Under the pieces are notes generated by a model. The model did no database searches. It was not told the DNA's origin and saw nothing but the letters and a program-made list of their open reading frames with translations. Below are positions 1 to 64,000 of a stretch of 64,000 bases of DNA, piece after piece (within the stretch, counting starts at the first letter, position 1; every line of letters starts with the position of its first letter). This stretch comes from Thermodesulfobacteriota bacterium (GTDB lineage: Bacteria > Desulfobacterota > UBA8473), in the NCBI GenBank assembly GCA_040757775.1, contig JBFLWQ010000001.1, positions 58,917-122,916 on the forward strand. The letters are read 5' to 3'. The translations under genes and the position numbers were made by a program.

Positions 1-985
1 TTACGCCGTTCTCCGTTGCAAAGTACTTTGCCATACTGGTCTCCAGGGTATTACGCCGTCCCTGGTCTTTCTGAACAGCACACCTGTAAGTCAGTAACCT
101 GGCGGCTTCAGTCCCCACAACCATGTCGGCTATTACCTCTTGGTTCATCTGAAAGTTACCGATAAGCTGCCCGAACTGTTCCCTCTCATTGCAGTATTTT
201 ACACAGGCATCTATACATGCCTGAGCAACTCCAACTGCCCCAGCAGCACAGCTCAGGCGAGTACAGTCGAGGTCAGCCATAACTATAGCAAAACCCTGGC
301 CTATTTTTCCCAGCAGGTTTTCTTTTGGAACCTTTACATCTTCCATAATAACCTCGCCTGTAGGACAGGCATGCCATCCAAACTTATCAGCAATTTCAGG
401 GGTTGAAATACCTGGAGACTTCATATCCATTACAAATGCAGACATGCCTTTGTGTTTAAGGCTCCTGTCTGTATAGGCGAACATCACGGCTACATCCGCA
501 ACCGTAGCATAGGTAATCCATGTCTTTGTGCCATTTAGAACAAAATGATCTCCTTTTTCCACAGCAGTTGTCTTCATTGATGCCACATCTGACCCTGCAT
601 TTGGTTCAGTAATGGCAAAGGCACCTAACCATTCGGCGCTCACCAATTTGGGAATATACTTCTTCTTCTGTTCCTCATTTCCAAACTTCAGTATTGTCAT
701 AGAAGTACCCATGGTTTGCATATTAAAAGGGGCTCTCAGGGAACCGCTGACTCTCGCAATCTCCTCTGTTACTATGGCATGCCCCAAAAATCCTACACCG
801 GAACCACCGTACTCCTCAGGAATAGGACAGCCCAAGAACCCCAACTCCCCCATCTTTCTTACAATCTCCCTCTGAAACCTGTGGGCTTTTTCATCAGCAT
901 CAACCACAGGTGCAATCTCTTTCTCTGCAAAGTCTCTTGCCAATTTCTGCATCGCCAACTGTTCTTCCGTAAGATCAAAATCCAT
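1..985 (-). CDS. acyl-CoA dehydrogenase (C-terminus outside the window)
   Basis: Reverse translation from ATG 983-985 gives MDFDLTEEQ... then ...FAITEPNAGSD...; strong RBS (aagggggggaaataATG). The ORF runs off the window at position 1, so it is absent from the track. Confidence 0.8.
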   Translation of the reverse strand, partial: MDFDLTEEQLAMQKLARDFAEKEIAPVVDADEKAHRFQREIVRKMGELGFLGCPIPEEYGGSGVGFLGHAIVTEEIARVSGSLRAPFNMQTMGTSMTILKFGNEEQKKKYIPKLVSAEWLGAFAITEPNAGSDVASMKTTAVEKGDHFVLNGTKTWITYATVADVAVMFAYTDRSLKHKGMSAFVMDMKSPGISTPEIADKFGWHACPTGEVIMEDVKVPKENLLGKIGQGFAIVMADLDCTRLSCAAGAVGVAQACIDACVKYCNEREQFGQLIGNFQMNQEVIADMVVGTEAARLLTYRCAVQKDQGRRNTLETSMAKYFATENGV

Positions 986-1170
986 TATTTCCCCCCCTTA
1001 AGAATTGTGTAACCGTTCACGGTTCTCAGTTTACAGTTTGTGTTCTAGTAACCGTTAACTGCAAACCGTAAACTGTGAACTCTTACTCTTACTGAATAAC
1101 CATTCATTTTAACGATTAACATACAGGTACTGTTTTGTCAAGGTTTTTAGTAGAATCATAGACAAAACTG

Positions 1171-2655
1171 TCATGCAGCAATTTGCCCTGTTAATCTATC
1201 AGAGAGTGCCATGAGGTCTTTAGACACTTCATTGTCTGTTTTTATCATGTGGAAAGGTATTGCATACTCCCTTCCTGAAAGTACAGCCGGCATTAACCGG
1301 GAGGTGCCAACCTTTAAATAGGAAGCAACATTGTAAGCCATTCTTTGGGCGAGCGTAATGTCCTGATTATTAGGTGCTGCACCCCTGATGTCTCTTGAGA
1401 AAGGCTCACACACCACTCTTTTATTGATCTTTATACCTGTCTGTTTCAGTTCCTCGTAAAAATATTCTGCTGCATTCATCTTTTCCCCTTTTGCTTCCCT
1501 TTCATCCCTCTTATAGCCCTCAGCTACAACAATTACGCACTCTTCTCTCTTATTAATTGCATCTGCTACCTTTTTATGGTCTATTTCGCTACTGGGAAGA
1601 ACAGCCAGGTGGGCACGTGCTCCAAGGCAAGAATTCAAAGCATGGAATCCGCCTCGGGCGCCCATCATCTCTACAATGTAAACTCTTTTATGGGTTCTTG
1701 CATCTGCCATATATGACCTTATCTTTTCAGAACCAACCTCTATCCCTGTATGCTGTCCTATACAATCGGTTCCGGATAAATCACTATCGATTGTTACTGG
1801 GATAAAAAATGTTTGAACAGAAGCCGGAATAAACTCGCACAGTGAGCACAACCCTTTAAGCGTACCATCGCCGCCAATGGCAATTATGCTTTTTGCCTTT
1901 TTCTTTTTGACTGTTATGGCAGCTTTTTCTGCCATCCCTTTATTTTTAAACTCATTGTATCGCTCACTCCTCAACATTGCACCCCTGGCTTCAGAAAGGG
2001 GAGCCGCATGGTAAACTCCAGTGACATGATCCAGTTTCTTGAAAAGAACAGGGTCATACACTAAGCGTATAAAATCATCGTCCCCTCCCAGTACCAATGA
2101 TTTAAAGCCTTCCCTGGCAGCATAGACTTCTCTTCCCTGATCTTCCAGATGTTGGGTTATAAAAGCAGTAACAGAATTATATCCCGGGGCACATCCGCCG
2201 TCCTGTATAAGCAAAACATCAAACTCAGAGAACATCTTTTTCCATTCAAAGGCTGACTTTTTAATCTTAGATATCACCTTCTGAGCTATCCTAAGCCTTA
2301 CTTGAAGCTCCCCGGCATCAACTGGCTTAGTTAAATAGTCATCTGCTCCTTCGTTCATAAATTTAATCATCTCCCCCTTCTCCTCTAAGGGGGCTGTTAC
2401 TATGAAATATATCCCGGAATACGGGGAATCAGGATCGTCTTTCAAACGTTTGCACAAGTCTCTTGCGTCTATTCCTGGCATTTTAAGAGAGCAGATAACA
2501 ATATCGGGGACTGCCTTTTCCGATATCTTTACTGCCTCTTTACTACTCTTTGCTTCCCATAATAAGTAATCCTTTTTTTTTCCAAGTTGATTCATATACA
2601 TTTTTCGTGTTTCTACATCATTTTCCACCACTAAAATGCGACACTTTTCTATCAT
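1171..2655 (-). CDS. receiver-like domain fused to a phosphofructokinase-family (PFK-A) domain
   Basis: N-terminal ~120 aa is CheY-like (VVENDV, conserved Lys in YLTKP), but the phospho-acceptor position reads ICSLKMPG, i.e. Ser in place of Asp. C-terminal ~370 aa carries PFK-A motifs: DGGCAPGYN, IAIGGDGTL, PVTIDSDLSGTD, EMMGARGG. Confidence 0.6.
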   Translation of the reverse strand: MIEKCRILVVENDVETRKMYMNQLGKKKDYLLWEAKSSKEAVKISEKAVPDIVICSLKMPGIDARDLCKRLKDDPDSPYSGIYFIVTAPLEEKGEMIKFMNEGADDYLTKPVDAGELQVRLRIAQKVISKIKKSAFEWKKMFSEFDVLLIQDGGCAPGYNSVTAFITQHLEDQGREVYAAREGFKSLVLGGDDDFIRLVYDPVLFKKLDHVTGVYHAAPLSEARGAMLRSERYNEFKNKGMAEKAAITVKKKKAKSIIAIGGDGTLKGLCSLCEFIPASVQTFFIPVTIDSDLSGTDCIGQHTGIEVGSEKIRSYMADARTHKRVYIVEMMGARGGFHALNSCLGARAHLAVLPSSEIDHKKVADAINKREECVIVVAEGYKRDEREAKGEKMNAAEYFYEELKQTGIKINKRVVCEPFSRDIRGAAPNNQDITLAQRMAYNVASYLKVGTSRLMPAVLSGREYAIPFHMIKTDNEVSKDLMALSDRLTGQIAA

Positions 2656-2947
2656 TTATATCCTCCTTTCAATAAATGTTCTGACAGGTAAGACACCTGT
2701 CCTACTGATTGATTTCTGTTTTTCATATTATGTTTCTGTTTTTCATAAAGCTTTTGAGATTACCATTTCAATCGTATTGTCAAAACCTCCCAAGAATCGG
2801 CACTGACTTCCTCTAATTTCCCCCTCCCCTCAATCCCCTCCCACCAAGGGAGGGGATATTTTAGTTGACTGGATAGTCTTTTTTTGTTATTCTTACAGCC
2901 CGTGTTAATTCATTGATAAATTATTTATATCCCTGAGGTAAAAAACA

Positions 2948-3844
2948 ATGATGAAGGAACCAAAATACCTATTAGGGCCAATGCGCTTCCCTTTTCTTAT
3001 CTTAACACCAGCCTGCGTTTTTTTGGGGTTTGGAACTGCCATCTGGAGAACCCATGAGGTAAACATCTTTTACCTTGTTTTAGCCTTAGTTGGGGCTGTT
3101 TGTGCACACATCAGTGTCAATGCTCTTAATGAATACTTTGATTTCAGGAGTGGTTTAGACTTCAAAACAGAGCGAACTCCCTTCAGCGGCGGCAGCGGAA
3201 CCCTGCCTGAAAAGCCTGACATGGCACGTTCAGCTTTGAAGACAGGACTGATAACCTTTACCATTACAGGCATGATTGGGGTATACTTTGTTTATATAAG
3301 GGGTTTATTGCTTTTACCATTGGGCATTCTTGGACTGATAACCATATTTACCTATACTATCTGGATTACCCGTTATCCAATTTTGTGCCTGATTGCCCCG
3401 GGGTTGGGCTTTGGGACGTTTATGGTAATGGGTACGGACTTTGTCCTTACAGGCCAATATTCATGGACAGCGTTTATTGCCTCACTCGTGCCATTCTTTT
3501 TGGTAAGCGACCTCTTGCTTTTGAACCAATTCCCCGACACCGAGGCAGATCAGAGCATAGGCAGAAAACACTTTCCCATTCTTGTTGGCAGACAAACCAG
3601 CAGCCTTATCTACGGGATATTTCTCCTGTCAGCATATCTGTCTATCATATTTGGTGTTAACCTTGGATACCTGCCCAAAATCAGCCTCGTAGGGCTTGCT
3701 ACAATTGTTATAGCTGTGCCTGCCTTTGTTGGTGCATTTCGACATGCTGAAGACATAAAGAAGCTAACGCCTTATATGGGTTTGAACGTGATCATAAACA
3801 TAGCAACGCCGGTACTGGTTGCTACAGGACTGTTTATTGGATAG
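2948..3844 (+). CDS. UbiA-family polyprenyltransferase (MenA/UbiA-like membrane protein)
   Basis: 298 aa, multi-pass hydrophobic, Asp-rich motif NALNEYFDFRSGLD typical of UbiA prenyltransferases. Confidence 0.65.
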   Translation: MMKEPKYLLGPMRFPFLILTPACVFLGFGTAIWRTHEVNIFYLVLALVGAVCAHISVNALNEYFDFRSGLDFKTERTPFSGGSGTLPEKPDMARSALKTGLITFTITGMIGVYFVYIRGLLLLPLGILGLITIFTYTIWITRYPILCLIAPGLGFGTFMVMGTDFVLTGQYSWTAFIASLVPFFLVSDLLLLNQFPDTEADQSIGRKHFPILVGRQTSSLIYGIFLLSAYLSIIFGVNLGYLPKISLVGLATIVIAVPAFVGAFRHAEDIKKLTPYMGLNVIINIATPVLVATGLFIG

Positions 3845-3878
3845 GCGCTTAAAACAGAAGATGCAGGGCAGTCATCCA

Positions 3879-4748
3879 CTATCCTATCAGCTCCCTATAT
3901 GCCTTAGCTATACTTTTATATATCGGACCGGGGCTGCCGTCCTTTATCTTTTTATTATTTACTTCAACAACCGGCATTACTTCCATTATAGAATTTGTCA
4001 AGAATACCTCATCCGAGGTGAAGAGTTCATATGGTACAATTTTCTTTTCAGCTACCTCGAGGTTTAATTCATGAATAATACCCAGTACTGCCTTCCTTGT
4101 TACACCAGGTAATAAATGGCTTGAAACAGGGGGGGTAAAAATCTTCTCAGACTTTACTGTAAAGACATTGCTTGTAGCACCCTCTGTTACTTCTCCCTCA
4201 GAATTCAATAAGATAGCTTCAAATGCCCCTTTTATTCTGGCTTCTTCCTTTGCCAGGATGTTGTTAAGGTAGCTCAAGGATTTATGCTGGGGCAAAGGAG
4301 AAAATGAATTCTGTCTGATGCCTGATATTATTACATTAACACCTTGAGTATAGTATTCTTGAGGATATGGGGAGATTTCCTTTGCCATGATGACAACAGT
4401 GGGGTCATAGCTGTCATTGAAAGTCAGAGTGTCACGGTGGAGCCCCCTGGACACAGTAAGTCTTATATAGGCATCGGATAAGCGGTTGAGTTCTATCAAT
4501 CTGTCTATATCCGATTTCAGTTCTTCTTTATCCTTCCTGAGAGGAATCCGTAGCTTATCAAGGGAGTCGAATAATCGTGAGAGATGTCCGTCCAGCATAA
4601 AGACCCTGCCCGAATATGCCCTCATAGTCTCAAATAATCCATCTCCGTATAAAAATCCCCTGTCGAACACAGAGATTTTAGCTTCTTCCTTTGACACAAA
4701 ATCCCCGTTCAGATATACGTAATTGTTCATAATAACGATTCTCCGCAA
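3879..4748 (-). CDS. pabC: class IV PLP enzyme, probable aminodeoxychorismate lyase
   Basis: 289 aa; fold-type IV aminotransferase-like N-terminus (VFDRGFLYGDGLFET). Lies immediately downstream of the pabA/pabB-like genes on the same strand. Confidence 0.5.
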   Translation of the reverse strand: MRRIVIMNNYVYLNGDFVSKEEAKISVFDRGFLYGDGLFETMRAYSGRVFMLDGHLSRLFDSLDKLRIPLRKDKEELKSDIDRLIELNRLSDAYIRLTVSRGLHRDTLTFNDSYDPTVVIMAKEISPYPQEYYTQGVNVIISGIRQNSFSPLPQHKSLSYLNNILAKEEARIKGAFEAILLNSEGEVTEGATSNVFTVKSEKIFTPPVSSHLLPGVTRKAVLGIIHELNLEVAEKKIVPYELFTSDEVFLTNSIMEVMPVVEVNNKKIKDGSPGPIYKSIAKAYRELIG

Positions 4749-4969
4749 GACCTGAAAAACTATTTAGTTGGCACTGAAAAATTCCCTTTTCCGCTCTCTG
4801 GTGCAGGTTTTTTGACCCATCTATGACTTGCTCCAGGCATTTTCAGGAACTCTCCGCCTACGGCGGATCAAATCCGCCAAAGGCGGACTTATCTTCCGCT
4901 TCGTCAAGATGGGTACCCCAAAAATCCTGCTCATATTCGCTCCAAAGGAAATTTTTCGATGAACTATCT

Positions 4970-6409
4970 TCAACTGGTCAGGGCTTCAATCAATGCCTTT
5001 GCCTTATCCAGGGTTTCATCAAATTCCCCTTCCAGGGTAGAATCAGCAACTATCCCCCCGCCTACCTGGAAATAGACATCATCCCCCTTTATAAGGAAGG
5101 TACGAATAGCGATATTCAGGTCTATATGATTATTAAAGCCCAGATATCCGATAGACCCTGTATATACGCTTCTGGCAGTAGGTTCCAGCTCATCTATTAT
5201 CTCCATTGCCCTAATCTTCGGAGCACCTGTTATAGAACCTCCGGGGAAACATGCCTTTAACAAATCTATGTAATTATACCTGGGGAGCAACGTTCCTTCT
5301 ACTGTTGAAACCAGGTGAAAAACCGTAGCATAGGTCTCAGCAATAGCATGCTCCGTTACTCTGACTGAGCCATAGTCACATACCCGTCCCAGGTCATTTC
5401 GTTCCAAATCCACAATCATATTTAGCTCTGCCCTGTCTTTTTCGCTTTTTATAAGTTCTTCTTTCAACCTCTCGTCTTCACCATGGTCTTTTCCCCTTGG
5501 CCGGGTACCTTTTATCGGTCTTGTCTGGACCCTATCACCTTCTACTTTCAGGAACCTCTCCGGAGAAGAGCTGACTATTGTCACATCACTTAAGTTCAGG
5601 TAGCAGGCAAAAGGGGCTGGATTGACACTGCGGAGTTTCTTATACAATTGATAATGCCCCATGGGAAGCTTTGCATGAAACCTCTGAGACAGGTTCACCT
5701 GGTATATATCCCCGGCAAAGATATACTCTTTGGCCTTTTCTATAGCCTTTAAATAGTTTTCTCTCGTGAAGTTTGATTCAAGGGCCACTTTGGGTCTTGT
5801 TGCATTCATGGGATTTGATGGGTTTACCCCAGTATTTTTTAGCACAACCAATATCTCCTCTTCAAACTTTCTTATCCTGTCTTCAGTCGTCTTTTTTGTC
5901 ATAAAATCCTGGGTCCCATCAAAACGAGTCAAGCAGATATACCATCTGTTCTCCTGATGGTCATAGGCTAATATCCTATCATAGAAGCAGAAATAACAAT
6001 CTGGGAGGCTCAGGTCATCAACCACAGTTTTTGGTAACCTTTCAATAAAATGGCAGAGGTCATACGAAAAATAGCCAACCCCTCCACCGATAAAGGGAGG
6101 ATTGGCAAGGTCAGATTTAATCTTATAGCGCCTGATGATGCTATCAATGATATGGAATGGGTTACCCGTTATGGTATACTTATCGCCCCCAATGGCAATT
6201 TCTATCCTGTTACCTTTGCTCTTCAATATTAAAAAAGGGGCATACCCCATGAAGGAATATCTTCCAAGTTTGTACCTGTCCATGCCGCTGTCCAGAAAGA
6301 AACTGAAAGGCATTGAGTGAATCCTGTCGAAAACAGATTCAGGTGGTAAAAAGATGTTAAGCTCTCTTACTACAGGTCTCCCAATTTTTACCCCATTTAA
6401 AAAATTCAC
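4970..6409 (-). CDS. pabB: aminodeoxychorismate (or anthranilate) synthase component I
   Basis: 479 aa chorismate-binding enzyme (GGGVGYFSYD; PGGSITGAPK; ...SIGY). Operon context with a glutamine amidotransferase and a class IV lyase. Confidence 0.6.
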   Translation of the reverse strand: MNFLNGVKIGRPVVRELNIFLPPESVFDRIHSMPFSFFLDSGMDRYKLGRYSFMGYAPFLILKSKGNRIEIAIGGDKYTITGNPFHIIDSIIRRYKIKSDLANPPFIGGGVGYFSYDLCHFIERLPKTVVDDLSLPDCYFCFYDRILAYDHQENRWYICLTRFDGTQDFMTKKTTEDRIRKFEEEILVVLKNTGVNPSNPMNATRPKVALESNFTRENYLKAIEKAKEYIFAGDIYQVNLSQRFHAKLPMGHYQLYKKLRSVNPAPFACYLNLSDVTIVSSSPERFLKVEGDRVQTRPIKGTRPRGKDHGEDERLKEELIKSEKDRAELNMIVDLERNDLGRVCDYGSVRVTEHAIAETYATVFHLVSTVEGTLLPRYNYIDLLKACFPGGSITGAPKIRAMEIIDELEPTARSVYTGSIGYLGFNNHIDLNIAIRTFLIKGDDVYFQVGGGIVADSTLEGEFDETLDKAKALIEALTS

Positions 6410-6419
6410 AGATATGCCT

Positions 6420-7004
6420 CTAAAGGTCTATAAAGTTCCTGACAATCTTCTTCCCCTCACCGGTAAGAAACGATTCCGGATGAAACTGCACCCCTTCTAT
6501 TGTATAATCCCTGTGCCTTGTGCCCATTATAATGCTATCCTCTGTCCTTGCTGTAATCTCAAGACAGGGAGGGAATTCATCGTTTGACACAATAAGAGAA
6601 TGATACCTGGTGGCCTCAAAAGGATTTTCAACTCCCCTATAGACACCCTTTCCATCATGATAGATCATGGAGGTTTTGCCGTGCATAACTACATCTGCCC
6701 TTTTAACCTTACCTCCAAAAACTTCTCCTATGCATTGATGGCCCAGACAGACACCAAGTATACATTTCTTTTCTCCAAAATACCTGATGACGTCTTTCGA
6801 TATGCCAGCATCGTCCGGTGTACATGGACCAGGGGAGATGACTATCTTGTCCGGGTTTATATCTTCTATACCTTCCAGGGTTATCTTATCGTTCCTTATC
6901 ACCTTGAGTGTCACTCCAAGCTCACCGAAGTGCTGGACAAGGTTATAGGTAAAGGAATCGTAATTGTCTATCATCAGTATAAGCATCTTTTTCCCCTGGT
7001 GCAC
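6420..7004 (-). CDS. pabA: glutamine amidotransferase component II (PabA/TrpG type)
   Basis: 194 aa, MLILMIDNYDSFTYNLVQ, class-I GATase Cys in GVCLGHQ, and HPESF near the C-terminus. Confidence 0.7.
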   Translation of the reverse strand: MHQGKKMLILMIDNYDSFTYNLVQHFGELGVTLKVIRNDKITLEGIEDINPDKIVISPGPCTPDDAGISKDVIRYFGEKKCILGVCLGHQCIGEVFGGKVKRADVVMHGKTSMIYHDGKGVYRGVENPFEATRYHSLIVSNDEFPPCLEITARTEDSIIMGTRHRDYTIEGVQFHPESFLTGEGKKIVRNFIDL

Positions 7005-7125
7005 AACTATACCATTTCTTCTTAAGGTTTTCCAGTGGTTTTATAAAAAGAGCGCTAAAATACAAAAAAGGCTGGATTTTACCCAGTAATTGAGGTATAT
7101 CTATTTCTCGTAACTGGAGGATATT

Positions 7126-8493
7126 ATGATGCCCGTCAAACCAACCTATGAAGAGTTGGAGCAAAGAATAAAAGAATTAGAAACAGAAGCTATTAAACAT
7201 AAGAATATAGACAGGGCATTTAGGGAGAGTGAAGAACGGTTCCGAACCCTGTCGGAGGCTACTTTTGAAGGAATAGCAATCCATGAAGGGGGTGTACTTC
7301 TTACAGCAAATGAACAATACTTTCGGATGTTTGGGTATGATCCGCAAGAACTGATCGGGCAGCAGGTAATACCATTGACAGTGGCTCCTTTGTCCAGAGA
7401 ATTTATTGAAAAACAGATTAAATCTGGAGTCACAGGATCTCATGAGATTATGGGGCTTAAGAAAGACGGGACAGAGTTTCCGATAGAGACTAATGTGAAG
7501 TCTATGGAATATCAGGGACGTTTGGTCAGGGTAGTAGCAATCAGAAATATTTCTGAACGTAATCGAACCGATAAAGAACTGATAGAGGGCGAAGAGAGAT
7601 ATCGTACAATTTTAGATTCTAATCCTGATCCAGCGGTTATTTATGACATGGATGGCAAAGTAGTCTATCTTAATCCTGCATTTACAAGCGTGTTCGGGTG
7701 GACACAGGAGGAACGTCTGGGGAAAAAAATGGACAACTTTATCCCGGAGGAAGAATGGCCCATACTCCAAAAATTATTCGAAGAAGGCAATACCAATGCA
7801 TGTTTCCTGGATGTCGAGAGTAGAAGATATACCAAGGAAGGTAAAATTCTTGATGTCAGTATAAGCGGAGCATTTTTTAAGGATTCTAAAGGAATGCCGG
7901 CAGGAAGCTATGTTACTTTACGAAACATAACTGAAAATAAGAAGATGGAGAAGGCTTTGCGGGAAAGCGAGGAGAAATTTAGACGTCTTTCCTACATGGA
8001 TGATTTGACAGGTGTGGCAAATCGGCGTTATTTTGAAGAGATCTTTAATGTAGAGTGGGGACGTGGAGCACGTGACAGGTCTCCAATGTCACTGATCATG
8101 TGCGACATCGATTTTTTCAAGGCTTATAATGACAGACTGGGGCATCAAAGTGGTGATGATGCTCTGAAACAGGTAGCAGACTTATTGAGAAGTACGCTCC
8201 GCCGCCCCGGAGACATGGCGGCACGTTATGGCGGTGAGGAATTTGTGGTTGTGCTGCCGGATACGGATAAAAAGGGAGCTGCTCTTGTGGCAGAGCTATT
8301 GCGGGCTAATGTGGAGGTTTCAGGAATTGCACACCCTGACTCACCAATCTGTAAATCAGTAACCATCAGTATAGGGGTTGCCACTACAATCCCAGGTGGT
8401 AGGCATAAACCTGCTTCACTGATTTCAAAAGCAGACCATGCTATGTATCAGGCAAAAAAAGAAGGGCGTAACAGGGTTAAAATATCTGATTAA
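7126..8493 (+). CDS. PAS/PAC sensor diguanylate cyclase (GGDEF)
   Basis: 455 aa; two PAS-like segments followed by a GGDEF domain with active-site RYGGEEF. RBS ggagga lies upstream of the ATG pair at 7126/7129. Confidence 0.8.
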   Translation: MMPVKPTYEELEQRIKELETEAIKHKNIDRAFRESEERFRTLSEATFEGIAIHEGGVLLTANEQYFRMFGYDPQELIGQQVIPLTVAPLSREFIEKQIKSGVTGSHEIMGLKKDGTEFPIETNVKSMEYQGRLVRVVAIRNISERNRTDKELIEGEERYRTILDSNPDPAVIYDMDGKVVYLNPAFTSVFGWTQEERLGKKMDNFIPEEEWPILQKLFEEGNTNACFLDVESRRYTKEGKILDVSISGAFFKDSKGMPAGSYVTLRNITENKKMEKALRESEEKFRRLSYMDDLTGVANRRYFEEIFNVEWGRGARDRSPMSLIMCDIDFFKAYNDRLGHQSGDDALKQVADLLRSTLRRPGDMAARYGGEEFVVVLPDTDKKGAALVAELLRANVEVSGIAHPDSPICKSVTISIGVATTIPGGRHKPASLISKADHAMYQAKKEGRNRVKISD

Positions 8494-8577
8494 CGCGTAG
8501 TTTATAGAGGGCATCGCCACAGGAAACTTCAAACACAGGAACCCTTTGCCTATGGCAGGTCAACTTATATAAAATAT

Positions 8578-8606
8578 TTGACAAACCATATTGAAGGTGT
8601 TAATAA
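8578..8606 (+). promoter_or_regulatory. sigma70-like promoter for the tRNA (TTGACA-17 nt-TAATAA)
   Basis: TTGACA at 8578-8583, 17-nt spacer, TAATAA at 8601-8606, about 28 nt upstream of the tRNA 5' end. Confidence 0.4.
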
Positions 8607-8634
8607 AACATCCTCGAAATCATTAAATAACCGA

Positions 8635-8711
8635 GCCCCCGTAGCTCAGGTGGATAGAGCAAGGGATTCCTAATCCCTGTGCCGCGTGTTCGAGTCACGC
8701 CGGGGGCACCA
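8635..8711 (+). tRNA. tRNA-Arg (anticodon CCT), 77 nt with encoded CCA
   Basis: Cloverleaf read by hand: acceptor GCCCCCG/CGGGGGC, D-arm GCUC/GAGC, anticodon stem AGGGA/UCCCU with loop UUCCUAA (anticodon CCU), T-arm GCGUG-UUCGAGU-CACGC, discriminator A, then CCA. Confidence 0.85.
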
Positions 8712-8763
8712 TCCCATCAATAATTTCCTACGTTTTATTCAATAGTTAGCTTGTTTACCCATT

Positions 8764-8790
8764 TTCCACACTGTTCCACAGAATTCCAAA
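8764..8790 (+). repeat. three direct heptamer repeats at exact 10-bp phasing (TTCCACA, TTCCACA, TTCCAAA)
   Basis: Copies at 8764-8770, 8774-8780 and 8784-8790, about 55 nt 3' of the tRNA. Same-face spacing suggests a protein-binding array. Confidence 0.4.
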
Positions 8791-8890
8791 AAGTCGCATA
8801 TTTTTGACAAAGTTTTGGGTCAGGATTGGGTCAAAAAAATTATGCCTTAAAACCGCCACTGTAATTGTTGAATTAACTGGAAGGAAATTT

Positions 8891-9919
8891 ATGGAGAGAA
8901 CAGTAATTTATTGTCCAAGGGACAAACAGAGAAAGTTTTTGGTGATCTGTATACAAACGTGTAAGTCTAAGTCCGGGTGCGAAAGTATAAGAAATATTTC
9001 TCAAGAAACAATCGACGGAGAGCTGGAGGACTACAAAGGAAAAGAGGAAACTGTCAATGCCGTGAGGCAGGAATGCTCTCTTGAAAAGGATGAAAATGGT
9101 ATCTGCTCTCACCTGTGGGGAATGTCGTCTTGTATTGAAAGAGTAAAGTGCTGTTGTGAGTGTGAAAAGGAATTCTGTAACTCTCGATGTAGCAACTCTG
9201 AACCGAAAAAAGCAACGGTACCTGCCGTGATGGAAAAAGGTACAGATATAGAGAGGTCTGTTTATTGCAAGGAAAAGGCAGAGGAACTTTGCAATCGGAT
9301 CGAGGATAGTTATTATGAGTTGGCAATGATCCTGCGCGAGATTGAGAAGGAACAGTATTACATGAATTGGGGATATTCAGGCTTTGTGGAGTACGTAAAG
9401 GAGTGTTTAGGTTTTAAGGAGCGAAAGGCAAGATATTTGATAGCGATTGCGGATATGTGCCAGCGGTATAATATCACGAAGGATGAAAGAATAGGAATTG
9501 AGTGGTCAAAACTTAAGGAGTTACCTGGAGTAATCAATGAGGAAAATAAAGAAGAATGGCTTGGCAAAGCCCGGGAGAGTACTACAACCAATTTACAGGA
9601 TGAGGTAAGAAAGGCACGTGGGATTAGTCCAGGTGAAATGAAGTCGTTTATTACTTTTTCCCTTGCAGAAGGGCAAAAGCTGGTGGTTGAGAGTGCGTTG
9701 GACCTGGCAGGAAAATTAACTGGATCTGAGGTAAGGTCATATCTTCTTGAGGTCATATGCCAGGAGTTTGTCGGTACCTATATGAATATGGACGAACTTG
9801 CAATTAAAGCATTTGAGAGGTCTCATGGACTACAAGAAGATGAAGTTCCCGAAACAGGGGAAAGTGGTATTAAAAGGTATAGACTACGTGAGGTTCAAAA
9901 GATGGATTCACGAGCGTGA
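8891..9919 (+). CDS. hypothetical Cys-rich protein (first gene of the phage-like region)
   Basis: The track starts at a TTG at 8804; ATG 8891 has RBS ggaaggaaa. The N-terminal half is Cys-rich (CxxC/CCCEC clusters). No integrase motifs are present. Confidence 0.4.
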   Translation: MERTVIYCPRDKQRKFLVICIQTCKSKSGCESIRNISQETIDGELEDYKGKEETVNAVRQECSLEKDENGICSHLWGMSSCIERVKCCCECEKEFCNSRCSNSEPKKATVPAVMEKGTDIERSVYCKEKAEELCNRIEDSYYELAMILREIEKEQYYMNWGYSGFVEYVKECLGFKERKARYLIAIADMCQRYNITKDERIGIEWSKLKELPGVINEENKEEWLGKARESTTTNLQDEVRKARGISPGEMKSFITFSLAEGQKLVVESALDLAGKLTGSEVRSYLLEVICQEFVGTYMNMDELAIKAFERSHGLQEDEVPETGESGIKRYRLREVQKMDSRA

Positions 9920-10130
9920 TAGATGGACGTGTAAAAACCCATTCTGTAGATCGAGAAAGAATCTGACCCTAGCTCATTATGTGCCCAGGTCGAAATTAAG
10001 GCTTGATACACAGGAAAACTGTTACACGCTCTGCGTTGAGTGCCATGAACTCGAGGAGAGAGGAGATCTCATTGTTGAAAAGGTTGGACGTAACATGTAC
10101 CGATTTTGCTATAGAAACAGGAATAAATGA
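9825..10130 (+). CDS. HNH endonuclease (free-standing)
   Basis: CKNPFCRSRKNLTLAHYVPRS...NCYTLCVECHELEE is an HNH/zinc-finger nuclease motif. The start is uncertain (ATG 9825, 9840 or 9903); it overlaps the end of the upstream gene. Confidence 0.55.
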   Translation: MDYKKMKFPKQGKVVLKGIDYVRFKRWIHERDRWTCKNPFCRSRKNLTLAHYVPRSKLRLDTQENCYTLCVECHELEERGDLIVEKVGRNMYRFCYRNRNK

Positions 10131-10230
10131 GATGTAACTTATTGATATTGTTGATATTTTATACTTGACAACCTGATCCCCATTCTGTATAATATCCTCA
10201 TAAATCCATAAAATGTAAGGGAGGGATATA

Positions 10231-11121
10231 ATGGTTAATTTAGAGTTTGGAATGAGCAAGGAAGAGGTTAAAAAGGAACTGCAGGAAGAACAAAAGAAGG
10301 CCAAGTATGAGACGATGGGCTATAACCAAAAAGATGTTATTAGTGCTCTTATAAAGGAAATGAGGCTTGGTAACGTTGAGAATGCTCTATATTGGCTTCA
10401 AGTAACACAAGAAGCAGGAGATAGCTGGTGGTATATAGGCAGAAGACTTCTCATTTTTACGTATGAGGACTGTTTCGGGGTAGAAGCAGCTATCTACTCT
10501 AATGCTGCGTGGCAGGCTCTCAATTTTACGAAAGACTCAGAGAATATCCTCTTTGCCTGGGTAGAAAGGCTGTGTAAGCTCACAAAGTTTTGGGAAGTCG
10601 AGGATGGTCAGGAGAGGGAATGGGCATGGCATCGTGGAAGGAAGGATATAGAAAGTGGTAAGTACAGACCAATTCCATCCTACGCAAAGGATCGTCACTC
10701 CAAATCGGGTTGGGATGAAGTTAAGGCTGGTGGGAGTTTTGATGAGAGGTTTAGCGGAACGCTCAGTGGGCGAATAAATATGATAAAGCAATTTAAGTTG
10801 AATGGTTGTTTACTGTCTGCAAGTTCAAACGAAAGTCCGGAGAAAGAACGTAATGAGAGACCTGACGACATAGAATTGTTTAGTCCAAAGGAAATTAATG
10901 GAAGATATCGTCCTCGCATAGTAGTTGACAATAGACCAGGAATTTACAGCGTTGAAAGTGAAACAACAAATGATGTGACCTATATTGTAGACCTAAACGA
11001 ACCAAGTTGTGAGTGCCCCCACCACCAGACAAGGAAAGCGATATGCAAGCACTTGAGGGCTGTTGATGGAGCGATCAGGAGAAAAGAGCTTGAGGATACA
11101 AGGAAAGGGAGGCTTGTATGA
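10231..11121 (+). CDS. SWIM zinc-finger protein
   Basis: C-terminal CECPHHQTRKAICKHL matches the SWIM CxCxnCxH pattern; RBS aagggaggg precedes the ATG. Confidence 0.5.
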   Translation: MVNLEFGMSKEEVKKELQEEQKKAKYETMGYNQKDVISALIKEMRLGNVENALYWLQVTQEAGDSWWYIGRRLLIFTYEDCFGVEAAIYSNAAWQALNFTKDSENILFAWVERLCKLTKFWEVEDGQEREWAWHRGRKDIESGKYRPIPSYAKDRHSKSGWDEVKAGGSFDERFSGTLSGRINMIKQFKLNGCLLSASSNESPEKERNERPDDIELFSPKEINGRYRPRIVVDNRPGIYSVESETTNDVTYIVDLNEPSCECPHHQTRKAICKHLRAVDGAIRRKELEDTRKGRLV

Positions 11122-11306
11122 GTTATGATGTTGGGATGAAACTTTTTATGAGGTATGGAAAGGATGTACTTGTGCATATGGCTAATCAATATGGTATCTG
11201 TCCAGATGGCTCTAAGAAAGATCTGGCGAAGCGAATAGCACAAGAAGAGGACAAGAGGTTTGATGAAAAGTGGCGCAAGATTATTAAGCCTCACGAAATA
11301 TATTGA
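11118..11306 (+). CDS. hypothetical small protein
   Basis: ATGA start/stop overlap with the upstream gene; 62 aa. Confidence 0.3.
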   Translation: MSYDVGMKLFMRYGKDVLVHMANQYGICPDGSKKDLAKRIAQEEDKRFDEKWRKIIKPHEIY

Positions 11307-11498
11307 TGGTGGAATATTTTTTTTACAAAGAGTACTTAGTAATTTATATGTTACTACCAAGTTGTTGGGAAGCAGAGGGATGTGGGAATGATGACAGACT
11401 CAAGGAGGGCTAACGATAGAGCTAACGCGCCGGAGCGTAGCGGAGGTCGCCGTTGAGCGATTTGTTATGCACGGCCTTTCATTCATTAAGGAGGATTT

Positions 11499-11894
11499 AT
11501 GAAATTGTATGATTATGTTTCAGCCTATGCAGAAAGGGGAGCTTGTACCTGTGGAAGATGCTATGATGCACCAGAGAACCCCGAAGAAACACAACCGGAC
11601 GGCCATACCGTTGACTTGACCTTCTTCAAGGTGGCAGCAAAGGGTGGCGACAAAGACACGTTTTTGTCTTTGGTTCGTGCTGAACATCCCGGCTGGCTGG
11701 ACGGCAAAGAACACAGCTATATTCATGTAGGCGCCGAGATGGGAGATCAGGGGATTGCCTTGATGACGATAGGGCTCGGTCATCTTTTGGGCGCATGGAA
11801 GGCCCTTTCACCGGATACGATGATGCCGTTTCTTCCTTCTGACTTAAAGCAGCAGATGGCAGGACGCGGCATGGTGAGTTTGCAGAGTGCATAA
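11499..11894 (+). CDS. hypothetical protein (locally GC-richer gene)
   Basis: RBS aaggagg + ATG; 131 aa; composition differs from neighbouring genes. Confidence 0.35.
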   Translation: MKLYDYVSAYAERGACTCGRCYDAPENPEETQPDGHTVDLTFFKVAAKGGDKDTFLSLVRAEHPGWLDGKEHSYIHVGAEMGDQGIALMTIGLGHLLGAWKALSPDTMMPFLPSDLKQQMAGRGMVSLQSA

Positions 11895-12109
11895 CAAGGA
11901 GTTAAGTTGCGAGCGAAGCGAGACAATCTTGAACGATTAGTTAGCGTTTGCACTGCCTATGTTAAAAATAAGGATGGTACAGCTATCATCGCAGAATATA
12001 GACTGCAACATGGTTTACGGTTTACATTATATGAAATGAAACAATGGATATTGCAGAATCCTAAAGTTGAAAGCGTGAAATTTTTAAAACGCTAACCAGG
12101 AGTTTAGAC

Positions 12110-12796
12110 ATGACCGAACTGTTTAGGAAATGCATGGTTATTGTCCCTCACTGTGATGACGAATGCATCTCCGTAGCTGGAACGATTGCGAAAATAAAGG
12201 AGGTTGGTGGAGAGGTCTCCGTTATTGTTCTGGTTGCAGGAGATATATTTTTTTGTCACGCGGAGGAGAAGGTGACTGCAGAGACAAGAATCAGAGAGTT
12301 TGAAAATGCTATGAAGTATCTTGGAGTGGATTATTATGATGTTCTGTATCGGACAGGAGACCTAGAGTCTAGGTTGGATACGATTCCGATAAGGGATATT
12401 GTTCACCGAATTGATCGACTGATTGTAGAGCATCAAGCAAGCACTGTGTTTATTCCAAGAAAGTCATTCCACCAGGACCATATCGTAGCTCATCAGGCTG
12501 CCTTCGCTGCTTGTAGACCAAGCCCGGATAAAGCTACACCACGGTATGTTCTGGAACACGAGTATCCGGCTAGCACATGGAATCTGTCTGGAGAAGATAG
12601 TTGGGCAAACTTCTTCGTTGATATAGAGGACTATATCGAAAAAAAAGTGAAGGCAATAGAATACCACCAGTCACAGTTGAGAAGTAATCTCCACACTATA
12701 AGTATTGAAACGTGTGTACTTTGGGCTAAAACAAGAGGGCGAATTGTTGGGATTGAGTACGCCGAAGCGTTTCGGCTATTGAGGTATGTAGGATGA
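12110..12796 (+). CDS. PIG-L/LmbE-family sugar N-deacetylase
   Basis: VIVPHCDDECISVAGTI... (PHxDDE motif) plus HQDHIVAH; RBS aggag. Confidence 0.65.
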   Translation: MTELFRKCMVIVPHCDDECISVAGTIAKIKEVGGEVSVIVLVAGDIFFCHAEEKVTAETRIREFENAMKYLGVDYYDVLYRTGDLESRLDTIPIRDIVHRIDRLIVEHQASTVFIPRKSFHQDHIVAHQAAFAACRPSPDKATPRYVLEHEYPASTWNLSGEDSWANFFVDIEDYIEKKVKAIEYHQSQLRSNLHTISIETCVLWAKTRGRIVGIEYAEAFRLLRYVG

Positions 12797-13479
12797 GGGT
12801 AACCATAAATCAGCCGTTGTTTTTTCAGAGATTGCACATGTTTAATCGTATTGCGGAATGCGATATCGCAGTGGTACTTCATTCCGCACAATTCGTGAGG
12901 AATGGAGACCAGCCTAAGCTGTTTCTGAAGTCTGCAAACCGTTTGCAGGAAATGAAGGTCCCTACCCTTCACGACGGAAGACAGTCAATAAAAGATACCA
13001 GGATTGATTACGGTCAGCAGTGGCAAAGAAAGATGATAAGGACAATAGAAATGAATTATGGAAAAACACCCTTCTTCTCTACCTACTTCGATGCGATTAA
13101 AAAGATTATATGTCAAACATACGCCTCTATAGGCGAATTAAACATTGCAACCCTCAGGTATGGCATGGCGGTCCTTGGCATCGACGTTAAGCTTGTACTA
13201 GATGATGAGCTTGATATTGATCCGTATGACAATCCGTCAGATTGGATGTTAAATATCTGCAAGGCACTCCACGCAACTGAATACCATTGTGGGAAGGTTG
13301 CTGCTGACAAGTACCTGGATTACGACAGGTTTCGTAAGGTAGGAATAAAGGTTTTTCCACAGGACTGGACAGCACGGGAGTACGAACAACCGTATAAGCC
13401 GTTTATTGGGAATCTGTCTGTAATTGACCTGCTGATGAATGTTGGCGGAGGAGATGCAGGAAAGGAGATGTTAAGGTGA
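12793..13479 (+). CDS. WbqC-like family protein (O-antigen-cluster associated)
   Basis: MRVTINQPLFFQRLHMFNRIAECDIAVVLHSAQF matches the WbqC-like N-terminus; ATGA overlap with the upstream gene. Confidence 0.55.
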   Translation: MRVTINQPLFFQRLHMFNRIAECDIAVVLHSAQFVRNGDQPKLFLKSANRLQEMKVPTLHDGRQSIKDTRIDYGQQWQRKMIRTIEMNYGKTPFFSTYFDAIKKIICQTYASIGELNIATLRYGMAVLGIDVKLVLDDELDIDPYDNPSDWMLNICKALHATEYHCGKVAADKYLDYDRFRKVGIKVFPQDWTAREYEQPYKPFIGNLSVIDLLMNVGGGDAGKEMLR

Positions 13480-14069
13480 ATAAATCGTGGGATATAGGAT
13501 ACTTGTATGATGAGGTCTTTGAAAAGGAAGGAGATAGCTACAAGTCACTGTTGTGGGGAGGACAGAACCGACAGTTTGTAACGTATAGGACAATCTGTCA
13601 GGAGATCGATTTCAACGGTACTTCGATATTGGATGTCGGCTGTGGATTTGGTGACTTCTACGAGTTTTTGTATGAAAGGACTGGATGGTTGAAACGGTAT
13701 GTAGGGATAGACATTAAAAAGGAGTTTGTGGATATTGCCCGAAAACGATACTGTACAGGCCCGGAGTTAATGTTTGCCTGCTGTGATATTGACTCAATGC
13801 CTAAAGTAAAGGTTGATTATGCCCTTGCGATAGGAACGCTGGCAACGAAAGATATATTTGATGATTTGATACCTAAAATGTGGAAGATCGCCGATCTTGG
13901 AATCGTTTTTACGTGCCTGAGTGATATAGATTATAAAGGATCACTGGTTTCGTACCATCCCGACAGGATCCTTGCGACCTGTTTTGTGCTGTCACCCCAT
14001 GTGGTAATGAGGCATGATTATGGGGAACAGGAAGCAACCTTTTTTGTATTTAGAAAAGAAAGACGTTAG
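13476..14069 (+). CDS. class I SAM-dependent methyltransferase
   Basis: Motif I ILDVGCGFGDF; GTGA start/stop overlap (GTG start). Confidence 0.6.
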   Translation: MNKSWDIGYLYDEVFEKEGDSYKSLLWGGQNRQFVTYRTICQEIDFNGTSILDVGCGFGDFYEFLYERTGWLKRYVGIDIKKEFVDIARKRYCTGPELMFACCDIDSMPKVKVDYALAIGTLATKDIFDDLIPKMWKIADLGIVFTCLSDIDYKGSLVSYHPDRILATCFVLSPHVVMRHDYGEQEATFFVFRKERR

Positions 14070-14287
14070 TCAAAACAAGCTTACAAAAGGGAAAAACATT
14101 GTTTATACGTGTATTTTATGATGGAAAAGAAACTCGATATTGAAACAAATAGACAAAAACTACTGATTTTTTGTAATATTTAATAATATCAAGCACTTAA
14201 GGAACGCACACAATCGCCTACAATGATTTTTTTTATCGAACCTCTTATTATCCCATTCACTGGATACGACTTGAGGAGGTAAACTGA

Positions 14288-14881
14288 ATGGAAGTGATCA
14301 CAGCACCGCCAAGGGCATCTAGTAGGACGGCAGTTTTTCAGAAGATGTTTGATATATGCAAGTCTGTAAAAGCGGCAGGACCTTACCTGATTGTTGAGAT
14401 AGGAACATTCAGGGGAGATTTTGAGGGAGATGGAGGCAGCACTTATTTTTTTGCTAAGTGGCTTTCTGAAAATGGAGGTGGGAAACTTCACAGCGTAGAC
14501 AATAACCCACAAGCAATTGAGATTTCCAGAAACGTATGCAAAGAATTTGATCGGTACATTGAATGGCACAACATGAGGTCTGAGGATTTTTTGAGAACAT
14601 TTCATGAGCATATTGACATGGTTTACCTCGATAGTATCGGATGGCGTAAGGATGGTGTAGATCAGTTTACGTGCCAGTATCAGCATTTGAAGGACTGGAT
14701 GCTTGTAAAGGATCGGTTGAATGGAGCGTTAGGGATTGATGATACCGATGGACTAAAGTATGGAAAAGGAGCGCAGATTGTAGCGTATTTGAACGGGAAA
14801 GGAGTGCCATGGCAGACCGTATACTGTGTCGAGCATGGAAAATGGCCTTGTGGAGTGGTTGCGGAATGGAGGTATAGATGA
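14288..14881 (+). CDS. SAM-dependent O-methyltransferase-like (family 3/TylF-like)
   Basis: LIVEIGTFRGD ... MVYLDS resembles class I O-methyltransferase motifs; RBS gaggagg. Confidence 0.45.
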   Translation: MEVITAPPRASSRTAVFQKMFDICKSVKAAGPYLIVEIGTFRGDFEGDGGSTYFFAKWLSENGGGKLHSVDNNPQAIEISRNVCKEFDRYIEWHNMRSEDFLRTFHEHIDMVYLDSIGWRKDGVDQFTCQYQHLKDWMLVKDRLNGALGIDDTDGLKYGKGAQIVAYLNGKGVPWQTVYCVEHGKWPCGVVAEWRYR

Positions 14882-15078
14882 GGAGAATAAGGAGGATAGA
14901 GATGAAAAGCAAAGATTCAAAAAGAAAGGTCTCAAAAATGATTAAGCCAAAGTTTCGGAAGTATCAGGAGCTTACAGTTGAACAACGAACTGATCCTGAT
15001 TATCGGGTAAAGGAGTTAATGAAGCTCAGTGGAGATGAATCCTTCATTGGATGTACCAAGTGCCATCATTGCCGATAG
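14878..15078 (+). CDS. small basic hypothetical protein
   Basis: 66 aa, Lys/Arg-rich, C-terminal CTKCHHC. Confidence 0.25.
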   Translation: MRRIRRIEMKSKDSKRKVSKMIKPKFRKYQELTVEQRTDPDYRVKELMKLSGDESFIGCTKCHHCR

Positions 15079-15098
15079 AGAAAAGGAAGATGAACTAA

Positions 15099-16535
15099 GT
15101 GAGACTGTTGCTAGTGCCCCATACAGGGCTAAGAAATATCCATAGCGACTCGAACTATCTGTTGTTTCTGGACCTGGCTCGTTACCTTACCGAAAGTGGT
15201 CATTGGTGCTACATGCTGGTACCAGGCTTTGCTAAAGAAAAGGTATACAGAATGAAAAGGTTGATGTACGTATTCCATGACTTCATTCGATATGATTATT
15301 ACACGGCATACAATCTGATCGATGAGGATTGGTTGATAAAGACGTTTTCGAGAAGGTATGGGAGCGAGATCATAGATGCGATTATCACATCTAAAGCATC
15401 AGTTGTCCCACAGTGGCAGGCGATCCTTTCTGATTATGTACGGTGCAGGGATATTGAGTGTTGTATAATTGAACCAGGAGTTTTCGACCGGGAAAGTGGT
15501 GGAGCATTACGTGGGGACATCGGACTTGCACTGATGAGTCTTGGCTATTCTCAAGCAACGACAGTATTTTTGACCGAGTACGAGAGGGAGCGGGCAAAGA
15601 AACTTGCGTCGGAGTATGTATCGGCTGCACGTATCAAGAAGATCCACGAACAGGCAGTTGTGAGGTCTGTTGGAATCGATACTGAATATATTGATAAGAA
15701 GACTGAAGGGATCACAAGAGCGAAAAAATTCACACTCATATATGCGGCTAGGCTAAATTCGGTGAAGAAACCGGATAGGATTCTGGAGCTGTATGACACG
15801 ATGTACCGGAGCGGAAGGAATGTGAATATCGTTGTAACTACCGGGACTCAGCAGCTTCCTGTCAAACGACGTATGGATAAAATTCTGAAAGGAAGACCTG
15901 AAATTGTGGTTCATTACGGATGTCCAAAGGATGACTACCTTAAGATTGCCAAATCAGCTCATGCTTTCGTATGCTGGAGTGAATCGGAAGGCTTCCCTGT
16001 AGGGTATTACGAGCAGATGTATTTAGGCGCGGTAGGAATTTTCCCCAAAAAGAAGTGGGCTTTGAAGCAGTTGCCGCCTGAGTATAAATGGATGTTCTCG
16101 AGAAAAGAAGAAGCATACTCGATGCTCATGGAGATATACGACCACTATGACAAGATTTCGCAGGAAATGGATTGGATGAAGGAATTCATTGCCAAAAGTT
16201 ATGGATATAGAGAGGTATATTCGATACTCGAAAAGGCAGTATCTGGCAGGTTGAAATTGAAGAACTCGTATATCAGGCCGAATGGAATCAGGCAACTGCT
16301 CGACACGATTGTCCCAAGTCTACCGGATGAGTTCAGCCTCGATCTGGTAATCAGGTCTCTCGGCAAATACGGCAGGTGCTTTCTTGAAGACAGGTATGCG
16401 AGAGGAGGAACGTTCAGGTATCCGTCTGACTATGATATCCACCGAATGTTGACGGATGAATATGGATGTATCGACCTGTGCAATAGAAACAGACCAGTTT
16501 ATAGAAAAGGAGACATATATGGCAAGAAAGGCTAA
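15099..16535 (+). CDS. GT-B fold glycosyltransferase-like protein (GT4-like)
   Basis: 478 aa; an E-x7-E motif near the C-terminal lobe (SESEGFPVGYYEQ); GTG start. Confidence 0.4.
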   Translation: MRLLLVPHTGLRNIHSDSNYLLFLDLARYLTESGHWCYMLVPGFAKEKVYRMKRLMYVFHDFIRYDYYTAYNLIDEDWLIKTFSRRYGSEIIDAIITSKASVVPQWQAILSDYVRCRDIECCIIEPGVFDRESGGALRGDIGLALMSLGYSQATTVFLTEYERERAKKLASEYVSAARIKKIHEQAVVRSVGIDTEYIDKKTEGITRAKKFTLIYAARLNSVKKPDRILELYDTMYRSGRNVNIVVTTGTQQLPVKRRMDKILKGRPEIVVHYGCPKDDYLKIAKSAHAFVCWSESEGFPVGYYEQMYLGAVGIFPKKKWALKQLPPEYKWMFSRKEEAYSMLMEIYDHYDKISQEMDWMKEFIAKSYGYREVYSILEKAVSGRLKLKNSYIRPNGIRQLLDTIVPSLPDEFSLDLVIRSLGKYGRCFLEDRYARGGTFRYPSDYDIHRMLTDEYGCIDLCNRNRPVYRKGDIYGKKG

Positions 16536-17286
16536 AAAGGATAACGAGACTCCTGTTGGAAAGATAGATCATCCCCATCCAGAGACGATATTGATAGATG
16601 TCGGCATGATAGACAGAGCTGAGTGGAACCCTAACGTAATGAAGGACAGAAAGTTTAATAAACTGGTTGAACAGATTAGGGAAGTGGGGATTCTCGAAAA
16701 TATTGTGGTGAGAAAAACTGAGAAGGATAGGTATGAGGTGGTAAGCGGACATTGGAGATATGATGCTGCGAAAGTCGCAGGTTATGAAAAAGTCCCATGT
16801 GTTATAAGAGAAGATTGGGATGATGATAAAGCAAAGATACAGAATATGAGGTTTAATGTCCTCAAAGGAGATATAGACCCGCTCAAGTTCAGTAAGATGT
16901 GGGACGACATAGCGAAGAGCTATGATAATGAAGAGCTTAAGGCGTTGATGGGATTTGTGGAAGACAGAGAATTTGAGAGACTGTATATTGACATCAAAAA
17001 ATCGTTACCAGACGAAGTAGCTGGTAAGCTTGATAAGGCTAAGAATGAAATCAAGACAGTAGACGATCTGTCCAATATCGTTAACGAGTTGTTTACGAAG
17101 CACGGAGATACATTGGACAGGTCATATATGATATTCAGCTATGGAGGCAAGGAGCATCTGTATATTGTGATGGGCAAGGAGTTACGAAAGAAAATGGAGT
17201 TTGTGAAGGAAAAAAGCTCTGCGGAGGATAGGGATATTAACGAAGTAATGCTTGAAATGATGAGGGACGGAGGAACTGGACAATGA
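16519..17286 (+). CDS. ParB-like nuclease domain protein
   Basis: ATG 16519 with RBS aaaggag (the track's 16456 start lies inside the upstream gene). ILIDVGMIDRAEWNPN...VVSGHWRYDAAKVAGYEKVPCVIRE matches the ParB/Srx N-domain. Confidence 0.55.
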   Translation: MARKAKKDNETPVGKIDHPHPETILIDVGMIDRAEWNPNVMKDRKFNKLVEQIREVGILENIVVRKTEKDRYEVVSGHWRYDAAKVAGYEKVPCVIREDWDDDKAKIQNMRFNVLKGDIDPLKFSKMWDDIAKSYDNEELKALMGFVEDREFERLYIDIKKSLPDEVAGKLDKAKNEIKTVDDLSNIVNELFTKHGDTLDRSYMIFSYGGKEHLYIVMGKELRKKMEFVKEKSSAEDRDINEVMLEMMRDGGTGQ

Positions 17287-17480
17287 ACTGGATATATTTT
17301 GTGGTTTCGTTATGTATTGCTTTTGTGCTGGGAGGTGTCGTTGAATGGTTGACTGGAGGAGAGAGGTACTGTCCGAACTGCAGAAGCAGGATGACGTCAT
17401 ACTGTCCAGAATGTCTGAAGGATAGGATAATAAAAGGACAGATCAGGAGGAAGCAGGAGAAAATAGAAGAGGAGAAGTAG
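17283..17480 (+). CDS. small membrane protein with zinc ribbon
   Basis: One TM helix followed by CPNC...CPEC. Confidence 0.3.
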   Translation: MNWIYFVVSLCIAFVLGGVVEWLTGGERYCPNCRSRMTSYCPECLKDRIIKGQIRRKQEKIEEEK

Positions 17481-17482
17481 GC

Positions 17483-17659
17483 ATGGACATCGACAGAGCG
17501 GAAAGGATAATCCACTACCTTGAGGACTTCACCGAACAGATGAGCAAGTGGGAACAGAAGTTTTATGCAAACATGTGCAGAAGAGTAGAGGAACTGAATC
17601 AGGAGCCTACCGATGCACAGATGGGTGCACTTGAACGACTCTATGATAGGTTTCTATAA
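17483..17659 (+). CDS. hypothetical small protein (not in ORF track)
   Basis: MDIDRAERIIHYLEDF...; 58 aa; tightly packed between neighbours. Confidence 0.25.
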   Translation: MDIDRAERIIHYLEDFTEQMSKWEQKFYANMCRRVEELNQEPTDAQMGALERLYDRFL

Positions 17660-17668
17660 GACAGTAAA

Positions 17669-18280
17669 ATGGCAAGAAAACGTAAAAAAAGGAAGAAGTA
17701 CAAAAGTTTTGTAAGGCTGAAAAAGTTGAAGTGTTTTTCTGAGGTTGACGTTCGTTTGCGTTGTGGAGCATCGCCAGAAAAGGTAGCCAGTTTTATCCAG
17801 CAGGAAATGAATGAATACGAAGACGTTAAATGGGTGTCGCTTGTCAGGCAACTGTACAAGTACAAGAAATCGATACCTGTAACCCAGGTTCTTAGCCCAA
17901 CGTATATTGATAGAGCGGTAAAACAGATAGAGATGTACATAGATATTGCCAATGATGAAGCAAAGTTGATTCAGTACCAGAAAATAAGATTAGCGTACTA
18001 CGGACAAAGAGAAGAAGTCATGAACGTACCCATTCACGAACAAAGTCGGAATATCGAATTGCTTGCGAATCTGTTGAAACAGCATCGGGATACGCTAATC
18101 GAGCTAGGAATCGTCAAGAGACAGCCAATTGAAATCGAAGAGAGGGTTGCTGGAAGGCTTGAACTTGAGCACAAGCATAAGCTATCGCCCCAAGAGACTC
18201 AAAGAGTGACATCAGAGGCACGAAAACTTCTGAAGTTATTAAAGGGTGGTAAGGATGAACGTGAGAGAAATACCGCCTAG
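17669..18280 (+). CDS. putative terminase small subunit
   Basis: 203 aa, basic N-terminus (MARKRKKRKKYK). Sits immediately upstream of and overlapping the large terminase; assigned on position only. Confidence 0.3.
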   Translation: MARKRKKRKKYKSFVRLKKLKCFSEVDVRLRCGASPEKVASFIQQEMNEYEDVKWVSLVRQLYKYKKSIPVTQVLSPTYIDRAVKQIEMYIDIANDEAKLIQYQKIRLAYYGQREEVMNVPIHEQSRNIELLANLLKQHRDTLIELGIVKRQPIEIEERVAGRLELEHKHKLSPQETQRVTSEARKLLKLLKGGKDERERNTA

Positions 18281-20186
18281 TTATGAATACGCTGTAACTG
18301 AGACACTGGCGAATCTGAGGTCAGAACAAGAGAAGGAATACCTCATCAAAATTCTTGAAGAGGTATCGACGAGGGGTGAGTCGCAAACACTTCATGAGCT
18401 GGAGGAAATAAAGTACATTGAGCGACCGGTTGACATTGAGACATTCGTAACAGAACCGTATTATCTCGGTACCCATGGCGTTGACCTCTATCCAAAGCTG
18501 AAGGATGATCTTATTGAGTTGTTTGAAGGAAAGTATAATATAGTTATTTTAAGTGGTTCTATTGGCTGGGGAAAGGACTTCTTTACGTCATTTGTAATTT
18601 CGAGGCTTCTGTATGAGGTAAGTTGTCTAAGAAACCCGCAGAGAACGTATGGCTTGGCACAGGATTCGTCCCTTGTCTTTTTGAATCTCTCCATCAATGC
18701 TACAAAGGCTAGAAAGGTACTGTTTAAGGAAATTGCTACGAAGATAAAAGCATCCCAATACTTTAAGGAAAAGTTTCCGTATGAATCGCACATCATGTCT
18801 GAACTGCGCTTCCCGAAGGATGTTAGAGTTGAGCCCGGTAACTCTCTTGAGACGTCGATTATAGGAGAGAACGTATTCGGGACGGCAATCGATGAGGTCA
18901 ACTTCATGGCTTATGTAGAAGGTAGCAAAATGGCCAGAGGCAGGAAGGTTTATGACCAGGCTGAACTGTTGTTTAGTGCTGCACAGAGGAGAATGAAATC
19001 CAGACTGCCACTTGGGGACCCACCAGGCATGTTGATTGCTCTCTCGTCTAAGCAGTACCCGGATGATTTTATCGAACGTAAAAAAGATGAGTTAAGAGAC
19101 GACCCAAAGGTGTTTGTTAGAGAATATGCAGAATGGGAGACCAAACCTGCTTCGAGGTATTTAGGTAAAACGTTTAAGGTGGAGGTATCTGGCAGGCATG
19201 GTATGTCGAGGGTCCTTGTTGGAAATGAAGAGAACATTGAAGGTAAGGTAATAGATGTTCCGATTGAATATAGGCACGACTTTGAAACTGATCTTGAAGG
19301 ATCGATCAGGGATATTGCAGGAATTTCTGTCCTTTCGGTGGAGCCGTTTATTATGCAACGAAATAAGATATATGACTGCATTCAGAATGAGAGAGAGCAC
19401 CCCTTCACCATGGTAGAAAGCACGCTACAGGACGGTGGAAGTATAAGGCGTGAAATATTGTGTGAGCATGATGAGGAACTGGGAAGGTGGACGCCAAGGA
19501 TGAATCCTGAAGCACGACGGTTTATTCATATTGATCCGTCTTTGTCTGGAGATGCGACCGGTTTCGCAATGGGCCATGTTTATAAGTATGTGAATGTGGT
19601 TAGAACTGGAAGGGTCAGACAACCTAATGAGGATGAGCAGGAATCTAGTAGGTCTGAGATTCACGTTGAGTTTGCCCCTGTCATCTATATTGATTTTATG
19701 CTGCGGATCATCCCACCGCCTGGTGGGGAAATTATACTTGGTGATGTAAGGACTCTCGTATATGAACTGAGCGTTCTTGGGTTCAAGATACATACGGTAA
19801 GCCTTGATTCCTTTCAGTCAGCGGACAGCCTTCAGCAGCTTGGACAAAAAGGTTATAATACCGAATTGCTAAGTGTTGATACTGATATTACCCCATACTC
19901 AATGACGAAAATGGCATTGTATGAGGATCGGTTGATGCTCTACAACTATGAGTGGGTGAGATATGGAAGAACGTATGGTATTGTTGAGGAGTTGAAGAGG
20001 CTAGAACATAATAAGAAGAAAAGGAAGGTAGATCACCCTGCCCAGTATTGGAAGGATCTCGGAGATTCGCTTGCTGGTGTGGTGTATCATTGCGAAACGA
20101 AACGTCACGATGAACCAGTTGGGCCAAGTAAGGGGTACACCGATGATGAGAGAGGAGTAGAGTTCCTTGAAAGAAAGCATAGATAG
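18255..20186 (+). CDS. terminase large subunit
   Basis: About 640 aa; ATPase Walker-A-like ILSGSIGWGKD near the N-terminus and nuclease-like acidic residues in the C-terminal half. Followed downstream by the portal gene. Confidence 0.6.
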   Translation: MNVREIPPSYEYAVTETLANLRSEQEKEYLIKILEEVSTRGESQTLHELEEIKYIERPVDIETFVTEPYYLGTHGVDLYPKLKDDLIELFEGKYNIVILSGSIGWGKDFFTSFVISRLLYEVSCLRNPQRTYGLAQDSSLVFLNLSINATKARKVLFKEIATKIKASQYFKEKFPYESHIMSELRFPKDVRVEPGNSLETSIIGENVFGTAIDEVNFMAYVEGSKMARGRKVYDQAELLFSAAQRRMKSRLPLGDPPGMLIALSSKQYPDDFIERKKDELRDDPKVFVREYAEWETKPASRYLGKTFKVEVSGRHGMSRVLVGNEENIEGKVIDVPIEYRHDFETDLEGSIRDIAGISVLSVEPFIMQRNKIYDCIQNEREHPFTMVESTLQDGGSIRREILCEHDEELGRWTPRMNPEARRFIHIDPSLSGDATGFAMGHVYKYVNVVRTGRVRQPNEDEQESSRSEIHVEFAPVIYIDFMLRIIPPPGGEIILGDVRTLVYELSVLGFKIHTVSLDSFQSADSLQQLGQKGYNTELLSVDTDITPYSMTKMALYEDRLMLYNYEWVRYGRTYGIVEELKRLEHNKKKRKVDHPAQYWKDLGDSLAGVVYHCETKRHDEPVGPSKGYTDDERGVEFLERKHR

Positions 20187-20460
20187 AAAAAGTATTGATA
20201 CTGAGATTAAGAAACTGATAAACCAATCCAATGATCTGGAAAGGCAATGGAAAGAAACAGCAGTTGTTGAGCGTAAGCGGGAGATTCAGAGGGAAATTGA
20301 TAGAATTGACCGAAAAATAGACAGGCTCAAGCAAAAGAAGATGGATGAAGAGAAGAATGCAAAACGAGAGTTGGAAAACAACGAACTTGATGATGAGCTT
20401 GTTGAGTACGAGCCGGGGAAGTTTATAAAACGGAGAGAGTATGACTGGTTAATGGAGTAA
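20167..20460 (+). CDS. hypothetical coiled-coil protein
   Basis: 97 aa, highly charged KE/R-rich repeats. Confidence 0.3.
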   Translation: MKESIDRKSIDTEIKKLINQSNDLERQWKETAVVERKREIQREIDRIDRKIDRLKQKKMDEEKNAKRELENNELDDELVEYEPGKFIKRREYDWLME

Positions 20461-20484
20461 AAAGAATAGAAGAGGAGGAATGAA

Positions 20485-20769
20485 ATGGGAGGGAAAACTG
20501 ACGATACTGATAAGAGTGTCGAAGCTGCTGAGAAGGATGAGGAAGAGATAAGTATAGTAATACAGATCGGGATACGGAGGAAGGATGGAGGCATGGCGGT
20601 GTCGTCGGCGTTGCCTTTGAATGTATGTCAAATGTATCTCGATCAGGCAGCTAGAATGATAACGACTAAGATTGTTGCTGGTGAGGTAGCAAATATGCTT
20701 ATGAGGTCAGAAAGGAAGCAACCGCTTGTCGCCGTACCGTCAAGGTTCGGGCGTATTGCTGATATGTGA
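20485..20769 (+). CDS. hypothetical protein
   Basis: RBS gaggagg + ATG; 94 aa. Confidence 0.25.
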   Translation: MGGKTDDTDKSVEAAEKDEEEISIVIQIGIRRKDGGMAVSSALPLNVCQMYLDQAARMITTKIVAGEVANMLMRSERKQPLVAVPSRFGRIADM

Positions 20770-20776
20770 GCTGAAT

Positions 20777-20998
20777 ATGATTGAGAGCAACAGGTTTCTA
20801 TATGTTTATACAGTGGCTAAAACGCTTGCGTGCAGTCCTGGATTGGTCTATCAGCTTGTCAAACGTGGTGAATTGGATGCTATAAAGGTAGGGAAAAGAG
20901 GGATACGAATTAGTAGGAATAGTCTTGAACTGTACATCGAACGAAATTTATTACGCACAGAGCGCACAGAGCGCATGGAGTGTCGTGGAGGAAGTTGA
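20777..20998 (+). CDS. helix-turn-helix DNA-binding protein (excisionase/MerR-like HTH)
   Basis: ATG 20777 (the track's TTG at 20726 is probably spurious). YVYTVAKTLACSPGLVYQLVKRGELDAIKVGKRGIRI is an Xis-family HTH. Confidence 0.5.
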   Translation: MIESNRFLYVYTVAKTLACSPGLVYQLVKRGELDAIKVGKRGIRISRNSLELYIERNLLRTERTERMECRGGS

Positions 20999-21088
20999 AA
21001 TTATGTTGTTGTGCTGGTATGCTTGTGTTGAGGTATACGTAAGGACTTGGGAGTCCTTTGTCACATATCTGTTATGGTCTGCTTGAAG

Positions 21089-21122
21089 CCAAAGGACTTG
21101 TTGTCCTTTGGCTTTTCTGTTT
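21089..21122 (+). terminator. rho-independent terminator-like hairpin
   Basis: CCAAAGGAC-ttgtt-GTCCTTTGG (perfect 9-bp stem) followed by CTTTTCTGTTT. The track's TTG start for the portal (21108) lies inside this hairpin. Confidence 0.45.
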
Positions 21123-21137
21123 GAAAGGTACTCAGGC

Positions 21138-24100
21138 ATGTGGTTGATAGATAGAATTACTGATCTTCTGACGAAGGCCAAGTACGATCCGTCCGGAGTT
21201 GATGGTCCTGGAACTACGAGAACTGGTAATGAGCAGAACGGATGGTATTATAATCTGATAAAGCTCGAGGAGACACGAAAGGCACGATACAAAGATTATG
21301 ACACGATGGATGATGAGTTCCCGGAAATATCCTGTGTTACAGGAGACACAATAGTTCACTGTTTAGATGGAGATTTTACGATTAAGGAATTGACAGAGAA
21401 CAAGAAAGATGAAATGTTCTTGGTTTACAGTTGCGATGGGAATAGAATAGTTTTTGATGAAGCGTATGCTCCACGACTCTCAGGTAGAAAAGTAAAAGTT
21501 ATTCGCGTAAGGTACAGAAGCAACAACCGATGGACCCATGAACTACGAGTTACTGGCGACCATAAATTTATGATGAGGGACGGTAGCATGAAAATGGCTG
21601 GAAAGTTAAGGTCAGGAGATAGCCTAATGCCGTTCAACGCTCAGTATGTAAATGATAGGCGGGTCATTAAAGATTTGGATGGTAGGAAGGTCTATGCGTC
21701 CCATCTGGTATTTGAGCAATACGCCAATAGAGCAGTTGATCTTGGCAAAGTGATTCACCACATTGATGGGAACCGGAGAAACGACAATCCACTAAATTTG
21801 CATGAATTATCGCTTGAAGAACATTGCCGTAAGCATAGCATGGGGAATCAGCATACATTGGGAATGATATGGAACGATGATACTGAACGAGTGGAAAAGC
21901 ATAGAAAGCGGATGCTTGGGAATAAGCATAAAAAGGGGAAGGCCAATAGTATAGAAACACGAATGAAGATGAGGAAAGCTCATGCTGAAAGACGACTGCT
22001 AGGGCTAAAACGAAACAGAGAATATGGAAAGCCATGGAACAAGATACAAATTACGCCGGAAGATTTGGTAAATGCTGTTGAAAGAACGAATGATTATAGA
22101 GAAGCAAGCGAACTGTTAGGAATTTCAGTTCCTGTGTTTTTCAGGCGTGTGAAGGATTTTGGTTTAAGGGGAGCTGTTGATTATAATCATGTGGTAGTAG
22201 GTATCGAAGATGGAGGGTTTGAGGATGTTTATGATTTGACGACACGGCGTACTCATAAGTTTGCTGCGAATCACCTAATTATATCGAATTCGAGTATCGA
22301 TATATATTCAGACAATGCGACACAGTCGGTTGATGGAACGCATGAGTCGTTTTGGATAGAATCCGAAGACCAGAAAGTAAAGGATGTTCTGACCAGGATT
22401 AACGAGGAGACTGGACTGCAAGATTCGATTTGGTCTATTGGGCGAAATCTGGTTAAGTATGGAGATGATTTTGAGGAAATAGTATTAAACTCAAGTATGT
22501 TCGTAGTAGATATAAAAGGATTGCCCTGTGAGCAGATGTACAGGAATGAGGATGAATACGGCAGGTTGCTAGAGGATGGTGCGTTCACGCAGAGAGACGT
22601 AAGCACAAACAAGGAGCTTGCAGAGTTTAAGAGCTGGCAGATCGTCCATTTCAGAAATGTGGTGAAGAGAGGGACGAAATACGGGAGGAGTTTACTGTAT
22701 CCTGCAAGAAAGGTATTCAAACAGTTACAGATGATGGAAGACGGTATGGTGATTGCGAGGCTGACCAGGAGCAACATGAGGTACAAGTGGAAAATCGATG
22801 TCGGCAATATGTCTGCAAATGAGGCACGTACATTCCTGAGAGATGTCAAGATGGAGCTCAGAAAGAAGCGCGTTATTGACCCTGCTACGGGCAAGTTTAA
22901 ACTGACCGATAATCCATTAAAAGATGAGGAAGATTTTTTTGTGGCTGTAAGGGATGGATCTCCGGCTGACGTTGATGCCATACAAGGTTCTGCAACGCTT
23001 GGTACTATTGGTGATGTAGAGTATTTTCAGAATAAGCTGTTTTCGATGCTGAAGGTACCGAAGGCGTATCTTGGATTGGAGAGAGATGTGAATGCTAAAT
23101 GTTTGGCTGGCGATACCCCGATATGTCTTGCAAATGGGAAAGATATGCCGATTCGTGAATTAGTAAAGCTTTATAGTAATGGGCAAAGGTTTTACGTGTA
23201 TTCATGCCGTAGAGATGGTGAGATAGTAATAGCAGAAGCACATTCCCCAAGGATAACAAGAAGAAATGCCGAAATGGTAAAAGTGACGCTCGATAGTGGG
23301 GTGAGCTTCAGGTGTACACCTGACCATCCGATAATGTTGCGCTCAGGTTCTTTTTGTCAGGCGAAAGATATTAAGAATGGCACAAGCATTATGCCTTTGT
23401 ATAGAAAGATCTCCGAGAAACCTGAGAATAGTATTAGCGGATACGAGTTACATAGAAATCCACGAACGGGCCAATGGAGATATACGCATAGGCTTGTTGG
23501 AAGACATCTTCCCAGGCCGATCGGTGAAAAGCGTTGGGTCATGCACCATGTTGATTTTGATAAGAGAAATAACTCGCCAGACAACCTTGTTCTCATGACG
23601 TGGGACGATCATGTAAAGCTACACATGGCTTTTGTAGCGTTGTTGCATACCGAAGAAGTTAAGAAGCGTAGCAGAGAGGGCGTTTTGAAATCTGCAAAAT
23701 TCAAAAAAAGACTGTTGAGCATGAATAGCAGCCTTTGGAAGAGAGCGAAGTCTAGCAAGACATTGAGACGATTGTATGCTGAAGGCGTTATGAATGTAAA
23801 GGGTGTCCTAAATCCAAGATACAGAAAGGATGTCACGGTTGAAAGTATAGCGAATGCAGCTCGAGAAGCAAAATGTTCATCTGCAAAAGAGATACAAGAA
23901 AAAACTGGAATTAATTATTCGTTGTTAAGAAGACGACTTGACAAGTTGGGACTAAGTTATCAAGAGTTTGCAGATAAAGTTTTGGAAGCGGGGTATAGAA
24001 AAACTGGATGGCATCGCCCTGACTTAAGTCTTGAAAAAATAGGTGAAGCCATCGCTTCCTTCGCAACAGTAAAAGAGGCAGCAGAAAAATTAGGTGTTAA

Positions 24101-24752
24101 CCGGCCTGACCTTTACCAGATATGTAAAAGAAGAGGGACGACTGTTCAGGAATTGCGGGCATCCAACCATAAAGTAGTGAGCGTTGAACCCGACGGCGTG
24201 GATGCCGAAACGTACGACTTAACTGTAGATAACTATCATACGTTTGCAATAGGGTGTGGTATCTTTGTTCATAATAGCACCCTGACCGTACAGGATGTAC
24301 AATTCGCAAGGACTGTCCGTAGGTATCAGAAGATATTAACGAATCAGATAAGATCGATATACAATCTAGGGCTAATCTTGCAATCATTGGATCTTGCGAA
24401 GTCTCCGTATTATGTTTTCTTTCCACCTATAAATACTGTTGATGAGCTTGCTAGGTGGCAAACCGAAAAGGTAAAGGCTGAGATAGCAAAGATTTACGGG
24501 ATTGATATTAACTGCGTGTCTGAGGAATTTATTCTGTCCTATTATCTTGGACTGACTGACAATGAGATTAAGGATGTTTCAGGACAGACGAAACCGGTAC
24601 GGCAGGGCAAGGAGCAGCAGGTAGTAGAAACGATCACGACTTCCAACATCGAACCGCATGAGCTACTAGAGCTTGGAAATCTACTGGAAGCTCTGAGAGA
24701 CCTTGTTGAAATTGAACTGGAGAAGAAGGAACAAGAACGATGGGAGCATTAG
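21138..24752 (+). CDS. portal protein interrupted by two HNH-type inteins
   Basis: First ATG after the hairpin. Removing the two inteins leaves an extein of about 500 aa, typical for a portal, in the position after the terminase. Confidence 0.55.
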   Translation: MWLIDRITDLLTKAKYDPSGVDGPGTTRTGNEQNGWYYNLIKLEETRKARYKDYDTMDDEFPEISCVTGDTIVHCLDGDFTIKELTENKKDEMFLVYSCDGNRIVFDEAYAPRLSGRKVKVIRVRYRSNNRWTHELRVTGDHKFMMRDGSMKMAGKLRSGDSLMPFNAQYVNDRRVIKDLDGRKVYASHLVFEQYANRAVDLGKVIHHIDGNRRNDNPLNLHELSLEEHCRKHSMGNQHTLGMIWNDDTERVEKHRKRMLGNKHKKGKANSIETRMKMRKAHAERRLLGLKRNREYGKPWNKIQITPEDLVNAVERTNDYREASELLGISVPVFFRRVKDFGLRGAVDYNHVVVGIEDGGFEDVYDLTTRRTHKFAANHLIISNSSIDIYSDNATQSVDGTHESFWIESEDQKVKDVLTRINEETGLQDSIWSIGRNLVKYGDDFEEIVLNSSMFVVDIKGLPCEQMYRNEDEYGRLLEDGAFTQRDVSTNKELAEFKSWQIVHFRNVVKRGTKYGRSLLYPARKVFKQLQMMEDGMVIARLTRSNMRYKWKIDVGNMSANEARTFLRDVKMELRKKRVIDPATGKFKLTDNPLKDEEDFFVAVRDGSPADVDAIQGSATLGTIGDVEYFQNKLFSMLKVPKAYLGLERDVNAKCLAGDTPICLANGKDMPIRELVKLYSNGQRFYVYSCRRDGEIVIAEAHSPRITRRNAEMVKVTLDSGVSFRCTPDHPIMLRSGSFCQAKDIKNGTSIMPLYRKISEKPENSISGYELHRNPRTGQWRYTHRLVGRHLPRPIGEKRWVMHHVDFDKRNNSPDNLVLMTWDDHVKLHMAFVALLHTEEVKKRSREGVLKSAKFKKRLLSMNSSLWKRAKSSKTLRRLYAEGVMNVKGVLNPRYRKDVTVESIANAAREAKCSSAKEIQEKTGINYSLLRRRLDKLGLSYQEFADKVLEAGYRKTGWHRPDLSLEKIGEAIASFATVKEAAEKLGVNRPDLYQICKRRGTTVQELRASNHKVVSVEPDGVDAETYDLTVDNYHTFAIGCGIFVHNSTLTVQDVQFARTVRRYQKILTNQIRSIYNLGLILQSLDLAKSPYYVFFPPINTVDELARWQTEKVKAEIAKIYGIDINCVSEEFILSYYLGLTDNEIKDVSGQTKPVRQGKEQQVVETITTSNIEPHELLELGNLLEALRDLVEIELEKKEQERWEH
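21333..22289 (+). mobile_element. intein 1 (319 aa) with HNH homing-endonuclease domain
   Basis: Begins ...PEIS|CVTGDTIVHCLDG (block A); block B TGDHKF; HNH core HHIDGNRRNDNPLNLHEL...EEHCRKH; ends VYDLT...THKFAANHLIISN|S (blocks F/G, Ser+1). Confidence 0.5.
23100..24275 (+). mobile_element. intein 2 (392 aa) with HNH homing-endonuclease domain
   Basis: Begins ...NAK|CLAGDTPICLANG; HNH core HHVDFDKRNNSPDNLVLMTWDDHVKLH; ends TYDLTVDNYHTFAIGCGIFVHN|S (canonical HN + Ser+1). Confidence 0.6.
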
Positions 24753-25891
24753 CACAACTAGGTATCGAGGACCTAAGAAAACTGAAAGAGATGACGGGAA
24801 CTGCACTTGGAGCGGTATATGGTCTTGAGGAAGGCAAGGTATATGGCACGAGACGTTCTGTATCTCAGGTAAAGGCTTCGTTGGCTACGACAGGAAGACA
24901 AATTTCTCCATCACAAAGAAAGTTCCAGAAAAAGGCAAAGAGGGATTTTGAAAGGATAAAGACTGAATTTAGCTCTAAAATGTTCAACGGAATAAATGAT
25001 TTTGCTGCTGACAAGATAACTCACACGCAGGCTTCGATGATATTAAAGGATGCTATACGAATCGGTTATGAGAACGCATACGTAGCCGGGATGGAAGCCG
25101 TAGGTAATTTCCAAGGATTGTATCCTGAGGATATTGCCTGGCTGAAAGGAGCCAGGCAGCAAGAGTTTCGATACCTGAACAGGTTTATTGACGATGTTAA
25201 GTCAGGCAATCTGAAAATGCCCCTTGAAGATAGAATGCAAATGTACGTTGATACGCTCAATTTTACATATGACCATGCTCGAGTCGAGAGTTCGCCTGAC
25301 AATGTGATGATAGTATGGAACCTGCAATCGTTTAACCCATGTCCTGATTGTATTGAAAGAGCTAGTGGGAGCCCATATACGAAGGAAACACTGCCGTCTG
25401 TTCCTCGGGATGGAAGTACACGATGCCTGTCAAGATGTTACTGCTCATTGACTATAAGAACCGTTCCAATTGATAAGATGCCCCCTGCTGTTGTAAAAAG
25501 GCCCACTTCTGTACCTGCTGTATCGCCTGTGAAGACTGCAAAGATTCCTTCCGGCTATAAGAAGCCGAGTGTTGACCAGTTGGCCAAAATTGACGCTATG
25601 ATAATGTCAGCTAGGTTCTATCGAGAAATGGTTAGACAGGTATCGGCGGCAGAGAGGGTGAGTATTGTAGCTATGAGAAAGAAAGTCACTGATGAACTCG
25701 CAGATTATGTTCAGGATAACATGCTGTTTGTTCCTCCACGAGTGACGTCTGCGGATGTGGCTGTGGATATGGAGACAAGAAAACGGATAGTAAGACGTTC
25801 GTTGACTGGAGCTGCCTTAATTGCTATGACTGTAAAGGAGTTTGACAGATACCTTGAGAGCATTGATGAGGAAGGGTACGCGGAGGAGTAA
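24740..25891 (+). CDS. head morphogenesis / minor capsid protein (SPP1 gp7 / Mu F-like)
   Basis: Located directly after the portal; a CPDC...G-containing C-terminal region resembles the Mu-F/SPP1 gp7 family. Confidence 0.4.
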   Translation: MGALAQLGIEDLRKLKEMTGTALGAVYGLEEGKVYGTRRSVSQVKASLATTGRQISPSQRKFQKKAKRDFERIKTEFSSKMFNGINDFAADKITHTQASMILKDAIRIGYENAYVAGMEAVGNFQGLYPEDIAWLKGARQQEFRYLNRFIDDVKSGNLKMPLEDRMQMYVDTLNFTYDHARVESSPDNVMIVWNLQSFNPCPDCIERASGSPYTKETLPSVPRDGSTRCLSRCYCSLTIRTVPIDKMPPAVVKRPTSVPAVSPVKTAKIPSGYKKPSVDQLAKIDAMIMSARFYREMVRQVSAAERVSIVAMRKKVTDELADYVQDNMLFVPPRVTSADVAVDMETRKRIVRRSLTGAALIAMTVKEFDRYLESIDEEGYAEE

Positions 25892-26161
25892 GTGTTACGA
25901 ATATACTATTACAGGATGCTTGATATGAGGAGCCTGTTCCGAGGTTTCAAGGCAATCGCCAGGTTTGTCCGTGAAAAGAAGGTTAAGGATGTAATGCTTG
26001 GCCCTGGTGATAGCGAAATGCTGATTGACCACGGTATCTGGATTGAAGGAGAAGAAAAGGTAGTTAGTTGGCTGTTGAAGGAAATTGAACAGATCTTTGA
26101 TAGGATGAAGATTGTGTGGGTGAGAGGTCAATGGAAGGAAGGAGCTACTACGAATGAATGA
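25892..26161 (+). CDS. hypothetical protein
   Basis: GTG start after RBS ggaggag; 89 aa. Confidence 0.25.
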   Translation: MLRIYYYRMLDMRSLFRGFKAIARFVREKKVKDVMLGPGDSEMLIDHGIWIEGEEKVVSWLLKEIEQIFDRMKIVWVRGQWKEGATTNE

Positions 26162-26426
26162 TAGGGATGCTCGCAATGTTCGATCTCTGGTTGATGTTGA
26201 GGAGATAAAGAGGTTGGCTATCAGGCAACTACGAAGGAGTGACTGCAAGGGGAACATAAGTGTTCCAACGTCAGGCAAAAAGGTCGGACAGATAAAACTG
26301 GAATTGTTCATTGATTTGAAGGATGGAGGGACTCACGATAAAGGCTGGAGAAATGACGGAAGGACTGGCACACGTCTCCTTATGGAAGGAAAAAAGGAAG
26401 ATACAAGGAATTACAATGAATTTTAA
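26154..26426 (+). CDS. hypothetical protein
   Basis: Overlapping start; 90 aa. Confidence 0.25.
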   Translation: MNDRDARNVRSLVDVEEIKRLAIRQLRRSDCKGNISVPTSGKKVGQIKLELFIDLKDGGTHDKGWRNDGRTGTRLLMEGKKEDTRNYNEF

Positions 26427-26505
26427 CAGGCGCATATTGGTCTGGTAATATCTTCCACTTAAAATTAATACTGCAAGCGGTTTGCAGGCGGGTAATAGTA
26501 ATGAC

Positions 26506-26556
26506 TAGCCCGGTTGATTTGCTATCTGTGTATAGCAATTAACCGGGCTTTTTTAT
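26506..26556 (+). terminator. rho-independent terminator
   Basis: TAGCCCGGTT...AACCGGGCT stem followed by TTTTTTATT. Confidence 0.5.
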
Positions 26557-26559
26557 TGG

Positions 26560-27144
26560 ATGGATAGTATGCCCTACCCTAATGAACATTCAGCGAGGAT
26601 TGAGGATCCAAGTAATTTTAAAAAAGATAGTTTTAGAACAAAGGAAATTGCCCCTGGGGTAACAATAATTATTGCGAAACGCACCGGAGATAAAAATGGA
26701 TCGATGATTACCCAGGCTTACAGGTTTGATAAGACTAAGTTTACGGTCAAACAGGCAAAGGACTGGTTAAAGAAGTACAAGGTTAAGTACATTATGTTTG
26801 AACCGGCTAAGGAGGAGGAAAGCATTATGAAAAATGATATGTTATCAGAGCAAAGGATTGAAGGGAGCTTTGAAAAGTTACGGGATGATCTTACCATTAT
26901 TGCTAAGAACAGTGGTAAGTTCGGAAAGTATCCTTGGATTGTTGCAACGTTTCCGAAGTATTTCATCATTAAGGATGACGAGTTTGAAAAGACGTATAGA
27001 GTTGACTGGACTTTGACTGATGGGCAGTACGTTCTTGGAGATGTCGTTCAGGTAACTGAAAAGACGCAGTACGTTAAGGTCGAATCGCTTGGTCAGGTGC
27101 GGGATCTTGTTAAACAACAGGTTCTCAAAGAACTTAGAATATGA
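26560..27144 (+). CDS. hypothetical protein
   Basis: 194 aa; ATG directly after the terminator. Confidence 0.35.
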   Translation: MDSMPYPNEHSARIEDPSNFKKDSFRTKEIAPGVTIIIAKRTGDKNGSMITQAYRFDKTKFTVKQAKDWLKKYKVKYIMFEPAKEEESIMKNDMLSEQRIEGSFEKLRDDLTIIAKNSGKFGKYPWIVATFPKYFIIKDDEFEKTYRVDWTLTDGQYVLGDVVQVTEKTQYVKVESLGQVRDLVKQQVLKELRI

Positions 27145-27153
27145 GGTGATGTT

Positions 27154-28446
27154 ATGGAATGGCTAATTGAGACTTTGCCCGCTCGCCTCGAGATCGTTGA
27201 AGAGGCGACTGAGGCAAACGGTGGAAGGATGAAGGTTCGTGGCAAGTTCCAGGAAGCCGACGTGATAAATGGCAATGGTAGGGTTTATCCACGAAAGATA
27301 TTGAAAAGGGAAGTGGAAAGGTTGAAGCAGGACGTAGCTGAGCGGAGAGCGTTTGGAGAAGGAGACCACCCAAAAGATGGGAGGTCCACGATTTCTGGAA
27401 CGGTAAGTATCCTGACAGATATTGACATGCCTGACAATGAGGTATTCGGAGAGGCTATAATCCTGAATACCGCAAAGGGCAAAGACCTTCAGGAGATAAT
27501 TCGAGCCGGTGGTCGAGTTGGTGTGTCTAGCAGGGGCAGTGGAACAACAAAGAGAGGTAGATGGAATGGAGAAATGGCCGATGAGGTGGGGGAAGACTTT
27601 AGACTGAAAACGTTTGATTTTGTGATAGGCGCAAGCGTCAAAGGTGCTGAGGTGGGTTCATACACAGAACAGCAGCTTGATGTAATAAACATTCTCTCTG
27701 ATAGCCAGCGTGAGTTGGGAGAGGAGCAAAAAGGGGAAAAGGAGGAGGTTATGAAACTAGGAGAATTGAAGGAAAAGTATCCAGAGCTGGTGAAGCAACT
27801 GGATGAGGAGGTCACTGCTAGAGTGACTGATGAAATCACCAAGAAGGTAACCGAGGAAGTCACGAAAAGACTGTCCGATGACTTTGATAAGAAAGTCACC
27901 GAGGCAATTGATCAGCAAAGACAGGAGATTGTGAAACAGGTACGAGTGGAAATAGAGGGGTCGCCTGAGTTCAAAGCTGGTAATGACGTGCTTCGCAAGA
28001 TAATCGAATCGGTGAAACCACTACTCGGAGAAAACAAAGCAGATGATACCGATGATGAGAATAAGAAGATTATCGAGGGCTTGAAGGCATCCATTGAGGA
28101 GCAGGAAAAGAAGATTGAGAAGTTAGATAACCAGGTTAAGTCGCTGACTGGCCAGCTCTCTGAGGAAAAGTCTAAGGTTGAGGTAAAGGCATACATCGAG
28201 GAGAAGACCAAGGGCGAGGTTTTACGAAATAGCCTGATGGAGCGACTTGGTGACTGCAAGACAAAGGAAGAGGTTGATGAGCGGTTGCCCAAGGAAAAGG
28301 AAGCTATCAAGAAGGTAATCGATGAGTCCAAGCGTCCCCCAGGACATGGTAAAGTGCTGGATGAAGATAAGGAAGAGAAAGGGCTTACGGAAAACCAGAA
28401 AAGGCAACGTAGGGCTGCCGGTATCAAGGAGAAGTCCGACAAGTAG
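27154..28446 (+). CDS. prohead protease-like domain fused to a coiled-coil scaffolding domain
   Basis: N-terminal ~130 aa resemble the HK97-type (S78/U35) prohead protease (VRGKFQEADVINGNGRVYP; GEGDHPKDG; VGVSSRGSG). The C-terminal ~300 aa are E/K-rich heptad coiled coil. Lies upstream of the capsid gene. Confidence 0.45.
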   Translation: MEWLIETLPARLEIVEEATEANGGRMKVRGKFQEADVINGNGRVYPRKILKREVERLKQDVAERRAFGEGDHPKDGRSTISGTVSILTDIDMPDNEVFGEAIILNTAKGKDLQEIIRAGGRVGVSSRGSGTTKRGRWNGEMADEVGEDFRLKTFDFVIGASVKGAEVGSYTEQQLDVINILSDSQRELGEEQKGEKEEVMKLGELKEKYPELVKQLDEEVTARVTDEITKKVTEEVTKRLSDDFDKKVTEAIDQQRQEIVKQVRVEIEGSPEFKAGNDVLRKIIESVKPLLGENKADDTDDENKKIIEGLKASIEEQEKKIEKLDNQVKSLTGQLSEEKSKVEVKAYIEEKTKGEVLRNSLMERLGDCKTKEEVDERLPKEKEAIKKVIDESKRPPGHGKVLDEDKEEKGLTENQKRQRRAAGIKEKSDK

Positions 28447-28488
28447 TAACGTTTGAACGAGAAGAATATAAATAAGGAGGTTCAAATC

Positions 28489-29592
28489 ATGAAAGAGAGG
28501 AAACGATTATCACTGCCAGGTGTTGCACCTGCGTGGTTGAATGAGGATGAGGAAAGAAGGGAAAGATGGGCGTATCTGACAGAAGATATAAAGGATGATC
28601 TGCTAAGACGACAGGTCGAGACGATGTTGGATAACGAAGCATGGTACATGGATTATCTTGAAGAGACATCGCAGACCTCTAACGTAGGTACGTTTACTAC
28701 GTTTGCGTTCCCGCTCGTCAGAAGGATTTATCCAAAGCTGATCGCAACAGAGCTGGTTTCGGTTCAACCCATGACCCAGCCTACAGGCAAAATCTTCTAC
28801 CTGGATTTCAAGTACAATACCGGAGGTCAGAGAATCGACACGAATCCAGATAAGACCTATGCCAATGCAACCGAGGGCGGTGCAGTAAAGGAGATTAACT
28901 TTGATATCACCTCTGTGACTGTTGAGGCAGGAGAAAAGAAGCTCAAGGCAAAATGGACTATCGAGGCTCAGCAAGACTTGATGGCGTACCATGGCCTTGA
29001 TGCTGAAACTGAGTTAATGGGCGTCTGTGGAGATGAAATTACAAGAGAGATTGACAGAGACATCATAGACGATGTTGTTGCTCAGGCTTCTGCTGGTAAC
29101 GTCAACTGGTCAAAGACGATTCCGACAACTGCGCCATGGAACGTATTGGATCCAAAGGTCTACAAGGAAACCTTGTACGATGCGATCATCGATGCGAACA
29201 ACATGATTTTCAAGAAGAGGTATAGGAATGCTTCCTGGATTGTGGCCGACCCCGATACCTGTACCAGATTTGAGAAGCTCGAGAAATTCAAGTTGTTCGA
29301 AGGGGCTGATGACGCCACAATGAATATGGGAGTGATCAGATTCGGTACCCTTGCTAACAAGTATCGAGTCTATAAAGATCCGTGGTTCGCTGCCGACAAG
29401 ATACTGTTAGGTTACAAGGGGCCTACGTGGTTGGAGACAGGGTACGTCTATGCGCCGTACATTCCGTTGTACGTGACGCCTTTGATAATCGACCCTAATG
29501 ATTTCATACCAAGACGAGGGATGATGAGTCGGTTTGCCAAGAAGGTAGTTAGTGGCGACTTCTTCGCAACGGTAACGCTGACCGGGTCATAA
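28489..29592 (+). CDS. major capsid protein (putative)
   Basis: ATG 28489 with RBS aaggagg (the track's TTG at 28453 rejected). About 367 aa, following the scaffold/protease. Confidence 0.5.
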   Translation: MKERKRLSLPGVAPAWLNEDEERRERWAYLTEDIKDDLLRRQVETMLDNEAWYMDYLEETSQTSNVGTFTTFAFPLVRRIYPKLIATELVSVQPMTQPTGKIFYLDFKYNTGGQRIDTNPDKTYANATEGGAVKEINFDITSVTVEAGEKKLKAKWTIEAQQDLMAYHGLDAETELMGVCGDEITREIDRDIIDDVVAQASAGNVNWSKTIPTTAPWNVLDPKVYKETLYDAIIDANNMIFKKRYRNASWIVADPDTCTRFEKLEKFKLFEGADDATMNMGVIRFGTLANKYRVYKDPWFAADKILLGYKGPTWLETGYVYAPYIPLYVTPLIIDPNDFIPRRGMMSRFAKKVVSGDFFATVTLTGS

Positions 29593-29593
29593 A

Positions 29594-30631
29594 ATGCTGA
29601 TGTGGAATTGGACTCCTGTACCTCAAGTCTTCTATGACGAGGTACAGGAGCCGTTCGCCGTGCTGCCCGGATTTTGCATCGACCACCAACTGGTACGAAA
29701 TGCAGAAAGCGAATATCTCCGACCTGCCCCCGTTCTAGCCAAGTTTCTTGCAAGTCGGAAGACTGCCAGTGTGTGTCTTGTAAGAGGGTATGCACTCGGC
29801 GACCTGATAATGCTAACACCCGTCATTGAACAGTTGAAGGAAGACTATCCTGGAGTCAAGATTTCGCTGGTAGTACAGGATAGGTACAAGGAACTGTTTC
29901 GGTATTATCGTAGCGTTGAGGACGTACTGGACTACAAAAGGGTCGGATCAAGGACGTTTGACTATGGGGTAATGCTGGATGGTGTTTTGGAGGTTGACCA
30001 TAGGAAAAGCTGTAAGAATAGGTCTCATAGAAGTGACATGTATGCAAGGTTTCTTGGTATGACGCTCATGAAGCACGTATTTCGACTTCCGATTTCTGAC
30101 CTTGACCGAAAGTGGGCTTTTAGGTTTCTTGCTGAGGCGGGAGTTGGCAAGGATGAACGGATCGTTGCTATACAAATCAAAGGGTCTACACCTGTTAAGA
30201 CGCTGCCGAAAGAAAAGGTAGTAAGGATATGTAAGGCGATTGTCGCTCTTGGTGCAAAGGTACTACTCATCGACCATGATAGAAACACTGGCTGGGAAGG
30301 AACTGGAATAATCAATGCCTGTGGGAAAACGAATGTACATCGGCTAGTAGCATTGCTTGAAAGAAGCAATCTCGCTGTTTGTATGGATAGTGGAGTGCTG
30401 CACCTGACTCACTGTACTGGGACCCCCACCGTAGCTTTGCTCGGAGCGACAAGGCCTCAAGATCGAACGGTATACCATCCTGATTGTGTAGCTGTTGAGC
30501 TAAATAAGGAAATAGGATGCGAGTCATGTTTTGAGGCGATGAGTGCATGTGGAGGTAGGGCAAATTGCATGGTTGCTGCAAATGAGAAAACAATTATACA
30601 GGCAATCGAAAGGAGAATTGCTAATGATTGA
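29594..30631 (+). CDS. glycosyltransferase family 9 (ADP-heptose heptosyltransferase-like)
   Basis: N-terminal GYALGDLIMLTPVIEQLKEDYPGVKISLVV; C-terminal NLAVCMDSGVLHLTHCTGTPTVALLGAT; terminal CxxC...C cluster. Confidence 0.65.
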   Translation: MLMWNWTPVPQVFYDEVQEPFAVLPGFCIDHQLVRNAESEYLRPAPVLAKFLASRKTASVCLVRGYALGDLIMLTPVIEQLKEDYPGVKISLVVQDRYKELFRYYRSVEDVLDYKRVGSRTFDYGVMLDGVLEVDHRKSCKNRSHRSDMYARFLGMTLMKHVFRLPISDLDRKWAFRFLAEAGVGKDERIVAIQIKGSTPVKTLPKEKVVRICKAIVALGAKVLLIDHDRNTGWEGTGIINACGKTNVHRLVALLERSNLAVCMDSGVLHLTHCTGTPTVALLGATRPQDRTVYHPDCVAVELNKEIGCESCFEAMSACGGRANCMVAANEKTIIQAIERRIAND

Positions 30632-31007
30632 AATGATGCAAGCTGTAGCGCCGGTTGTCAATTTTTCGCTCGTTATTGTCCTTGTAGCTTATATATGGAA
30701 GGCCAGGTCTCAAGGAATTGATGCCATGCAGCAAAAGATCGATATGGCAGCGACCCGCACCGAACTTGATAAGGTTGAGACCAGGCTTGGCGATTATGCC
30801 AGAAAGCAGGACTTGGATATGGTAATCAAGACGCTGGAAACGCTGGATGAAAAATGGGAACGAAGAGAGGAACGAATTATGACACGTCTTGATGATGGCA
30901 ACAAGGAGTTCAGGAAGATTGGTGAATGCATTGCTAGTCTTGACACACTGACAGACCTGTTGAAGAGGCAGGTAAACAGTATAACTGGAGCAAGAACTTG
31001 TGGTTAG
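30624..31007 (+). CDS. membrane-anchored coiled-coil protein
   Basis: ATG 30624 with RBS aaggaga (the track's 30543 start is inside the GT gene). One N-terminal TM helix followed by coiled coil. Confidence 0.3.
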   Translation: MIEMMQAVAPVVNFSLVIVLVAYIWKARSQGIDAMQQKIDMAATRTELDKVETRLGDYARKQDLDMVIKTLETLDEKWERREERIMTRLDDGNKEFRKIGECIASLDTLTDLLKRQVNSITGARTCG

Positions 31008-31041
31008 GTGGGTTAAATAACGAAAGAAAAAAGGGGGAAGT

Positions 31042-31239
31042 ATGCAGGTACAGACCGTAAAGATTAAGAACCATAGCAGAATTGACCAGATCGTTTACGA
31101 CAGGGCTTTTGATCCGACCATTGTCAGGCCTGGCGATACCGTTGAAGGAGAGTTTTTTGTCGAGAAGACGAAGGGACTGACCATAACAAAGGTCAAGAGT
31201 TCCGATGTGAAGATGAGGCAGAAAAAAGAAGAGGAATAG
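31042..31239 (+). CDS. hypothetical small protein
   Basis: RBS aaggggga + ATG; 65 aa. Confidence 0.3.
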   Translation: MQVQTVKIKNHSRIDQIVYDRAFDPTIVRPGDTVEGEFFVEKTKGLTITKVKSSDVKMRQKKEEE

Positions 31240-31242
31240 AAT

Positions 31243-31860
31243 ATGGCATACTGTACTGAGGATATTGTGTCTCTATGGGTAAGCCTGACCGGAAAGTCCA
31301 CTACTGTCAAAAACGTCCTGATGGAGGCAGCAACTGAGTATGTTGATAATGCTACAGGAGACAAGTTTGTAAAAGAGGACGGGGCAGCAAAGCTGTTTGA
31401 CGGAATGGGCAGTGAGGTTCTGAAAGTCTGGCCCAAGCTCAGGTCGATTACCAAACTTGAGGTTATGGATGATGCTGGTGATTGGGAAGAGGTGTCAAGT
31501 GATGAGTACAGGATTGCTGACAACTGGATTGAGCGTACTGATGGGACATTCCCGAATGGAATTGACAATGTGAGGGTTACTGGTAATTGGGGCTGGACCT
31601 CTACGCCGAACATAATAAAGCTGGTGACCGGCAGAATTGCTGCGGTAATGCTGGAGCAGAAAGGACAGATAACGAGTGAGACGATTGGAGCGTATTCTGT
31701 GACCACCGGAAAGGATGGAGCGATCACTGTTGAGCAGGTATTGAATATGTACAGACTTCACGCTCCTGTTGATATGGGAACGATACCGTTTAGGAGAGAG
31801 ATTGAACTCGCTGATGAGACTATTGACGATTTTTACAGGGACATATTGAGAGGACTGTGA
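31243..31860 (+). CDS. hypothetical virion protein (possible head–tail connector)
   Basis: 205 aa in the late structural module; no motif recognised. Confidence 0.3.
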   Translation: MAYCTEDIVSLWVSLTGKSTTVKNVLMEAATEYVDNATGDKFVKEDGAAKLFDGMGSEVLKVWPKLRSITKLEVMDDAGDWEEVSSDEYRIADNWIERTDGTFPNGIDNVRVTGNWGWTSTPNIIKLVTGRIAAVMLEQKGQITSETIGAYSVTTGKDGAITVEQVLNMYRLHAPVDMGTIPFRREIELADETIDDFYRDILRGL

Positions 31861-32855
31861 TGATTGGGATTGACCAAATAGACTACGATTTGAGGACAAT
31901 GGAGCCTATCATCAGGCGTGCACAGCCGGTGAAAAAACCGGAGGGGTCTAAAGGAGTTAGTCCTATTGATGATGGACATATGTTCTACCCGCGTGTGGCA
32001 TGGGTTCAGGACTGGTCGACGACAGGTGGTGCTGAGCTAAGTAATCTCGAAGTTATCCGAGTCGGTAGACTGCTTGGGTTTAGTATTCAGCAGATAACAC
32101 CTAAGAATTTTGATCTGAAATGGCTCAGGAGTGCCGACCTGATAGTAATCAATAATTTTTTCCAGTTCAAGGATGACCAGGCGAAGAAAGTACTCGAGCT
32201 GATATTTGAAAAGAATGTCCCGTATGTCAAGTACGAACATGACCACAGGGAGATAGAAAGGCTTGGGCTATCCAGACGACTCTTTGGAAAATCGAGGCTG
32301 AACGTGTTTATTTCCCCACTACAGGAGAAAGGTCATAGGAAAGTTATCGAGGTGGATCCCTGTATCGTGCTGCCTCTCGCATACGATACGCACAGGTTTT
32401 GCAATGGTGGAGAGGACGTAAGGAAAAAGAACACTGTTGTGTCAACGACCGGCAAGCTATGGAATAGTAAAGGACTGATGAATATCTACGCATTTGTAAT
32501 GAATAGGCCTGATTTGATCTTCGATGTGTACTCGATAAAGAACGATATTATTTCCCAGTTGCTTGGGAACAAGAAGAATGTGAGGCTGCATGAGCCAATT
32601 CCGATTGAGCAAATGCCCAATGTTTACAGACAGGCTGAATATGTAATTCACCTACCAACGTATCCAGAAGCATGTGGGAGGAGTGTTGTTGAAGGTGTCC
32701 TATGTGGATGTAAGCCAGTAGTTAATGAGCTATGTGGCGTTGCTTCTTACGATTGGTGGGGAGATAGAAAGAAACTCGTTGATGCTGTCAAAAAGGCTCC
32801 GTATAAGTTTTGGAAAGCTATTGACAGCATAGAAAGGTGGAAGTCATGCACATGA
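31857..32855 (+). CDS. GT-B glycosyltransferase (GT4-like)
   Basis: EACGRSVVEGVLCGCKPVV is an E-x7-E retaining-GT motif; ATGA overlap with the upstream gene. Confidence 0.5.
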   Translation: MMIGIDQIDYDLRTMEPIIRRAQPVKKPEGSKGVSPIDDGHMFYPRVAWVQDWSTTGGAELSNLEVIRVGRLLGFSIQQITPKNFDLKWLRSADLIVINNFFQFKDDQAKKVLELIFEKNVPYVKYEHDHREIERLGLSRRLFGKSRLNVFISPLQEKGHRKVIEVDPCIVLPLAYDTHRFCNGGEDVRKKNTVVSTTGKLWNSKGLMNIYAFVMNRPDLIFDVYSIKNDIISQLLGNKKNVRLHEPIPIEQMPNVYRQAEYVIHLPTYPEACGRSVVEGVLCGCKPVVNELCGVASYDWWGDRKKLVDAVKKAPYKFWKAIDSIERWKSCT

Positions 32856-33460
32856 AAGAGTATTGGATCAGTAGATTCAAGTCACAAGGTCCGACTATGG
32901 TTGAGGGGACTCCAAGCGAGTATGAGACCAGAACGAAACAGAAGGTTGCCCTGCTTAGTGGGCTGATCAAGATGCACTTCACAAAGAAGTCGTTGCTGCT
33001 TGACTATGGATGTTGTAACGGAAGACTTGCGCATCCGTTGTCGGAGCTGGTGCAAAAGGTGTACGGAGTGGATATCGTGCCGGATGCGATAGCGATGGCG
33101 AAAGCTGTGGACAATAAGAAAGCAGATTTTTTTCTACTTGAGGAAGGTCCCCTACCCTTCCGAACAGGGTTCTTCAGTGGTGCGTATGCGATCACTACGC
33201 TTGCACATGTCCCACATGATGAAATAGGACAGGTAGCTCAGGAAATAAAGAGGGTTGTGCGGAAAAACGGGATTATGATTCTCTACGAGAATGTCTCGTA
33301 CTGGATTGAGAAACCAAAGAGCCATATGTTTTTCAGATCTGTTAAAAAGTATGCCGAGCTTTTTGGACCCTGTGAGGTAATCGAAGGGGTTGATAAACCA
33401 CGACCGGATGACCTCATGAAAGAAGAACACGTAGTAATGATATTCAGGAACTTGAAGTGA
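32846..33460 (+). CDS. class I SAM-dependent methyltransferase
   Basis: Motif I LLLDYGCCNGRLA. Start ATG 32846 or 32852, overlapping the upstream stop. Confidence 0.6.
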   Translation: MHMKEYWISRFKSQGPTMVEGTPSEYETRTKQKVALLSGLIKMHFTKKSLLLDYGCCNGRLAHPLSELVQKVYGVDIVPDAIAMAKAVDNKKADFFLLEEGPLPFRTGFFSGAYAITTLAHVPHDEIGQVAQEIKRVVRKNGIMILYENVSYWIEKPKSHMFFRSVKKYAELFGPCEVIEGVDKPRPDDLMKEEHVVMIFRNLK

Positions 33461-34389
33461 GAACAGATCAGGTAAGGAAAATAGCGGTTCACTTCCAGAA
33501 TGGCATAGGGAACTGGATCATGTTCACTCCATCAGTGCAGGCTCTGAAATCACTGTACCCGAATGCTACCATGACAGTGGTCCTTGACTCTGGTTGGCAG
33601 GATAATAGAAAGAATGCTATCAGAGAGCTTGTTGGATCCCTGGATGTCGTTGATAAGGTAATAGAGTACCCGAAACAATCAGTTGACGGATACGATCTGT
33701 ACTTTGCGAATAATTGGGGAGAGCCATGTGATACACACAGGCTTTTTGTGGAGAAAGGATTCAAACAAAGGCAGCCTGAATGGAGAACAAGACTGATTCA
33801 TGAAACTGAGTTTTACATGGAAGATGTGTACGCTCTTGGCTATCGAGGCCCAATGCCGAAACAGCATGTGTCTGTTGCTGCTATGCCTGTAGTGAAAAAG
33901 AATGGGATGAGAATAGGTCTTTGTAATGGTTACTTTAAGGATAGTGGTAGATGGAACTGGAAGAGGAAGGCATGGGACAAATTTCCCGAGCTTGCAAGTG
34001 TACTGAAGTTGTATTTTGATGCCGAAATAGTCCTGTTCGGCAATGCGGATGAGCTTGAAGGAGTGGAAGGAGATATTGATTATAGGGGTAAGCTGAAAAT
34101 AACCGAGACGGCAAAGGCAATATCTCAGTGCGACCTGATGGTAAGTAGTGATAGTGGGCTTATGCACGTAGCTGATGCGTTGGAGGTACCGCTTGTAGCC
34201 ATTTTTGGGGCCACGCTGTGTTCAAAGAATGGGCCGATACAGACCAAGAATGTTGTAGTGAGGTCTCCTGTTGCATGTGCTCCATGTCAGTTTACGTTTG
34301 TATTCAGGGCGTGCAGTGATTTCGTGTGTATGAGAGCTATTCAGGTAGGGGATGTTATGGCTGCTGTCCGCCAGTTGATTAAGGATTAG
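33457..34389 (+). CDS. glycosyltransferase family 9 (heptosyltransferase-like), second copy
   Basis: KIAVHFQNGIGNWIMFTPSVQALKSLYPNATMTVVLD; SSDSGLMHVADALEVPLVAIFGAT; terminal CAPC; GTGA overlap with the upstream gene. Confidence 0.65.
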   Translation: MRTDQVRKIAVHFQNGIGNWIMFTPSVQALKSLYPNATMTVVLDSGWQDNRKNAIRELVGSLDVVDKVIEYPKQSVDGYDLYFANNWGEPCDTHRLFVEKGFKQRQPEWRTRLIHETEFYMEDVYALGYRGPMPKQHVSVAAMPVVKKNGMRIGLCNGYFKDSGRWNWKRKAWDKFPELASVLKLYFDAEIVLFGNADELEGVEGDIDYRGKLKITETAKAISQCDLMVSSDSGLMHVADALEVPLVAIFGATLCSKNGPIQTKNVVVRSPVACAPCQFTFVFRACSDFVCMRAIQVGDVMAAVRQLIKD

Positions 34390-34393
34390 AGCT

Positions 34394-34723
34394 ATGAGTT
34401 TTGGATCTCTGTTGAACATGAAAGGGACAATAACACGGTATACAGTGACGTATCCTGAAGACAAAATGGGAGCTGCAACCAAGACCCCAACCCCAACAGT
34501 AATTGCAACTGATGTTCCATGTACGATACAGCCTAAGAGTGGCAGGCTGAGGGCTATAGAGTATGGTCAGACGCTCCAAGCAATGTATATCGGATTCTTC
34601 CTTATTGGAACAGACCTTCAGGAGGCTGATGAGGTAGAGGTTAATAGTGTAGTGTACAAGGTCAAGTTTGTGAGTGATGCGGCTGGTAGAAGTCACCATA
34701 TTGAAGCAGACCTATCGAGGTAG
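34394..34723 (+). CDS. head–tail adaptor-like small protein
   Basis: 109 aa; RBS aaggatta; position between the glycosyltransferase block and the gp10-like gene. Confidence 0.3.
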   Translation: MSFGSLLNMKGTITRYTVTYPEDKMGAATKTPTPTVIATDVPCTIQPKSGRLRAIEYGQTLQAMYIGFFLIGTDLQEADEVEVNSVVYKVKFVSDAAGRSHHIEADLSR

Positions 34724-34725
34724 AT

Positions 34726-35121
34726 ATGGCATTTGATAAGACGAAGACTATGGTTGACATCGAACGGGAACTTGAGAAGCGGTGCATTCTCGGTGCGAAG
34801 AAACTCTCCGAAATGCTTGAGTACGAACAGAAGGTGCCTGCTAGGGTCAAAACCGGAAGAATGAAACATAGCGTTGCAGGGAATTACACCGGAAGTGGCA
34901 TTACAAGGACGAAGGTATTTCAGGGTGAGGTTGTCACCGTTGTACCTGAACCGAAGGAAGGGAAGTATGTATTTACGGCTATAAGCGATACGCAGGTGTA
35001 CTATGCTAAGTTTGTGGAGTTTGGTACGAGAAGAAGCAGGCCGTACCCGTTTATGAGGCCCGGGTATGAAAAGGTTAGACAACAGGCTAATAGAATTTGG
35101 ACCGAGGCATTACGAGGATGA
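34726..35121 (+). CDS. HK97 gp10-family head–tail joining protein
   Basis: AKFVEFGTRRSRPYPFMRPGYEKV is the characteristic gp10-family C-terminal motif. Confidence 0.55.
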   Translation: MAFDKTKTMVDIERELEKRCILGAKKLSEMLEYEQKVPARVKTGRMKHSVAGNYTGSGITRTKVFQGEVVTVVPEPKEGKYVFTAISDTQVYYAKFVEFGTRRSRPYPFMRPGYEKVRQQANRIWTEALRG

Positions 35122-35552
35122 AGGAGATTAAGGATTTTCTATATAAGTTGATTAGAAATGATGCAACGTTTAAGAGTTTGACCGGCGCGGACAGCAAGGA
35201 TCCACGAATATACTTTTTCTATCCACCTGATGACGTTGTGGTATCGGATGAAAAGCCATGCTATGTGACGTATTACCTCGGAGCAGGAGCCGGGCTGCCG
35301 GATCCACACGTTAACAGTGTTCAAAGGCCGGATGAAGTATACACGTTTGATATATGGGGTAAGGATATTGATGTTATTGAGGATGTTTTTGAGCGGATTG
35401 ATGCGTTGTTCTTTGAAACGAATCGATTCGAAACGAGTGGATACAGGATATTGCGGGCCTCGAGAGAGAGACAAAACGATTTGCCAGATCCTGACGATGA
35501 GTTCCGACGTAAGATAGTGGAATATCGGATCGGGCATATTATGAAAAAGTAA
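35118..35552 (+). CDS. tail completion/terminator-like protein
   Basis: ATGA overlap start; 144 aa; assigned on position only. Confidence 0.3.
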   Translation: MKEIKDFLYKLIRNDATFKSLTGADSKDPRIYFFYPPDDVVVSDEKPCYVTYYLGAGAGLPDPHVNSVQRPDEVYTFDIWGKDIDVIEDVFERIDALFFETNRFETSGYRILRASRERQNDLPDPDDEFRRKIVEYRIGHIMKK

Positions 35553-35579
35553 CGAAGTTAAAAGTAAAGGAGGTTTGAA

Positions 35580-36077
35580 ATGGGAGCTGAGAACATTGAA
35601 TTGGGGTATTGTGAGGCAAAGTATAACAATATAGACCTCGGTCTGACAAAGGGTGGGTGTGTAGTAACCATAACTCCGAATCTGTACGAGATCACCGTAG
35701 ACAAGTATGGGAAGACTCCGATAGATGATAGGGACCTAGGCTATAGTGTTAAAGCTACGGTACCGTTGGTAGAAAAGACGCTATCGAACCTGAAGGTTGC
35801 ATTCCCGTTCGGAGATCTGTCAGGTGGGAAGCTAAAGTTGGGTGGTAAGCTTGGAGGAAGCATAGCAAAGTACGAACTGAATCTCCATCCTGCAGAGATG
35901 GATGCTGGAGATAAGTCTAGGGATGTCACCATCTACAAGGCTGCATCGGTCAATGAAGTTGCTATCGGACATACTAACGAAGGTGAGAGAATAATTCAGG
36001 TCACGTTCAAAGGATACATTGACACGACACGACCGAAGGGTGACCAGCTTGTAAGGTTTGGATTGGATGGCAGTTAG
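35580..36077 (+). CDS. major tail (tube) protein
   Basis: 165 aa immediately before the chaperone G/GT pair and the tape-measure gene; RBS aaggagg. Confidence 0.5.
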   Translation: MGAENIELGYCEAKYNNIDLGLTKGGCVVTITPNLYEITVDKYGKTPIDDRDLGYSVKATVPLVEKTLSNLKVAFPFGDLSGGKLKLGGKLGGSIAKYELNLHPAEMDAGDKSRDVTIYKAASVNEVAIGHTNEGERIIQVTFKGYIDTTRPKGDQLVRFGLDGS

Positions 36078-36112
36078 TGTTAAGCCTTAACAATTAAATA
36101 ATTGGAGGATCT

Positions 36113-36523
36113 ATGCCTGTTAGAGATTACGACCAGTTAGTAGGCAAGAGTACGTACGTCAAACTGTTTGGAAAAGAGTATGAGGTTTCAGTGCCAACGC
36201 TTGATGCAGTGCTGAAGTTTGAGGAACTGTCAAATGAACTCAGGACGCCTGAAGTTATTAAAAGCGTAAAGGCTAGTGTTGAAACCACTATCAGAGCGAT
36301 TAAGACGATCTACAGTGAAATCCCTGACGAAGACTTCAGGCGTCTTACAATAGAACAGTTGGGACAGATGGCTAAAGATGTTGCGACGCTCATATACAGT
36401 TCGCTTTTGCTTAGTGGACCTGGGTCTGAAAAGGAAGGGGATAAGCCAGGAGTGCCGAAAAAAAAAGTGGCGAAGCCGAAGGGAAAAGTAAGCACACCTT
36501 CGGCTGGTACTGCTCACGCCTAG
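36113..36523 (+). CDS. tail assembly chaperone (G product)
   Basis: 136 aa, upstream of the tape-measure gene; RBS ggagga. Contains a slippery A9 run near its 3' end. Confidence 0.55.
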   Translation: MPVRDYDQLVGKSTYVKLFGKEYEVSVPTLDAVLKFEELSNELRTPEVIKSVKASVETTIRAIKTIYSEIPDEDFRRLTIEQLGQMAKDVATLIYSSLLLSGPGSEKEGDKPGVPKKKVAKPKGKVSTPSAGTAHA

Positions 36524-36798
36524 CACGGTTCTATGGATGGACACACTCTCAGATAATGTCATTAACTCCAGGGCAGTATCGGTTTTACCTGTCTGGTATG
36601 GACAGACTTAATGCTAGTGAACGCCTTGAGGAAATTGTTGTTCATTCAATTCCATATCTTAGTTCTGGAAGTAGAGCTGGTATTGTTCAAAGGTATCGAA
36701 ATGAACTTATGAACGATCTATGCGAACCATACGAACCATGTCTCGATGAAACTGCTTTTTTAAATATAAAAAGACGACTGCCTAGAGGACGTGCATAA
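36458..36798 (+). CDS. tail assembly chaperone -1 frameshift extension (GT product, 36113..36466 joined to 36466..36798)
   Basis: Slippery A_AAA_AAA at 36460-36466 (within the A9 run 36458-36466). The -1 frame is open from the slip site through the 36556 ORF to 36798, where ATGA couples to the tape-measure start. Confidence 0.5.
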
Positions 36799-39700
36799 TG
36801 TTTGACGCTGGTAGTTTAGTTTCTAAGCTCACGCTTGATGCGACTGAATATTTCAAAAAGCTTGGTGAAGCCTTGTCCAAGTTTGAAGGACTTGGTACGT
36901 CTATCGGCAAAGAAATGGATAAAATCCAAAAGGATGGACAGATTGCAGCCGATAAGATGGCTAGCTCCTGGAATAAGGCACTGAAGGACATTGAAAAGAA
37001 TTCCGATATGTTCAAGAGCATCGGAATGAAGATAAGTGCTATCGCTGCGGCTGGTACTGCTGGACTAACAGCGACTGTTATGGCGTCGTCGAAATTCGAG
37101 GCGTCCCTTGCTAATGTGTCTACTCTGGTTAATACGAGTGAAGTCAGCATGGCAAAGCTAAAGCAAGGTATCATGGATTTGCCTCCTGAACTTGGGCGGG
37201 CAACCATGTTGAGTGAAGGCTTGTATCAGGCGTTGTCTGCTGGAGTAAAGCCTGCTGAGGCGATAGGTTTTGTCACTGCTGCGGCTAAGGCGGCAAAGGC
37301 AGGTTTGACTGATGCGTTTACCGCTGTCGATGCTGGAACAACGATCCTGAACGCGTTTGGAATGCAGACTTCCGACGCTGGCATAGCTTTTGATCAGATG
37401 TTCAAGACTGTTGAGCTTGGCAAGGTCACATTTGAAGGTTTGGCAGTAACGGTTGGAAATGTAGCACCTACGTTTGCCACTGCAAAGCTGTCCACCGAAG
37501 AGATGTTCGCCGCCATAGCGACCTTGACTGCTGGCGGTATTGACGCTGCACGTGCTACTACGTCATTGAACAGTGTAGTTTTAAATATAATCAGGCCACA
37601 GGAAAATGCTATTGAAGTTGCACGACAGTACGGGATTGATTTGAGCCTGGCTGGACTACAGGCGAAGGGGTTCAGTGGATTTTTGAAAGAGCTTCAGGAT
37701 AAAGTTGGAGGTAATACTGAGGCACTCGTTAAGATTATACCCAACATCGAAGCCTTACGAGCTATCCTGCCGTTGGTTGGAACACAGGCTAATATGTTTG
37801 GAGAAGCCCTGGACGCTATCGGAGCGAAATCAAAAGGTGCTATTGACAAAGCTTTCTTAAAACAGATGGACACAACTAAGGAGTCATTTGCTGCTCTTGG
37901 AGTTAGTGTTGAAAAGTTTGCGATTGCTATTGGAGACAAGCTTGCACCTGTCATAAGGGTTGTAACAGAGCGTGTAACGGATATGGTTAAATGGTTCAAT
38001 GACTTGAACGATGGATGGAAAACTGCCATCGGTCTCTCGGTAGCTCTTGGTACTGGACTGGCTGCTATTACTGGTCCTGCACTTCTGCTGATAGGATACC
38101 TTCCACGAATAGCGGAAGGTATTGCGATGATAGGTACTTTTATTGCTGCGCACCCGATCGGGCTGGCGATCACTGGGATTGCTGCAGCGATAGGTGCGCT
38201 TACTATTGCGTTTTTGTCATATAAAGCAGCCCTAGCCGATGTGACCCCATTTCAGGAATATTCACATAATCTTGCCGTTGTAGATAAAGAGCTAGAAAGA
38301 TTGAGGGGACGAGTTGAGACCCTAGAAAAACAACCATGGATTTTCGGACCAACGAAGGGCATGATTCAGGAGACACTGGATCGGATTAAAGAACTGGAAG
38401 AGAAAAGGCAACAGATCATACGTGACTTTGCCAAGATAGGAGACAAAGAAGAGGAGGATAGGAAGAAGGCAAAAGAGGAAAAAGAGAAGCTGGAAAAGGA
38501 GAAAAAGAGAATAGAGGAGCAAGAGGAAAGGAATAGACGAAAGCAATTAAAGTCGCAAGCAGATGATGAGGCAAGAAAGGAACGAGTGAAGCTCAACCGT
38601 GAACTAGAGTTGTCTCTTATGAACGAGAAGGAAAAAGCCATTGCCATAATGAATGAAAAGGTTGAGGCGTTCAGGAAGGCTGGTCTGGATGAGACTAAGA
38701 TTCAGGGATATATTGATCAGGAAAAGCTTGAAATTGAGCAAAAGTATACAGGGTTGACACAAAAAGAGTACGATAAGCTCGTGGAACACTGGAGGCAGGC
38801 TAATAAGTACAAGGCAGAACTGGCTGGGAAGGCCCTTGAAGAAGAACTCAGAGAGACTGATAATGCTATTAACCAGCAGGAAGCCATGTATCGTGATTTG
38901 TTCTACAAGTCAGGTCAATATGCTAAGGAATATACATACTTTAGAGAGCTTCAAATCGATATTGAAACCGATGACTTGATAGAGTCCCTGACAAAGAATG
39001 TTCGAAGCATAGAAGAAGCTAATGAAATCATCTTGCTTATAGAACAGCAAGCGGTAGAAAAGAAGAGACAACTCCATCTAGAAACCAATAAGGCAATGCT
39101 TCAGTATTCAAATGATTTTGTTATGGGGTGGAGTATAGGACTGGATGAAATGCTAGCAAAGCAATACACCTGGGGACAGGCGGGCTATGATGTGTTCAAA
39201 GCCTTTACGGATGGTGCAAAGACTATGTTCTCCAGTATGTTTATGGACTTTTTCACGAGCGATCTCAAGACGTTTGGGGATTACTGGGAGTCGTTTTGGA
39301 ACTCTATGCAAAGAAAGTTCTCGGAAATTTTGTCACAGATGCTGGTGGAATGGATGATGACGCAAGGAAGGATGCAATATGCCACAGGCGGCGGATATAC
39401 ACAGACTGGAGCAGGAGGACAGGTCGTACAGACCAGCTATGGGATGTTGTCAGGGGCAGCATTGGCTGGGATTCCTGCAGGTTCCGAGGTTGCGTTCGTG
39501 CCTCTATCCGAATTGTCTCAGGCAGAAATCACGGCGGCCGTGCAGCAGGGGGCGAACATTACCACCACATCAGAGGGTGTCCAGGGGCTTGCGGTGACAA
39601 AAGTTGCGGAGGCTGGGTTCTGGCAATACGCCGGGACGGCGGGTATTAGCTATATGGGGTCTAATCTTGTTGCTTCTCTTTTGGGAACGGAAAAGGGAAG

Positions 39701-40193
39701 TGCTGAAGACCTGGCAACAAGAGCTTTGTCAGGAGCAGCAACAGGGGCTGCTTGGGGCACATGGGTAATGCCTGGTGTAGGTACAGGCATAGGTGCAATC
39801 ATAGGAGGGATTACAGGACTGCTCGGTGGTTTGTTCCATGAGGGTGGCATCATCAAGGCTCATGGAGGGCTGAAGATAGGAAGTGCTATCTCCGATATGA
39901 TGTCATCTGTTTTTAAGCCAAGAGAAAAGCTAGTCCTTACTGAAGTTGGCGAAGGGATCCTACCTGTTCCAGTCATGGATAGACTTGGTGACATAGGTTT
40001 TGAGAGCCTACGGAGTGGGAACTTTGAGATTAAATCCGAACGTAGCTCTGTATCAGGAACTGGAAACCATTTCTATATTGATAAGTTGGTAGCGATTGAA
40101 GGTGACTACCACGTGTTTGATGATAGGTTTATTGAAAATCTGACCAGAAAGGTAAGAACTGAATTACAAAATCTTGCAGAACTGAGGCACTAA
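36798..40193 (+). CDS. tail tape-measure protein
   Basis: 1131 aa; N-terminal TP901-type region, long EK-rich coiled coil, Gly-rich hydrophobic C-terminal segments. Confidence 0.8.
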   Translation: MFDAGSLVSKLTLDATEYFKKLGEALSKFEGLGTSIGKEMDKIQKDGQIAADKMASSWNKALKDIEKNSDMFKSIGMKISAIAAAGTAGLTATVMASSKFEASLANVSTLVNTSEVSMAKLKQGIMDLPPELGRATMLSEGLYQALSAGVKPAEAIGFVTAAAKAAKAGLTDAFTAVDAGTTILNAFGMQTSDAGIAFDQMFKTVELGKVTFEGLAVTVGNVAPTFATAKLSTEEMFAAIATLTAGGIDAARATTSLNSVVLNIIRPQENAIEVARQYGIDLSLAGLQAKGFSGFLKELQDKVGGNTEALVKIIPNIEALRAILPLVGTQANMFGEALDAIGAKSKGAIDKAFLKQMDTTKESFAALGVSVEKFAIAIGDKLAPVIRVVTERVTDMVKWFNDLNDGWKTAIGLSVALGTGLAAITGPALLLIGYLPRIAEGIAMIGTFIAAHPIGLAITGIAAAIGALTIAFLSYKAALADVTPFQEYSHNLAVVDKELERLRGRVETLEKQPWIFGPTKGMIQETLDRIKELEEKRQQIIRDFAKIGDKEEEDRKKAKEEKEKLEKEKKRIEEQEERNRRKQLKSQADDEARKERVKLNRELELSLMNEKEKAIAIMNEKVEAFRKAGLDETKIQGYIDQEKLEIEQKYTGLTQKEYDKLVEHWRQANKYKAELAGKALEEELRETDNAINQQEAMYRDLFYKSGQYAKEYTYFRELQIDIETDDLIESLTKNVRSIEEANEIILLIEQQAVEKKRQLHLETNKAMLQYSNDFVMGWSIGLDEMLAKQYTWGQAGYDVFKAFTDGAKTMFSSMFMDFFTSDLKTFGDYWESFWNSMQRKFSEILSQMLVEWMMTQGRMQYATGGGYTQTGAGGQVVQTSYGMLSGAALAGIPAGSEVAFVPLSELSQAEITAAVQQGANITTTSEGVQGLAVTKVAEAGFWQYAGTAGISYMGSNLVASLLGTEKGSAEDLATRALSGAATGAAWGTWVMPGVGTGIGAIIGGITGLLGGLFHEGGIIKAHGGLKIGSAISDMMSSVFKPREKLVLTEVGEGILPVPVMDRLGDIGFESLRSGNFEIKSERSSVSGTGNHFYIDKLVAIEGDYHVFDDRFIENLTRKVRTELQNLAELRH

Positions 40194-40196
40194 CTG

Positions 40197-41276
40197 ATGG
40201 GTAGTTGTAGGTTCATGTACCAAAACGAAATCACTGATGCGTCACTGATAACGGTATCATCCTTGCTGTATGGAACTATAGGTGGGGTTTTTGCGGAACA
40301 GTTGGGGTCTGCAACGGTTCAGAATGGTGGTGTGTACTCTGGTAATATTGATCGTCAATTTGTTGTTGAGATAGATAGCGTTGCTGGAGGCAAAGAGGTT
40401 GGTCAGGCAACGTTCAAGTGGTCTGATACAGGAGGGGTGACATGGAATGAAACAGGAGTGTTGACGCAGACCGATCCGTACTTGATGAGTTATGGTGTTA
40501 CGGTTAAGTTTACTACCGGAAGTGGAGATGACTTTGAACTCGAAGACAGGTGGTCATGGATATGCTCGAATAATTATGGTACGCAGAAATTGATAGACCT
40601 GGATAGGGAGTATTGGTATCAGTCTCGGTCTCTCGATAACCCCAACACGATTACGGTGGATTTAGGTAGTGCTAAGAATATTAAGGCATGTGAGATTTTC
40701 GACCATAACTTCTCTTCCGTAGCAGTAATTACGTTAATGGCTAATGATGCTGATTCATGGGGTTCCCCCTCTTATTCACGTGTCCTGACATGGAATGACG
40801 AAAAGATTGGTGTGTACCTTGATGAGACGTATAGGTATTGGAGATTGCAAGTTTCTAACCAGACTAACCCTGATGGATATATCAGGGTGGGAGAATTGTA
40901 TCTTGGATCCTATATGGAACTGTCACGCAACTTCGAGCTGGGACGTGGACAGAAAACCGTTGCATCGGAAAGCAGTCAACGGTCTAAAGCAGGAATTGAA
41001 AGAAGAGAGCTTAACTATCTTCAGGAGGTATTTGGTATTACGTTTAAGGACCTTGTTGAGAATGACATAACTCTTCTGTTAGCAATGTTTAAGCAATTGA
41101 AGAGCGTGTCTCAAAGAAAAAGTTTACCGTTTTTTTTCAATGTAGACTGCGAGAATCCAAACGATACGTTTTTAGTTCATATTGAGAAAGAACTTGATCG
41201 GTCGAATATACGGCAGTACCTAGACCTGTACGATGTTAGTATGACATTAACGGAGGTAAGTAAGTCAAGTGCATAA
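40197..41276 (+). CDS. distal tail protein (Dit-like)
   Basis: 359 aa directly after the tape-measure gene. Confidence 0.4.
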   Translation: MGSCRFMYQNEITDASLITVSSLLYGTIGGVFAEQLGSATVQNGGVYSGNIDRQFVVEIDSVAGGKEVGQATFKWSDTGGVTWNETGVLTQTDPYLMSYGVTVKFTTGSGDDFELEDRWSWICSNNYGTQKLIDLDREYWYQSRSLDNPNTITVDLGSAKNIKACEIFDHNFSSVAVITLMANDADSWGSPSYSRVLTWNDEKIGVYLDETYRYWRLQVSNQTNPDGYIRVGELYLGSYMELSRNFELGRGQKTVASESSQRSKAGIERRELNYLQEVFGITFKDLVENDITLLLAMFKQLKSVSQRKSLPFFFNVDCENPNDTFLVHIEKELDRSNIRQYLDLYDVSMTLTEVSKSSA

Positions 41277-41331
41277 TAGGTCTCTAGCGTTTGCTACAAG
41301 ACAAAACAGAGGGGAGCGGGAAGTAGTTGTT

Positions 41332-41781
41332 ATGCGGATTACTAACACTGCTGGACTACGTATATTCTCGGAAAGACGTCCACCAGAAAACATAGTTCAA
41401 GTAACTGAAATTGCGCTCTTCGATGGAAGCTATACGTTCAACGGTGACATACTTTACGGAGATGGATATGAAGCAATATTGGACTTTGGTGGACGTGTAC
41501 TGAACTGGGGAGAGTTACGAAATACCCTATTGCCCGGTGGTAATGACCTTTTTTCGAGTCTGCAGTCACAGGAAATATCCACCATCTCAATTAGTATGGA
41601 CAACACGGATAAGTATTTCTCCAAAATCCTTGGAACTGAAAATCTGCTGTCTGCTGGTGTTGAGGTACTAGTTGGGTTTGATGGTATTGCCAGGGATGAA
41701 TTTATAAAACAGTTCACAGGAATAGTTCAGAAAGTCTCTCTTGGTGATGGAAAAACTACTCTTAACCTTCGTGCTGTATAG
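41332..41781 (+). CDS. hypothetical tail-associated protein
   Basis: ATG 41332 with RBS aggggagcggg (the track's GTG at 41269 overlaps the upstream gene). Confidence 0.3.
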   Translation: MRITNTAGLRIFSERRPPENIVQVTEIALFDGSYTFNGDILYGDGYEAILDFGGRVLNWGELRNTLLPGGNDLFSSLQSQEISTISISMDNTDKYFSKILGTENLLSAGVEVLVGFDGIARDEFIKQFTGIVQKVSLGDGKTTLNLRAV

Positions 41782-41790
41782 GATTTAGTA

Positions 41791-43839
41791 ATGAGCATCA
41801 ATTTGCAAGAAACGTTTAAGCTAGGTCATGCGTGGCGGTACAGTAATCCCCGCACTCCGACTGATTATTTGCCTTTGGTTTACGGATACATGAAAGGTGG
41901 GAGCAAAGGAATATGGAATTGTCCATGTATTGATACTGTGAATTTCTACTACCTCATCTCTGATAGCACGATACTGAGTGCAGGAGATGGGAATAGCTTT
42001 ACGGTTTACGACAAGGATGGAAATGTTATTGACCCTGCAGATTACACCATTGTTGACGACCACACCGATGAGAATGGTAAGCATATAGCAATCATTGATT
42101 TTGTTGCAGACCAGGCTACGAAAGAGCCTATATCAATTAGATGTAAGGGTAAGAATAGTAGTTCATCGCTCATAGAGAATCCGATTGAGGTCATAGAAGA
42201 TTTTGTTGTTAATGTTGTTGGTGGTGCATCCTCAGATTTCGATGCCTTTGCTTTGCAGAAGGCAAAGGATATCTGTAGCGGATACGAATGTGCTGGGTTA
42301 ATAAATGGAGACAGGTCTATAGGTACTACGCTGTCCGAGATTCTCTATTCTTTTAATGGTGAGTGGTGGAAGAATAACGTTGGTAAAATAGTAATATTGA
42401 TTAATACCATCAACCAGGTGTTTGACCATAAGGGCGAAGTATTCGAGAAGTATGTAAGTAATCTGGTGGCTACACAAGATGAGAAAAATCTCTGCAACCA
42501 GGCAGAAGTTCTCTATGCCTATAACTACAGGCTGAATACGTATGAGGAAGGAGATGATGGTAACTCCACTAAGGATCAGTTATCGCAGAGTATACACGGA
42601 GCCAAGATTAAGACGTGTGAATTTAAATGGTGCAGGGACTTAAGTACGGCAAATGCTGTTCAGTCGGTTATAGTTGATAGGTTTAAAGACTCTGTATGGA
42701 TGATCAGTTTTGATGATGCTACGCTGAGGAATGTTCATTTTGAGACAGGAGACTTTGTTCTGTTTAGCCACTCTGAGCTTTATGATAAGACACGAAGTCC
42801 GTTTCAGAATAGAATTGTTCAGGTGATGTCGAAAGTTGTTAGTCTCAATGAGGGGTTCGTCTCGTTTGAGGTTGTTGATAAGAATGTATCTTATCACAGC
42901 TTTGAGGAGACGTTTGAAGACGTTGTTAATGTTTCGGAACTAATCTCAAAGACTTTTGGCAAGGGTGCGTTTGAGCAGATTGGCATATCAGAGCTTATTG
43001 CGATGGCGGTTACTAAGGTAGCGGCCGATGGAGTATCTATAAGTGAGGCAGTAGCTAAGGATGTCCATAAGATAGGAAGAAATGTTGTTACCTCTCTTGG
43101 TTCTATTACTTGTAACCTATCCCTAGTCAATGGGGTTGCCTTTGTAACCAATCCGTCAGTGGACTTAACTCCTTATATTGGAAAGTTACTTACCTTGAAG
43201 GCAGGAGGTAAAACTCTAACGGGCTGGATCAAGGCGGCAGGGACTGGGGAAACATATGGTTCAGAAACACTTTCAAATCCAGAATTCATTGATGCGAGTG
43301 CATGGAATACTGTATTGACTGGATGGACATTAGGGGGAGGAGTTGCCACATATGCACCCGGAGACGTGTATGCACATATATATCAGGCTACATCTCCATC
43401 TGTGGGCAGTCTGATGAGAGTAGTTGTTATCGCTAATTCAGTTTCTGCAGGTTGGTTCATTCTGGATTGGCCGGTTTCGTATTTTTATAATACGGCAGGC
43501 ACTAAAATTATTTATGGGGTTGCTACGGGTGGGTTAGATAATAAACTGATAGCATATTATAGTTTGATAGCGGAATTTGAGAGTTATTCAGTTAAACAAG
43601 TTTTAACCCCTTCGCCTACAGGTGTTACGATAGTATCTACCAAGGGTGGGTCAGTATATAACTGGGCATCAAATGACGGTATAGACCCTAATGCAGTAGC
43701 TTTTGATGCTTATATTGGAGATGAAGCAGAGAAGGTTTGGCTCTCTGAGCAGGCATGGAAAAACTGGTTCAAGTATGATGGGGTGTATGACCATAATGGA
43801 GCAATCTATTACGGAAAGGATTATGGGGTGCTGGTATGA
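41791..43839 (+). CDS. tail-associated lysin/baseplate (Tal-like) or fibre protein
   Basis: 682 aa; largest baseplate-region gene. Confidence 0.4.
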   Translation: MSINLQETFKLGHAWRYSNPRTPTDYLPLVYGYMKGGSKGIWNCPCIDTVNFYYLISDSTILSAGDGNSFTVYDKDGNVIDPADYTIVDDHTDENGKHIAIIDFVADQATKEPISIRCKGKNSSSSLIENPIEVIEDFVVNVVGGASSDFDAFALQKAKDICSGYECAGLINGDRSIGTTLSEILYSFNGEWWKNNVGKIVILINTINQVFDHKGEVFEKYVSNLVATQDEKNLCNQAEVLYAYNYRLNTYEEGDDGNSTKDQLSQSIHGAKIKTCEFKWCRDLSTANAVQSVIVDRFKDSVWMISFDDATLRNVHFETGDFVLFSHSELYDKTRSPFQNRIVQVMSKVVSLNEGFVSFEVVDKNVSYHSFEETFEDVVNVSELISKTFGKGAFEQIGISELIAMAVTKVAADGVSISEAVAKDVHKIGRNVVTSLGSITCNLSLVNGVAFVTNPSVDLTPYIGKLLTLKAGGKTLTGWIKAAGTGETYGSETLSNPEFIDASAWNTVLTGWTLGGGVATYAPGDVYAHIYQATSPSVGSLMRVVVIANSVSAGWFILDWPVSYFYNTAGTKIIYGVATGGLDNKLIAYYSLIAEFESYSVKQVLTPSPTGVTIVSTKGGSVYNWASNDGIDPNAVAFDAYIGDEAEKVWLSEQAWKNWFKYDGVYDHNGAIYYGKDYGVLV

Positions 43840-44282
43840 AAAGTACGATAAAGATCAAGGGTAAGGTAAAGATAGAATTGTTTGATAAAGATGGCAAGCT
43901 GAAGGATGTCAGGGATATCGCTGGCAATCTAGTTGTGGATGATGGACTTAGTCATATAGCTGACCAGATGAGTGACCAGGGGGAGGCGCAGATGTCGCAC
44001 ATGGCGATTGGAGTAGGAACGACTGCCCCTGATCCTAGCGATACGGCTCTTGAATCAGAACTCGATAGGAATGCACTAACGTCTGTAACCCAAACAGATA
44101 ATGAAGTCGAGTATATCGGTGATTGGGCTGCTGGTGACGGAACCGGTGCAATAACCGAAGCTGGAATTTTCAACGATCCGGCTGCAGGAACAATGCTTGC
44201 CAGAATAACTTTTGCCGTAATCAACAAAGCTGCCAATGATCAGCTCAGGATAACCTGGACGCATACATATAGTGCAGCATAG
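43836..44282 (+). CDS. tail fibre-associated protein
   Basis: ATGA overlap; 148 aa. Confidence 0.3.
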   Translation: MKSTIKIKGKVKIELFDKDGKLKDVRDIAGNLVVDDGLSHIADQMSDQGEAQMSHMAIGVGTTAPDPSDTALESELDRNALTSVTQTDNEVEYIGDWAAGDGTGAITEAGIFNDPAAGTMLARITFAVINKAANDQLRITWTHTYSAA

Positions 44283-44293
44283 GAGAATAGAAT

Positions 44294-45160
44294 ATGGAAA
44301 CTCCATCTTGGATACAATATACAGAATCAGTGGTAGGAGAGAATCATCCCTCACTGGCTGATGTTGCCAACAGGCCGGCAAAGACGATACACACAAATCA
44401 CTTGAGTTTGCTTCTTGGGCTAAGAATCAAGCATTCCATCCTGAAATATGTCGATGATGATGAATTTAAAGTTTCGTTTCCTTTCACACCACCTGGTGAA
44501 TCGGCTTGGTCAGATGTCACCCTGAAGCTTGCCCTTGTTGCAGGTGGTGGACAACTTAAGGCAGGTGATGCAGTCACAGCCCATGAGTTTTATGTCGTCT
44601 ATATTGCTAACACCGTAACCGAACAGCCCATTGCTGGTGATTTTGTTATACGAGAGGGGCAGACGACTACCGAATCAGGTTACGCAAAGATTGGAGTAAT
44701 CTACAACACCCAAGTAACAAATGCAGTTATCAGAGCGTTTGACATGGCTGAGCACAATGTATATATGTGGCGGGATGGAAAAGATCTTAGACCATTGGAT
44801 ACTGGTGCTCAAACGAGCTGGACAGATGTTGATCTTGATCCCGCTGTAGGGTCAACACGTTATGCTCCATCAACGGCTCGGCAAGCAATCATGTTTGCTG
44901 TTTTGGTAATTAGAGTTACTGATTATCAATATGGAATAGCATGGGCTCGAAAAGATGGTGGGGCTGGTAATGGAAGATATGTAGCCTTTGCTCAGCAAAA
45001 TAGTAATGGAGATATAGCTAGGGATGCTAATGAGTTTAGAATTGAATTGGTTAATGGAGTTTTTGAGTATAAGCTTTCAGGAGATGCAGCAACTTTATTA
45101 ACAGTTGATATATATTGCCACGGTTTTGTGGATTCAGACAGCGTAAGCGTAAGTGATTAG
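44294..45160 (+). CDS. tail fibre / receptor-binding candidate
   Basis: 288 aa; RBS aggaga. Confidence 0.3.
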   Translation: METPSWIQYTESVVGENHPSLADVANRPAKTIHTNHLSLLLGLRIKHSILKYVDDDEFKVSFPFTPPGESAWSDVTLKLALVAGGGQLKAGDAVTAHEFYVVYIANTVTEQPIAGDFVIREGQTTTESGYAKIGVIYNTQVTNAVIRAFDMAEHNVYMWRDGKDLRPLDTGAQTSWTDVDLDPAVGSTRYAPSTARQAIMFAVLVIRVTDYQYGIAWARKDGGAGNGRYVAFAQQNSNGDIARDANEFRIELVNGVFEYKLSGDAATLLTVDIYCHGFVDSDSVSVSD

Positions 45161-45168
45161 GAGGCAAT

Positions 45169-45375
45169 ATGGCAGTACATTGGGGGTATGTAGAAAAAAG
45201 ACTGGCTGACGGAAAAATAGTTGGGTGGATATGCTCTCCCAAACCACCAGAGGCAAGAAAAGGGTACGACTGGGTGGAGGTGGAAGATCAACCCGTGGTT
45301 GAGGGAGAAACACTACTGGTTAGGGATAAAAAGGTTGGAGAACGGGTGAGTTCTGATGAATTAAAGGTTATATGA
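45169..45375 (+). CDS. hypothetical small protein
   Basis: RBS aggagg + ATG; 68 aa. Confidence 0.3.
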   Translation: MAVHWGYVEKRLADGKIVGWICSPKPPEARKGYDWVEVEDQPVVEGETLLVRDKKVGERVSSDELKVI

Positions 45376-45397
45376 ATGATTTAAGCTTAGAAAGAAA

Positions 45398-45799
45398 GTG
45401 ATACGAATTATGAAAACAAAGATAGTTAGACTTGAAGAAAGTACTCAGGGAGCCTTGGGGGTATTGCTAATTGATGATGTTATCTTCTGTTTTACATTAG
45501 AACCAGACAGAAATGAAAAAGGAAAGTTATATATCCCACAAGGAGAATATCATTGTAAGAGATTTCACGGTACAAAGTGGAAGAATACCTTTGAGATAGT
45601 AGTACCTGGTCATACAGCAGTTTTATTCCATTCAGGAAATACCGAAGCCGATACTCTGGGTTGTATTCTTCTTGGTGCCACTACTGGTAAACTAAAGGGG
45701 AATAGGGCTGTTTTAAATAGTGGAGAGACGTTTAAAAACTTCTTAGACAGAACCAAAGATGTTAATGAGTTTCCTCTTATTATTGAAGATAGCTATTAA
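45398..45799 (+). CDS. L,D-transpeptidase-fold (YkuD-like) protein, candidate cell-wall hydrolase
   Basis: HSGNTEADTLGCILLG resembles the His...(S/T)xGC(I/V) catalytic signature of YkuD domains. Weak, motif-level only. Confidence 0.3.
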   Translation: MIRIMKTKIVRLEESTQGALGVLLIDDVIFCFTLEPDRNEKGKLYIPQGEYHCKRFHGTKWKNTFEIVVPGHTAVLFHSGNTEADTLGCILLGATTGKLKGNRAVLNSGETFKNFLDRTKDVNEFPLIIEDSY

Positions 45800-45967
45800 A
45801 CATTGGGTAAGCTATGTATGTGAGGGGCTGGAAGATTAGAAGTGCATGGTATTGGAGCGAGTTAAAGATTGGTATTGTCATTGATATTAGTCGCAACCGA
45901 ATAGAAATCGAACTCCAGCCTTTTCCTTGTTGGTGTATTTCAGTATGGAAAAGACGGAAATCACATA

Positions 45968-46336
45968 ATGGAGGTTGAGCCAATGGAAGGATTTGGTCGT
46001 CATTTTACTTTTGATGGAGTAATCAAGGATATAAGTTTGATTGAACCAGAAAGGGTAAGAGATTTTCTTAATAAATGCCCTGATGAAATAGAGATGACCA
46101 AGATTACACTTCCATCGGTGTATGAAATAGGCGGTAAAGTTATTGGGATGGTTATTATAGCTGAAAGCCATATAAGTTTTCATGGAAACCTGAACACAGG
46201 ATTAATAAATATTGATGTATTTTCCTGCATGTTTTTCAGTTTTAAAACAGCCTTTGATACAGCAGAAAAATATTTCCCTTGCAACAGGGTTAAAACCAAT
46301 TTTATTGAAAGAGGTTTAGAATTTGTAAGAACCTAG
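45968..46336 (+). CDS. S-adenosylmethionine decarboxylase-like pyruvoyl enzyme (small SpeH/SpeD class 1a type)
   Basis: 122 aa; ...GKVIGMVIIAESHISFHGNLNTGLINIDVFSC aligns with the AdoMetDC proenzyme core (ESH self-cleavage site ... DVFTCG). Confidence 0.55.
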   Translation: MEVEPMEGFGRHFTFDGVIKDISLIEPERVRDFLNKCPDEIEMTKITLPSVYEIGGKVIGMVIIAESHISFHGNLNTGLINIDVFSCMFFSFKTAFDTAEKYFPCNRVKTNFIERGLEFVRT

Positions 46337-46349
46337 AAAGGAGGACAAT

Positions 46350-46901
46350 GTGGATTGGTCAGATGTAGTCGATGTCATAAAGAAGGTAGCTCCAACAGCA
46401 GAGGGATTATTGTCTGCTTTTGGAGGTCCACCAGGGATGATAGCTGCGGGGGCGATTAAGGCAGCAGCGATGGCTTTTGGATTATCCGAGACCGCTAAGC
46501 CAGATGAGTTAGTTTCAGCAATAGCTAATGATCCTCAAGCCGCTTTAAAACTTGCGCTAGCCGATCAGGATTTCAAGCTGAAAATGAGAGAGCAGGATAT
46601 TGAAGAGATAAAGACTAAGCTTGTGGATGTTCAAAATGCTCGTAATATGAATGTTGAAGGAGTTAAAGCGACTGGAAAAAGAGATGTGGAAGATAAAGTT
46701 TTTGACTGGTTCCTCATTATTGGTTTCTTTACAATACTTGGACTTATGCTTTGGTTAAAGCCGCCTGAAAGTACCAATCTAGGATTAATGATAGGGGCGG
46801 TTATTATGGCATTCGGACAAGTAGTCAATTTTAGGAAGGGAACAACAGTAAATAGTTCGAGAAAAACAGAATTGCTTGCGAAAGCGGAACCAATATTTTA
46901 A
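46350..46901 (+). CDS. membrane protein (holin-like candidate)
   Basis: GTG start after RBS aaggagg; two C-terminal TM helices (FDWFLIIGFFTILGLMLWL; LGLMIGAVIMAFG). Confidence 0.35.
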   Translation: MDWSDVVDVIKKVAPTAEGLLSAFGGPPGMIAAGAIKAAAMAFGLSETAKPDELVSAIANDPQAALKLALADQDFKLKMREQDIEEIKTKLVDVQNARNMNVEGVKATGKRDVEDKVFDWFLIIGFFTILGLMLWLKPPESTNLGLMIGAVIMAFGQVVNFRKGTTVNSSRKTELLAKAEPIF

Positions 46902-47119
46902 CTAAGAAAACTAAGAAATTTATCGATAAAAAAAGGATTACAACGCTTTTTATCGCTTTACGTAGTATCAACAGTAAAGCATCTGTAAAAATATCGGGGC
47001 TTTTCTGAAAACATCAATAACATTAACTACTTACATGATGTCTAAAAACGCCTACAATGAATTTTCTTTTTTAAACCCATATAAACCTACCTTTGTTTGA
47101 CATCCATTGATTTTGTTCC

Positions 47120-47240
47120 AGATCAATACCATCAACTGTTTACCGATTCAACAATATCAATACTTCACCGTCCATAGTCACCGAATCAATAAAATCAAGC
47201 CTTTACCGATTCAATAATATCAAGTATTTACCGTCAAGAA
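47120..47240 (+). repeat. iteron-like direct repeat array (TCAAYAAYATCAA core, >=4 copies)
   Basis: TTTACCGATTCAACAATATCAA at 47139-47160 and TTTACCGATTCAATAATATCAA at 47202-47223 (21/22 identical), with degenerate copies at ~47121, ~47178 and another ~46987. Confidence 0.45.
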
Positions 47241-47277
47241 AAACGGCATAAGTACTTAAAATCATTGCATTTTTTTC

Positions 47278-47306
47278 TTGACACCAGTTTATCTGTATGC
47301 TAGAAT
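47278..47306 (+). promoter_or_regulatory. sigma70-like promoter P1 (TTGACA-17-TAGAAT) with conserved leader
   Basis: TTGACA at 47278-47283, 17-nt spacer, TAGAAT at 47301-47306; downstream leader GAAATCATAAAACATAAATCACAAAGG, then RBS + ATG 47346. Confidence 0.55.
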
Positions 47307-47345
47307 GAAATCATAAAACATAAATCACAAAGGGGGAAAAAGGAG

Positions 47346-47555
47346 ATGCCAAGCCAGGAAGCAATTGAGGAGATTGAGAACATAACCGAGTATCTCATAA
47401 GGTTCGCAACCAGGCCCCCAAAGGGCTCCCTTACACCTTACCTAATCGGTACTAAGCTCCTAAATGAGGGATTGAACAACCCTTCAAATCTCGCAATAGT
47501 AATGGCTGATCTTAAGAAAGCAGGAGTAAAGATTCAATCTGCCAGAAGGTATTAA
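47346..47555 (+). CDS. hypothetical early protein
   Basis: RBS aaaaaggag + ATG; 69 aa. Confidence 0.35.
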   Translation: MPSQEAIEEIENITEYLIRFATRPPKGSLTPYLIGTKLLNEGLNNPSNLAIVMADLKKAGVKIQSARRY

Positions 47556-47556
47556 G

Positions 47557-47733
47557 ATGATGGAAATAGAAAGAAGTATAGTCAAGAAAAAATTGATGGA
47601 CGCTGAAGGATACTTCCTTGATAGGAAAATGATAGCGTTCGATGGAACTGGAGACCTTCATATTCAGTGGCTACTGGCAATAGTGAAATTAATAGTGGCA
47701 GGAAAGCTAACCCTAAAAGGAGAATTAGAATGA
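47557..47733 (+). CDS. hypothetical small protein (not in ORF track)
   Basis: 58 aa; ATGA coupling to the next gene. Confidence 0.25.
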   Translation: MMEIERSIVKKKLMDAEGYFLDRKMIAFDGTGDLHIQWLLAIVKLIVAGKLTLKGELE

Positions 47734-47951
47734 GGTCAATTGAAGAAATTGTTGAAAGTGTTCTTATGGAAGAAAAGAAATTGTTTCCACAGGAGTCTGA
47801 CACAGAGAGGCTAAAAGCAACAAAGCATCTCTGCAAAAGATGCGAATCCCCTGTTATCAATGGACGCATTATCTGTCCAAGGCTCGAAAGGGAGATAGCA
47901 CTTGAAGGATGCAACCGCATTTATGGAGGTAACTGTGCACCAGTTTTATAA
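47730..47951 (+). CDS. zinc-ribbon small protein
   Basis: ATG 47730 with RBS aaaaggag (the track's GTG at 47667 rejected); CKRCESP...CPRLE. Confidence 0.3.
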   Translation: MRSIEEIVESVLMEEKKLFPQESDTERLKATKHLCKRCESPVINGRIICPRLEREIALEGCNRIYGGNCAPVL

Positions 47952-48420
47952 CGAAATTGAAGGATGGTTAACTGATTCAAAATTGAAGGTAAATGGCTGC
48001 CCGGACTTCCCGAGAAAGATCGCTCTTGATTGTTTGGTGTTAGGAGGTCCTGAAAAATATGGAGTTGCCAAGAAAATGTGGCGAAGTGCTTATGAGAACG
48101 TGAGACATCTTCTCACCGATGAAGCCTTTGCTGATTTTGCTTCCGTTGGATTAACAGTTTGGATAGCGGAGCAAGGACTTGATGGAACGCTGACCGAATT
48201 CATAATGGACTATGTTGCTTACCTGGTTGAGAAAGACCTAGAGGTTGAGATCAAGGGAAATACGACATCGAAGAAATCAATGGGGGTTAGAATTAGAGGC
48301 AAAACCCCTGAAATTGCAAATTTAGTATATCAGAAAATGATGGATGGTGCTTTGAAACTGGTTGGGAGCATCGATGAGGTATTTGCTAATCTTCTCAATA
48401 CCATAATTCTAGCAAGATAA
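47902..48420 (+). CDS. hypothetical protein
   Basis: 172 aa, no motif recognised. Confidence 0.3.
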   Translation: MKDATAFMEVTVHQFYNEIEGWLTDSKLKVNGCPDFPRKIALDCLVLGGPEKYGVAKKMWRSAYENVRHLLTDEAFADFASVGLTVWIAEQGLDGTLTEFIMDYVAYLVEKDLEVEIKGNTTSKKSMGVRIRGKTPEIANLVYQKMMDGALKLVGSIDEVFANLLNTIILAR

Positions 48421-48430
48421 GGAGAAATGT

Positions 48431-48811
48431 ATGAAAAAAGGTACGTACTATATAGGGGATCCAGGTTACGTCTTCGATGAGTCTTGGGAAGATTTTTTAG
48501 AAGAAACGGAATACTGCGAAGATGGGATATATGAATATACAGGGGAAATGGTATGTGTTGGCAAAACGGCTTATGGAGATGGTGCTTACTATGATATGCA
48601 GAGAAGGAGGTATGCGGTTGACTCTGGTTCGTTGGGTATTTTACCAGTTTCTTTGCTAGAGATGGATAATATAGAGACCGTTGAAAGTATCAAAAGCAAA
48701 TGCTTTTCCCATATCGTAGAAATGAAAGAAGATTTTGATTGCAACGTAAAAAATGGGGTTTTTAGGTTTGGAAATATTGTAATTGATACAAAAGATGATG
48801 GAGAAGAATAA
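48431..48811 (+). CDS. hypothetical protein
   Basis: 126 aa; YIGDPGYVF...GDGAYYD...VDSGSLG motifs, family unknown. Confidence 0.3.
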   Translation: MKKGTYYIGDPGYVFDESWEDFLEETEYCEDGIYEYTGEMVCVGKTAYGDGAYYDMQRRRYAVDSGSLGILPVSLLEMDNIETVESIKSKCFSHIVEMKEDFDCNVKNGVFRFGNIVIDTKDDGEE

Positions 48812-48821
48812 GGAGGAAGTT

Positions 48822-49049
48822 ATGGCTTACGATCCGGACTTAGATAAGGTGGTGAAGGAGTTTACGCATGAGAATGGTCTCTGTGTATCGATAAACCGCT
48901 ACAATGGTGGAGACGAGAAGGTACAGATAGGACCAAGGGTTATTGGAAAGGGGACTATCGCCGAAAAAAAAGTGAAGGCTGGAAGGCTGTCTAAGGAAGA
49001 GTTTGAATGGGTTTGCTCATTGAGAGAGAAGATAGAGAAGTGTTTGTAG
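48822..49049 (+). CDS. hypothetical small protein
   Basis: ATG 48822 with RBS aaggagg (the track's TTG at 48783 rejected). Confidence 0.3.
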   Translation: MAYDPDLDKVVKEFTHENGLCVSINRYNGGDEKVQIGPRVIGKGTIAEKKVKAGRLSKEEFEWVCSLREKIEKCL

Positions 49050-49092
49050 TCATTGCAAACTGATTGCAGGATGATAGATGAAAGGAGACAAA

Positions 49093-50505
49093 ATGGCTAC
49101 AGGTGATAATTGGCTTGAGGTTTCAAGAAGTGGCCTCAGAGAGTTACAGGAAGGTAAGCCGAAGCACTTTATTGTCCGGGAACTTGTGCAGAACGCTTGG
49201 GATGAAAAGGTAACGTACTGCAAGCTGACCACAAGTTGGAATAAAGGTGTTGCTAAGATTGAGGTTGAAGATGATAGCCCGGAAGGATTCAGAGATTTAT
49301 CGGATGCCTTTACGTTGTTTTCCCATACATACAAGAGGTCTGATCCTGAGAAGCGTGGTAGGTTTAATCTTGGCGAGAAGGAAGTTCTAGCGATGTGTGA
49401 TTATGCCTTGATACGGACTACGAAAGGGACCCTAGTTTTTGATAATAACGGGAGGCATAGGTCTGGTCGAAAGCGGATAGCTGGTACGGTTATAATGGTA
49501 CATGTCAAGATGAAGAAGTTCGAGTACGATGATATGCTGAAGGCACTACGAAAGTACATGGTGCCTGATGGAATCAGGTTTAGTGTCAACGGAGAAGAGG
49601 TCTTGTATCGTCGACCGTTCAAGGTATTTGAGGCTACGCTTCCTACAGAATACGTAGTGAATGGTGTGTTTACAAGGACAAGAAGAAAGACTCGAATCCA
49701 TGTTATGCATCGTAACCCTGAAAGCGGTGCAATGTTGTATGAATTAGGAATCCCGGTCTGTGAGATTGAGTGTCTATACGACATTGATGTTCAGCAGAAG
49801 GTTCCGCTGTCAACCGACAGGAGTATGGTTCCCGAAAGCTATTTGTCAAACGTCTATGCGGAAGTGCTCAATGCGGTATACGAGGTTGTGCCTGAAGAGT
49901 GTGCATCTGAGCAATGGATTAGAGAGGCGATTGGGAATAGCAGAATAGGACGTGAGGCACTCAAGGATGTTATTGAAAAGAGATTTGGAGACAAGGTTGT
50001 AGTTGCCAACCAGTGGGATAGAACGTCTATTGATAGAGCTGTTTCGGAAGGATATAGAGTAATTAGGGGGCAGGATCTCTCAAAGGCTGAATGGACGAAT
50101 GTACATCAGTATGAACTGATTAAGTCATCGAGCGTTCTGTTCGGTACGAGGTTTGTAGGATTCACGGAAGTGGACCCCGATGATAACATGAGGAAGGTAG
50201 CCGAGCTTGCCCGAAAGATTGCGAAAGGATATCTTGGGGTGGATATTCTGGTTAAGTTTGCTCGATGGGAAGGGAATACAGGAGCAGAGTATGGCAATAA
50301 GGAGTTGTCGTTTAATGTTGCATGTCTTGGCGTGGGTTTTTTCAATCCACCACTGTCCGAAAAGGTAATAGATCTGATTGTTCACGAAATATGTCACGAG
50401 CGTGGTTTGCACACGCAGGCAAGTTATCATAATGCACTGACTGGGGTTTGTGGAATGCTGGTTATGATTGCTTTGAAGGAACCTGAATTCTTTGAAGTTG
50501 ATTAA
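49093..50505 (+). CDS. GHKL/HATPase-like ATP-binding domain protein with C-terminal HExxH motif
   Basis: ATG 49093 with RBS aaaggagac. N-terminus FIVRELVQNAWDE...IEVEDDSPEGF...GRFNLGEKEV matches a Bergerat-fold N-box/G1/G2 layout of the sacsin/HATPase_c_3 type; C-terminus LIVHEICHERGLH. Confidence 0.45.
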   Translation: MATGDNWLEVSRSGLRELQEGKPKHFIVRELVQNAWDEKVTYCKLTTSWNKGVAKIEVEDDSPEGFRDLSDAFTLFSHTYKRSDPEKRGRFNLGEKEVLAMCDYALIRTTKGTLVFDNNGRHRSGRKRIAGTVIMVHVKMKKFEYDDMLKALRKYMVPDGIRFSVNGEEVLYRRPFKVFEATLPTEYVVNGVFTRTRRKTRIHVMHRNPESGAMLYELGIPVCEIECLYDIDVQQKVPLSTDRSMVPESYLSNVYAEVLNAVYEVVPEECASEQWIREAIGNSRIGREALKDVIEKRFGDKVVVANQWDRTSIDRAVSEGYRVIRGQDLSKAEWTNVHQYELIKSSSVLFGTRFVGFTEVDPDDNMRKVAELARKIAKGYLGVDILVKFARWEGNTGAEYGNKELSFNVACLGVGFFNPPLSEKVIDLIVHEICHERGLHTQASYHNALTGVCGMLVMIALKEPEFFEVD

Positions 50506-50529
50506 ACAGATAGTAAAGGAGGTGAAAAG

Positions 50530-50778
50530 ATGTTTTGTAAAAAATCGGATCACCAGTACGCTGAGAAGGAATGCCCGCAGTGTGGACAGGAGTTTTGCTA
50601 CGCCTGTTGTAACGGGACAAACGTAGACCAGGAAGGAAATTATGACCCTGATTACATGAACTGTCCCTATTGTGGAGCAGACTACTACGGAGCAGATTAC
50701 TACACTCCTGTCCGTGATATAGCAGGGCAAATTGTAAACGGATTGCAAAAAAGCTCGGTACCCCACCCCAAACGTTAA
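50530..50778 (+). CDS. zinc-ribbon protein
   Basis: CPQCGQEFCYACC...CPYCGADYYGADYY; RBS aaggaggtg. Confidence 0.35.
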   Translation: MFCKKSDHQYAEKECPQCGQEFCYACCNGTNVDQEGNYDPDYMNCPYCGADYYGADYYTPVRDIAGQIVNGLQKSSVPHPKR

Positions 50779-50795
50779 AGGAAGGAGAATGAGAA

Positions 50796-51005
50796 GTGGA
50801 AATAACAAAAGAAGCAATGGAACAATATGAGAAAGTTAGGGCAAGCGGGATTTGTAATATGTTTGATATGAATTGTGTCGCTACGGTATCCAAGAAGCTG
50901 AAATTCAAAGAATTATACAAGATAGTTCAAAGCAGGAAAGAATATGGAAATTTATTGGAGAATTTCAGCGTTCTAATGAAAAAATATGGAATAAAACAGA
51001 GATAA
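50796..51005 (+). CDS. hypothetical small protein
   Basis: GTG start after RBS aaggaaggagaa. Confidence 0.3.
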   Translation: MEITKEAMEQYEKVRASGICNMFDMNCVATVSKKLKFKELYKIVQSRKEYGNLLENFSVLMKKYGIKQR

Positions 51006-51078
51006 GAGGTAAGCCCATGGTAAACCAAACATAGGGTGCAAAAATTTGCTAAGTATTTGATATTACGTCATTTTTTAT

Positions 51079-51107
51079 TTGACAACTAAATTTTTTTCTG
51101 CTAGAAT
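51079..51107 (+). promoter_or_regulatory. sigma70-like promoter P2 (TTGACA-17-TAGAAT), near-identical module to P1
   Basis: TTGACA at 51079-51084, 17-nt spacer, TAGAAT at 51102-51107; leader GAATCATAAACCACAAATCATAAGG parallels the P1 leader. Confidence 0.55.
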
Positions 51108-51154
51108 GAATCATAAACCACAAATCATAAGGCAATGGAAGGAAGGTGAGCGAA

Positions 51155-51568
51155 ATGGCATTGGTTAAGCAAACTGGAACATTGGAAGAAGTGGTTGATA
51201 ATGCAAGGATTGATATTGAAGAACTGCGTGATGAAATGGAAAGTTGGCGGGACAATATATCCGGGACTGGACTGGAATCTACCGAGAAGTATGAAAGAGT
51301 CGACGATACTGCTGATACACTTGATAGAATTGTTGATGCCCTGAATGATATTACATGGATGGATATTAGGGAAAGTGAGGTTAAGTTTCAAGTTGATCAA
51401 AGGAAAAAGGCTCCACGATGGCTTAGACTACAGAATTCGGTATCTGCTCTTAATGCGGCATCTGAGGTTATTGACAATATTATTGAAAACCTTAACGATA
51501 TTAAAGAGAGTCTTGATACTGCAGTCTCCGAGGCAGATGGTGTTGATTTCCCCACAATGTACGGTTAG
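51155..51568 (+). CDS. hypothetical acidic protein
   Basis: ATG 51155 with RBS aggtga; 137 aa. Confidence 0.3.
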   Translation: MALVKQTGTLEEVVDNARIDIEELRDEMESWRDNISGTGLESTEKYERVDDTADTLDRIVDALNDITWMDIRESEVKFQVDQRKKAPRWLRLQNSVSALNAASEVIDNIIENLNDIKESLDTAVSEADGVDFPTMYG

Positions 51569-51579
51569 GAGGTGCTTGA

Positions 51580-51945
51580 ATGGCAATGGATAAGGAAATA
51601 TGTGCCGAGTGTGGCAAAAGTGTGGCTCCTGGTTCGGGAAGGTTTGTTAATAGGATATTTGTATCAGATAATTATGAATATCGAAAAGAGATGGGATATC
51701 CATTCCCTGATGGAGAGCATATCTGTGAGGAATGCGAAGATGAGGTCTGTTGTGAAAGCAATGAGATGGAGGGGAACAGTGTTCGGGATGTAATGAAGGA
51801 TAGCATTAGAGAGGTTCTGGCGCAAAACTACAATATTTCCACAGAAGAGGTTGATACCGACCTCGTTGCTCATTTGGCTGATGAGGCGTTTCGTGTCTGT
51901 GGTATCGGCGATAAAGAGCAGGACGAACTCTGGAAGAAGGAATAA
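51580..51945 (+). CDS. zinc-ribbon protein
   Basis: CAECGKS...CEECEDEVC; RBS aggagg. Confidence 0.35.
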   Translation: MAMDKEICAECGKSVAPGSGRFVNRIFVSDNYEYRKEMGYPFPDGEHICEECEDEVCCESNEMEGNSVRDVMKDSIREVLAQNYNISTEEVDTDLVAHLADEAFRVCGIGDKEQDELWKKE

Positions 51946-51954
51946 GGAGGAGTC

Positions 51955-52566
51955 ATGGGATGGTATATAGAAATTAGTGGTACCGTAACTGGCTTATCTG
52001 AAAAAGCATGGCTGTTTATTCAAGATAAAGTTGAGAACAGATTCGAGACAGTAGAGTGGACACCTGAAAATGGTGGCACACTTGAGGTTGATACATATGG
52101 AAAATGGGATATGTTAAACGATAAGGATTTCTTGAAGATGTTGGCATTCTCTCTATCTGAAGGTGGTTGGGGGGAGTTTACGTTGAGTGACGACGATGGA
52201 AAGAGCTGTGTGTTCATTGGAGCCCCTACGAAGGATGATCCGTATGGAAAGGTTGTTGTTGATTTTGTCAGGGAAGTGTGGCCTGAAAATCCATTCCGAA
52301 AAGGAAGGCTCTTCGCTTTCACGCTAGAAGAGAGGAATGGAGAGCAAGAATACAGCTATGACCATCTGGTGAGGGCTGGTAGCATTGAAGAGGCAATACA
52401 AAAGGCTGAAGACTACGCTAGTAGGTTCTATGGGGTTGAGGGTGATGATGAAGATGGAGGGTATTACTTCTTTGGTGGTTGCCTGTTTGTTAAGGTAAGG
52501 GATGTCCGGGAGATGAACGAGAGCGACTGGTGTCTTGAGATGTACCGTAAGTGCTCGATTGATTGA
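51955..52566 (+). CDS. hypothetical protein
   Basis: RBS aaggagga + ATG; 203 aa. Confidence 0.3.
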   Translation: MGWYIEISGTVTGLSEKAWLFIQDKVENRFETVEWTPENGGTLEVDTYGKWDMLNDKDFLKMLAFSLSEGGWGEFTLSDDDGKSCVFIGAPTKDDPYGKVVVDFVREVWPENPFRKGRLFAFTLEERNGEQEYSYDHLVRAGSIEEAIQKAEDYASRFYGVEGDDEDGGYYFFGGCLFVKVRDVREMNESDWCLEMYRKCSID

Positions 52567-52596
52567 GGGGAATGGCATAAGTAAAGGAGGGGTGTA

Positions 52597-53016
52597 ATGC
52601 CAAGGATGAAGAAAGTTGTAGAAGAAATCCTTACGAACCATGGGCTGATAGATAAGTTTAGAAAGGATGAGTTTTTCCATGCAAGAATTGAAAGTCCTGG
52701 GTTTATGAGACTTGTGATTGAAAGATTGGGTGGAGGACGGGTATCTGTTGCTCACTACTACGAGCAGAACGGTGACCTCATGGCGGACCCTGACATCGTG
52801 TTTGATATGATGGATCATGATTGGGTACCAGTGGAGTACACACAGCATAATCTTGGGATTTATCAAAGAGTTGTACATGATAAAGGTGGTCAGGAGTTTG
52901 TAGACATAAAATTGCAGAAAAGTATTGCAAGTTTTGCGAATGGTCTATGGGCAAAGAACTTGAAACATCAAGGCTTCGCTGATCCTAAGCAATCAGTAGT
53001 AGCGGAGAGGTTGTGA
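52597..53016 (+). CDS. hypothetical protein
   Basis: RBS aaggagggg + ATG; 139 aa. Confidence 0.3.
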   Translation: MPRMKKVVEEILTNHGLIDKFRKDEFFHARIESPGFMRLVIERLGGGRVSVAHYYEQNGDLMADPDIVFDMMDHDWVPVEYTQHNLGIYQRVVHDKGGQEFVDIKLQKSIASFANGLWAKNLKHQGFADPKQSVVAERL

Positions 53017-53020
53017 GATT

Positions 53021-55138
53021 ATGGGAATAGAAAAGATAAGAGAGGAAATGAGGAAAGACTTTGTTGAACGGTCTGAGCTTGTTGATGGATGCCTTGTTGC
53101 TGTGTTGGCAAAACAGCACTTATTGATGATAGGTCCTCCAGGAACGGCTAAGAGTTTGCTCTGCAATGATCTCTGTCTCAGGGTGGATGGTGCCGTGTAT
53201 TTCCAGTGGCTACTCACGAAGTTCAGTACACCGGAAGAGATATTTGGGCCGATTTCGCTAAGCCACCTGGAGAAGGATGAGTACAAAAGGATAACTGCAG
53301 GGAAGTTACCGGAAGCTCATATTGGGTTCTTGGACGAAGCTCTTGACTTGGATACTCCACTAGCAACGCAGGAAGGATGGAGCACGGTAGGACAGGTTAA
53401 AATAGGAGATACGATCTTCGGAGCAAATGGAAGTCTAGTCAATGTAATAGGCATGACGGAGATAGCAGCAAATAGAGACTGTTATAAAGTGACTTTACAG
53501 AATGGAGAGTCTATTGTAGCTGATGCTGGGCATAACTGGCTATGTCGAAGAGGTAGAGGTCATCATAGGGTTCCTTTCAAGGTTAGAACGACTTTGGAAA
53601 TGGCAAATGAACTTAAGAAGAACGGATTCTTGCAGCTTCCACTTCCTAAGCCTGTCCAGCTACCGGAGCAAGACTTACCAATAGACCCGTATGTTTTAGG
53701 GCTATGGTTGGGTAATGGTAATTCGTGGAACGGTGAAATTTTAATGCGGAGAGAGTGGGCCGATGCTGCTCTAGCAGAGATACGGAAGTCACTGCCAAAG
53801 GCAAGAATAGTTGAAAGGGCAAATTGTTCCAAACAGTTGAGAACTATTTCCGTGGGAGATACTGGCTTACGATCCAAATTGGGAGATGCAGGATTGCTGC
53901 TTTCCAGAAGTGTTTACAGGGGGAGTGGCAAGAGCGTCCCGTTGGTATATTTACGTAGCTCGCTTGGTCAGCGCTTGCGATTAGTACAGGGGTTAATGGA
54001 TACGGATGGATATATGCAAAAGGGAGGAACATGTACGTTTAGCAATACGAATGAGAACATCGTTGACGGCATAGTTGAACTGCTTAATAGCTTAGGAATC
54101 AGGTGTTCAAAAAGGCTAACCAACGATAAAAGGGTAGGAGCTAAAGGGCGGCATAAGAGATGTTGGAAGGTAAATTTTAGGGCAACGCCGGGTATGCCTC
54201 CGTTTCTGGCTAGGAAAGTTTATATTCCCCCTTTGAAACAGCGACGCCATATCAGAGTTGTGTCTGTCAAAAAGGTAAAGTCACGTCCGGTAAGATGTAT
54301 TGCGGTTGACTCAAAGGATCATCTGTTTTTGGCTGGCAGAGTGATGGTGGTTACGCATAACTGTTTCAAGGCAAACTCGGCCATCCTGAATAGCTTACTG
54401 AGCATCGTAAACGAGCGTGTTTACCACAACGACTCGAAGCCAATGCCTGTTCCACTGTTCTCGTTGTTTGGTGCTAGCAACGAGTTACCCCATGGAGAGG
54501 AGCTTGGAGCACTGTACGATAGGTTTCTGCTTCGGTATGAGGTTGGATACATAGGAGAGGATTCAGGCTTCAAGGAGATGCTGCTGTTGGAAGAAAGACC
54601 TACGAAGGAGATGATGAGCCTTCAGGAGTTGGAAAAACTACAGGCCGAGGTTGTGAAAGTTGAAATCCATGATGATTTGATTGAAATGGTTATCAAGCTA
54701 CGTGGTGAATTGAAGAAGGAAGGTATCATCGTATCCGATCGTAGGTGGAAGCATAGCCTGACATGTCTTCAGGCGTTTGCACTGTTGAATGGGCGTAGCA
54801 AGGTTGTTGAAGAGGACCTTGAAATTCTACATCACATTCTGTGGTCGTACCCTGAACAGAAAAAGGTTGTAACCAGGATTGTTAACTCGATTGCAAATCC
54901 GTTGAACCAGAGAGCAATGGAAATATTGGACCAGGCTACCGAAATCTACAACGATGCAGTGGTTAATGGCACAACAGAGCTTGGGATCGAGGCAAATGCA
55001 AAACTGAAGAAACTAAGAGCTGAGATCGATAGTCTGATTAAGAACGCAACTGGTGGTATGACAAAGGCTGAAGAAGTACGAGAGAAGGTGAAGGAGTTCA
55101 ACAAGGTCATAGTCCAGAAGTGCCTCGGTCTCGAATAG
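53021..55138 (+). CDS. MoxR-type AAA+ ATPase interrupted by an intein
   Basis: Walker A MIGPPGTAKSLL; Walker B HIGFLDE, then a 341-aa insertion, then CFKANSAILNSLLSIVNER (MoxR sensor region). The extein is about 364 aa. Confidence 0.6.
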   Translation: MGIEKIREEMRKDFVERSELVDGCLVAVLAKQHLLMIGPPGTAKSLLCNDLCLRVDGAVYFQWLLTKFSTPEEIFGPISLSHLEKDEYKRITAGKLPEAHIGFLDEALDLDTPLATQEGWSTVGQVKIGDTIFGANGSLVNVIGMTEIAANRDCYKVTLQNGESIVADAGHNWLCRRGRGHHRVPFKVRTTLEMANELKKNGFLQLPLPKPVQLPEQDLPIDPYVLGLWLGNGNSWNGEILMRREWADAALAEIRKSLPKARIVERANCSKQLRTISVGDTGLRSKLGDAGLLLSRSVYRGSGKSVPLVYLRSSLGQRLRLVQGLMDTDGYMQKGGTCTFSNTNENIVDGIVELLNSLGIRCSKRLTNDKRVGAKGRHKRCWKVNFRATPGMPPFLARKVYIPPLKQRRHIRVVSVKKVKSRPVRCIAVDSKDHLFLAGRVMVVTHNCFKANSAILNSLLSIVNERVYHNDSKPMPVPLFSLFGASNELPHGEELGALYDRFLLRYEVGYIGEDSGFKEMLLLEERPTKEMMSLQELEKLQAEVVKVEIHDDLIEMVIKLRGELKKEGIIVSDRRWKHSLTCLQAFALLNGRSKVVEEDLEILHHILWSYPEQKKVVTRIVNSIANPLNQRAMEILDQATEIYNDAVVNGTTELGIEANAKLKKLRAEIDSLIKNATGGMTKAEEVREKVKEFNKVIVQKCLGLE
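53339..54361 (+). mobile_element. intein (341 aa) with LAGLIDADG homing-endonuclease motifs, Ala at position 1
   Basis: Starts FLDE|ALDLDTPLAT (block-A-like with Ala1); LAGLIDADG-like YVLGLWLGNGN and RLVQGLMDTDGYM; ends VMVVTHN|C (HN + Cys+1), inserted at Walker B. Confidence 0.55.
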
Positions 55139-55169
55139 AAAAAAAGAGGCTGTAGGTTTGTTGGAGAAG

Positions 55170-56672
55170 ATGATGGATAAAAATAATGGAGAGTTTGTAA
55201 TCAGAAATGATGCTTACGATAGGCTGTCCTTTGGTTCGATTAAGGAAGAGTCGAAAGAGTTGAAACGGCTTGAAGAGGATGGTAGTGCGTTCTTTTCGAC
55301 GTTCAGCCCACTCATGCAGGATTTCTACTCTGCGCTGTACAAGATAACACCACGGATGTCTGAGGAACTGTTTCCCGCATACGAGCTGAATAGGGTGCTG
55401 CTTGAGGAAGCCATGGGAACGCAAGAGTTTAGGAACCTAAAAGAATTTACGAAGCTTGATGATTTTAATTCTGCTATGGGGGTGCTAAGCGTTGGAGGCA
55501 AGGTGTTGTCGCAACTTCCCGAAGATGTCACTGATGAAACAAATATGATGATGAAAGCTCAGAGGTTTCTTGAAGGTATGATGACAGAAGTTGATAGCTT
55601 GGATGACCTATCAAGTCAGGCTAAAGGCAAGAAAAAGCAGAAGTACCATGGAATGATTGAAAACTTGAATAAGCAGATTAATGAGGTAGAAGCCTTAGTA
55701 AGAAATCATGGAGAGAAAATTGAAAAGTTACTCGATGGCAAAAAGGACGATATTAGACGAATAATGAGAAAGGTGTGTCAGGAAGCTATGAATGACGTGC
55801 AGGAGACATCTGAGTTCCTGGACACATGGGGGTCTGAGCCGGGTAAGCCTTGCCTGTTACCTGTTGACCAGAAGCTCGAATTGGGCAGGGAGATTATGAG
55901 ATCGAATAAGCTGAAACAGATTGCGAAGATAGCTGGACGATTTCAGAGGATTGCTTTGCATAAGCAGGCTACGAAGACGAAGCATGGAGTTGATGAGATA
56001 GTTGAGCTTGAAATTGGGAATGATCTTGGAAGAATTGTTCCTTCTGAACTGGTAAGGCTTGCCCACCCTATTCTTAAGATGGACTTCATGAGGAAGTACC
56101 ACGAACGACAGCTCTTGCAGTACCGAATGGAAGGAGTTGAAAAGAAAGGAAGAGGTCCGATAGTCTTCTGTTGTGATAGCAGTGGTTCTATGGAAGGAGC
56201 GAATGAGATATGGAGCAAGGCTGTTATGCTAGGGCTTTTGACTATTGCTCGCAAGGAAAAACGTAATATGGCTGTTATCCATTTTGGAAACAAGGATCAG
56301 ATTAAGACGTTCGAGTTTGTTAATGGACAGACTGACCCACATATTGTTGTTGAAGCTGCATCGTGGTTTTTCGGTGGTGGTACTGATTTTGAAGCTCCGC
56401 TTCATAAATCGATGGACTTGATCAGTCAATCTGAATGGAACAAGGCTGATATCGTATTCTGTACTGATGGTGAATGTGGTGTTAGCGAAGAGTTTCTTGC
56501 CGAGTATCTGGAGATTAAGAAAAGCAAGGAGTTTAAGTGCTTCTCGATTTTGCTCAATGTCGGTATTAACCCGAATAGCGATTACACACTGAAGTTGTTC
56601 TCTGATGATGTTGCGACACTGACGGATTTGTCAAGGGATGGTGAAGCAATTGATCTGGCGTTCACAATATAA
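55170..56672 (+). CDS. von Willebrand factor A (VWA) domain protein, MoxR partner
   Basis: MIDAS motif IVFCCDSSGSMEG in the C-terminal third; directly downstream of the MoxR ATPase. Start ATG 55170/55173 (the track's TTG at 55158 rejected). Confidence 0.6.
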   Translation: MMDKNNGEFVIRNDAYDRLSFGSIKEESKELKRLEEDGSAFFSTFSPLMQDFYSALYKITPRMSEELFPAYELNRVLLEEAMGTQEFRNLKEFTKLDDFNSAMGVLSVGGKVLSQLPEDVTDETNMMMKAQRFLEGMMTEVDSLDDLSSQAKGKKKQKYHGMIENLNKQINEVEALVRNHGEKIEKLLDGKKDDIRRIMRKVCQEAMNDVQETSEFLDTWGSEPGKPCLLPVDQKLELGREIMRSNKLKQIAKIAGRFQRIALHKQATKTKHGVDEIVELEIGNDLGRIVPSELVRLAHPILKMDFMRKYHERQLLQYRMEGVEKKGRGPIVFCCDSSGSMEGANEIWSKAVMLGLLTIARKEKRNMAVIHFGNKDQIKTFEFVNGQTDPHIVVEAASWFFGGGTDFEAPLHKSMDLISQSEWNKADIVFCTDGECGVSEEFLAEYLEIKKSKEFKCFSILLNVGINPNSDYTLKLFSDDVATLTDLSRDGEAIDLAFTI

Positions 56673-56698
56673 TAAACCACAATAGAGGAGGTAACAAG

Positions 56699-57625
56699 AT
56701 GGAGAAAAGATTTGAGCTAGAAAAGGTAAAAGGGCAGTATCAAAATTTCCCAAAGATTGGTGACATAGTCTGGTGGTCGTTAAGTAACATAAAGGTTAGG
56801 AGAGATGATATTGAGAATATGTTCAGGCAGGTTGGCCTCGGGGAAAACTACTTGCCGGCGGTAATAACGAATGATTCCGCTTACAGGAAGGCAATCAAGT
56901 ACAATCGAAAAGTATCTGATCCGCAGCTTCTCAGGTTGATCTTGGACGATAGTGACATAATCGTCCACGGCATTGTCAACGAAAAGGCCGATATGGAAAA
57001 CATGAACCTCGACTATGCGCTTGAGGCAAGGGTGTCTCTGGACAAAGGAACTGGAGTATTCCACAGTACGACTGAGACAGATAAAACCAAGAAGATCCAT
57101 GAAGACTATGACTTTTACATGCTGTATTACACAACGGATGATGTCAGGAGTATAGTCGTCCGGGTGATAAGGAGCCTGAACCCAACAGTAATCCGGGAAG
57201 GCGGTGGTGTCTACTTTGTGCCTGTTACGTATGAGGATACCGTCAAGAAACTTGAGCAGTTGATCCCAATGATGTCGTGGTCTTCTGTCGTGTATTCGCT
57301 CCCTATTATTGACACGGAGAAGACAAGGAAGAACATCTTTGCGGTTTATACGACCCAAGTTGAGAAGGAGATAGAAAGAGTTGTAGCTGAACTTGAAGGG
57401 TTCGATAACCCCACTGTTGATGTATTGAAAAACAGGGTTGAGAAATTTAATGCTATTCGTTTAAAGGCGGAAATGTACGAGGATCTGATAAAGATGTCAG
57501 CAGATGGGATTAGGTCCAGAATAGATTCGGCTGTTGATGCTGTGACGAAAATAATGTTGGGAACAAAAGGCGATGCGGAGCAATGTAGTCTCAGTATTGG
57601 CAACGTTGCAGGAGGAGCACTATGA
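56699..57625 (+). CDS. hypothetical protein co-transcribed with MoxR–VWA
   Basis: RBS gaggaggt + ATG; 308 aa; no motif recognised. Confidence 0.35.
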   Translation: MEKRFELEKVKGQYQNFPKIGDIVWWSLSNIKVRRDDIENMFRQVGLGENYLPAVITNDSAYRKAIKYNRKVSDPQLLRLILDDSDIIVHGIVNEKADMENMNLDYALEARVSLDKGTGVFHSTTETDKTKKIHEDYDFYMLYYTTDDVRSIVVRVIRSLNPTVIREGGGVYFVPVTYEDTVKKLEQLIPMMSWSSVVYSLPIIDTEKTRKNIFAVYTTQVEKEIERVVAELEGFDNPTVDVLKNRVEKFNAIRLKAEMYEDLIKMSADGIRSRIDSAVDAVTKIMLGTKGDAEQCSLSIGNVAGGAL

Positions 57626-57795
57626 CACTAGCCGAGATGGGGGAAAAGATACTTGCTAGCGATCTGGATGATGAAACGAAAGCTGAGTTGCTTGAGGTGT
57701 TGTGTGAGTATTCACGAAGGGCAAAGGAAGAATGGCATGGGTATGACGATAATTGTACATGCAAGGCGTGTCAGGCTGAACAGACTGGACCATAG
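57622..57795 (+). CDS. hypothetical small protein (not in ORF track)
   Basis: RBS ggagga, ATGA-type coupling; 57 aa, C-terminal CTCKAC. Confidence 0.3.
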   Translation: MTLAEMGEKILASDLDDETKAELLEVLCEYSRRAKEEWHGYDDNCTCKACQAEQTGP

Positions 57796-57893
57796 GGTTT
57801 TCTTACCGATGAAAATTCCTGACTCTAAATGACAAAACAAAGGAAAAACAGGAGGGTAAACTCTTACCCCCTACCCTACCATTCCCCCAACTT

Positions 57894-57908
57894 TGCAAAC
57901 GGTTTGCA
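57894..57908 (+). promoter_or_regulatory. perfect palindrome TGCAAAC-G-GTTTGCA upstream of the clamp gene (candidate operator)
   Basis: 7-bp inverted arms around a single nt; followed by TAGAATGAAAATAAG (57931-57945), a -10/leader resembling P1/P2. Confidence 0.35.
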
Positions 57909-57966
57909 GCTAAAATAATTTGACATTGGATAGAATGAAAATAAGTTAAGGAAAACGAGGTGATAG

Positions 57967-59043
57967 ATGAAAATTAAAATTGGAAGAAAGGAATTAAAAG
58001 GCAAATTGCCTATGCTTAAAAAGGTAGCTGGTAGTAAAGCATCGCTGTCTATCCTTACGCATAGTCTTCTTGAGGTTAAAGATGATGGCATATTCATTAT
58101 TGCGACAAACCTTGAAACAGGTATGTGCATAAAGTTAAGAAATGTTGAGGTGCATGAAAAAGGACAGGTAGTTTTAGATCATGCTATGTTATTGAAAATC
58201 GCTACAAACGTTAATAGTGAATATCTTGAAGTCGAAACAGGTGATGACTGTGCTCATGTTCATGCCGGGACATATAAGGCTAAGATGCCTATAAACTTTA
58301 CACCTGAGGACTTTCCGAAAATGCCTGATATGCCAGAAGATTGCATGAAACCTATACTGAAAAGTGAGTTTCTAGAGGCAGTCGGGAAGGTCATGCATGC
58401 ACTTCCTTCAGATGCATACTACGCTAATGTTAGGTTTAATGGTGTTTATGTTGGTAAGGATGTGGTTGCTATGGATGGTCATAGAATGGCAGTGGTTAGA
58501 AAGGATTTTGGTTTGGGAAATATTCTTGTTCCCAAAGACTTTATGGATAATCTCCAGTGGTTAGAAGACGAGGAAGGCGATGAGATAAAAGTTACAGTTA
58601 ATAAAGGTACGATAGTTTTTGAGTGTGGTGACATTATATTGTTTGGAAGATTGATAGAGGGGGAATACCCTGATTATGAAAGCATTGTCTCAGATGAAAC
58701 TACGAAAACCGTAGTTTTTGAGAGAAGAGAACTGGCAAGAACTATAAAAATGTTAAAGGCTGTAGGATCGTTCAGCAGGATCGTGATTGAGTTTGGAGAT
58801 GGTGATATGGGTAGCGTTAATATAAGGTCATTTGATAATTCTGGCGTAGGAACAAATGAAATCCCTGTCACATATATTGGCAATGAATCGTTGGCGATAG
58901 CGTTCAACGGCAAGTATCTTCTGGATATGCTTAATGTTGGAAATGGAAAGGAAGAGTTTGTTGTAAAGATGAGCGATAATAGGTCTGTTGTCATCGTTGA
59001 GGAAGAAGATGCAGTATTTTGCATAATGCCTATGTCTCTGTAA
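57967..59043 (+). CDS. dnaN: DNA polymerase III beta subunit (sliding clamp)
   Basis: 358 aa; N-terminus MKIKIGRKELKGKLPMLKKVAGSKASLSILTHSLLEV... parallels DnaN; three-domain length. Confidence 0.6.
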   Translation: MKIKIGRKELKGKLPMLKKVAGSKASLSILTHSLLEVKDDGIFIIATNLETGMCIKLRNVEVHEKGQVVLDHAMLLKIATNVNSEYLEVETGDDCAHVHAGTYKAKMPINFTPEDFPKMPDMPEDCMKPILKSEFLEAVGKVMHALPSDAYYANVRFNGVYVGKDVVAMDGHRMAVVRKDFGLGNILVPKDFMDNLQWLEDEEGDEIKVTVNKGTIVFECGDIILFGRLIEGEYPDYESIVSDETTKTVVFERRELARTIKMLKAVGSFSRIVIEFGDGDMGSVNIRSFDNSGVGTNEIPVTYIGNESLAIAFNGKYLLDMLNVGNGKEEFVVKMSDNRSVVIVEEEDAVFCIMPMSL

Positions 59044-59061
59044 GAATAATTGGAGAATAAA

Positions 59062-59496
59062 ATGGAGATTCAAATAAAAGAGGGAATGAAAATAACCAAA
59101 CCTCAAAAAGTAGCAAAAGTACTTCAATTGATTTTAAACGGAGAGAACGATTTAGATCAAGACAAGGAACACTTTTGGGTAGTAGGGCTCACTGCAGCTA
59201 GCTGCATTAAATATGTCGAATTGGTAACTCTTGGCATATTAAACCAAAGCGTAGTACATCCTCGGGAAATTTTTAGAATGGCGATCCTCAAAAGTGTTGT
59301 TGCACTAATTGTTGGACATAACCATCCATCAGGAAAAGTAGCTCCATCTGATACTGATAAACGTATAACAGAGGTGATAGCGTCTGCTGGTGATATAATT
59401 GGTATTAAGCTGGTAGATCACATAATAATTGGCAATAACACAAAAAGATATTACTCGTTTAAGGAGGATGGTTTTGAAGATAATAGGCAGACATAA
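59062..59496 (+). CDS. RadC-like JAB/MPN domain protein
   Basis: GHNHPSGKVAPSDTDKRIT is the JAB HxHPxG...PSxxD signature. ATG 59062 with RBS tggag (the track's TTG at 59050 rejected). Confidence 0.7.
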   Translation: MEIQIKEGMKITKPQKVAKVLQLILNGENDLDQDKEHFWVVGLTAASCIKYVELVTLGILNQSVVHPREIFRMAILKSVVALIVGHNHPSGKVAPSDTDKRITEVIASAGDIIGIKLVDHIIIGNNTKRYYSFKEDGFEDNRQT

Positions 59497-59731
59497 ATGT
59501 GTAGCAGGAGCCACTATCACAGAAAGCTATGATGAAAAAAGAGAAGGATACAAGGACATATTATATAGACGTTTCACTGCCACTATACGAGGCTGGCAAA
59601 ACTGGAAACTTTTCGAGGGGTATATAGAAGAAGATACCTTTGAAAAAGTAGTAAATAAGGCAATAGAAATTCGAGTTCGTATAGATAGCGGAGATGAAAC
59701 CGTTTTTGAACACAAGGGATTTTGGCTATAA
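59468..59731 (+). CDS. hypothetical protein
   Basis: ATG after aaggagg; start ambiguous (the track's 59429 start overlaps the RadC-like gene). Confidence 0.25.
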   Translation: MVLKIIGRHKCVAGATITESYDEKREGYKDILYRRFTATIRGWQNWKLFEGYIEEDTFEKVVNKAIEIRVRIDSGDETVFEHKGFWL

Positions 59732-59760
59732 GCAGGAAAGTGAAGGAGGTTAGGATAGCT

Positions 59761-60006
59761 ATGGATATTTATGACTTGGATCACAACAAGATGGTTGTTC
59801 ACGCTCCAACAACGGACGTTCTTGACATGCTTCACGCACGTGCCTACAAGAGGACTGTCTTCTGCCTGGATATGGATGACGTTGAATGGCTAAAGGAAGA
59901 ACATGAAAGTGCCGATGGAATGACAAAGGGGCAAATTGATCTGATCCTGAAGGCTCTTGAGGGGATAAATGATGGTTTTGCGTTTCTTAACCTGATGGTT
60001 GAATGA
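59761..60006 (+). CDS. hypothetical protein
   Basis: ATG 59761 with RBS gaaggaggt. Confidence 0.3.
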   Translation: MDIYDLDHNKMVVHAPTTDVLDMLHARAYKRTVFCLDMDDVEWLKEEHESADGMTKGQIDLILKALEGINDGFAFLNLMVE

Positions 60007-60061
60007 TTATGATGGACAGAACCAAGAACAATATGGTTTGCTATGAGAAAGGAAATAACCC

Positions 60062-61636
60062 ATGATAAATGATACTTTTTATCCTACTCCAAGACCATTA
60101 ATAGAAAAGATGGTAGGCAAAATAACACGAAAAAGCGGATTAATGATCCTCGAACCTAGTGCCGGAAAAGGGGATATTGTTGAATATTTACAAAACAACT
60201 GGGATTATAGGGGTATTCAAATTGACGCTATAGAGATAGATGAGACCCTACGAGCTACATTGTGGGGGAAATATATTAATGTAGTTGATAGTGATTTTCT
60301 TAACTTTGTTGGGCTAGATAAATACGATGTAATAATAGCAAATCCTCCCTTTGATGAAGGGGATAAACATTTACTCAAAGCTATTGAGATAATGTATTGT
60401 GGGGAGATAATTTTTCTCTTGAATGCAGAAACCATTAAAAACCCATATACAAATACTAGAAAAGAACTTGTAAAGCAGTTAAATAAATTAGGGGCAGAGA
60501 TTGAATATATCCAAAATGGTTTTATGGACGCAGAGAAAAAAACCGGTGTTGAGGTAGCTTTGGTTTATATCAAGATAGTAAAGAGTGTTGAAGAAGATTT
60601 ATTTGAGGGAGCAAATGATAAAGCCAAGGATACGCAAGAAACGATAGAGACCCCTTATGAAATAGCAACGCTGAACAATATACAAAACATGGTGGATGAT
60701 TTCAACAGAGTTGTTTCCGTGGGAAGTGAAACCCTGATTAACTACTACAAAAACTACAAACACATATCGAAGTTCATAAAGTTAGCCAGCAAAGATGGAA
60801 AATGCCAGGAATACTATAATGATGAAACCTTAACTCAGATCATGCAAGACAAGCTAAATGTTTTTTTAAGAGAGGTAAGAAAGTCGTATTGGGAAGAGGT
60901 GTTAAATCTCGACGTAATTAAAAATAGACTGACCAGAGCAAAAAGAGATATTTTTTATCATCAGTTAAAGGCTCGGTCTTATATGGATTTTACAGAAAAC
61001 AATATTAGGACTTTTGTCCTCAATATAATTAATGGATTTGGGAAGACCCTCACAGAGGCAGTTGTCGAGCTATTTGACATGATGACAATAAAGCATTCAT
61101 GGGATAAGAATAAACTTTACGAAGAAAACATCCATTATTTTAATGGATGGCAAACCAATAAAGCCTTTTATGTAAATCAGAAAGTCATTTTGCCCTATTT
61201 CTATTTTTGGGACAATATATTCAATAAGTGGAGAATGGGCTATGATACAGAGCGAAAGTTAAGTGATATTGATGTGGTTATGAATTATTTTGATGGTATG
61301 AATAATCGTTATTTGTCAATAGCTCAAGCATTAAGAGGGGCTTTTGATAGGGGACAAACCAAGAAAGTGCTATCTACCTATTTTGAGATTACGGTCTATA
61401 AAAAGGGGACAATACATCTGGTTTTTAGGAATGAAGGAATGAGGCGTAGATTTAATATTACTGCTTGTAAAGGCAAACATTGGCTCCCTGCAGATTATGG
61501 GGTTAAGCCTTTTGAACAACTGCCGGCTCCTGAGCAAGAAATAGTAATGTCGTTTGAAGGGAAAGAAACTTATGATAAAAATGTTGGTGATTGTTTTTAT
61601 ATTCCTACGATAGAATCTAATCTGTTAACAATATAA
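60062..61636 (+). CDS. N6-adenine DNA methyltransferase
   Basis: Motif I LEPSAGKGDIV, motif IV IIANPPF; 524 aa (extra C-terminal region likely target recognition). Confidence 0.7.
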   Translation: MINDTFYPTPRPLIEKMVGKITRKSGLMILEPSAGKGDIVEYLQNNWDYRGIQIDAIEIDETLRATLWGKYINVVDSDFLNFVGLDKYDVIIANPPFDEGDKHLLKAIEIMYCGEIIFLLNAETIKNPYTNTRKELVKQLNKLGAEIEYIQNGFMDAEKKTGVEVALVYIKIVKSVEEDLFEGANDKAKDTQETIETPYEIATLNNIQNMVDDFNRVVSVGSETLINYYKNYKHISKFIKLASKDGKCQEYYNDETLTQIMQDKLNVFLREVRKSYWEEVLNLDVIKNRLTRAKRDIFYHQLKARSYMDFTENNIRTFVLNIINGFGKTLTEAVVELFDMMTIKHSWDKNKLYEENIHYFNGWQTNKAFYVNQKVILPYFYFWDNIFNKWRMGYDTERKLSDIDVVMNYFDGMNNRYLSIAQALRGAFDRGQTKKVLSTYFEITVYKKGTIHLVFRNEGMRRRFNITACKGKHWLPADYGVKPFEQLPAPEQEIVMSFEGKETYDKNVGDCFYIPTIESNLLTI

Positions 61637-61663
61637 TTGTAAAGGACATGGGGTGGTGGATTA

Positions 61664-61843
61664 ATGAAGCGCAAGTTAAAGGTGATAGAAAGGTACTACG
61701 ATAACGAATTTCGAGGTGGGGGTCACTCTGAAATCAGGCTAAAGGGTAAATGGCTTTTGAAGTTTGGGTTCAAGCCAGGAGCTAAGGTGGAAGTGGTGCC
61801 TGAGGATGGTAGGTTGGTTATTCAGTTGATAAAAGATGGTTGA
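61664..61843 (+). CDS. SymE-like / AbrB-fold small protein (not in ORF track)
   Basis: 59 aa; IRLKGKWLLKFGFKPGAKVEVVPEDGRLVIQLI resembles the SymE-family core (LxGxWLxxxGFxxGxxVxV...GxLxI); RBS ggggtggtgga. Confidence 0.35.
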   Translation: MKRKLKVIERYYDNEFRGGGHSEIRLKGKWLLKFGFKPGAKVEVVPEDGRLVIQLIKDG

Positions 61844-61912
61844 TGTTTCCGATAGATTCCACTTGACATAAAGTATAAAACATATTACCTTCTGTTGCAG
61901 GAGGTAATTAGA

Positions 61913-62380
61913 ATGCGGAGGATGCGAATGTATGGTAATCCAAAGGTACTAGCGGAGAGGTTAAATGCGGTTTATGGTAATATGGAGTCTCCTGTCTATC
62001 TAAGAATTAAAGTGAAAGGGTTTTCTGATGTTCTTGTTTTGAAGGCTCGCTCTAATAGTTCCTGGATGGTCTCTAACGAAAGTATGGCTCCTGATATGTT
62101 CAAGGATTATGATAATTCTGAATTTTCTGGATATGATGAGAATGAGGTAATATTACAGCTTGAGGATCGAATTAGCCGAATATGGTTGGATGACAAGACA
62201 GTGTTTAGTACCTGGGCTGACTTTATTGACTGGCTTGATGATCTTGATGTCCGTGAACCAGAGTTCAGGACCACGGTTCACCTGCCCATGTCTGTTACTG
62301 TTGCACTGAGAGCATTGAAGGATAAGACCGGTAAGGATATGAGGCATATAATCTGTGATGCTGTAAAAGCGTACTTGTAG
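61913..62380 (+). CDS. hypothetical protein
   Basis: ATG 61913 with RBS gcaggaggt (the track's TTG at 61895 rejected). Confidence 0.35.
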   Translation: MRRMRMYGNPKVLAERLNAVYGNMESPVYLRIKVKGFSDVLVLKARSNSSWMVSNESMAPDMFKDYDNSEFSGYDENEVILQLEDRISRIWLDDKTVFSTWADFIDWLDDLDVREPEFRTTVHLPMSVTVALRALKDKTGKDMRHIICDAVKAYL

Positions 62381-62393
62381 AGGGGAAAGGAAT

Positions 62394-62654
62394 ATGGATT
62401 CTAATAAAATTTATCGTTTAAATTATATTATTGAAAAAAACATTAAGATTCCTGAAATACAGGAGTTTCAATTCCCTTTCACTAAGATGGAAATTGATGA
62501 TTCTTTTTTTATTCCATTACTTGATTGGGTATCTATGGGGGTGGTAAATAGGCGGAGTGGTTTTTGGGAATGCGTACAAAAATATTCGCCTAAAGGCAGA
62601 GAATATGAAGTGAGAACTGTCGATGGTGGATTTAGAGTATGGAGAATAAAATAA
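62394..62654 (+). CDS. hypothetical protein
   Basis: RBS gggaaagga + ATG; 86 aa. Confidence 0.3.
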   Translation: MDSNKIYRLNYIIEKNIKIPEIQEFQFPFTKMEIDDSFFIPLLDWVSMGVVNRRSGFWECVQKYSPKGREYEVRTVDGGFRVWRIK

Positions 62655-62675
62655 GGAAGAAAAGAAACGATTAAA

Positions 62676-63002
62676 ATGGTAAGAGATAGCCTGTGCTACG
62701 AGGTTGTTGAGCAGAAGGATATAAGTTATGCCGGGACACCACGAATAGCGCTCAAGGCTGTTGTTCAGGCAGATGGTATTCCAAGCAAAGAGCAGCTAGA
62801 ACAAACAGCTAGTCAGATATATCGCCAGTGTATCAAGAAGATGAAGGTACGCAAAAAGAAGCGTGATGAAGTAGAGGTGACTGTATTTATATATCTGCCT
62901 GATATGGATACGGCTTGGTCCGCCTACGGAGTGGCAGAATTCAAGGAGACTGATGGTCTTAAGAAATTTTGGATTAATGATAGTGTGCTTATCTCTCTCT
63001 GA
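62676..63002 (+). CDS. hypothetical protein
   Basis: 108 aa. Confidence 0.3.
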   Translation: MVRDSLCYEVVEQKDISYAGTPRIALKAVVQADGIPSKEQLEQTASQIYRQCIKKMKVRKKKRDEVEVTVFIYLPDMDTAWSAYGVAEFKETDGLKKFWINDSVLISL

Positions 63003-63028
63003 TAGGTCCTGACTCTTATATTTCACCG

Positions 63029-63235
63029 TTACCTCTTTTTAATCCTGTCTATCTCACCTTTTAGCATCTTTTCCTTTACAGCCTGTATTTCCTCAAGTAC
63101 TTCTGCTTTGGTGATTATGCCTTTCCTATCTAGAACGTTTATAAGTGCCTCGGTTGTTACCATTTCTGACACCAAAAGGTCTTCAGTACTCACCATTTCT
63201 CGAATGTCTAATTTTTCTGCCATGGGGTACCTCAT
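63029..63235 (-). CDS. hypothetical small protein (minus strand)
   Basis: 68 aa; RBS (revcomp) precedes ATG at 63233-63235; strand switch relative to the upstream phage genes. Confidence 0.35.
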   Translation of the reverse strand: MRYPMAEKLDIREMVSTEDLLVSEMVTTEALINVLDRKGIITKAEVLEEIQAVKEKMLKGEIDRIKKR

Positions 63236-63320
63236 TTATCAGAAAAGTAGGAGTGCCTGATGTCTATCAAACTTTCCGTTAGAGTAACACAAACTCTTGA
63301 TTCTTGTTCCCCCGTTACGT

Positions 63321-63938
63321 TTATTTATCAAGAACATTTGCGATTAATATTATTCCAGGATAGTAGCAACCCTTATATTCTAGTTGACGCACAATCTTGG
63401 GAAAACACCAAGCAATTGCATGATCTTGTCTTGGAAGAATCATATTTATGAAGGCTTGGATATCATTGTCCAGGTTTGTTGCTTCCTCTTTTTTGATACA
63501 GGGTTCAATGAAAGCAACACCGACCCCAATACCACCATTGCAACGGACACGTTTAATGTCATCAATTGCTTTAAGGATTGTCTTTTCTATCTGACTCGAA
63601 GCCTGTAAAGTCTTTAAATTAACTCCATCGTACTTCGTTTCAATAGACCACTCTTCCTCACTGGTGCCTATCCATAAATCGACTCTTCCCTTATAGATTT
63701 CTTCTGATTCAGCAGTCACCTTTTTTTCATCCGAATATGCCTCTACGGCCACAAAGCCTGAACGCCAAGCTGCAGCAGCAAGCATACTAGTATTTGCTCT
63801 TTCATTGTACCAGTAAGGTGCATCACCTTTACAAACTGTTACATATTTCTCAACTACCCAAATCCAGTCTTTCAAAAGAAAACCCCAAGGCTCTAACGAT
63901 GCATTATTAATAAGATAACCATCAATTGATTGAACCAT
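63321..63938 (-). CDS. hypothetical protein (minus strand)
   Basis: 205 aa; RBS aggaggtag (revcomp of 63939-63950) upstream of the start. Confidence 0.4.
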   Translation of the reverse strand: MVQSIDGYLINNASLEPWGFLLKDWIWVVEKYVTVCKGDAPYWYNERANTSMLAAAAWRSGFVAVEAYSDEKKVTAESEEIYKGRVDLWIGTSEEEWSIETKYDGVNLKTLQASSQIEKTILKAIDDIKRVRCNGGIGVGVAFIEPCIKKEEATNLDNDIQAFINMILPRQDHAIAWCFPKIVRQLEYKGCYYPGIILIANVLDK

Positions 63939-64000
63939 GGAAACTACCTCCTATTTTCGTTTCCTATGTTTCCCCCACAACCCCAACCCCTTTTCCCTCG

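Follow-up and report, generated by a model that had tools for sequence, protein, structure and literature searches.

Inteins in the portal genes of tailed phages are known from actinobacteriophages (Kelley et al. 2016, PMC5050341; ICE-BLAST survey, bioRxiv 10.1101/2025.01.02.630785), where they are patchily distributed and have been read as homing elements. According to the ICE-BLAST survey, portal inteins form several unrelated groups, and most inteins of the survey carry LAGLIDADG nucleases; for in-frame inteins with HNH nucleases the same survey cites Dalgaard et al. (1997). Two inteins which split a packaging or morphogenesis gene into three in-frame pieces have been found in the TerL gene of a crAss-like phage (Yutin et al. 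2021, PMC7886860), from a lineage likewise rich in self-splicing elements.

The stretch of DNA analysed here (the window, 64 kb) contains three inteins in total, two of which interrupt a portal gene. We consider it very probable that this gene encodes a portal precursor with two self-excising class-1 inteins, both equipped with an HNH nuclease and helix-turn-helix (HTH) modules, and that these inteins are homing selfish elements.

The portal gene and its spliced product

The portal gene is a single open reading frame on the forward strand, starting at 21108 (TTG) or 21138 (ATG) and ending at 24752. The 3.6-kb frame runs unbroken through both inteins, with neither a stop codon nor a frameshift. 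The original prediction gave it 1214 amino acids from position 21138. The reading frame is real, but this length belongs to the TTG codon (1214 codons), whereas ORF analysis yields 1204 aa from the ATG. The ATG is the likely start for three reasons. First, a terminator-like hairpin (21085..21115, forward strand; 13-bp stem and T-run) which ends the upstream HTH_17 gene overlaps the TTG; second, the sequence AAAGG is found 9 nt upstream of the ATG; third, homologues start with M-G-LIDxI, which aligns with M-W-LIDRI of the window portal. The 1214-aa form corresponds to the representative P0264, and the neighbouring proteins are deposited at NCBI as MEW66139xx of a Thermodesulfobacteriota MAG. 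In the contig index no exact match to the portal protein was found with either start. An antisense ORF (22271-22981, 236 aa, rich in Ser and Leu) was attributed to the strong skew of the coding strand and dismissed.

The exteins all lie on the forward strand. The N-extein (21138..21332, 65 aa, ending in DDEFPEIS) aligns with the N-terminal ends of homologues that lack inteins. The middle extein (22290..23099, 270 aa, SSIDIYSDN to ERDVNAK) and the C-extein (24276..24752, 158 aa and the stop codon, starting with STLTVQDVQFARTV) were delimited by the splice boundaries, Pfam and the homologue alignment. In the joined, intein-less DNA CCGGAAATATCC is followed by TCGAGTATCGAT at the first junction and GTGAATGCTAAA by AGCACCCTGACC at the second.

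Removing both inteins in silico leaves a protein of 493 aa and 56.97 kDa (503 aa from the TTG), in good agreement with the roughly 500 aa and 57 kDa that had been predicted. The spliced protein matches the Pfam family Portal_T4 (PF07230) in one stretch covering positions 2-429 of the 433 of the profile (E 7.3e-58; 196.8 bits with a cut-off of 22.9), which bears out the claim that the exteins are contiguous with respect to a portal profile, whereas the unspliced precursor is matched in two pieces. In PHROG it matches the portal protein family phrog_213 (E 1e-53), and with phmmer the portal is matched to the T4 gp20 structures 3ja7 and 6uzc (E 2e-18). In a tblastn search of 2557 phage records both junctions were crossed by single-piece matches, such as the one to phage Phosso (residues 36-443), and an alignment with 111 intein-free homologues contains no gap at either junction. 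The exteins restore a contiguous T4 gp20-type portal, and these results are far beyond chance.

The gene lies in a head module with the order TerL-like gene, small genes, HTH_17 gene, portal, S77 prohead protease (27154-28446) and gp23-type capsid protein (28453-29592); a tape-measure-type protein is encoded at 36798-40193. This gene order recurs in two relatives (L036 and L037). The prophage adjoins a tRNA-Arg(CCT) in a 266.6-kb contig of a MAG from an uncultured Thermodesulfobacteriota bacterium of sulfate-reducer type; a search of the 64-kb window for an attR site repeating the 3' end of this tRNA found none. Judged by the Pfam and PHROG matches and by the gene order, the gene codes for a portal protein, as originally predicted, and is assigned to the T4 gp20 family; the portal would form the DNA-entry ring of a tailed prophage. 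Relatives of the phage reach at most about 56% portal identity, and because of this distance no empty allele of exactly this gene was found. A scan of genome contigs yielded one distant relative, an intein-free one from a Deltaproteobacteria MAG.

Two inteins of one HNH family

Intein 1 is a class-1 intein of 319 aa and 37.1 kDa (21333..22289, forward strand), which starts with CVTGDTIV and ends with HLIISN in front of SSIDIY. It contains Cys1, TGDH of block B (aa 74-77), blocks F and G (VYDLTTRRTHKFAAN-HLIISN) and Ser+1. The HNH core HHIDGNRRNDNPLNLHELSLEEHCRKH (intein aa 142-168, 21756..21836, forward strand) was located by Pfam and family conservation; its residues H142, H143, N151, N155, H164 and H168 occupy nearly invariant columns of the family. 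An HTH module of DNA-binding type (aa 255-277, 22095..22163, forward strand) lies in a helical segment of the model (242-282). Intein 1 scores 44.8 bits against Pfam Intein_splicing (cut-off 35.8) and 29.5 bits against HNH_3 (cut-off 24.8). A sequence search of the PDB gave a marginal match, so that a fold comparison was needed. The AF2 model (pLDDT 86.8) resembles the Npu and Ssp DnaB mini-inteins in Foldseek, with target-normalised TM-scores of 0.77-0.78.

Intein 2, also of class 1, comprises 392 aa and 44.7 kDa (23100..24275, forward strand) and runs from CLAGDTPI to GIFVHN, followed by STLTVQ. Its motifs are Cys1, TPDH of block B (aa 73-76), blocks F and G (TYDLTVDNYHTFAIG-CGIFVHN) with the penultimate His H391, and Ser+1. 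The HNH core HHVDFDKRNNSPDNLVLMTWDDHVKLH spans aa 149-175 (23544..23624, forward strand), and two HTH modules are found at aa 261-284 and 324-346 (23880..24137, forward strand), to both of which the single module of intein 1 aligns. The Pfam scores are 53.5 bits for Intein_splicing and 26.4 bits for HNH_3, again above the cut-offs of 35.8 and 24.8.

Both inteins contain the catalytic residues Cys1, TxxH, Asp and His of block F, the terminal Asn and Ser+1. Among 79 aligned family members the columns of Cys1 and of TxxH in block B are at least 95% conserved. Of the HNH residues three His are invariant, the fourth His and two Asn are conserved to at least 96%, and both inteins keep all six. A HINT fold built from the N- and C-lobes is predicted for both (HINT domains at pLDDT 95-98), and the similarity to the fold of I-HmuI (1u3e) is weak. 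The junctions quoted in the original prediction are present in the sequence, and the Pfam scores, conserved residues and predicted folds agree with its claim of two independent inteins, each having splice blocks and an HNH core of its own. By these features both insertions are assigned to one family of class-1 inteins with HNH and HTH modules, and these two copies are expected to splice and to possess nuclease activity. The GC3 content is 0.38 in both inteins and 0.45-0.49 in the exteins; the intein value falls inside the range covered by the genes of this phage at large (z about -1), so GC3 hints only weakly at a foreign origin.

The insertion sites were mapped by alignment to T4 gp20, with domain limits taken from PMC4493910. 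Intein 1 is inserted at the start of the portal wing domain, equivalent to the position between D89 and N90 of T4 gp20, and intein 2 in the tunnel loop lining the DNA channel, equivalent to G393 and T394. In the conservation profile of the portal, site c lies between the two highest peaks (90th percentile) and site a reaches the 83rd percentile. Insertion into conserved blocks is as expected, since inteins generally sit in conserved sites (PMC2814812).

Four further metagenomic portals (P0008, P0009, P0016 and P0011, the last a fragment) carry the same 319-aa intein at the codon where intein 1 is inserted. A word-indexed search with intein 1 retrieved P0011 alone and missed the known relatives, which is a limit of the tool. 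Between the window and these relatives the inteins are 61-66% identical and the exteins about 50%; between P0009 and P0016 dS is 0.58 for the intein and 1.9 for the exteins. The lineage of intein 1 is more conserved than its portal host. Among these relatives dN/dS is 0.078 overall, 0.03 for the HINT lobes, 0.12 for the HNH and 0.15 for the HTH part, so every module is under purifying selection. The intein-free portal P0004 and the spliced gene of P0009 share 96.6% protein and 94.1% DNA identity, and the codon of the +1 Ser is AGC in the empty and TCA in the occupied allele. This presence/absence polymorphism and the contrast in dS point to mobility of the intein 1 lineage.

The closest relative of intein 2 (L002, 45% identity over the full length) is inserted exactly three codons upstream in another phage, and the extein segment around both insertions (that of intein 2 lying between K and S) aligns without gaps. 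The next-best relatives are inserted three codons downstream, between L and S, with one at the same codon. In all, there are five insertion points within eight residues of the tunnel loop. Two metagenome scans and one IMG/VR scan produced no further close relative (the L002 contig again and one weak match). Compared with 5.8 billion proteins, intein 2 reaches at most 38% full-length identity and up to 48% over short partial alignments, and most of these matches reside in genes other than portals (C1 peptidase, caspase, ThyX, dCTP deaminase, GyrB, RtcB).

Decay, regulation or homing

We considered three alternatives to the reading as active homing inteins. According to the first, one or both inteins are decayed relics which have lost splicing or splice poorly, so that the portal is non-functional and the prophage defective. 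The points in its favour are the missing second att site in the window, the lack of a close relative of intein 2 on which selection could be measured, and the terminus of intein 1. As originally noted, intein 1 ends non-canonically in SN in place of HN; the terminus is genuine, and its penultimate residue is S318. The penultimate His assists Asn cyclisation and is common yet dispensable (PMC4031507), and that work cites documented splicing without it (Chen, Benner and Perler 2000; the Ssp DnaE intein; the Ceu ClpP intein). Intein 1 resembles the inteins cited there in having a residue other than His before the terminal Asn; it differs in that this residue is Ser, is conserved across five alleles, and belongs to an intein whose splicing is predicted. 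Because the penultimate His is missing, the C-terminal step of intein 1 might be slow. All five alleles at this site, however, end in IISN despite up to 39% divergence between the inteins, and the low dN/dS of their HINT lobes also argues against decay. Of 160 portal inteins, 27 have an SN or KN terminus. The SN end is a conserved minority variant and no mark of decay. Moreover, neither intein has lost a nucleophile or a block B or F residue, the frame is open throughout, and both HINT domains are modelled with high pLDDT. We regard decay as improbable. For splicing chemistry and intein engineering, a natural Ser-Asn C-terminus that selection maintains is a modest but useful observation.

Second, the inteins could have been co-opted as switches, conditional splicing (in response, for instance, to redox state or temperature) gating the portal dodecamer and prohead initiation; this would be compatible with the selfish reading. 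Both insertions interrupt critical, conserved parts of the portal (wing start and tunnel loop), the host lineage is of anaerobe type and both inteins have Cys1, and a penultimate residue other than His could slow the last step. Insertion into conserved sites is, however, the general rule for parasitic inteins (PMC2814812). Further, nearly identical phages exist with and without the intein (P0009 and P0004), the distribution is patchy, with most homologues intein-free, the intact HNH nucleases under selection favour mobility over domestication, and the data hold no hint of a sensor. We therefore give co-option an even smaller chance than decay. Finally, HNH homing endonucleases of phages mostly stand alone or are encoded in introns (e.g. 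PMC12880540), but free-standing genes, intron-encoded ORFs or an in-frame assembly chimera are next to impossible here, given that one ORF spans both junctions, that each HNH is enclosed by HINT N- and C-lobes which come together as one fold in the models, that cutting at the boundaries gives back the exact host sequence, residue for residue, and that the same architecture occurs in the independent JGI, ENA, Logan and IMG/VR assemblies.

For the preferred reading, two self-excising homing inteins, the following course is proposed. Translation would give a 139-kDa precursor containing both inteins. Each would excise itself in the usual four steps, by an N-S acyl shift at Cys1, transesterification to Ser+1, cyclisation of the terminal Asn and an O-N shift, yielding the 493-aa portal of 57 kDa and free inteins of 37 and 45 kDa. 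Splicing would probably have to precede portal assembly, as the inteins break the start of the wing domain and the tunnel loop. At the DNA level each intein would act as a selfish element: the HNH nuclease, guided by the HTH modules, would cut intein-free portal alleles of co-infecting relatives, and repair from the intein-bearing copy would spread the intein (homing). In annotation, the 1204-aa ORF is to be split into a 493-aa portal and two mobile inteins; a giant fusion protein is the wrong reading.

Intein traffic in T4-type portals and comparison with known systems

T4-type portals account for 75 of the best 145 library matches to intein 1, and two to six inteins are present in 70 of the 75. 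Portal-borne HNH inteins number 2930 representatives at E<=1e-3. In public metagenomes, T4-type portal genes with several inteins are plentiful and the window gene is an ordinary example, so that the case is less remarkable than first suggested; taken alone, it is one more example of a well-understood phenomenon. A paper on multi-intein gp20-type portals was not found in the literature searched, which was limited to our library. In relatives of the phage, inteins occupy TerL and several further portal sites, and close genomes differ in the genes invaded, which agrees with the heavy homing-element traffic proposed for this lineage. The third intein, reported in the MoxR ATPase, is present as well, but it is of LAGLIDADG class-3 type and has no HNH.

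In 48 of 99 cases (5.7 expected by chance) the nearest intein relative occupies the same position in the portal, an indirect pointer to homing into empty alleles. We tentatively suggest, as a possibility we rather doubt, that the gp20-type portal is among the most intein-dense families and that region-specific HNH-intein lineages re-seat at neighbouring codons. If so, HNH inteins would move to nearby ectopic sites, strict allele-specific homing would be only part of the story, and the sole apparent need would be a Ser or Thr that can be placed at +1. The pair of empty and occupied alleles, the three-codon offset and the portals with up to six inteins make a good system to study how HNH inteins choose and change their sites.

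The solved mini- and split inteins NrdJ-1 (8ubs), Npu and Ssp DnaB (4o1r, 1mi8) and Mtu RecA (2imz) share only 20-28% identity with the inteins described here, and among the matches listed in the fold and PDB searches no intein structure with an HNH domain is described. Matching HNH inteins of phages are found in the dCTP deaminase of Aphanizomenon phage CL131, in NrdA of Dickeya, Salmonella and Synechococcus phages and in TerL of Lactobacillus phage CL2. They have the same order of HINT N-lobe, HNH, helical or HTH part and HINT C-lobe (26-30% identity, E 1e-7 to 5e-25), but they reside in non-portal genes and none is a close relative. The doubly interrupted gene of the crAss-like phage is TerL, its inteins are of the 'Hint-Hop' type and an alternative genetic code is used. 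The actinobacteriophage portals belong to IPR009279 and to hosts from the Actinobacteria, whereas here two HNH inteins are found in a gp20-type portal (PF07230) of a Thermodesulfobacteriota prophage.

The portal gene and its two inteins

The portal reading frame on the plus strand runs unbroken over 1214 codons from a TTG at 21108 to 24752. The original prediction of a 1214-aa ORF at 21138-24752 was right about the unbroken frame but not about the start, as 1214 codons require the TTG, whereas the first ATG at 21138 yields 1204 aa. We take this ATG as the true start on the sequence evidence, because a terminator-like hairpin (13-bp stem and T-run, 21085-21115) covers the TTG, the sequence AAAGG precedes the ATG by 9 nt, and the N-termini of homologous portals (M-G-LIDxI) align with M-W-LIDRI of the window. 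An antisense ORF opposite the middle extein (22271-22981, minus strand, 236 aa, Ser/Leu-rich) was considered and dismissed as a spurious by-product of the purine-richness of the coding strand.

Both inteins were found with the predicted junctions. Intein 1 (21333-22289, plus strand, 319 aa) reads CVTGDTIV...HLIISN followed by SS, and intein 2 (23100-24275, plus strand, 392 aa) reads CLAGDTPI...GIFVHN followed by ST. When each segment was searched alone, the Pfam profile Intein_splicing scored 44.8 and 53.5 bits (curated cut-off 35.8) and HNH_3 29.5 and 26.4 bits (cut-off 24.8) for inteins 1 and 2, respectively, so that each intein does possess its own HNH core. Three histidine positions of the HNH domain are invariant across 79 aligned family members, a fourth and two asparagine positions are at least 96% conserved, and all of them are kept in both inteins. 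Cys1, the TxxH of block B, Asp and His of block F, the terminal Asn and Ser+1 are likewise common to the two, which are homologous from end to end (26% identity, E 3e-21); intein 1 has one HTH module, which aligns with each of the two in intein 2. AlphaFold2 models were of high confidence, with a pLDDT of 86.8 (intein 1) and 80.7 (intein 2) and 95-98 in the HINT lobes, and by Foldseek the intein 1 model matches the mini-inteins Npu and Ssp DnaB (target-normalised TM-scores 0.77-0.78).

Removal of both inteins leaves 493 aa with a computed mass of 56.97 kDa (precursor 138.8 kDa), in agreement with the expected portal-sized product of about 500 aa. The precursor matches Portal_T4 in two pieces; as predicted, the exteins become contiguous once spliced and match the profile in one stretch (2-429 of 433, E 7.3e-58, 196.8 bits, cut-off 22.9). 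The PHROG portal family phrog_213 matched with E 1e-53. When the spliced sequence was compared by tblastn with 50,697 phage records, none of the 2557 matches reached 60% identity; many of them span both junctions in a single alignment. Among 5.8 billion proteins 129 homologues were found (best 54-55% identity), mostly of 500-580 aa and without intein, and the alignment with homologues has no gap at either junction.

Intein 1 interrupts the portal at the position of T4 gp20 D89|N90, the start of the wing domain (83rd percentile of conservation), and intein 2 in the tunnel loop, at a site flanked by the family's two strongest peaks of conservation (90th percentile). Insertion at conserved sites is what is generally seen for inteins (PMC2814812). 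Splicing would very likely precede portal assembly, since otherwise a 45-kDa insert would sit in a channel-lining loop that contacts the neighbouring subunits.

The genes around the portal follow the order of a head module: a TerL-like ORF, small genes and an HTH_17 gene come before it, and genes for a prohead protease (S77), a capsid protein of the gp23 type and a tape-measure-type protein come after it; two related contigs, L036 and L037, share this order. The TerL-like ORF (18246-20186, 646 aa) lacks an intein and had no Pfam or PHROG match at E<=1e-3; in relatives, its counterparts carry the precomputed tag PF27249 (MJ0330_N). Neighbouring proteins are identical to the NCBI entries MEW66139xx of a 266,592-bp Thermodesulfobacteriota MAG contig. 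Cellular genes occupy 1-8493 (PFK-response regulator fusion, UbiA, PabC-like, PabB-like, PAS-GGDEF), followed by a tRNA-Arg(CCT) at 8635-8711 and, from about 8800, by phage-type genes on the plus strand, where the GC skew also switches. The arrangement resembles that of a prophage inserted at the tRNA gene; neither an att repeat or copy of the tRNA 3' end nor a recognisable integrase was found within the window. Directly 3' of the capsid gene lie GT9 glycosyltransferases (29594-30631 and 33457-34389), in one block with a methyltransferase (32837-33460) and a GT1 match that is weak and below threshold (31857-32855); this block (29594-34389) could possibly serve capsid or virion glycosylation. 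L036 also has a GT9 gene directly 3' of its capsid gene.

Relatives of the two inteins

A 319-aa intein occupies the same codon as intein 1 in the portals P0008, P0009 and P0016 and in the fragment P0011. Intein 1 shares 61-66% identity with these inteins, and the exteins of the window's portal about 50% with theirs. The intein is absent from P0004, whose protein shares 96.6% identity with spliced P0009 (94.1% for the DNA of the two genes); immediately at the junction, Ser+1 is encoded by AGC in the empty P0004, by TCA in the occupied P0009 and by TCG in the window. Between P0009 and P0016 the intein dN/dS is 0.078 (HINT lobes 0.03, HNH 0.12, HTH region 0.15), and dS is 0.58 for the intein versus 1.9 for the exteins. 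Taken together, the shared codon, the empty and occupied pair, the dN/dS and the low intein dS indicate that the intein 1 lineage is probably a functional element which moved between phages after these had diverged.

The non-canonical SN end that had been noticed for intein 1 is borne out, and each of the five alleles at the intein 1 site terminates in IISN. Portal-borne inteins whose boundaries were clean number 160; HN forms the C-terminus in 112 of them, KN in 15 and SN in 12. The His before the terminal Asn plays an assisting role, and inteins that splice without it have been described (PMC4031507 and references cited there). We read SN as a conserved minority variant and not as a sign of decay.

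No close relative of intein 2 was found in the collections searched. The best protein matches (32-38% identity over the full length, up to 48% over short partial alignments) reside in C1 peptidase, caspase, ThyX, dCTP deaminase, GyrB and RtcB genes. Its closest relative is the portal intein of the IMG/VR contig L002 (45% identity, full-length), which sits three codons upstream: the junctions are ...EKDV, C...HN, SSKALLSNQDIQF in L002 and ...ERDVNAK, C...HN, STLTVQDVQF in the window, and the extein segments around them align without gaps. Additional scans returned only the L002 contig again and one weak match. The next-best portal-intein relatives lie mostly three codons downstream (..L before S), and one, P0326, at the identical codon.

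A third intein in a MoxR-type ATPase

The third intein that had been predicted in the MoxR-type ATPase (53021-55138) is present at 53339-54361 (plus strand, 341 aa), but it differs in kind from the portal HNH inteins. It contains two LAGLIDADG motifs (Pfam Hom_end, LAGLIDADG_3) and lies right behind Walker B (IGFLDE). Its first residue is Ala, neither Cys nor Ser; the block B Trp falls in GHNW, the block F Cys in RCIAVD, and VTHN is followed by C, motifs that make up the class-3 Trp-Cys-Thr pattern. Once it is removed, bpMoxR matches in a single stretch (4-179 of 205) and AAA_5 in a complete one. The ATPase forms a trio in the phage region with a VWA protein (55158-56672) and a DUF6744 protein (56699-57625), and the Pfam model matching in this trio is named for MoxR-vWA-beta-propeller ternary systems.

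Intein load of gp20-type portals and comparison with known inteins

When 1.84 billion cluster representatives were searched by phmmer with intein 1 as the query, 2930 of them matched at E<=1e-3, with the window's own protein on top. Among the best of these, 74 of the other 144 are gp20-type portals (618-2818 aa). Counted by HINT N- and C-lobe profile matches, the 75 portals including the window carry one (5 portals), two (27), three (32), four (9), five (1) or six (1) inteins, numbers that are not frequencies because the ranking favours multi-intein proteins; only 4 of the 120 best extein homologues bear an intein. Six inteins are present in P0277 (2818 aa), four each in P0265 and P0279, and at least three in the portal of the IMG/VR contig L004 (1-4539). 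Most inteins in multi-intein portals are of the HNH type; some are mini-inteins of 140-150 aa (e.g. P0216, P0280, P0289).

The 43 fully resolved portals hold 100 inteins at about 40 positions. Numbered on the spliced portal of the window, the hot spots are 64-65 with 19 inteins, 275 with 15, 71-75 with 11 and 332-339 with 14 at five positions. For 48 of 99 inteins the nearest relative shares their position (chance expectation 5.7), and for 24 it sits elsewhere within 10 residues (chance expectation 13.8); some of the one-residue offsets may be alignment noise.

Several relatives were informative individually. The 595-kb uncultured phage LR756511.1 has an unannotated 857-aa portal gene (1984-4557), whose likewise unannotated intein (FADEA, CVAGDT...CVMHN, C) is inserted some 10 residues downstream of the intein 1 site; no obvious HNH motif was seen in this intein. 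The close relatives L036 and L037 form an intein mosaic: L037 has a LAGLIDADG intein in TerL (25-3261, 1078 aa) and none in the portal, L036 an intein-free TerL (873-2837, 654 aa) and an HNH intein in the portal. In contig L011 a TerL-like ORF (1-1209) starts within an intein C-terminus.

In the literature searched we found no account of heavy intein invasion of gp20-type portals or of homologous inteins separated by only a few codons within the tunnel loop. The wider interest lies in these two points only, which rest on the relatives and not on the window itself. Portal inteins (PMC5050341; bioRxiv 10.1101/2025.01.02.630785), in-frame HNH inteins (Dalgaard 1997, as cited in the same preprint), single phage genes with two inteins (PMC7886860; PMC3322345) and inteins without the penultimate His (PMC4031507) have all been described. 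Consequently, the portal gene of the window adds no new kind to the known inteins.

Follow-up and report, generated by a model that had tools for sequence, protein, structure and literature searches.

A candidate virion glycosylation cassette in the late operon of an apparent Thermodesulfobacteriota prophage

The 64,000-nucleotide stretch of DNA analysed here (the window) carries at 29594-34389, on the + strand, a co-directional set of enzyme genes: a pair of divergent GT9 enzymes, one GT4-like GT-B enzyme and one SAM methyltransferase. Judging from sequence comparisons, this cassette is probably a phage-encoded virion glycosylation system, and we put it forward as a candidate. It belongs to an element that appears to be an integrated prophage adjoining a tRNA-Arg gene, in the MAG of a diderm Thermodesulfobacteriota host, a sulfate-reducer-type bacterium. 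If this reading is true, virion glycosylation reaches beyond actinophages, where it was first found. The late operon and the additional glycan-related genes are arranged as follows:

12110..16535, + strand: second glyco-cluster, upstream of ParB/terminase genes (Pfam matches)
27154-28446: prohead protease/scaffold, flanking the cassette
28453..29592, + strand: major capsid protein, T4 gp23-like (PHROG 138 at 1.8e-65; PDB profile of T4 gp23 at 6e-32)
29594..30631, + strand: GT9a, a GT9-family GT-B glycosyltransferase
30624..31007, + strand: small coiled-coil protein whose N-terminal helix is hydrophobic, as read from the sequence
31042..31239, + strand: 65-aa ORF
31243..31860, + strand: head-tail adaptor, 205 aa (PHROG 442 at 1.9e-20)
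31857..32855, + strand: GT4-like GT-B glycosyltransferase, core cassette member (PHROG 2170; AF2 and Foldseek)
32837..33460, + strand: class I SAM methyltransferase (PF08241 at 1.6e-14)
33457..34389, + strand: GT9b, the signature GT9 of the phage clade
34394..35552, + strand: connector genes for a second adaptor, a neck/tail-completion protein and the tail terminator (PHROGs 1059, 5, 78)
35580..36077, + strand: putative major tail (tube) protein (PHROG 2175 at 2.8e-29, and synteny)
36798-40193: tape measure protein, flanking the cassette

The ORFs of the preliminary description are all present on the + strand, and its flanking protease/scaffold, capsid, connector, tube and tape measure genes were confirmed. 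Direct reading of the sequence agrees with the overlapping genes it reported in the late operon: GTGA overlaps occur at positions 31857 and 33457, and a single nucleotide separates the capsid stop codon from the GT9a ATG. The GC content of the cassette (0.445-0.48) is the same as that of its flanks. Between 27 and 36.5 kb no terminator-like sites were found on the + strand, and just one promoter-like site, a weak one, which is no excess. Nothing marks the cassette as a transcription unit apart from the late operon, whose genes it overlaps.

Two small ORFs had been counted in the cassette; both exist, but 31243-31860 encodes a head-tail adaptor, so structural genes break up the set of enzymes, which forms no continuous block. 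In other loci an adaptor of ~200 aa with Pfam HCP/Phage_connect_1 matches directly follows GT9b, which does not imply homology to the 31243-31860 adaptor. The 65-aa ORF is probably a small head-module protein that is not cassette-specific: it has weak homologues in loci L015, L144 and L145, and the latter two lack glycosyltransferases. The small protein before it, called as 30543-31007, probably starts at 30624. It gave only weak sub-threshold matches in profile searches, and the search for a homologue in related loci found none; it does not belong to the conserved part of the cassette.

Both GT9-like enzymes of the preliminary description were recovered by PF01075 (gathering cut-off 22 bits), GT9a with 50.5 bits and GT9b with 67.4 bits, and they are only 24% identical to one another. 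GT9a retains the canonical N-terminal Gly-Asp motif (ALGDLIM). It has only five relatives among 5.8 billion proteins, and the nearest are encoded directly 3' of a Gp23-type capsid gene in loci L007, L015, L143, L148 and L149. By sequence, GT9a appears to be an addition to the cassette that goes with Gp23-type capsids. The AF2 model of GT9b (pLDDT 90.5) has GT9 structures as its top Foldseek matches, namely 3TOV at 7e-16, WaaF at 2e-14, and WaaC and TibC at about 1e-11.

GT9 is the family of LPS heptosyltransferases, and its usual target is LPS. The enzymes could accordingly remodel the host envelope by modifying its LPS core, O-antigen or capsule. They might do so in the lysogen, for serotype conversion or superinfection exclusion, or late in the infection cycle, when re-adsorption of progeny to debris would be blocked; we regard this reading as unlikely. 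It would fit with the apparently integrated state of the prophage beside tRNA-Arg, with the likely transmembrane helix of the small cassette protein, and with a distant GT9a relative (23% identity) that lies in a cellular Wzx/Wzy polysaccharide cluster. The best NCBIfam matches of the window GT9 proteins are indeed heptosyltransferases I, II and III, but all are sub-threshold: the score is 63 bits against equivalog cut-offs of 135-185, and none of these cut-offs was reached. The window enzymes share with WaaC/WaaF/WaaQ (CAZy GT9) the above-cut-off PF01075 match, the fold and the D(S/T)GxMH donor motif; they differ in lying in a phage head operon and in the Asn that GT9b carries for the catalytic Asp. 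Heptose as the transferred sugar is a family-level guess.

In GT9b the substituted residue is Asn19, and the position is Asn in 58 of 60 distinct viral GT9b sequences. As the catalytic Asp is missing, GT9b could be inactive or work differently. The donor-binding motif D(T/S)GxMH, an invariant Lys and a Cys4 motif (C274, C277, C286, C291) are all kept (family alignment A1). The closest cellular relatives of this Asn variant are found as domains in giant TPR-GT4-GT9 fusion proteins (for example L226 Shinella and L241 Methylosinus), which pair GT4 with GT9 like the core of the phage cassette. They are multidomain cellular proteins, whereas the phage enzymes are stand-alone, ~310 aa long and without TPR. 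A TPR plus glycosyltransferase layout is typical of protein-glycosylating enzymes (OGT, FlmG).

A specific link to the protein-heptosylating BAHT enzymes (TibC, AAH), whose fold the preliminary description had compared, did not survive. Profile searches place both ORFs in GT9 and neither in BAHT, with TIGR04414 giving GT9a 15 bits where 200 are required, and no match for GT9b. There are likenesses: the GT9-like GT-B fold, glycosylation of Ser in a protein substrate as proposed for the window, and a Cys4 metal-finger-like motif in the C-lobe (PMC4358343). However, the Cys spacing differs, and the GT9b motif is common to ordinary cellular GT9 relatives. GT9b, at 310 aa against 406 aa, shows no N-terminal beta-barrel in its AF2 model, and TibC has a catalytic Asp-110 that is absent from GT9b. 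Foldseek cannot tell TibC from WaaC/WaaF as matches of GT9b. The BAHT targets are autotransporters; those proposed for the window are virion proteins.

The designation of 31857..32855 as a retaining GT4 enzyme holds at the level of structure and less so by profile. PF00534 reaches 22 bits, under its 26.4 gathering cut-off, but the ORF matches PHROG 2170 ('glycosyltransferase') and its AF2 model (pLDDT 86) finds retaining GT4 enzymes as best Foldseek matches (HepE, BshA, WaaG, MshA, PimA; 7.5e-12 and weaker). More than 148 homologues exist, most of them unannotated. The SAM methyltransferase assignment was upheld by its PF08241 match; its start codon may instead be 32846 or 32852, and homologues occur in about 15 GT9b loci.

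T4 alpha-glucosyltransferase is among the weaker matches of the GT4-like model, and certain phage GT-B enzymes act on DNA (bioRxiv 10.1101/2023.12.21.572611). The cassette might thus add sugars to modified phage bases, as do T4 glucosyltransferases and 5hmC-glycan pathways, which we hold to be highly improbable. No 5mYOX/TET, thymidylate-synthase-like hydroxymethylase or similar partner was found among the annotated window ORFs, and the genes lie in the head module, not in the replication module. DNA hypermodification also has no connection to the terminal-Ser pattern described below, and the sulfotransferases, aminotransferases and numerous glycosyltransferases of related cassettes are unsuited to it.

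Searches recovered GT9b homologues of 25-45% identity from 57 viral contigs of IMG/VR and from several metagenome contigs. In loci with readable flanks, the glycosyltransferase cassette stands between the capsid gene and the adaptor and tail genes, and GT9b takes this same position beside two unrelated capsid families, HK97-type (PF05065) and Gp23-type. Within the related loci the capsid gene is followed by the GT4-like gene, variable genes and GT9b. The GT4-like gene is present in 29 of 34 capsid-to-GT9b intervals, mostly as the first gene 3' of the capsid gene. By sequence, the GT4-like and GT9b pair appears to be the conserved core. The interval between the two holds 1 to about 15 kb of sugar genes, including GT2, GT17, DegT aminotransferase, hexapeptide acetyltransferase, O-methyltransferases, sulfotransferase and UDP-glucose dehydrogenase; a single cassette can hold as many as about 10 glycosyltransferases.

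Accessory genes of this kind (DegT, acetyltransferase, WbqC, GT2) are typical of O-antigen loci and to that extent favour a target in the host envelope. Against it stand the location within the late structural operon, the capsid-adaptor position conserved across unrelated capsid lineages, and the near-absence of the GT9b clade outside phage-like contexts in 185,579 reference genomes. Moreover, no flippase, polymerase or priming phosphoglycosyltransferase was recognised among the cassette genes that could be annotated, which are not all of them. Like GtrABC-type O-antigen moron genes, the window has prophage-encoded glycosyltransferases; unlike them, it has no membrane Gtr components, and its genes sit away from the attachment site, embedded in the late operon with no dedicated promoter or terminator. 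The preference for virion glycosylation over a lysogenic-conversion moron, already expressed in the preliminary description, is supported by the conserved position and by a C-terminal Ser signature.

The window capsid protein ends in ...ATVTLTGS and the putative tube in ...VRFGLDGS; only 3 of the 60 ORFs in the window end in Ser. The tube gene is flanked by the tail terminator on one side and by the chaperones/tape measure protein on the other, and a PDB sequence search with its product gave no match. Among tube homologues, terminal Ser was found in 11/11 distinct sequences from cassette loci versus 0/34 without a cassette (p = 1e-10, phylogeny ignored). It is invariant across tubes just 27-40% identical, although the cassette-linked tubes form only about two clades. 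Gp23-type capsids end in Ser in 6/6 GT9a/GT9b-linked cases versus 6/51 others (p = 2.5e-5, phylogeny ignored). In the connector genes a C-terminal Ser is not conserved. In the HK97-type capsid clade, 13 distinct capsids end in Ser without a GT9b or GT4-like gene within the flank examined; in three such loci looked at in detail (L327, L334, L345), connector-sized ORFs and the tube gene directly follow the capsid gene. Locus L147 is a similar exception to the link between capsid Ser and cassette. As HK97-type capsids end in Ser without a nearby cassette, capsid Ser is not cassette-specific: the association is strong for tubes and Gp23-type capsids, whereas among HK97-type capsids it does not discriminate.

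The HK97-type exceptions, together with the few clades among the cassette-linked tubes and the Asn at the catalytic-base position of GT9b, would suit a mixed or different set of protein targets (other sites, decoration or fibre proteins, host proteins), with the Ser an unrelated lineage trait and the Asp-less GT9b perhaps a non-catalytic binding or assembly factor. We consider this quite unlikely: the donor-binding residues of GT9b are conserved, terminal Ser persists in highly diverged tubes, and the same Gly-Ser end is found on both proteins that are glycosylated in mycobacteriophages Che8 and Corndog, according to secondary accounts of that work. Remodelling of the host envelope, for its part, leaves the terminal Ser on tube and capsid unexplained.

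Mycobacteriophage virion glycosylation involves Che8 gp108-110 and Corndog gp35-38 (Freeman et al. 2023, Cell Host Microbe, as related in PMC12619734, PMC11600133 and PMC12363180), and the glycans are described as sitting on the C-termini of capsid and tube subunits (Freeman 2023, via PMC12619734 and PMC11600133). The Che8 capsid ends in ...KTGS and its tube in ...SDGS, the Corndog proteins in ...VGS and ...GDS, so that a Gly/Asp-Ser end is common to these phages and the window; Brevibacterium phage AGM1, a relative without an annotated glycosyltransferase, has no terminal Ser on capsid or tube. Since capsid and tube of the window share the "Gly-Ser" tail of the proven phages, virion glycosylation may be much commoner than its discovery in actinophages suggests. 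In both settings, phage glycosyltransferases accompany one or more methyltransferases, O-methyltransferase(s) in the mycobacteriophages, and in Corndog, too, the MT-GT-GT-GT cassette is a neighbour of the capsid gene within the head module.

The enzymes themselves are different, as had been anticipated. Che8 and Corndog use small GT-A enzymes (GT25-like, GT2-like) and TylF-type methyltransferases, whereas the window has GT-B enzymes (two GT9, one GT4-like) and a Methyltransf_11 enzyme, with no BLAST similarity between the two sets. The hosts are actinobacteria on one side and a diderm Thermodesulfobacteriota on the other, the gp23-like capsid of the window differs in fold family from those of Che8/Corndog, and the window-related cassettes, at up to about 15 kb and with sulfotransferases and aminotransferases, are far larger than the mycobacteriophage ones. 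Chlorovirus PBCV-1, a eukaryotic giant virus, glycosylates its major capsid protein with its own cytoplasmic machinery, producing atypical N-linked glycans with GT-A enzymes; the likeness to the window is virus-encoded glycosylation, with no homology.

Under virion glycosylation, the soluble cytoplasmic GT-B enzymes GT9a, GT9b and GT4-like would be made late in infection from the head/tail transcript, and would attach a short glycan to the exposed ...Gly-Ser C-termini of capsid and tube and lengthen it; the SAM methyltransferase and the 12110-16535 cluster would tailor the sugars. We infer both the acceptor, the C-terminal Ser of capsid and tube, and the order of enzyme action. The benefit, by analogy with mycobacteriophages, may be surface shielding.

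The extent first given to the cassette, 29594-34389, does contain the enzymes described, but more glycan genes lie at 12110-16535. This second cluster, which belongs to the proposed glycosylation system, holds a PIG-L deacetylase, a WbqC-like protein, two methyltransferases and a 478-aa GT1-family glycosyltransferase. Its Methyltransf_24 enzyme (14288-14881) is of a family shared with Che8 gp108 and Corndog gp35, and PIG-L and WbqC homologues lie inside the capsid-to-GT9b cassette of loci L049 and L047.

The + strand of the window between 21 and 45 kb forms one continuous phage late operon, and the cassette of glycan enzymes lies inside it, after the major capsid protein (MCP) gene and before the connector and tail genes:

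21108-24752, + strand, portal
27154-28446, + strand, prohead protease/scaffold
28453-29592, + strand, T4 gp23-like MCP
29594-30631, + strand, GT9a, above the curated cut-off of Pfam Glyco_transf_9
31243-31860, + strand, head-tail adaptor of 205 aa (PHROG 442, 1.9e-20)
31857-32855, + strand, GT4-like enzyme, just under the Glycos_transf_1 cut-off and matching a PHROG glycosyltransferase family
32837-33460, + strand, class I SAM methyltransferase (Pfam)
33457-34389, + strand, GT9b, above the curated cut-off of Pfam Glyco_transf_9
34394-35552, + strand, connector genes
35580-36077, + strand, putative tube protein, followed by chaperones
36798-40193, + strand, tape measure protein, after the chaperones

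The preliminary description had placed two small ORFs ahead of the GT4-like gene; the stretch 31243-31860 proved to encode the head-tail adaptor, and enzymes and structural genes are therefore interleaved. The cassette enzymes are co-oriented with the structural genes and overlap them, and the start/stop overlaps noted earlier are indeed present in the sequence. The start of the ORF described as a membrane coiled-coil protein needs correction, probably to 30624. Between 27 and 36.5 kb no + strand terminator was found, promoter-like sites were limited to a single weak one, fewer than expected by chance, and the base composition of the cassette resembles that of its flanks. A PDB sequence search with the putative tube protein gave no confirmation of its identity. 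The portal ORF is unusually built: within its 1214 aa, portal profiles match at about aa 440-675 only, and two HNH-endonuclease-like stretches (about aa 166-266 and 768-1009) may represent inteins or fused homing endonucleases.

Positions 1-8500 of the window carry cellular genes (a phosphofructokinase-response regulator fusion, UbiA, aminotransferase IV, an anthranilate/PABA synthase pair and a GGDEF protein). A tRNA-Arg(CCT) at 8635-8711 marks the host/phage junction, and phage genes come next; the element carrying the cassette is therefore most likely a prophage. Neither an att-like direct repeat of the tRNA end nor a recognisable integrase was found within the window. The GC skew flips at ~63 kb (62950-64000), and the right end of the prophage probably lies beyond the 64-kb window. 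Gtr-type lysogenic conversion morons adjoin att/integrase, whereas this cassette is located 20 kb from the tRNA junction, inside the late operon, and no GtrA/GtrB/GtrC-type membrane families were found in it.

The system extends beyond the interval 29594-34389 to which it had first been assigned. A second glyco-cluster (12110-16535) was identified upstream of ParB-like and terminase genes, with the following content:

within 12110-16535, PIG-L-family deacetylase
within 12110-16535, WbqC-like protein
within 12110-16535, two methyltransferases, one of Methyltransf_24 type
within 12110-16535, Glycos_transf_1 enzyme of 478 aa

We count this cluster into the same system because PIG-L and WbqC homologues sit within the capsid-to-GT9b cassette in two related loci, L049 and L047.

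Both GT9 proteins, which share 24% identity, belong to PF01075 (GT9a 50.5 bits and GT9b 67.4 bits, gathering cut-off 22), as had been proposed. The predicted structure of GT9b (pLDDT 90.5) has as its nearest solved GT9 neighbours 3TOV (7e-16), WaaF (2e-14) and WaaC (1e-11), with TibC also among the matches. The more specific link to the protein-heptosylating BAHT enzymes did not hold. Against TIGR04414 (BAHT, Aah/TibC), GT9a scored 15 bits (E 0.009) where at least 200 are needed, and GT9b gave no match; a PDB sequence search with the GT9 proteins returned no TibC/AAH match at E up to 1. The β-barrel domain of TibC comprises residues 1-97 (PMC4358343), and no such N-terminal barrel is present in GT9b, a protein of 310 aa whose model opens with a Rossmann strand and helix. 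Profiles of LPS heptosyltransferases I/II/III (TIGR02193/02195/02201) reached at best 63 bits against cut-offs of 135-185, and neither protein attained any NCBIfam equivalog cut-off (I, II, III, RfaC/F/Q, Aah/TibC). Assignment to a BAHT or an LPS subfamily was therefore rejected, as HMMs, PDB sequence searches and fold search fit no characterised subfamily. An ADP-heptose donor is predicted from the family only, heptose being the family default.

The catalytic site of GT9b deserves attention. In TibC, the catalytic base is Asp-110, as derived from superposition on WaaC (PMC4358343). The WaaC residue is Asp13. GT9a keeps the N-terminal Gly-Asp of the catalytic base in the form ALGD; GT9b is without it, and NGIGN stands where 3TOV has HLGD. 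Of the 60 distinct viral sequences, 58 have Asn here, and cellular matches carry Asp (n=70) or Asn (n=10). The family alignment shows that the GT9b family retains D(T/S)GxMH on the donor side as well as an invariant Lys171; we therefore take the enzyme to be probably active, using another base. Towards the C-terminus, both GT9a and GT9b also possess a Cys4 motif. In GT9b (CxxC-x8-C-x4-C) it is invariant across the family, with a spacing unlike that of TibC (C339/342/358/370), whose iron finger at the same place touches the protein substrate (PMC4358343). As a marker of protein glycosylation this motif was discarded: of 58 cellular GT9 relatives, 57 have it as well, and it is therefore uninformative on the target.

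The third glycosyltransferase had been called a GT4-like GT-B enzyme, and its fold agrees. The model (pLDDT 86, built from 33 database homologues, alignment A6) is GT-B, and the best Foldseek matches are retaining GT4 enzymes, HepE (7.5e-12) followed by BshA, WaaG, MshA and PimA. The Glycos_transf_1 profile did not confirm the assignment (22.0 bits, under the gathering cut-off of 26.4), and the family profile matched PDB sequences at 5e-4. In the NCBI annotation this gene product is a 291-aa 'hypothetical protein', and its homologues, which number more than 148, are nearly all unannotated and mostly devoid of any Pfam domain; this glycosyltransferase family is essentially unannotated.

Megablast of the 27-37 kb region against 50,697 phage records gave no match, nor did tblastn of GT9b against the same records; on these comparisons the window phage is without a cultured relative. 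A word-indexed search of 5.8 billion proteins identified 26 relatives of GT9b, all metagenomic, and five of GT9a. An IMG/VR profile scan for GT9b yielded 57 viral contigs, and in 34 loci both MCP and GT9b could be placed. On every homologue contig read, GT9b ends the array of glycan genes, directly before those for adaptor, connector, tube and tape measure; where the contig is long enough, terminase, portal and capsid genes precede the array. The cassette runs MCP, GT4-like (29 of the 34 loci), variable genes, GT9b. The shortest MCP-GT9b interval (~1 kb; L031, L050) holds the two glycosyltransferases alone, and the longest comprise ~15 kb of glycan genes (L013/L342, IMGVR_UViG_3300038678_000291; L048/L308, IMGVR_UViG_3300033149_006345). 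The variable genes encode GT2, GT17, more GT1/GT4, a GT2-methyltransferase fusion, a DegT-type sugar aminotransferase, a hexapeptide acetyltransferase, CmcI-like O-methyltransferases, sulfotransferases (L001 and L002) and UDP-glucose dehydrogenase (L001); the latter two functions, as read from the genes, suggest sulfated or uronic-acid glycans in these loci.

Two unrelated MCP families accompany the cassette. The HK97 type (PF05065) is found in most loci, and the Gp23 type in the window, L007, L015, L143, L148 and L149. GT9a relatives occur with Gp23-type capsids only, mostly directly after the MCP gene, with two ORFs in between in L007. The closest relative of the window is L015 (MCP match 1e-156), in which GT9a, GT4-like and GT9b follow the MCP gene in a row. 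Immediately ahead of its likely tube gene, this locus has an ORF of 96 aa (L015:14291-14581) that ends in ...LVSS, like the L015 MCP.

Among 185,579 GTDB reference genomes, the scan added a single phage-like locus (L223, from a Pirellulales MAG), and all remaining matches were cellular GT9 proteins of at most 32% identity. An exhaustive profile search recovered 1274 clusters at E <=1e-30, with ~60 stand-alone clusters of roughly 310 aa and, ranked under them, numerous proteins of 600-2500 aa with several domains. Among cellular proteins, the Asn-variants closest to the phage clade form part of giant proteins with the layout TPR-GT4-GT9 (Shinella, Methylosinus, Pseudoroseomonas) or TPR-GT9-GT2 (Pseudomonas), encoded by cultured strains of these genera. 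These TPR fusion proteins, of 1440-2021 aa, lie at:

L226:5900-10927
L241:6203-10876
L232:4889-10954
L228:8174-12496

The combination of TPR and glycosyltransferase is the layout of protein-glycosylating enzymes such as OGT and FlmG, and the pairing of GT4 with GT9 is common to the fusion proteins and the phage core.

Glycosylation of DNA is unlikely, as no base-hydroxymethylation partner enzymes were seen among the annotated window ORFs and the gene content of the cassettes is unsuited to it. Remodelling of the host envelope is a less probable alternative to virion glycosylation. In its favour, LPS is the usual substrate of GT9 enzymes, and the accessory genes are like those of O-antigen loci; it would leave unexplained the location within the late operon, the synteny conserved across capsid lineages and a particular feature of the virion proteins, their terminal serine.

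The window MCP ends in ...ATVTLTGS and the putative tube protein in ...VRFGLDGS; a single other ORF among 60 in the window, a doubtful 90-aa frame, ends in Ser. Tube homologues in related loci, with mutual identity of 27-40%, all share this residue (...GGAAS, ...GGPNS, ...DPAS, ...HTAS, ...DGGS), and no such conservation was observed in the terminator and adaptor proteins of these loci. Context-free IMG/VR scans for tube and capsid homologues, which used narrow alignments (A3, A8), allowed a comparison of distinct tubes: 11 of 11 with the cassette end in Ser versus 0 of 34 without it, the latter defined by at least 6 kb upstream free of GT9b, GT9a and GT4-like genes (Fisher p = 1e-10). The 34 tubes end in ...GDSTA, ...GDPAAA, ...GGAPTP and similar. 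In a neighbour-joining tree the cassette-linked tubes fall into about two clades, so that few independent events are represented and the p-value overstates the evidence.

As a cassette-specific marker in capsids, terminal Ser held for the Gp23 type and failed in the HK97-type clade. Gp23-type MCPs end in Ser in all six cassette-linked cases versus six of 51 others (p = 2.5e-5), and the nearest relatives without a cassette end in ...ITNTP or ...TITP, with the exception of L147 (...TLTS). All ~33 cassette-linked HK97-type MCPs end in Ser; so do 13 distinct MCPs of that clade with no GT9b/GT4-like gene in the flank examined, and capsid Ser is therefore not specific there to an adjacent cassette. 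Three such IMG/VR contigs of 27-112 kb (L327, L334, L345) have no GT9b/GT4-like gene within 10 kb. Their capsid genes, with products ending in ...DAATS or ...GPTS, are followed directly by connector-sized ORFs and the tube gene, and the tubes end in ...GFSSA or ...GFSSP/...GYSSP; glycosyltransferases may be encoded elsewhere in these genomes. A less probable reading is that the enzymes act on other proteins and that Ser is a trait of the lineage; the exceptions in the HK97 clade would allow it, and so would the low count of tube clades. For glycosylation of capsid and tube, locus L007 is of further interest: it has GT9a and a methyltransferase, no GT9b, an MCP ending in ...TTSS and a tube of another family ending in ...IASF, a pattern that fits a division of labour among the enzymes.

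To our knowledge, the phages with demonstrated virion glycosylation are limited to a few mycobacteriophages, and the authors of the mycobacteriophage study reportedly saw little sign of it among phages at large. Our literature search turned up neither a GT9/GT4 cassette in a phage head module nor a C-terminal Ser signature outside actinophages. In Corndog, the gene order is methyltransferase gp35, glycosyltransferases gp36-38, protease gp39 and MCP gp41, so this cassette also lies in the head module; in Che8 the corresponding gp108-110 are at the right genome end, with the glycosyltransferases ~50 kb from the capsid gene. The Corndog MCP ends in ...PLVGS and gp49, likely the tube by gene position, in ...IKGDS. 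The Che8 termini (MCP ...NKTGS, tube ...YSDGS) are the same as in the window, TGS for the capsid and DGS for the tube, and other Che8 head and tail proteins are not Ser-ending. Brevibacterium phage AGM1, with a Che8-like MCP (52% identity) and no annotated glycosyltransferase, has ...TYTAV and ...VAGV at the ends of MCP and tube. According to papers that summarise Freeman 2023, glycans of Che8, Corndog and Myrna are attached at the C-termini of capsid and tail-tube subunits by the phages' own glycosyltransferases (PMC12619734, PMC11600133, PMC12363180). From those summaries we infer that the terminal Ser would be the glycosylated residue in Che8 and Corndog.

Phage glycosyltransferases are accompanied by a methyltransferase in both the actinophage systems and the window. 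The enzymes themselves differ, as had been anticipated: those of actinophages are GT25-like and GT2-like GT-A proteins with TylF/Methyltransf_24 methyltransferases. The essential glycosyltransferases there, GT25-like Che8 gp110 and Corndog gp38, belong to Pfam families other than those of the window glycosyltransferases, and BLAST revealed no similarity of Corndog enzymes to window proteins. The window system is set apart by unrelated enzymes, different host lineages and much larger related cassettes, and appears to follow the same logic with the same apparent acceptor signature.

Altogether, the evidence supports the original reading apart from its BAHT component, and we consider it reasonably probable that the window cassette is a virion glycosylation system. 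Its enzymes would be produced alongside the proteins of head and tail, and the C-terminal Ser of MCP and tube subunits would be O-glycosylated in the cytoplasm. The glycan could be started and extended by GT9a (linked to Gp23 capsids) and the GT4-like/GT9b pair, and tailored by the methyltransferases together with the upstream deacetylase, WbqC-like protein and glycosyltransferase. By analogy, the benefit may be surface shielding.

A bolder extension, which we regard as unlikely on present evidence, is a large unrecognised group of environmental phages in which the GT4-like enzyme and Asn-variant GT9 decorate virions via the free C-terminal Ser of capsid and tube subunits; the hosts would include diderms, e.g., Thermodesulfobacteriota and Planctomycetota. 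In this reading the missing catalytic Asp of GT9b would be offset by substrate-assisted catalysis through the acceptor's own α-carboxylate, and Ser would for that reason be needed as the last residue. If true, 'C-terminal Ser plus glycosyltransferase' would be a convergent and general phage rule, common to actinophages with their unrelated enzymes. 

Together with at least 57 related viral contigs, the window suggests that phages of widely differing hosts use an unrelated set of enzymes for the same job, encoded in cassettes that reach ~15 kb. These data offer three handles: a sequence signature (terminal Ser of capsid and tube beside the GT4-like/GT9b pair), a glycosyltransferase family with more than 148 unannotated 'hypothetical' members and an unusual GT9 clade without the canonical catalytic base. 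Confirmation would bear on phage surface chemistry in sediments and waters and evasion of recognition by host or grazer, on the engineering of glyco-shielded therapeutic phages, and on how protein-directed GT9 enzymes work and recognise their substrates.

Several other genes of the phage were noted. The probable large terminase (18246-20186, 646 aa) has no Pfam match at E up to 0.001 and matches ORFs of L007, L148 and L149 at 2e-86 to 5e-76; the ORF in L007 is closely followed by a T4-type portal gene, and its sole Pfam annotation is PF27249 (MJ0330_N). At 53021-56672, a MoxR-type AAA ATPase is split by a LAGLIDADG/Hom_end homing-endonuclease segment (aa 319-387) that looks like an intein. It is followed by a VWA-domain protein, so that the phage has a MoxR-VWA pair, and by a DUF6744 protein. 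A 524-aa protein (60062-61636), encoded near a DNA polymerase III β-clamp homologue (57967-59043), combines a DUF4942 domain with a sub-threshold match to the MTS methyltransferase profile (20.9 bits, cut-off 23) and may be a DNA methyltransferase.

Follow-up and report, generated by a model that had tools for sequence, protein, structure and literature searches.

The gene analysed here encodes a new and divergent protein within an already known group, the phage SpeD-family decarboxylases. The gene lies in a prophage in the genome of a sulfate-reducer-type bacterium of the Thermodesulfobacteriota, within a window of 64 kb (the whole stretch of DNA that was analysed, part of a 266,592-bp contig). 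The product belongs to the AdoMet_dc superfamily and has the class 1b SpeD fold. Based on sequence comparisons, we tentatively propose that it is a functional self-processing proenzyme that lacks S-adenosylmethionine decarboxylase (AdoMetDC) function and most likely converts L-arginine to agmatine.

Polyamine enzymes carried by phages have recently come to be recognised as a class of auxiliary metabolic genes, and the SpeD fold has undergone repeated substrate switches among AdoMet, arginine and ornithine. The gene described here extends the SpeD picture in three respects: its carrier is a temperate phage with an anaerobic Thermodesulfobacteriota host, its lineage is rare, and it holds a fixed position in the lysis cassette.

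Gene, fold and catalytic residues

The earlier note placed a 122-aa open reading frame at 45968..46336 on the plus strand. This frame is present in the window sequence, while its start was imprecise. The true start is probably the ATG at 45983, giving 117 aa, because GGAGG is located at 45971-45975, 7 nt before this ATG, M-E-G-F-G forms the N-terminus of all eight close homologues in the alignment, and NCBI record MEW6613955.1, which is 100% identical to the window protein, has 117 aa. Strong purifying selection acts on the gene (dN/dS 0.10-0.23 versus homologues). An overlapping minus-strand ORF (45887..46183, 98 aa) was set aside, since both the HMM match and the purifying selection are found in the plus-strand frame. 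The features of the gene are as follows.

45968..45982, plus strand: in-frame upstream extension, part of the 122-aa ORF; holds the probable Shine-Dalgarno sequence GGAGG, and its five residues are absent from homologues
45983..46336, plus strand: most likely coding sequence, 117 aa and a TAG stop, for the pyruvoyl decarboxylase proenzyme with SpeD fold (class 1b of the AdoMetDC family)
46163..46168, plus strand: Glu61-Ser62, predicted autocatalytic cleavage site; ESH falls on the ESH of 1tlu, 1vr7 and 2iii, and Ser62 corresponds to T. maritima Ser63
46181..46183, plus strand: His67, counterpart of T. maritima His68, which acts in processing and catalysis; present in all 22 aligned sequences, with the Ser+5 spacing of T. 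maritima
46226..46228, plus strand: Cys82, corresponding to T. maritima Cys83, which acts in processing and in the catalysis of decarboxylation; invariant, with DVFSC aligned to FTC of T. maritima

The ORF had been read as a small pyruvoyl-type proenzyme of the AdoMetDC family, and profile, fold and residue conservation all bear this out. The suggested search with the AdoMet_dc HMM returned PF02675 at 53.4 bits (gathering cutoff 25, E = 3.7e-14, profile positions 14-107 of 107), and the protein also matched phrog_3125, "S-adenosylmethionine decarboxylase", with E = 3.5e-11. An AlphaFold2 model of the window protein (pLDDT 91.7, pTM 0.84) superimposed on T. maritima AdoMetDC, 1vr7 and 1tlu, with TM 0.84-0.85 and rmsd 1.6-1.8 A. 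The best Foldseek matches to the model were 1vr7, 1tlu, 1tmi and 2iii (TM 0.81-0.85), all with the alpha/beta sandwich of prokaryotic AdoMetDC, and a search of viral folds in BFVD gave only distant SpeD-fold matches (identity at most 23%).

Both motifs quoted in the earlier note, ESHIS and DVFSC, are present; the Ser62 codon lies at 46166-46168 within AESHISFH and the Cys codon at 46226-46228. Conservation of the serine predicted to form pyruvoyl, a further suggested check, was complete: A60, E61, S62 and H63 are all invariant in the alignment of 22 homologues. In T. maritima, Ser63, His68 and Cys83 have roles in pyruvoyl formation, processing and decarboxylation (PMC10407285). One label requires correction: the protein had been assigned to class 1a, the larger E. 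coli type, and proteins of approximately 120 aa belong to class 1b (PMC9992855).

By homology, the 117-aa chain would cut itself between Glu61 and Ser62, yielding a predicted beta chain of 61 residues (M1-E61) and an alpha chain of 56 residues (pyruvoyl-62 to T117). Ser62 would become the N-terminal pyruvoyl group of the alpha chain, with the assistance of His67 and Cys82. A Schiff base would then arise between the pyruvoyl group and a substrate's alpha-amino group, leading to decarboxylation.

Probable departure from AdoMetDC

Two further features, the N-terminal strand and the loop that follows the catalytic histidine, bear on the substrate.

46013..46018, plus strand: Asp11-Gly12 in the N-terminal strand, where canonical AdoMetDC has E-x-[YF]-x-C (for example T. 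maritima E11-F12-Y13)
46184..46195, plus strand: remodelled loop Gly68-Asn69-Leu70-Asn71, standing where T-[WYF]-P-[ED] of canonical AdoMetDC and SpeDA-type relatives sits

The window protein is probably not a bona fide AdoMetDC, because its TIGR03330 equivalog score of 45.4 bits is below the cutoff of 75.65, its loop reads H-G-N-L-N and not H-T-[WY]-P-E, its N-terminal strand carries D-G, and speE is absent from the 64-kb window, as are speB and speY. Both the Pro and the Glu of the loop are lost. The Pro is invariant in bona fide AdoMetDC (PMC10407285), and Asn71 stands where T. maritima has Glu72 and the human enzyme has Glu247, the latter being among the SAM-binding residues (PMC3686867); AdoMet-binding residues were assigned from the human enzyme and from motif spacing. 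Throughout the phage clade the loop reads H-G-[DNE]-x-[NQY]. D11 is invariant, and G12 nearly so, across the phage clade and the SpeDA-type relatives. These features suggest a change of function, and the database name "S-adenosylmethionine decarboxylase" is probably a functional misannotation. A neofunctionalised decarboxylase had been put forward as one of two possibilities for this gene, and it is the branch that fared better, given the TIGR03330 score, the lost Pro-Glu pair, the absence of SpeE from the window and the SpeDA group as nearest relatives.

A true AdoMetDC, as in the NCBI annotation, would feed decarboxylated AdoMet to a host spermidine synthase, as SpeD of cyanophages and Thermus phages does. 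The window protein shares its fold (TM 0.85), size, E|S cleavage site, His, Cys and pre-cleavage loop length with T. maritima TM0655 (1tlu, 1vr7) and cyanophage S-PM2 SpeD. Its catalytic residues are thus intact, and the insertion of the SpeDA-type group is absent from its pre-cleavage loop. The Pfam AdoMet_dc match also agrees with the annotation, and TIGR03330 is the best match, though it falls below cutoff. Furthermore, AdoMetDC is by far the commonest phage polyamine enzyme, and calls based on motifs are fallible: the Sinorhizobium phage phiN3 protein has a divergent sequence and sits inside an ODC-like clade, yet is a bona fide AdoMetDC (PMC9992855). Nevertheless, identity to bona fide class 1b AdoMetDCs is only approximately 25%, with FSCM in the window protein for their FTCG and D-G for their E-F-Y. 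In addition to the lost Pro, Glu247-equivalent and N-terminal E-x-[YF]-x-C and the absence of speE from the 64-kb window, the window protein scores higher than every bona fide enzyme against the agmatinase-linked profile described below. We therefore consider a true AdoMetDC unlikely.

Relationship to the SpeDA arginine decarboxylases

Our preferred reading, an arginine decarboxylase, draws on the nearest cellular relatives, which show 33-46% identity to the window protein. An agmatinase-family gene lies directly downstream in 64 of the 80 best genomic relatives, speY in six and speE in none. Sericytochromatia and Woesearchaeota are among these relatives, and both lineages are named in the SpeDA literature (PMC10407285). 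SpeDA proteins are pyruvoyl L-arginine decarboxylases derived from AdoMetDC, described from a Marinimicrobia / Vampirovibrio / Capsulimonas / Woesearchaeota clade (Li et al. 2023, PMC10407285).

A SpeDA-type profile was built as an HMM from the 64 agmatinase-linked proteins. This was the highest-scoring profile for the window protein, at 100.7 bits compared to 46-64 bits for bona fide SpeDs, with the experimentally characterised SpeDA sequences not directly among the members of either profile or tree. The phage clade as a whole scored 82-102 bits and true members 149-218, a gap of approximately 50 bits below the lowest member. In a neighbour-joining tree the phage clade was basal to the SpeDA-type group, and the split joining the two had a bootstrap value of only 56%. 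Shared with SpeDA are the fold and the motifs A-E-S-H-I-S-x-H, D-[VI]-F-S-C, N-terminal H-[LF]-x-x-D-G and P-x-x-I-x-M-T-K-I.

Differences are also evident. H-T-[FY] is found in all 80 nearest genomic relatives, with Pro at +3 in about 70, whereas the phage clade has H-G-x and lacks both the H-T-F loop and the PEDWG-type insertion before G-[VI]-S-G. The window gene also differs from SpeDA genes in having no adjacent speB or speY, in being phage-borne and in its location in a lysis cassette; no agmatine-using partner (SpeB, AguA/B or SpeY) was found in the 64-kb window. By these comparisons the phage clade appears to fall outside the SpeDA group, although SpeDA-type similarity is its strongest signal. 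We also considered a deletion in the pre-cleavage loop of the phage clade and rejected it, as alignment with T. maritima indicates that the shorter loop of the clade is ancestral and that the extra residues of the SpeDA-type group were inserted.

The best match in the phage genome collection was speH_1 of Microcystis phage MaAM05 (WMU93428.1), with 37% identity over 97% of the protein. Like the window protein, it lacks a Pro after the catalytic His (H-S-F-I-D), and the N-terminal and MTKI motifs are common to both. MaAM05 speH_1 is a regular SpeDA-type member (156 bits) located in a polyamine cluster of speH_2 (canonical), speH_1, speE and speB; in contrast, the window protein is more divergent and its gene solitary.

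A missing proline is a weak criterion here, since most of the agmatinase-linked relatives retain the Pro. To our knowledge, no SpeDA structure identifies the arginine-binding residues.

L-arginine is put forward as the most likely substrate because the nearest relatives are agmatinase-linked SpeDA proteins; it is our best guess and not a result. The reaction would be L-arginine to agmatine plus CO2. A host agmatinase would then convert agmatine to putrescine, and the supply of polyamines would rise late in infection. If the protein is an arginine decarboxylase, it would represent a further independent example of a phage that enhances the initial step of putrescine synthesis in its host.

Lysis-cassette context and the remaining alternatives

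Genes for portal, protease, major capsid, tape measure and tail-fibre proteins are present in the window, and the left flank consists of host genes and a tRNA-Arg. The prophage is integrated beside this tRNA-Arg. A search of the rest of the window for an att copy of the tRNA-Arg 3' end found no repeat of at least 12 nt, and the right prophage boundary may lie outside the window. The immediate neighbours of the gene are as follows.

45398..45799, plus strand: upstream neighbour, DUF5675 protein of 133 aa (PF18925, 92.5 bits; phrog_1501), a candidate C82-like (YkuD-type) endolysin
46350..46901, plus strand: downstream neighbour, phrog_1544 protein of 183 aa (E = 1.2e-23) with two TM segments

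The gene had been described as sitting between a putative lysin and a membrane protein, which is reasonable in view of these two neighbours. For the DUF5675 domain, a role as a C82-like candidate lysin has been proposed (bioRxiv 10.64898/2026.04.11.717860). The DUF5675 neighbour carries an H-x9-T-L-G-C motif, and a sequence search of the PDB with this protein gave no match. The phrog_1544 neighbour has a Gly-rich N-terminus, a charged centre and two C-terminal hydrophobic segments, with TM-like windows starting at approximately residues 116-121 and 143; it appears holin-like, by architecture only. No promoter-like or terminator-like site was found around the gene, and hence none separates it from its neighbours. 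The gene stands at the end of the late operon, inside the lysis cassette, and its expression is probably late and shared with these neighbours.

All six phage contexts examined place the gene in or adjoining the lysis cassette, 0-3 genes downstream of an endolysin, and these endolysins are of at least three unrelated types. In two diverged contexts the same two-TM protein family then follows the gene: in L021/L022, the gene that immediately follows the SpeD-like gene encodes a homologue of the phrog_1544 neighbour (28% identity, E ~1e-20). A 181-aa downstream ORF in L005 was considered as a phrog_1544 counterpart and rejected, as it shows no similarity, is unusual in composition and is probably not a real gene.

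Members of the close clade are rare: they account for eight clusters in 5.8 billion, and at 50% identity all eight fall into one cluster, out of 1.84 billion representatives. A scan of IMG/VR with the close-clade alignment gave 246 pattern matches and no confirmed relatives. The post-His loop of the phage clade is unlike that of every characterised group. Judged by its sequence, this rare clade matches none of the three signatures that have been characterised.

This distinct loop, the rarity of the clade and the recurring cassette position, including the two-TM family that follows, would all suit a decarboxylase with an undescribed substrate or role tied to the lysis cassette, such as another basic or envelope amino acid, lysis timing or envelope polyamines. 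Accessory genes often insert at late-operon ends and in lysis cassettes, though, which makes position alone a weak argument, and the low GC content of the gene (33% vs 43%) suits a mobile accessory gene. Such a role also has neither precedent nor mechanistic evidence, and SpeDA-type similarity remains the strongest signal; we regard it as improbable. In its more specific form, a phage-specific SpeD-fold offshoot would use the remodelled loop to accept a substrate beyond AdoMet, arginine and ornithine, or would make an amine coupled to lysis. This is quite unlikely in our judgement. A lysis-coupled amine would explain why the gene travels with the lysis cassettes of unrelated endolysins, and a new substrate would widen the range of specificities known for this very small, self-processing scaffold.

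A pyruvoyl L-ornithine decarboxylase of the SpeDC kind would yield putrescine without an intermediate, as is the case for several homologues from uncultured freshwater phages. Like the window protein, SpeDC and the pelagiphage HTVC201P-type ADC are SpeD homologues encoded by phages and similar in length (117-122 aa); they no longer have AdoMetDC activity, which is probably true of the window protein as well (PMC9992855, PMC10407285), and phage homologues in this size range with ornithine decarboxylase activity are documented (PMC9992855). A one-step route to putrescine would also fit a solitary gene whose phage has no partner for processing agmatine. SpeDC proteins, though, are diagnosed by a Gln, a Thr before the pyruvoyl Ser, a Phe after the His and a Tyr before D-x-F-S-C, in the pattern Q-L-I-E-T-S...G-H-F...Y-x-D-x-F-S-C (PMC10407285). 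None of the four residues is present in the window protein, which has V..AE-S, H-G and N-I-D against the Q..ET-S, H-F and Y-x-D of SpeDC. Furthermore, the neighbour-joining tree places the phage clade apart from the ODC-like references HTVC104P and phiN3, and HTVC104P gave the lowest score with the SpeDA-type profile whereas the phage clade scored high. Ornithine decarboxylase activity is also reported to have arisen only once (PMC10407285). Thus, we consider an ornithine decarboxylase very unlikely.

Finally, a non-catalytic remnant or regulatory "prozyme"-like subunit is extremely improbable: degraded SpeD domains unable to self-cleave do exist in fusion proteins (PMC10407285), and a related short protein, P0070, lacks the second His, but across the clade there is no variation in Ser62, His67, Cys82 or the AESH and FSC motifs, purifying selection is strong and the fold is predicted with confidence.

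Reading frame, fold and catalytic residues

The earlier note had proposed a small pyruvoyl-type AdoMetDC homologue encoded by a 122-aa ORF at 45968-46336. The frame is present on the plus strand of the window and the family assignment holds: with a gathering cutoff of 25 bits, the AdoMet_dc profile PF02675 scores 53.4 (E = 3.7e-14), and the match spans profile positions 14-107 of 107. PHROG 3125 'S-adenosylmethionine decarboxylase' is also a match, as are, by sequence, the solved prokaryotic AdoMetDCs 2iii, 1vr7 and 1tlu. The start codon, however, has to be moved. The second ATG at 45983 is almost certainly the true start, favoured by a GGAGG 7 nt 5' of it, by the MEGFG N-terminus of every close homologue, and by an identical 117-aa NCBI protein, MEW6613955.1 (annotated from MAG: Thermodesulfobacteriota bacterium). 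The class 1a label was mistaken, since that class comprises the larger E. coli type and the small enzymes of ~120 aa are class 1b (PMC9992855).

An AlphaFold2 model of the protein built with 22 homologues (pLDDT 91.7, pTM 0.84) superposes on T. maritima AdoMetDC with a TM score of 0.84-0.85 and an rmsd of 1.6-1.8 Å, while other solved folds score far lower. The motifs picked out in the earlier note are the functional ones: AE-S-HISF-H...DVFS-C aligns on T. maritima SE-S-HLTI-H...DLFT-C, and therefore Ser62, His67 and Cys82 (117-aa numbering) correspond to Ser63, His68 and Cys83, which T. maritima AdoMetDC needs for self-processing and catalysis (PMC10407285). Ser62 is invariant in 22 homologues, as are His67 and Cys82. 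By homology, the proenzyme would undergo serinolysis at Glu61|Ser62 to give a beta chain (1-61) and an alpha chain (62-117) with an N-terminal pyruvoyl. The pyruvoyl carbonyl would form a Schiff base with the alpha-amino group of the substrate, followed by loss of CO2, with Cys82 and His67 participating in protonation and processing.

The prophage and its lysis region

Ordinary bacterial genes occupy 1-8.5 kb (PFK fusion, UbiA, aminotransferase IV, PabB/TrpE-like, GATase and a GGDEF protein). From ~8.8 kb to at least 62 kb the long ORFs are all on the plus strand and phage-like, with portal, prohead protease and major head protein genes and, further along, an ATPase/primase-like protein, a sliding-clamp-like protein and a DNA methyltransferase. 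These ORFs mark the element as a prophage, adjoining a tRNA-Arg gene. No Pfam integrase model matches the 371-aa ORF that follows the tRNA, and no att repeat (a copy of the tRNA-Arg 3' end, 12 nt or longer) occurs elsewhere within the window.

Features of the prophage
8635-8711, tRNA-Arg(CCT), abutting the phage-like region on the left
8804-9919, 371-aa ORF after the tRNA; sole match phrog_17202 (function not known)
36798-40193, plus strand, tape measure protein
43836-45160, plus strand, tail-fibre-like proteins
45398-45799, plus strand, DUF5675 protein (PF18925, 92.5 bits), upstream neighbour of the SpeD-like gene
downstream neighbour, phrog_1544 protein, 183 aa, two C-terminal hydrophobic segments

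A 1214-aa ORF at 21108-24752, perhaps a portal gene that has undergone fusion or invasion, combines a portal match (residues ~440-675) with several HNH-endonuclease matches (residues ~166-266 and ~768-1009).

A recent structure-based proposal casts DUF5675 as a C82-like lysin domain (bioRxiv 10.64898/2026.04.11.717860). With DUF5675 taken as the endolysin of the window, the SpeD-like gene follows an endolysin in 6/6 contexts, at a distance of 0-3 small genes.

Endolysins upstream of the SpeD-like gene
window: DUF5675
homologue loci L020 and L021/L022: PF00959 lysozyme
homologue loci L001, L005 and L023: phrog_894, unrelated

The downstream gene in L021/L022 is homologous to the phrog_1544 protein of the window (28% identity, E ~ 1e-20). 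The decarboxylase is the only gene common to the window and the homologue contigs L001-L008 by tblastn (E <= 1e-3). Most simply, the gene would be an accessory cassette riding in the terminal part of the late (lysis) transcription unit; a functional link to lysis is possible. This linkage to a lysis cassette is new, as are the host group and the temperate lifestyle for a phage-borne SpeD homologue. In L020 a phosphoribosyltransferase-family gene (993-1562, PF00156, 189 aa) separates the lysozyme and SpeD-like genes, and in L020 as in L001 the SpeD-like gene is directly preceded by a conserved 47-aa acidic ORF (77% identity).

No promoter-like or terminator-like sites were found between the DUF5675, SpeD-like and phrog_1544 genes. 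A promoter-like site of near-consensus sigma-70 type at 47278-47306 (TTGACA-17-TAGAAT with TG, 11/12 matches) may start the next transcription unit; it sits in an AT-rich gap (GC 31%) past the phrog_1544 gene, 5' of small ORFs from 47346.

The SpeD-like gene has 33.1% GC and 26% GC3, against 42.9% GC for the phage region. Within 45398-46901 the DUF5675 gene (GC 36%) resembles it (33%), both being far richer in AT than the capsid and tail genes, with GC3 of ~26-27% against 44-55% in structural genes. The AT-richness of these two genes suggests that the lysis-region genes were acquired apart from the structural module.

Relatives of the phage clade and the case for L-arginine

Class 1b homologues comprise bona fide AdoMetDC, L-arginine decarboxylases (SpeDA) of several origins and L-ornithine decarboxylases (SpeDC) of a single origin. 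Phages are already known to encode SpeD homologues, some of them neofunctionalised (PMC9992855, PMC10407285). The close clade of the window protein consists of only eight clusters at 61-100% identity, followed by a gap to <=45% (word-indexed search, 5.8 billion proteins). The gap also held in an exhaustive HMMER scan over 1.84 billion representatives, where one sequence reached E <= 1e-30 and the next best were <=46% identical. In IMG/VR no close relative was confirmed.

The best 80 relatives in GTDB species genomes share 33-46% identity and belong to Thermodesulfobacteriota (Desulfobacca, Syntrophobacterales, Desulfacinum, Caldimicrobium, Thermodesulfobacterium), Dehalococcoidia and other Chloroflexota, Sericytochromatia, Obscuribacterales, Woesearchaeota and Omnitrophota. 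An agmatinase-family gene lies directly downstream on the same strand in 64 of these 80 loci (L024-L103), a speY resembling deoxyhypusine synthase occurs in 6/80, and speE in 0/80 within 4 kb. This arrangement is how SpeDA was discovered and validated (PMC9992855, PMC10407285) and is on record for Capsulimonas and Sericytochromatia as well. Thermodesulfobacteriota, the phylum of the host, commonly have the SpeDA-speB route; the pairing of a SpeD homologue with an agmatinase gene is very widespread there and in Dehalococcoidia. Bona fide AdoMetDCs invariably have a Pro after the catalytic His, which SpeDA does not conserve (PMC10407285). Most of the agmatinase-linked relatives keep it, and the published 'loss of Pro' rule may therefore fail for this group.

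Scores against a profile HMM made from 64 agmatinase-linked proteins
other members of that group: 149-218 bits
Microcystis phage MaAM05 speH_1: 156 bits
phage clade: 82-102 bits (window protein 100.7)
bona fide SpeDs (T. maritima, S-PM2, P2559S, phiN3, MaAM05 speH_2): 46-64 bits
pelagiphage-type HTVC104P: 42 bits

In a neighbour-joining tree the phage clade is monophyletic (100% bootstrap) and basal to the SpeDA-type group, separate from bona fide and ODC-like references, the joining split having 56% bootstrap. The SpeDA-type group carries an H-T-F motif (80/80 relatives) and an insertion preceding the G-[VI]-S-G strand, whereas the phage clade lacks both, the insertion being absent from T. 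maritima AdoMetDC as well. The intermediate scores, basal position and missing hallmarks thus indicate a distinct lineage, which by sequence is nearer SpeDA than anything else, though not a demonstrable member. L-arginine, with agmatine passed to a host agmatinase, is tentatively the leading candidate substrate. The substrate, like the processing, the expression timing and the physiological role, is an inference, whereas family membership, fold, residues, selection, context and relatives are observed.

The best match in 50,697 phage genomes is MaAM05 speH_1 (37% identity). This jumbo cyanophage (MW495066.1) carries speH_2, speH_1, speE and speB in one cluster (L013, 2486-5264). speH_2 is canonical; speH_1 is proline-less and probably an arginine decarboxylase. 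The cluster would then give a phage the full route from arginine to spermidine; a 2023 survey does not mention Microcystis and reports just a single phage having two or more polyamine enzymes (PMC9992855).

Other candidate substrates

AdoMet is an unlikely substrate, even though the protein bears AdoMetDC as its database name, which is probably a misannotation. A bona fide AdoMetDC is disfavoured because the NCBIfam equivalog TIGR03330 scores 45.4 bits, below its cutoff of 75.65; the loop reads H-G-N-L-N against H-T-[WY]-P-E in true AdoMetDC; the N-terminal strand reads H-F-T-F-D-G against the canonical H-L-x-x-E-[FL]-[YF]-x-C; and no SpeE, SpeB or SpeY homologue lies within the 64-kb window. 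Human Glu247 is among the listed SAM-binding residues (PMC3686867). Judging by motif spacing, the last Glu of H-T-[WY]-P-E would be its equivalent, both lying four residues past the catalytic His (human His243). The phage clade has Asn, Gln or Tyr at this position.

New in the protein itself is a rare lineage that matches 0/3 published signatures. A different substrate or new specificity, or a lysis-coupled role, is improbable. L-ornithine is more doubtful still: SpeDC is diagnosed by four residues, Gln, Thr, Phe and Tyr (PMC10407285), in the pattern Q-L-I-E-T-S-x-x-S-G-H-F...Y-x-D-x-F-S-C (published supplementary fusion-protein alignment), and all four are absent from the window protein. An inactive protein is highly improbable; pairwise dN/dS against five homologues on other contigs is 0.10-0.23 where dS is unsaturated, which shows purifying selection on this frame.

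A few other short proteins have similarly remodelled loops (H-A-S-L-N-T, H-A-N-T-G-N), two of them on phage-like contigs. The phage-like contigs L104 and L105 encode more distant short SpeD variants (P0228, P0076), and in each a 506-aa TnpB/OrfB_IS605 (Cas12f-like) gene lies a few kb upstream (L104 2018-3538, L105 2208-3728). Two related short proteins, P0070 and P0229, read A-E-S-H-I-S-[IV]-L; the second catalytic His is missing, and they may be variants that do not process.
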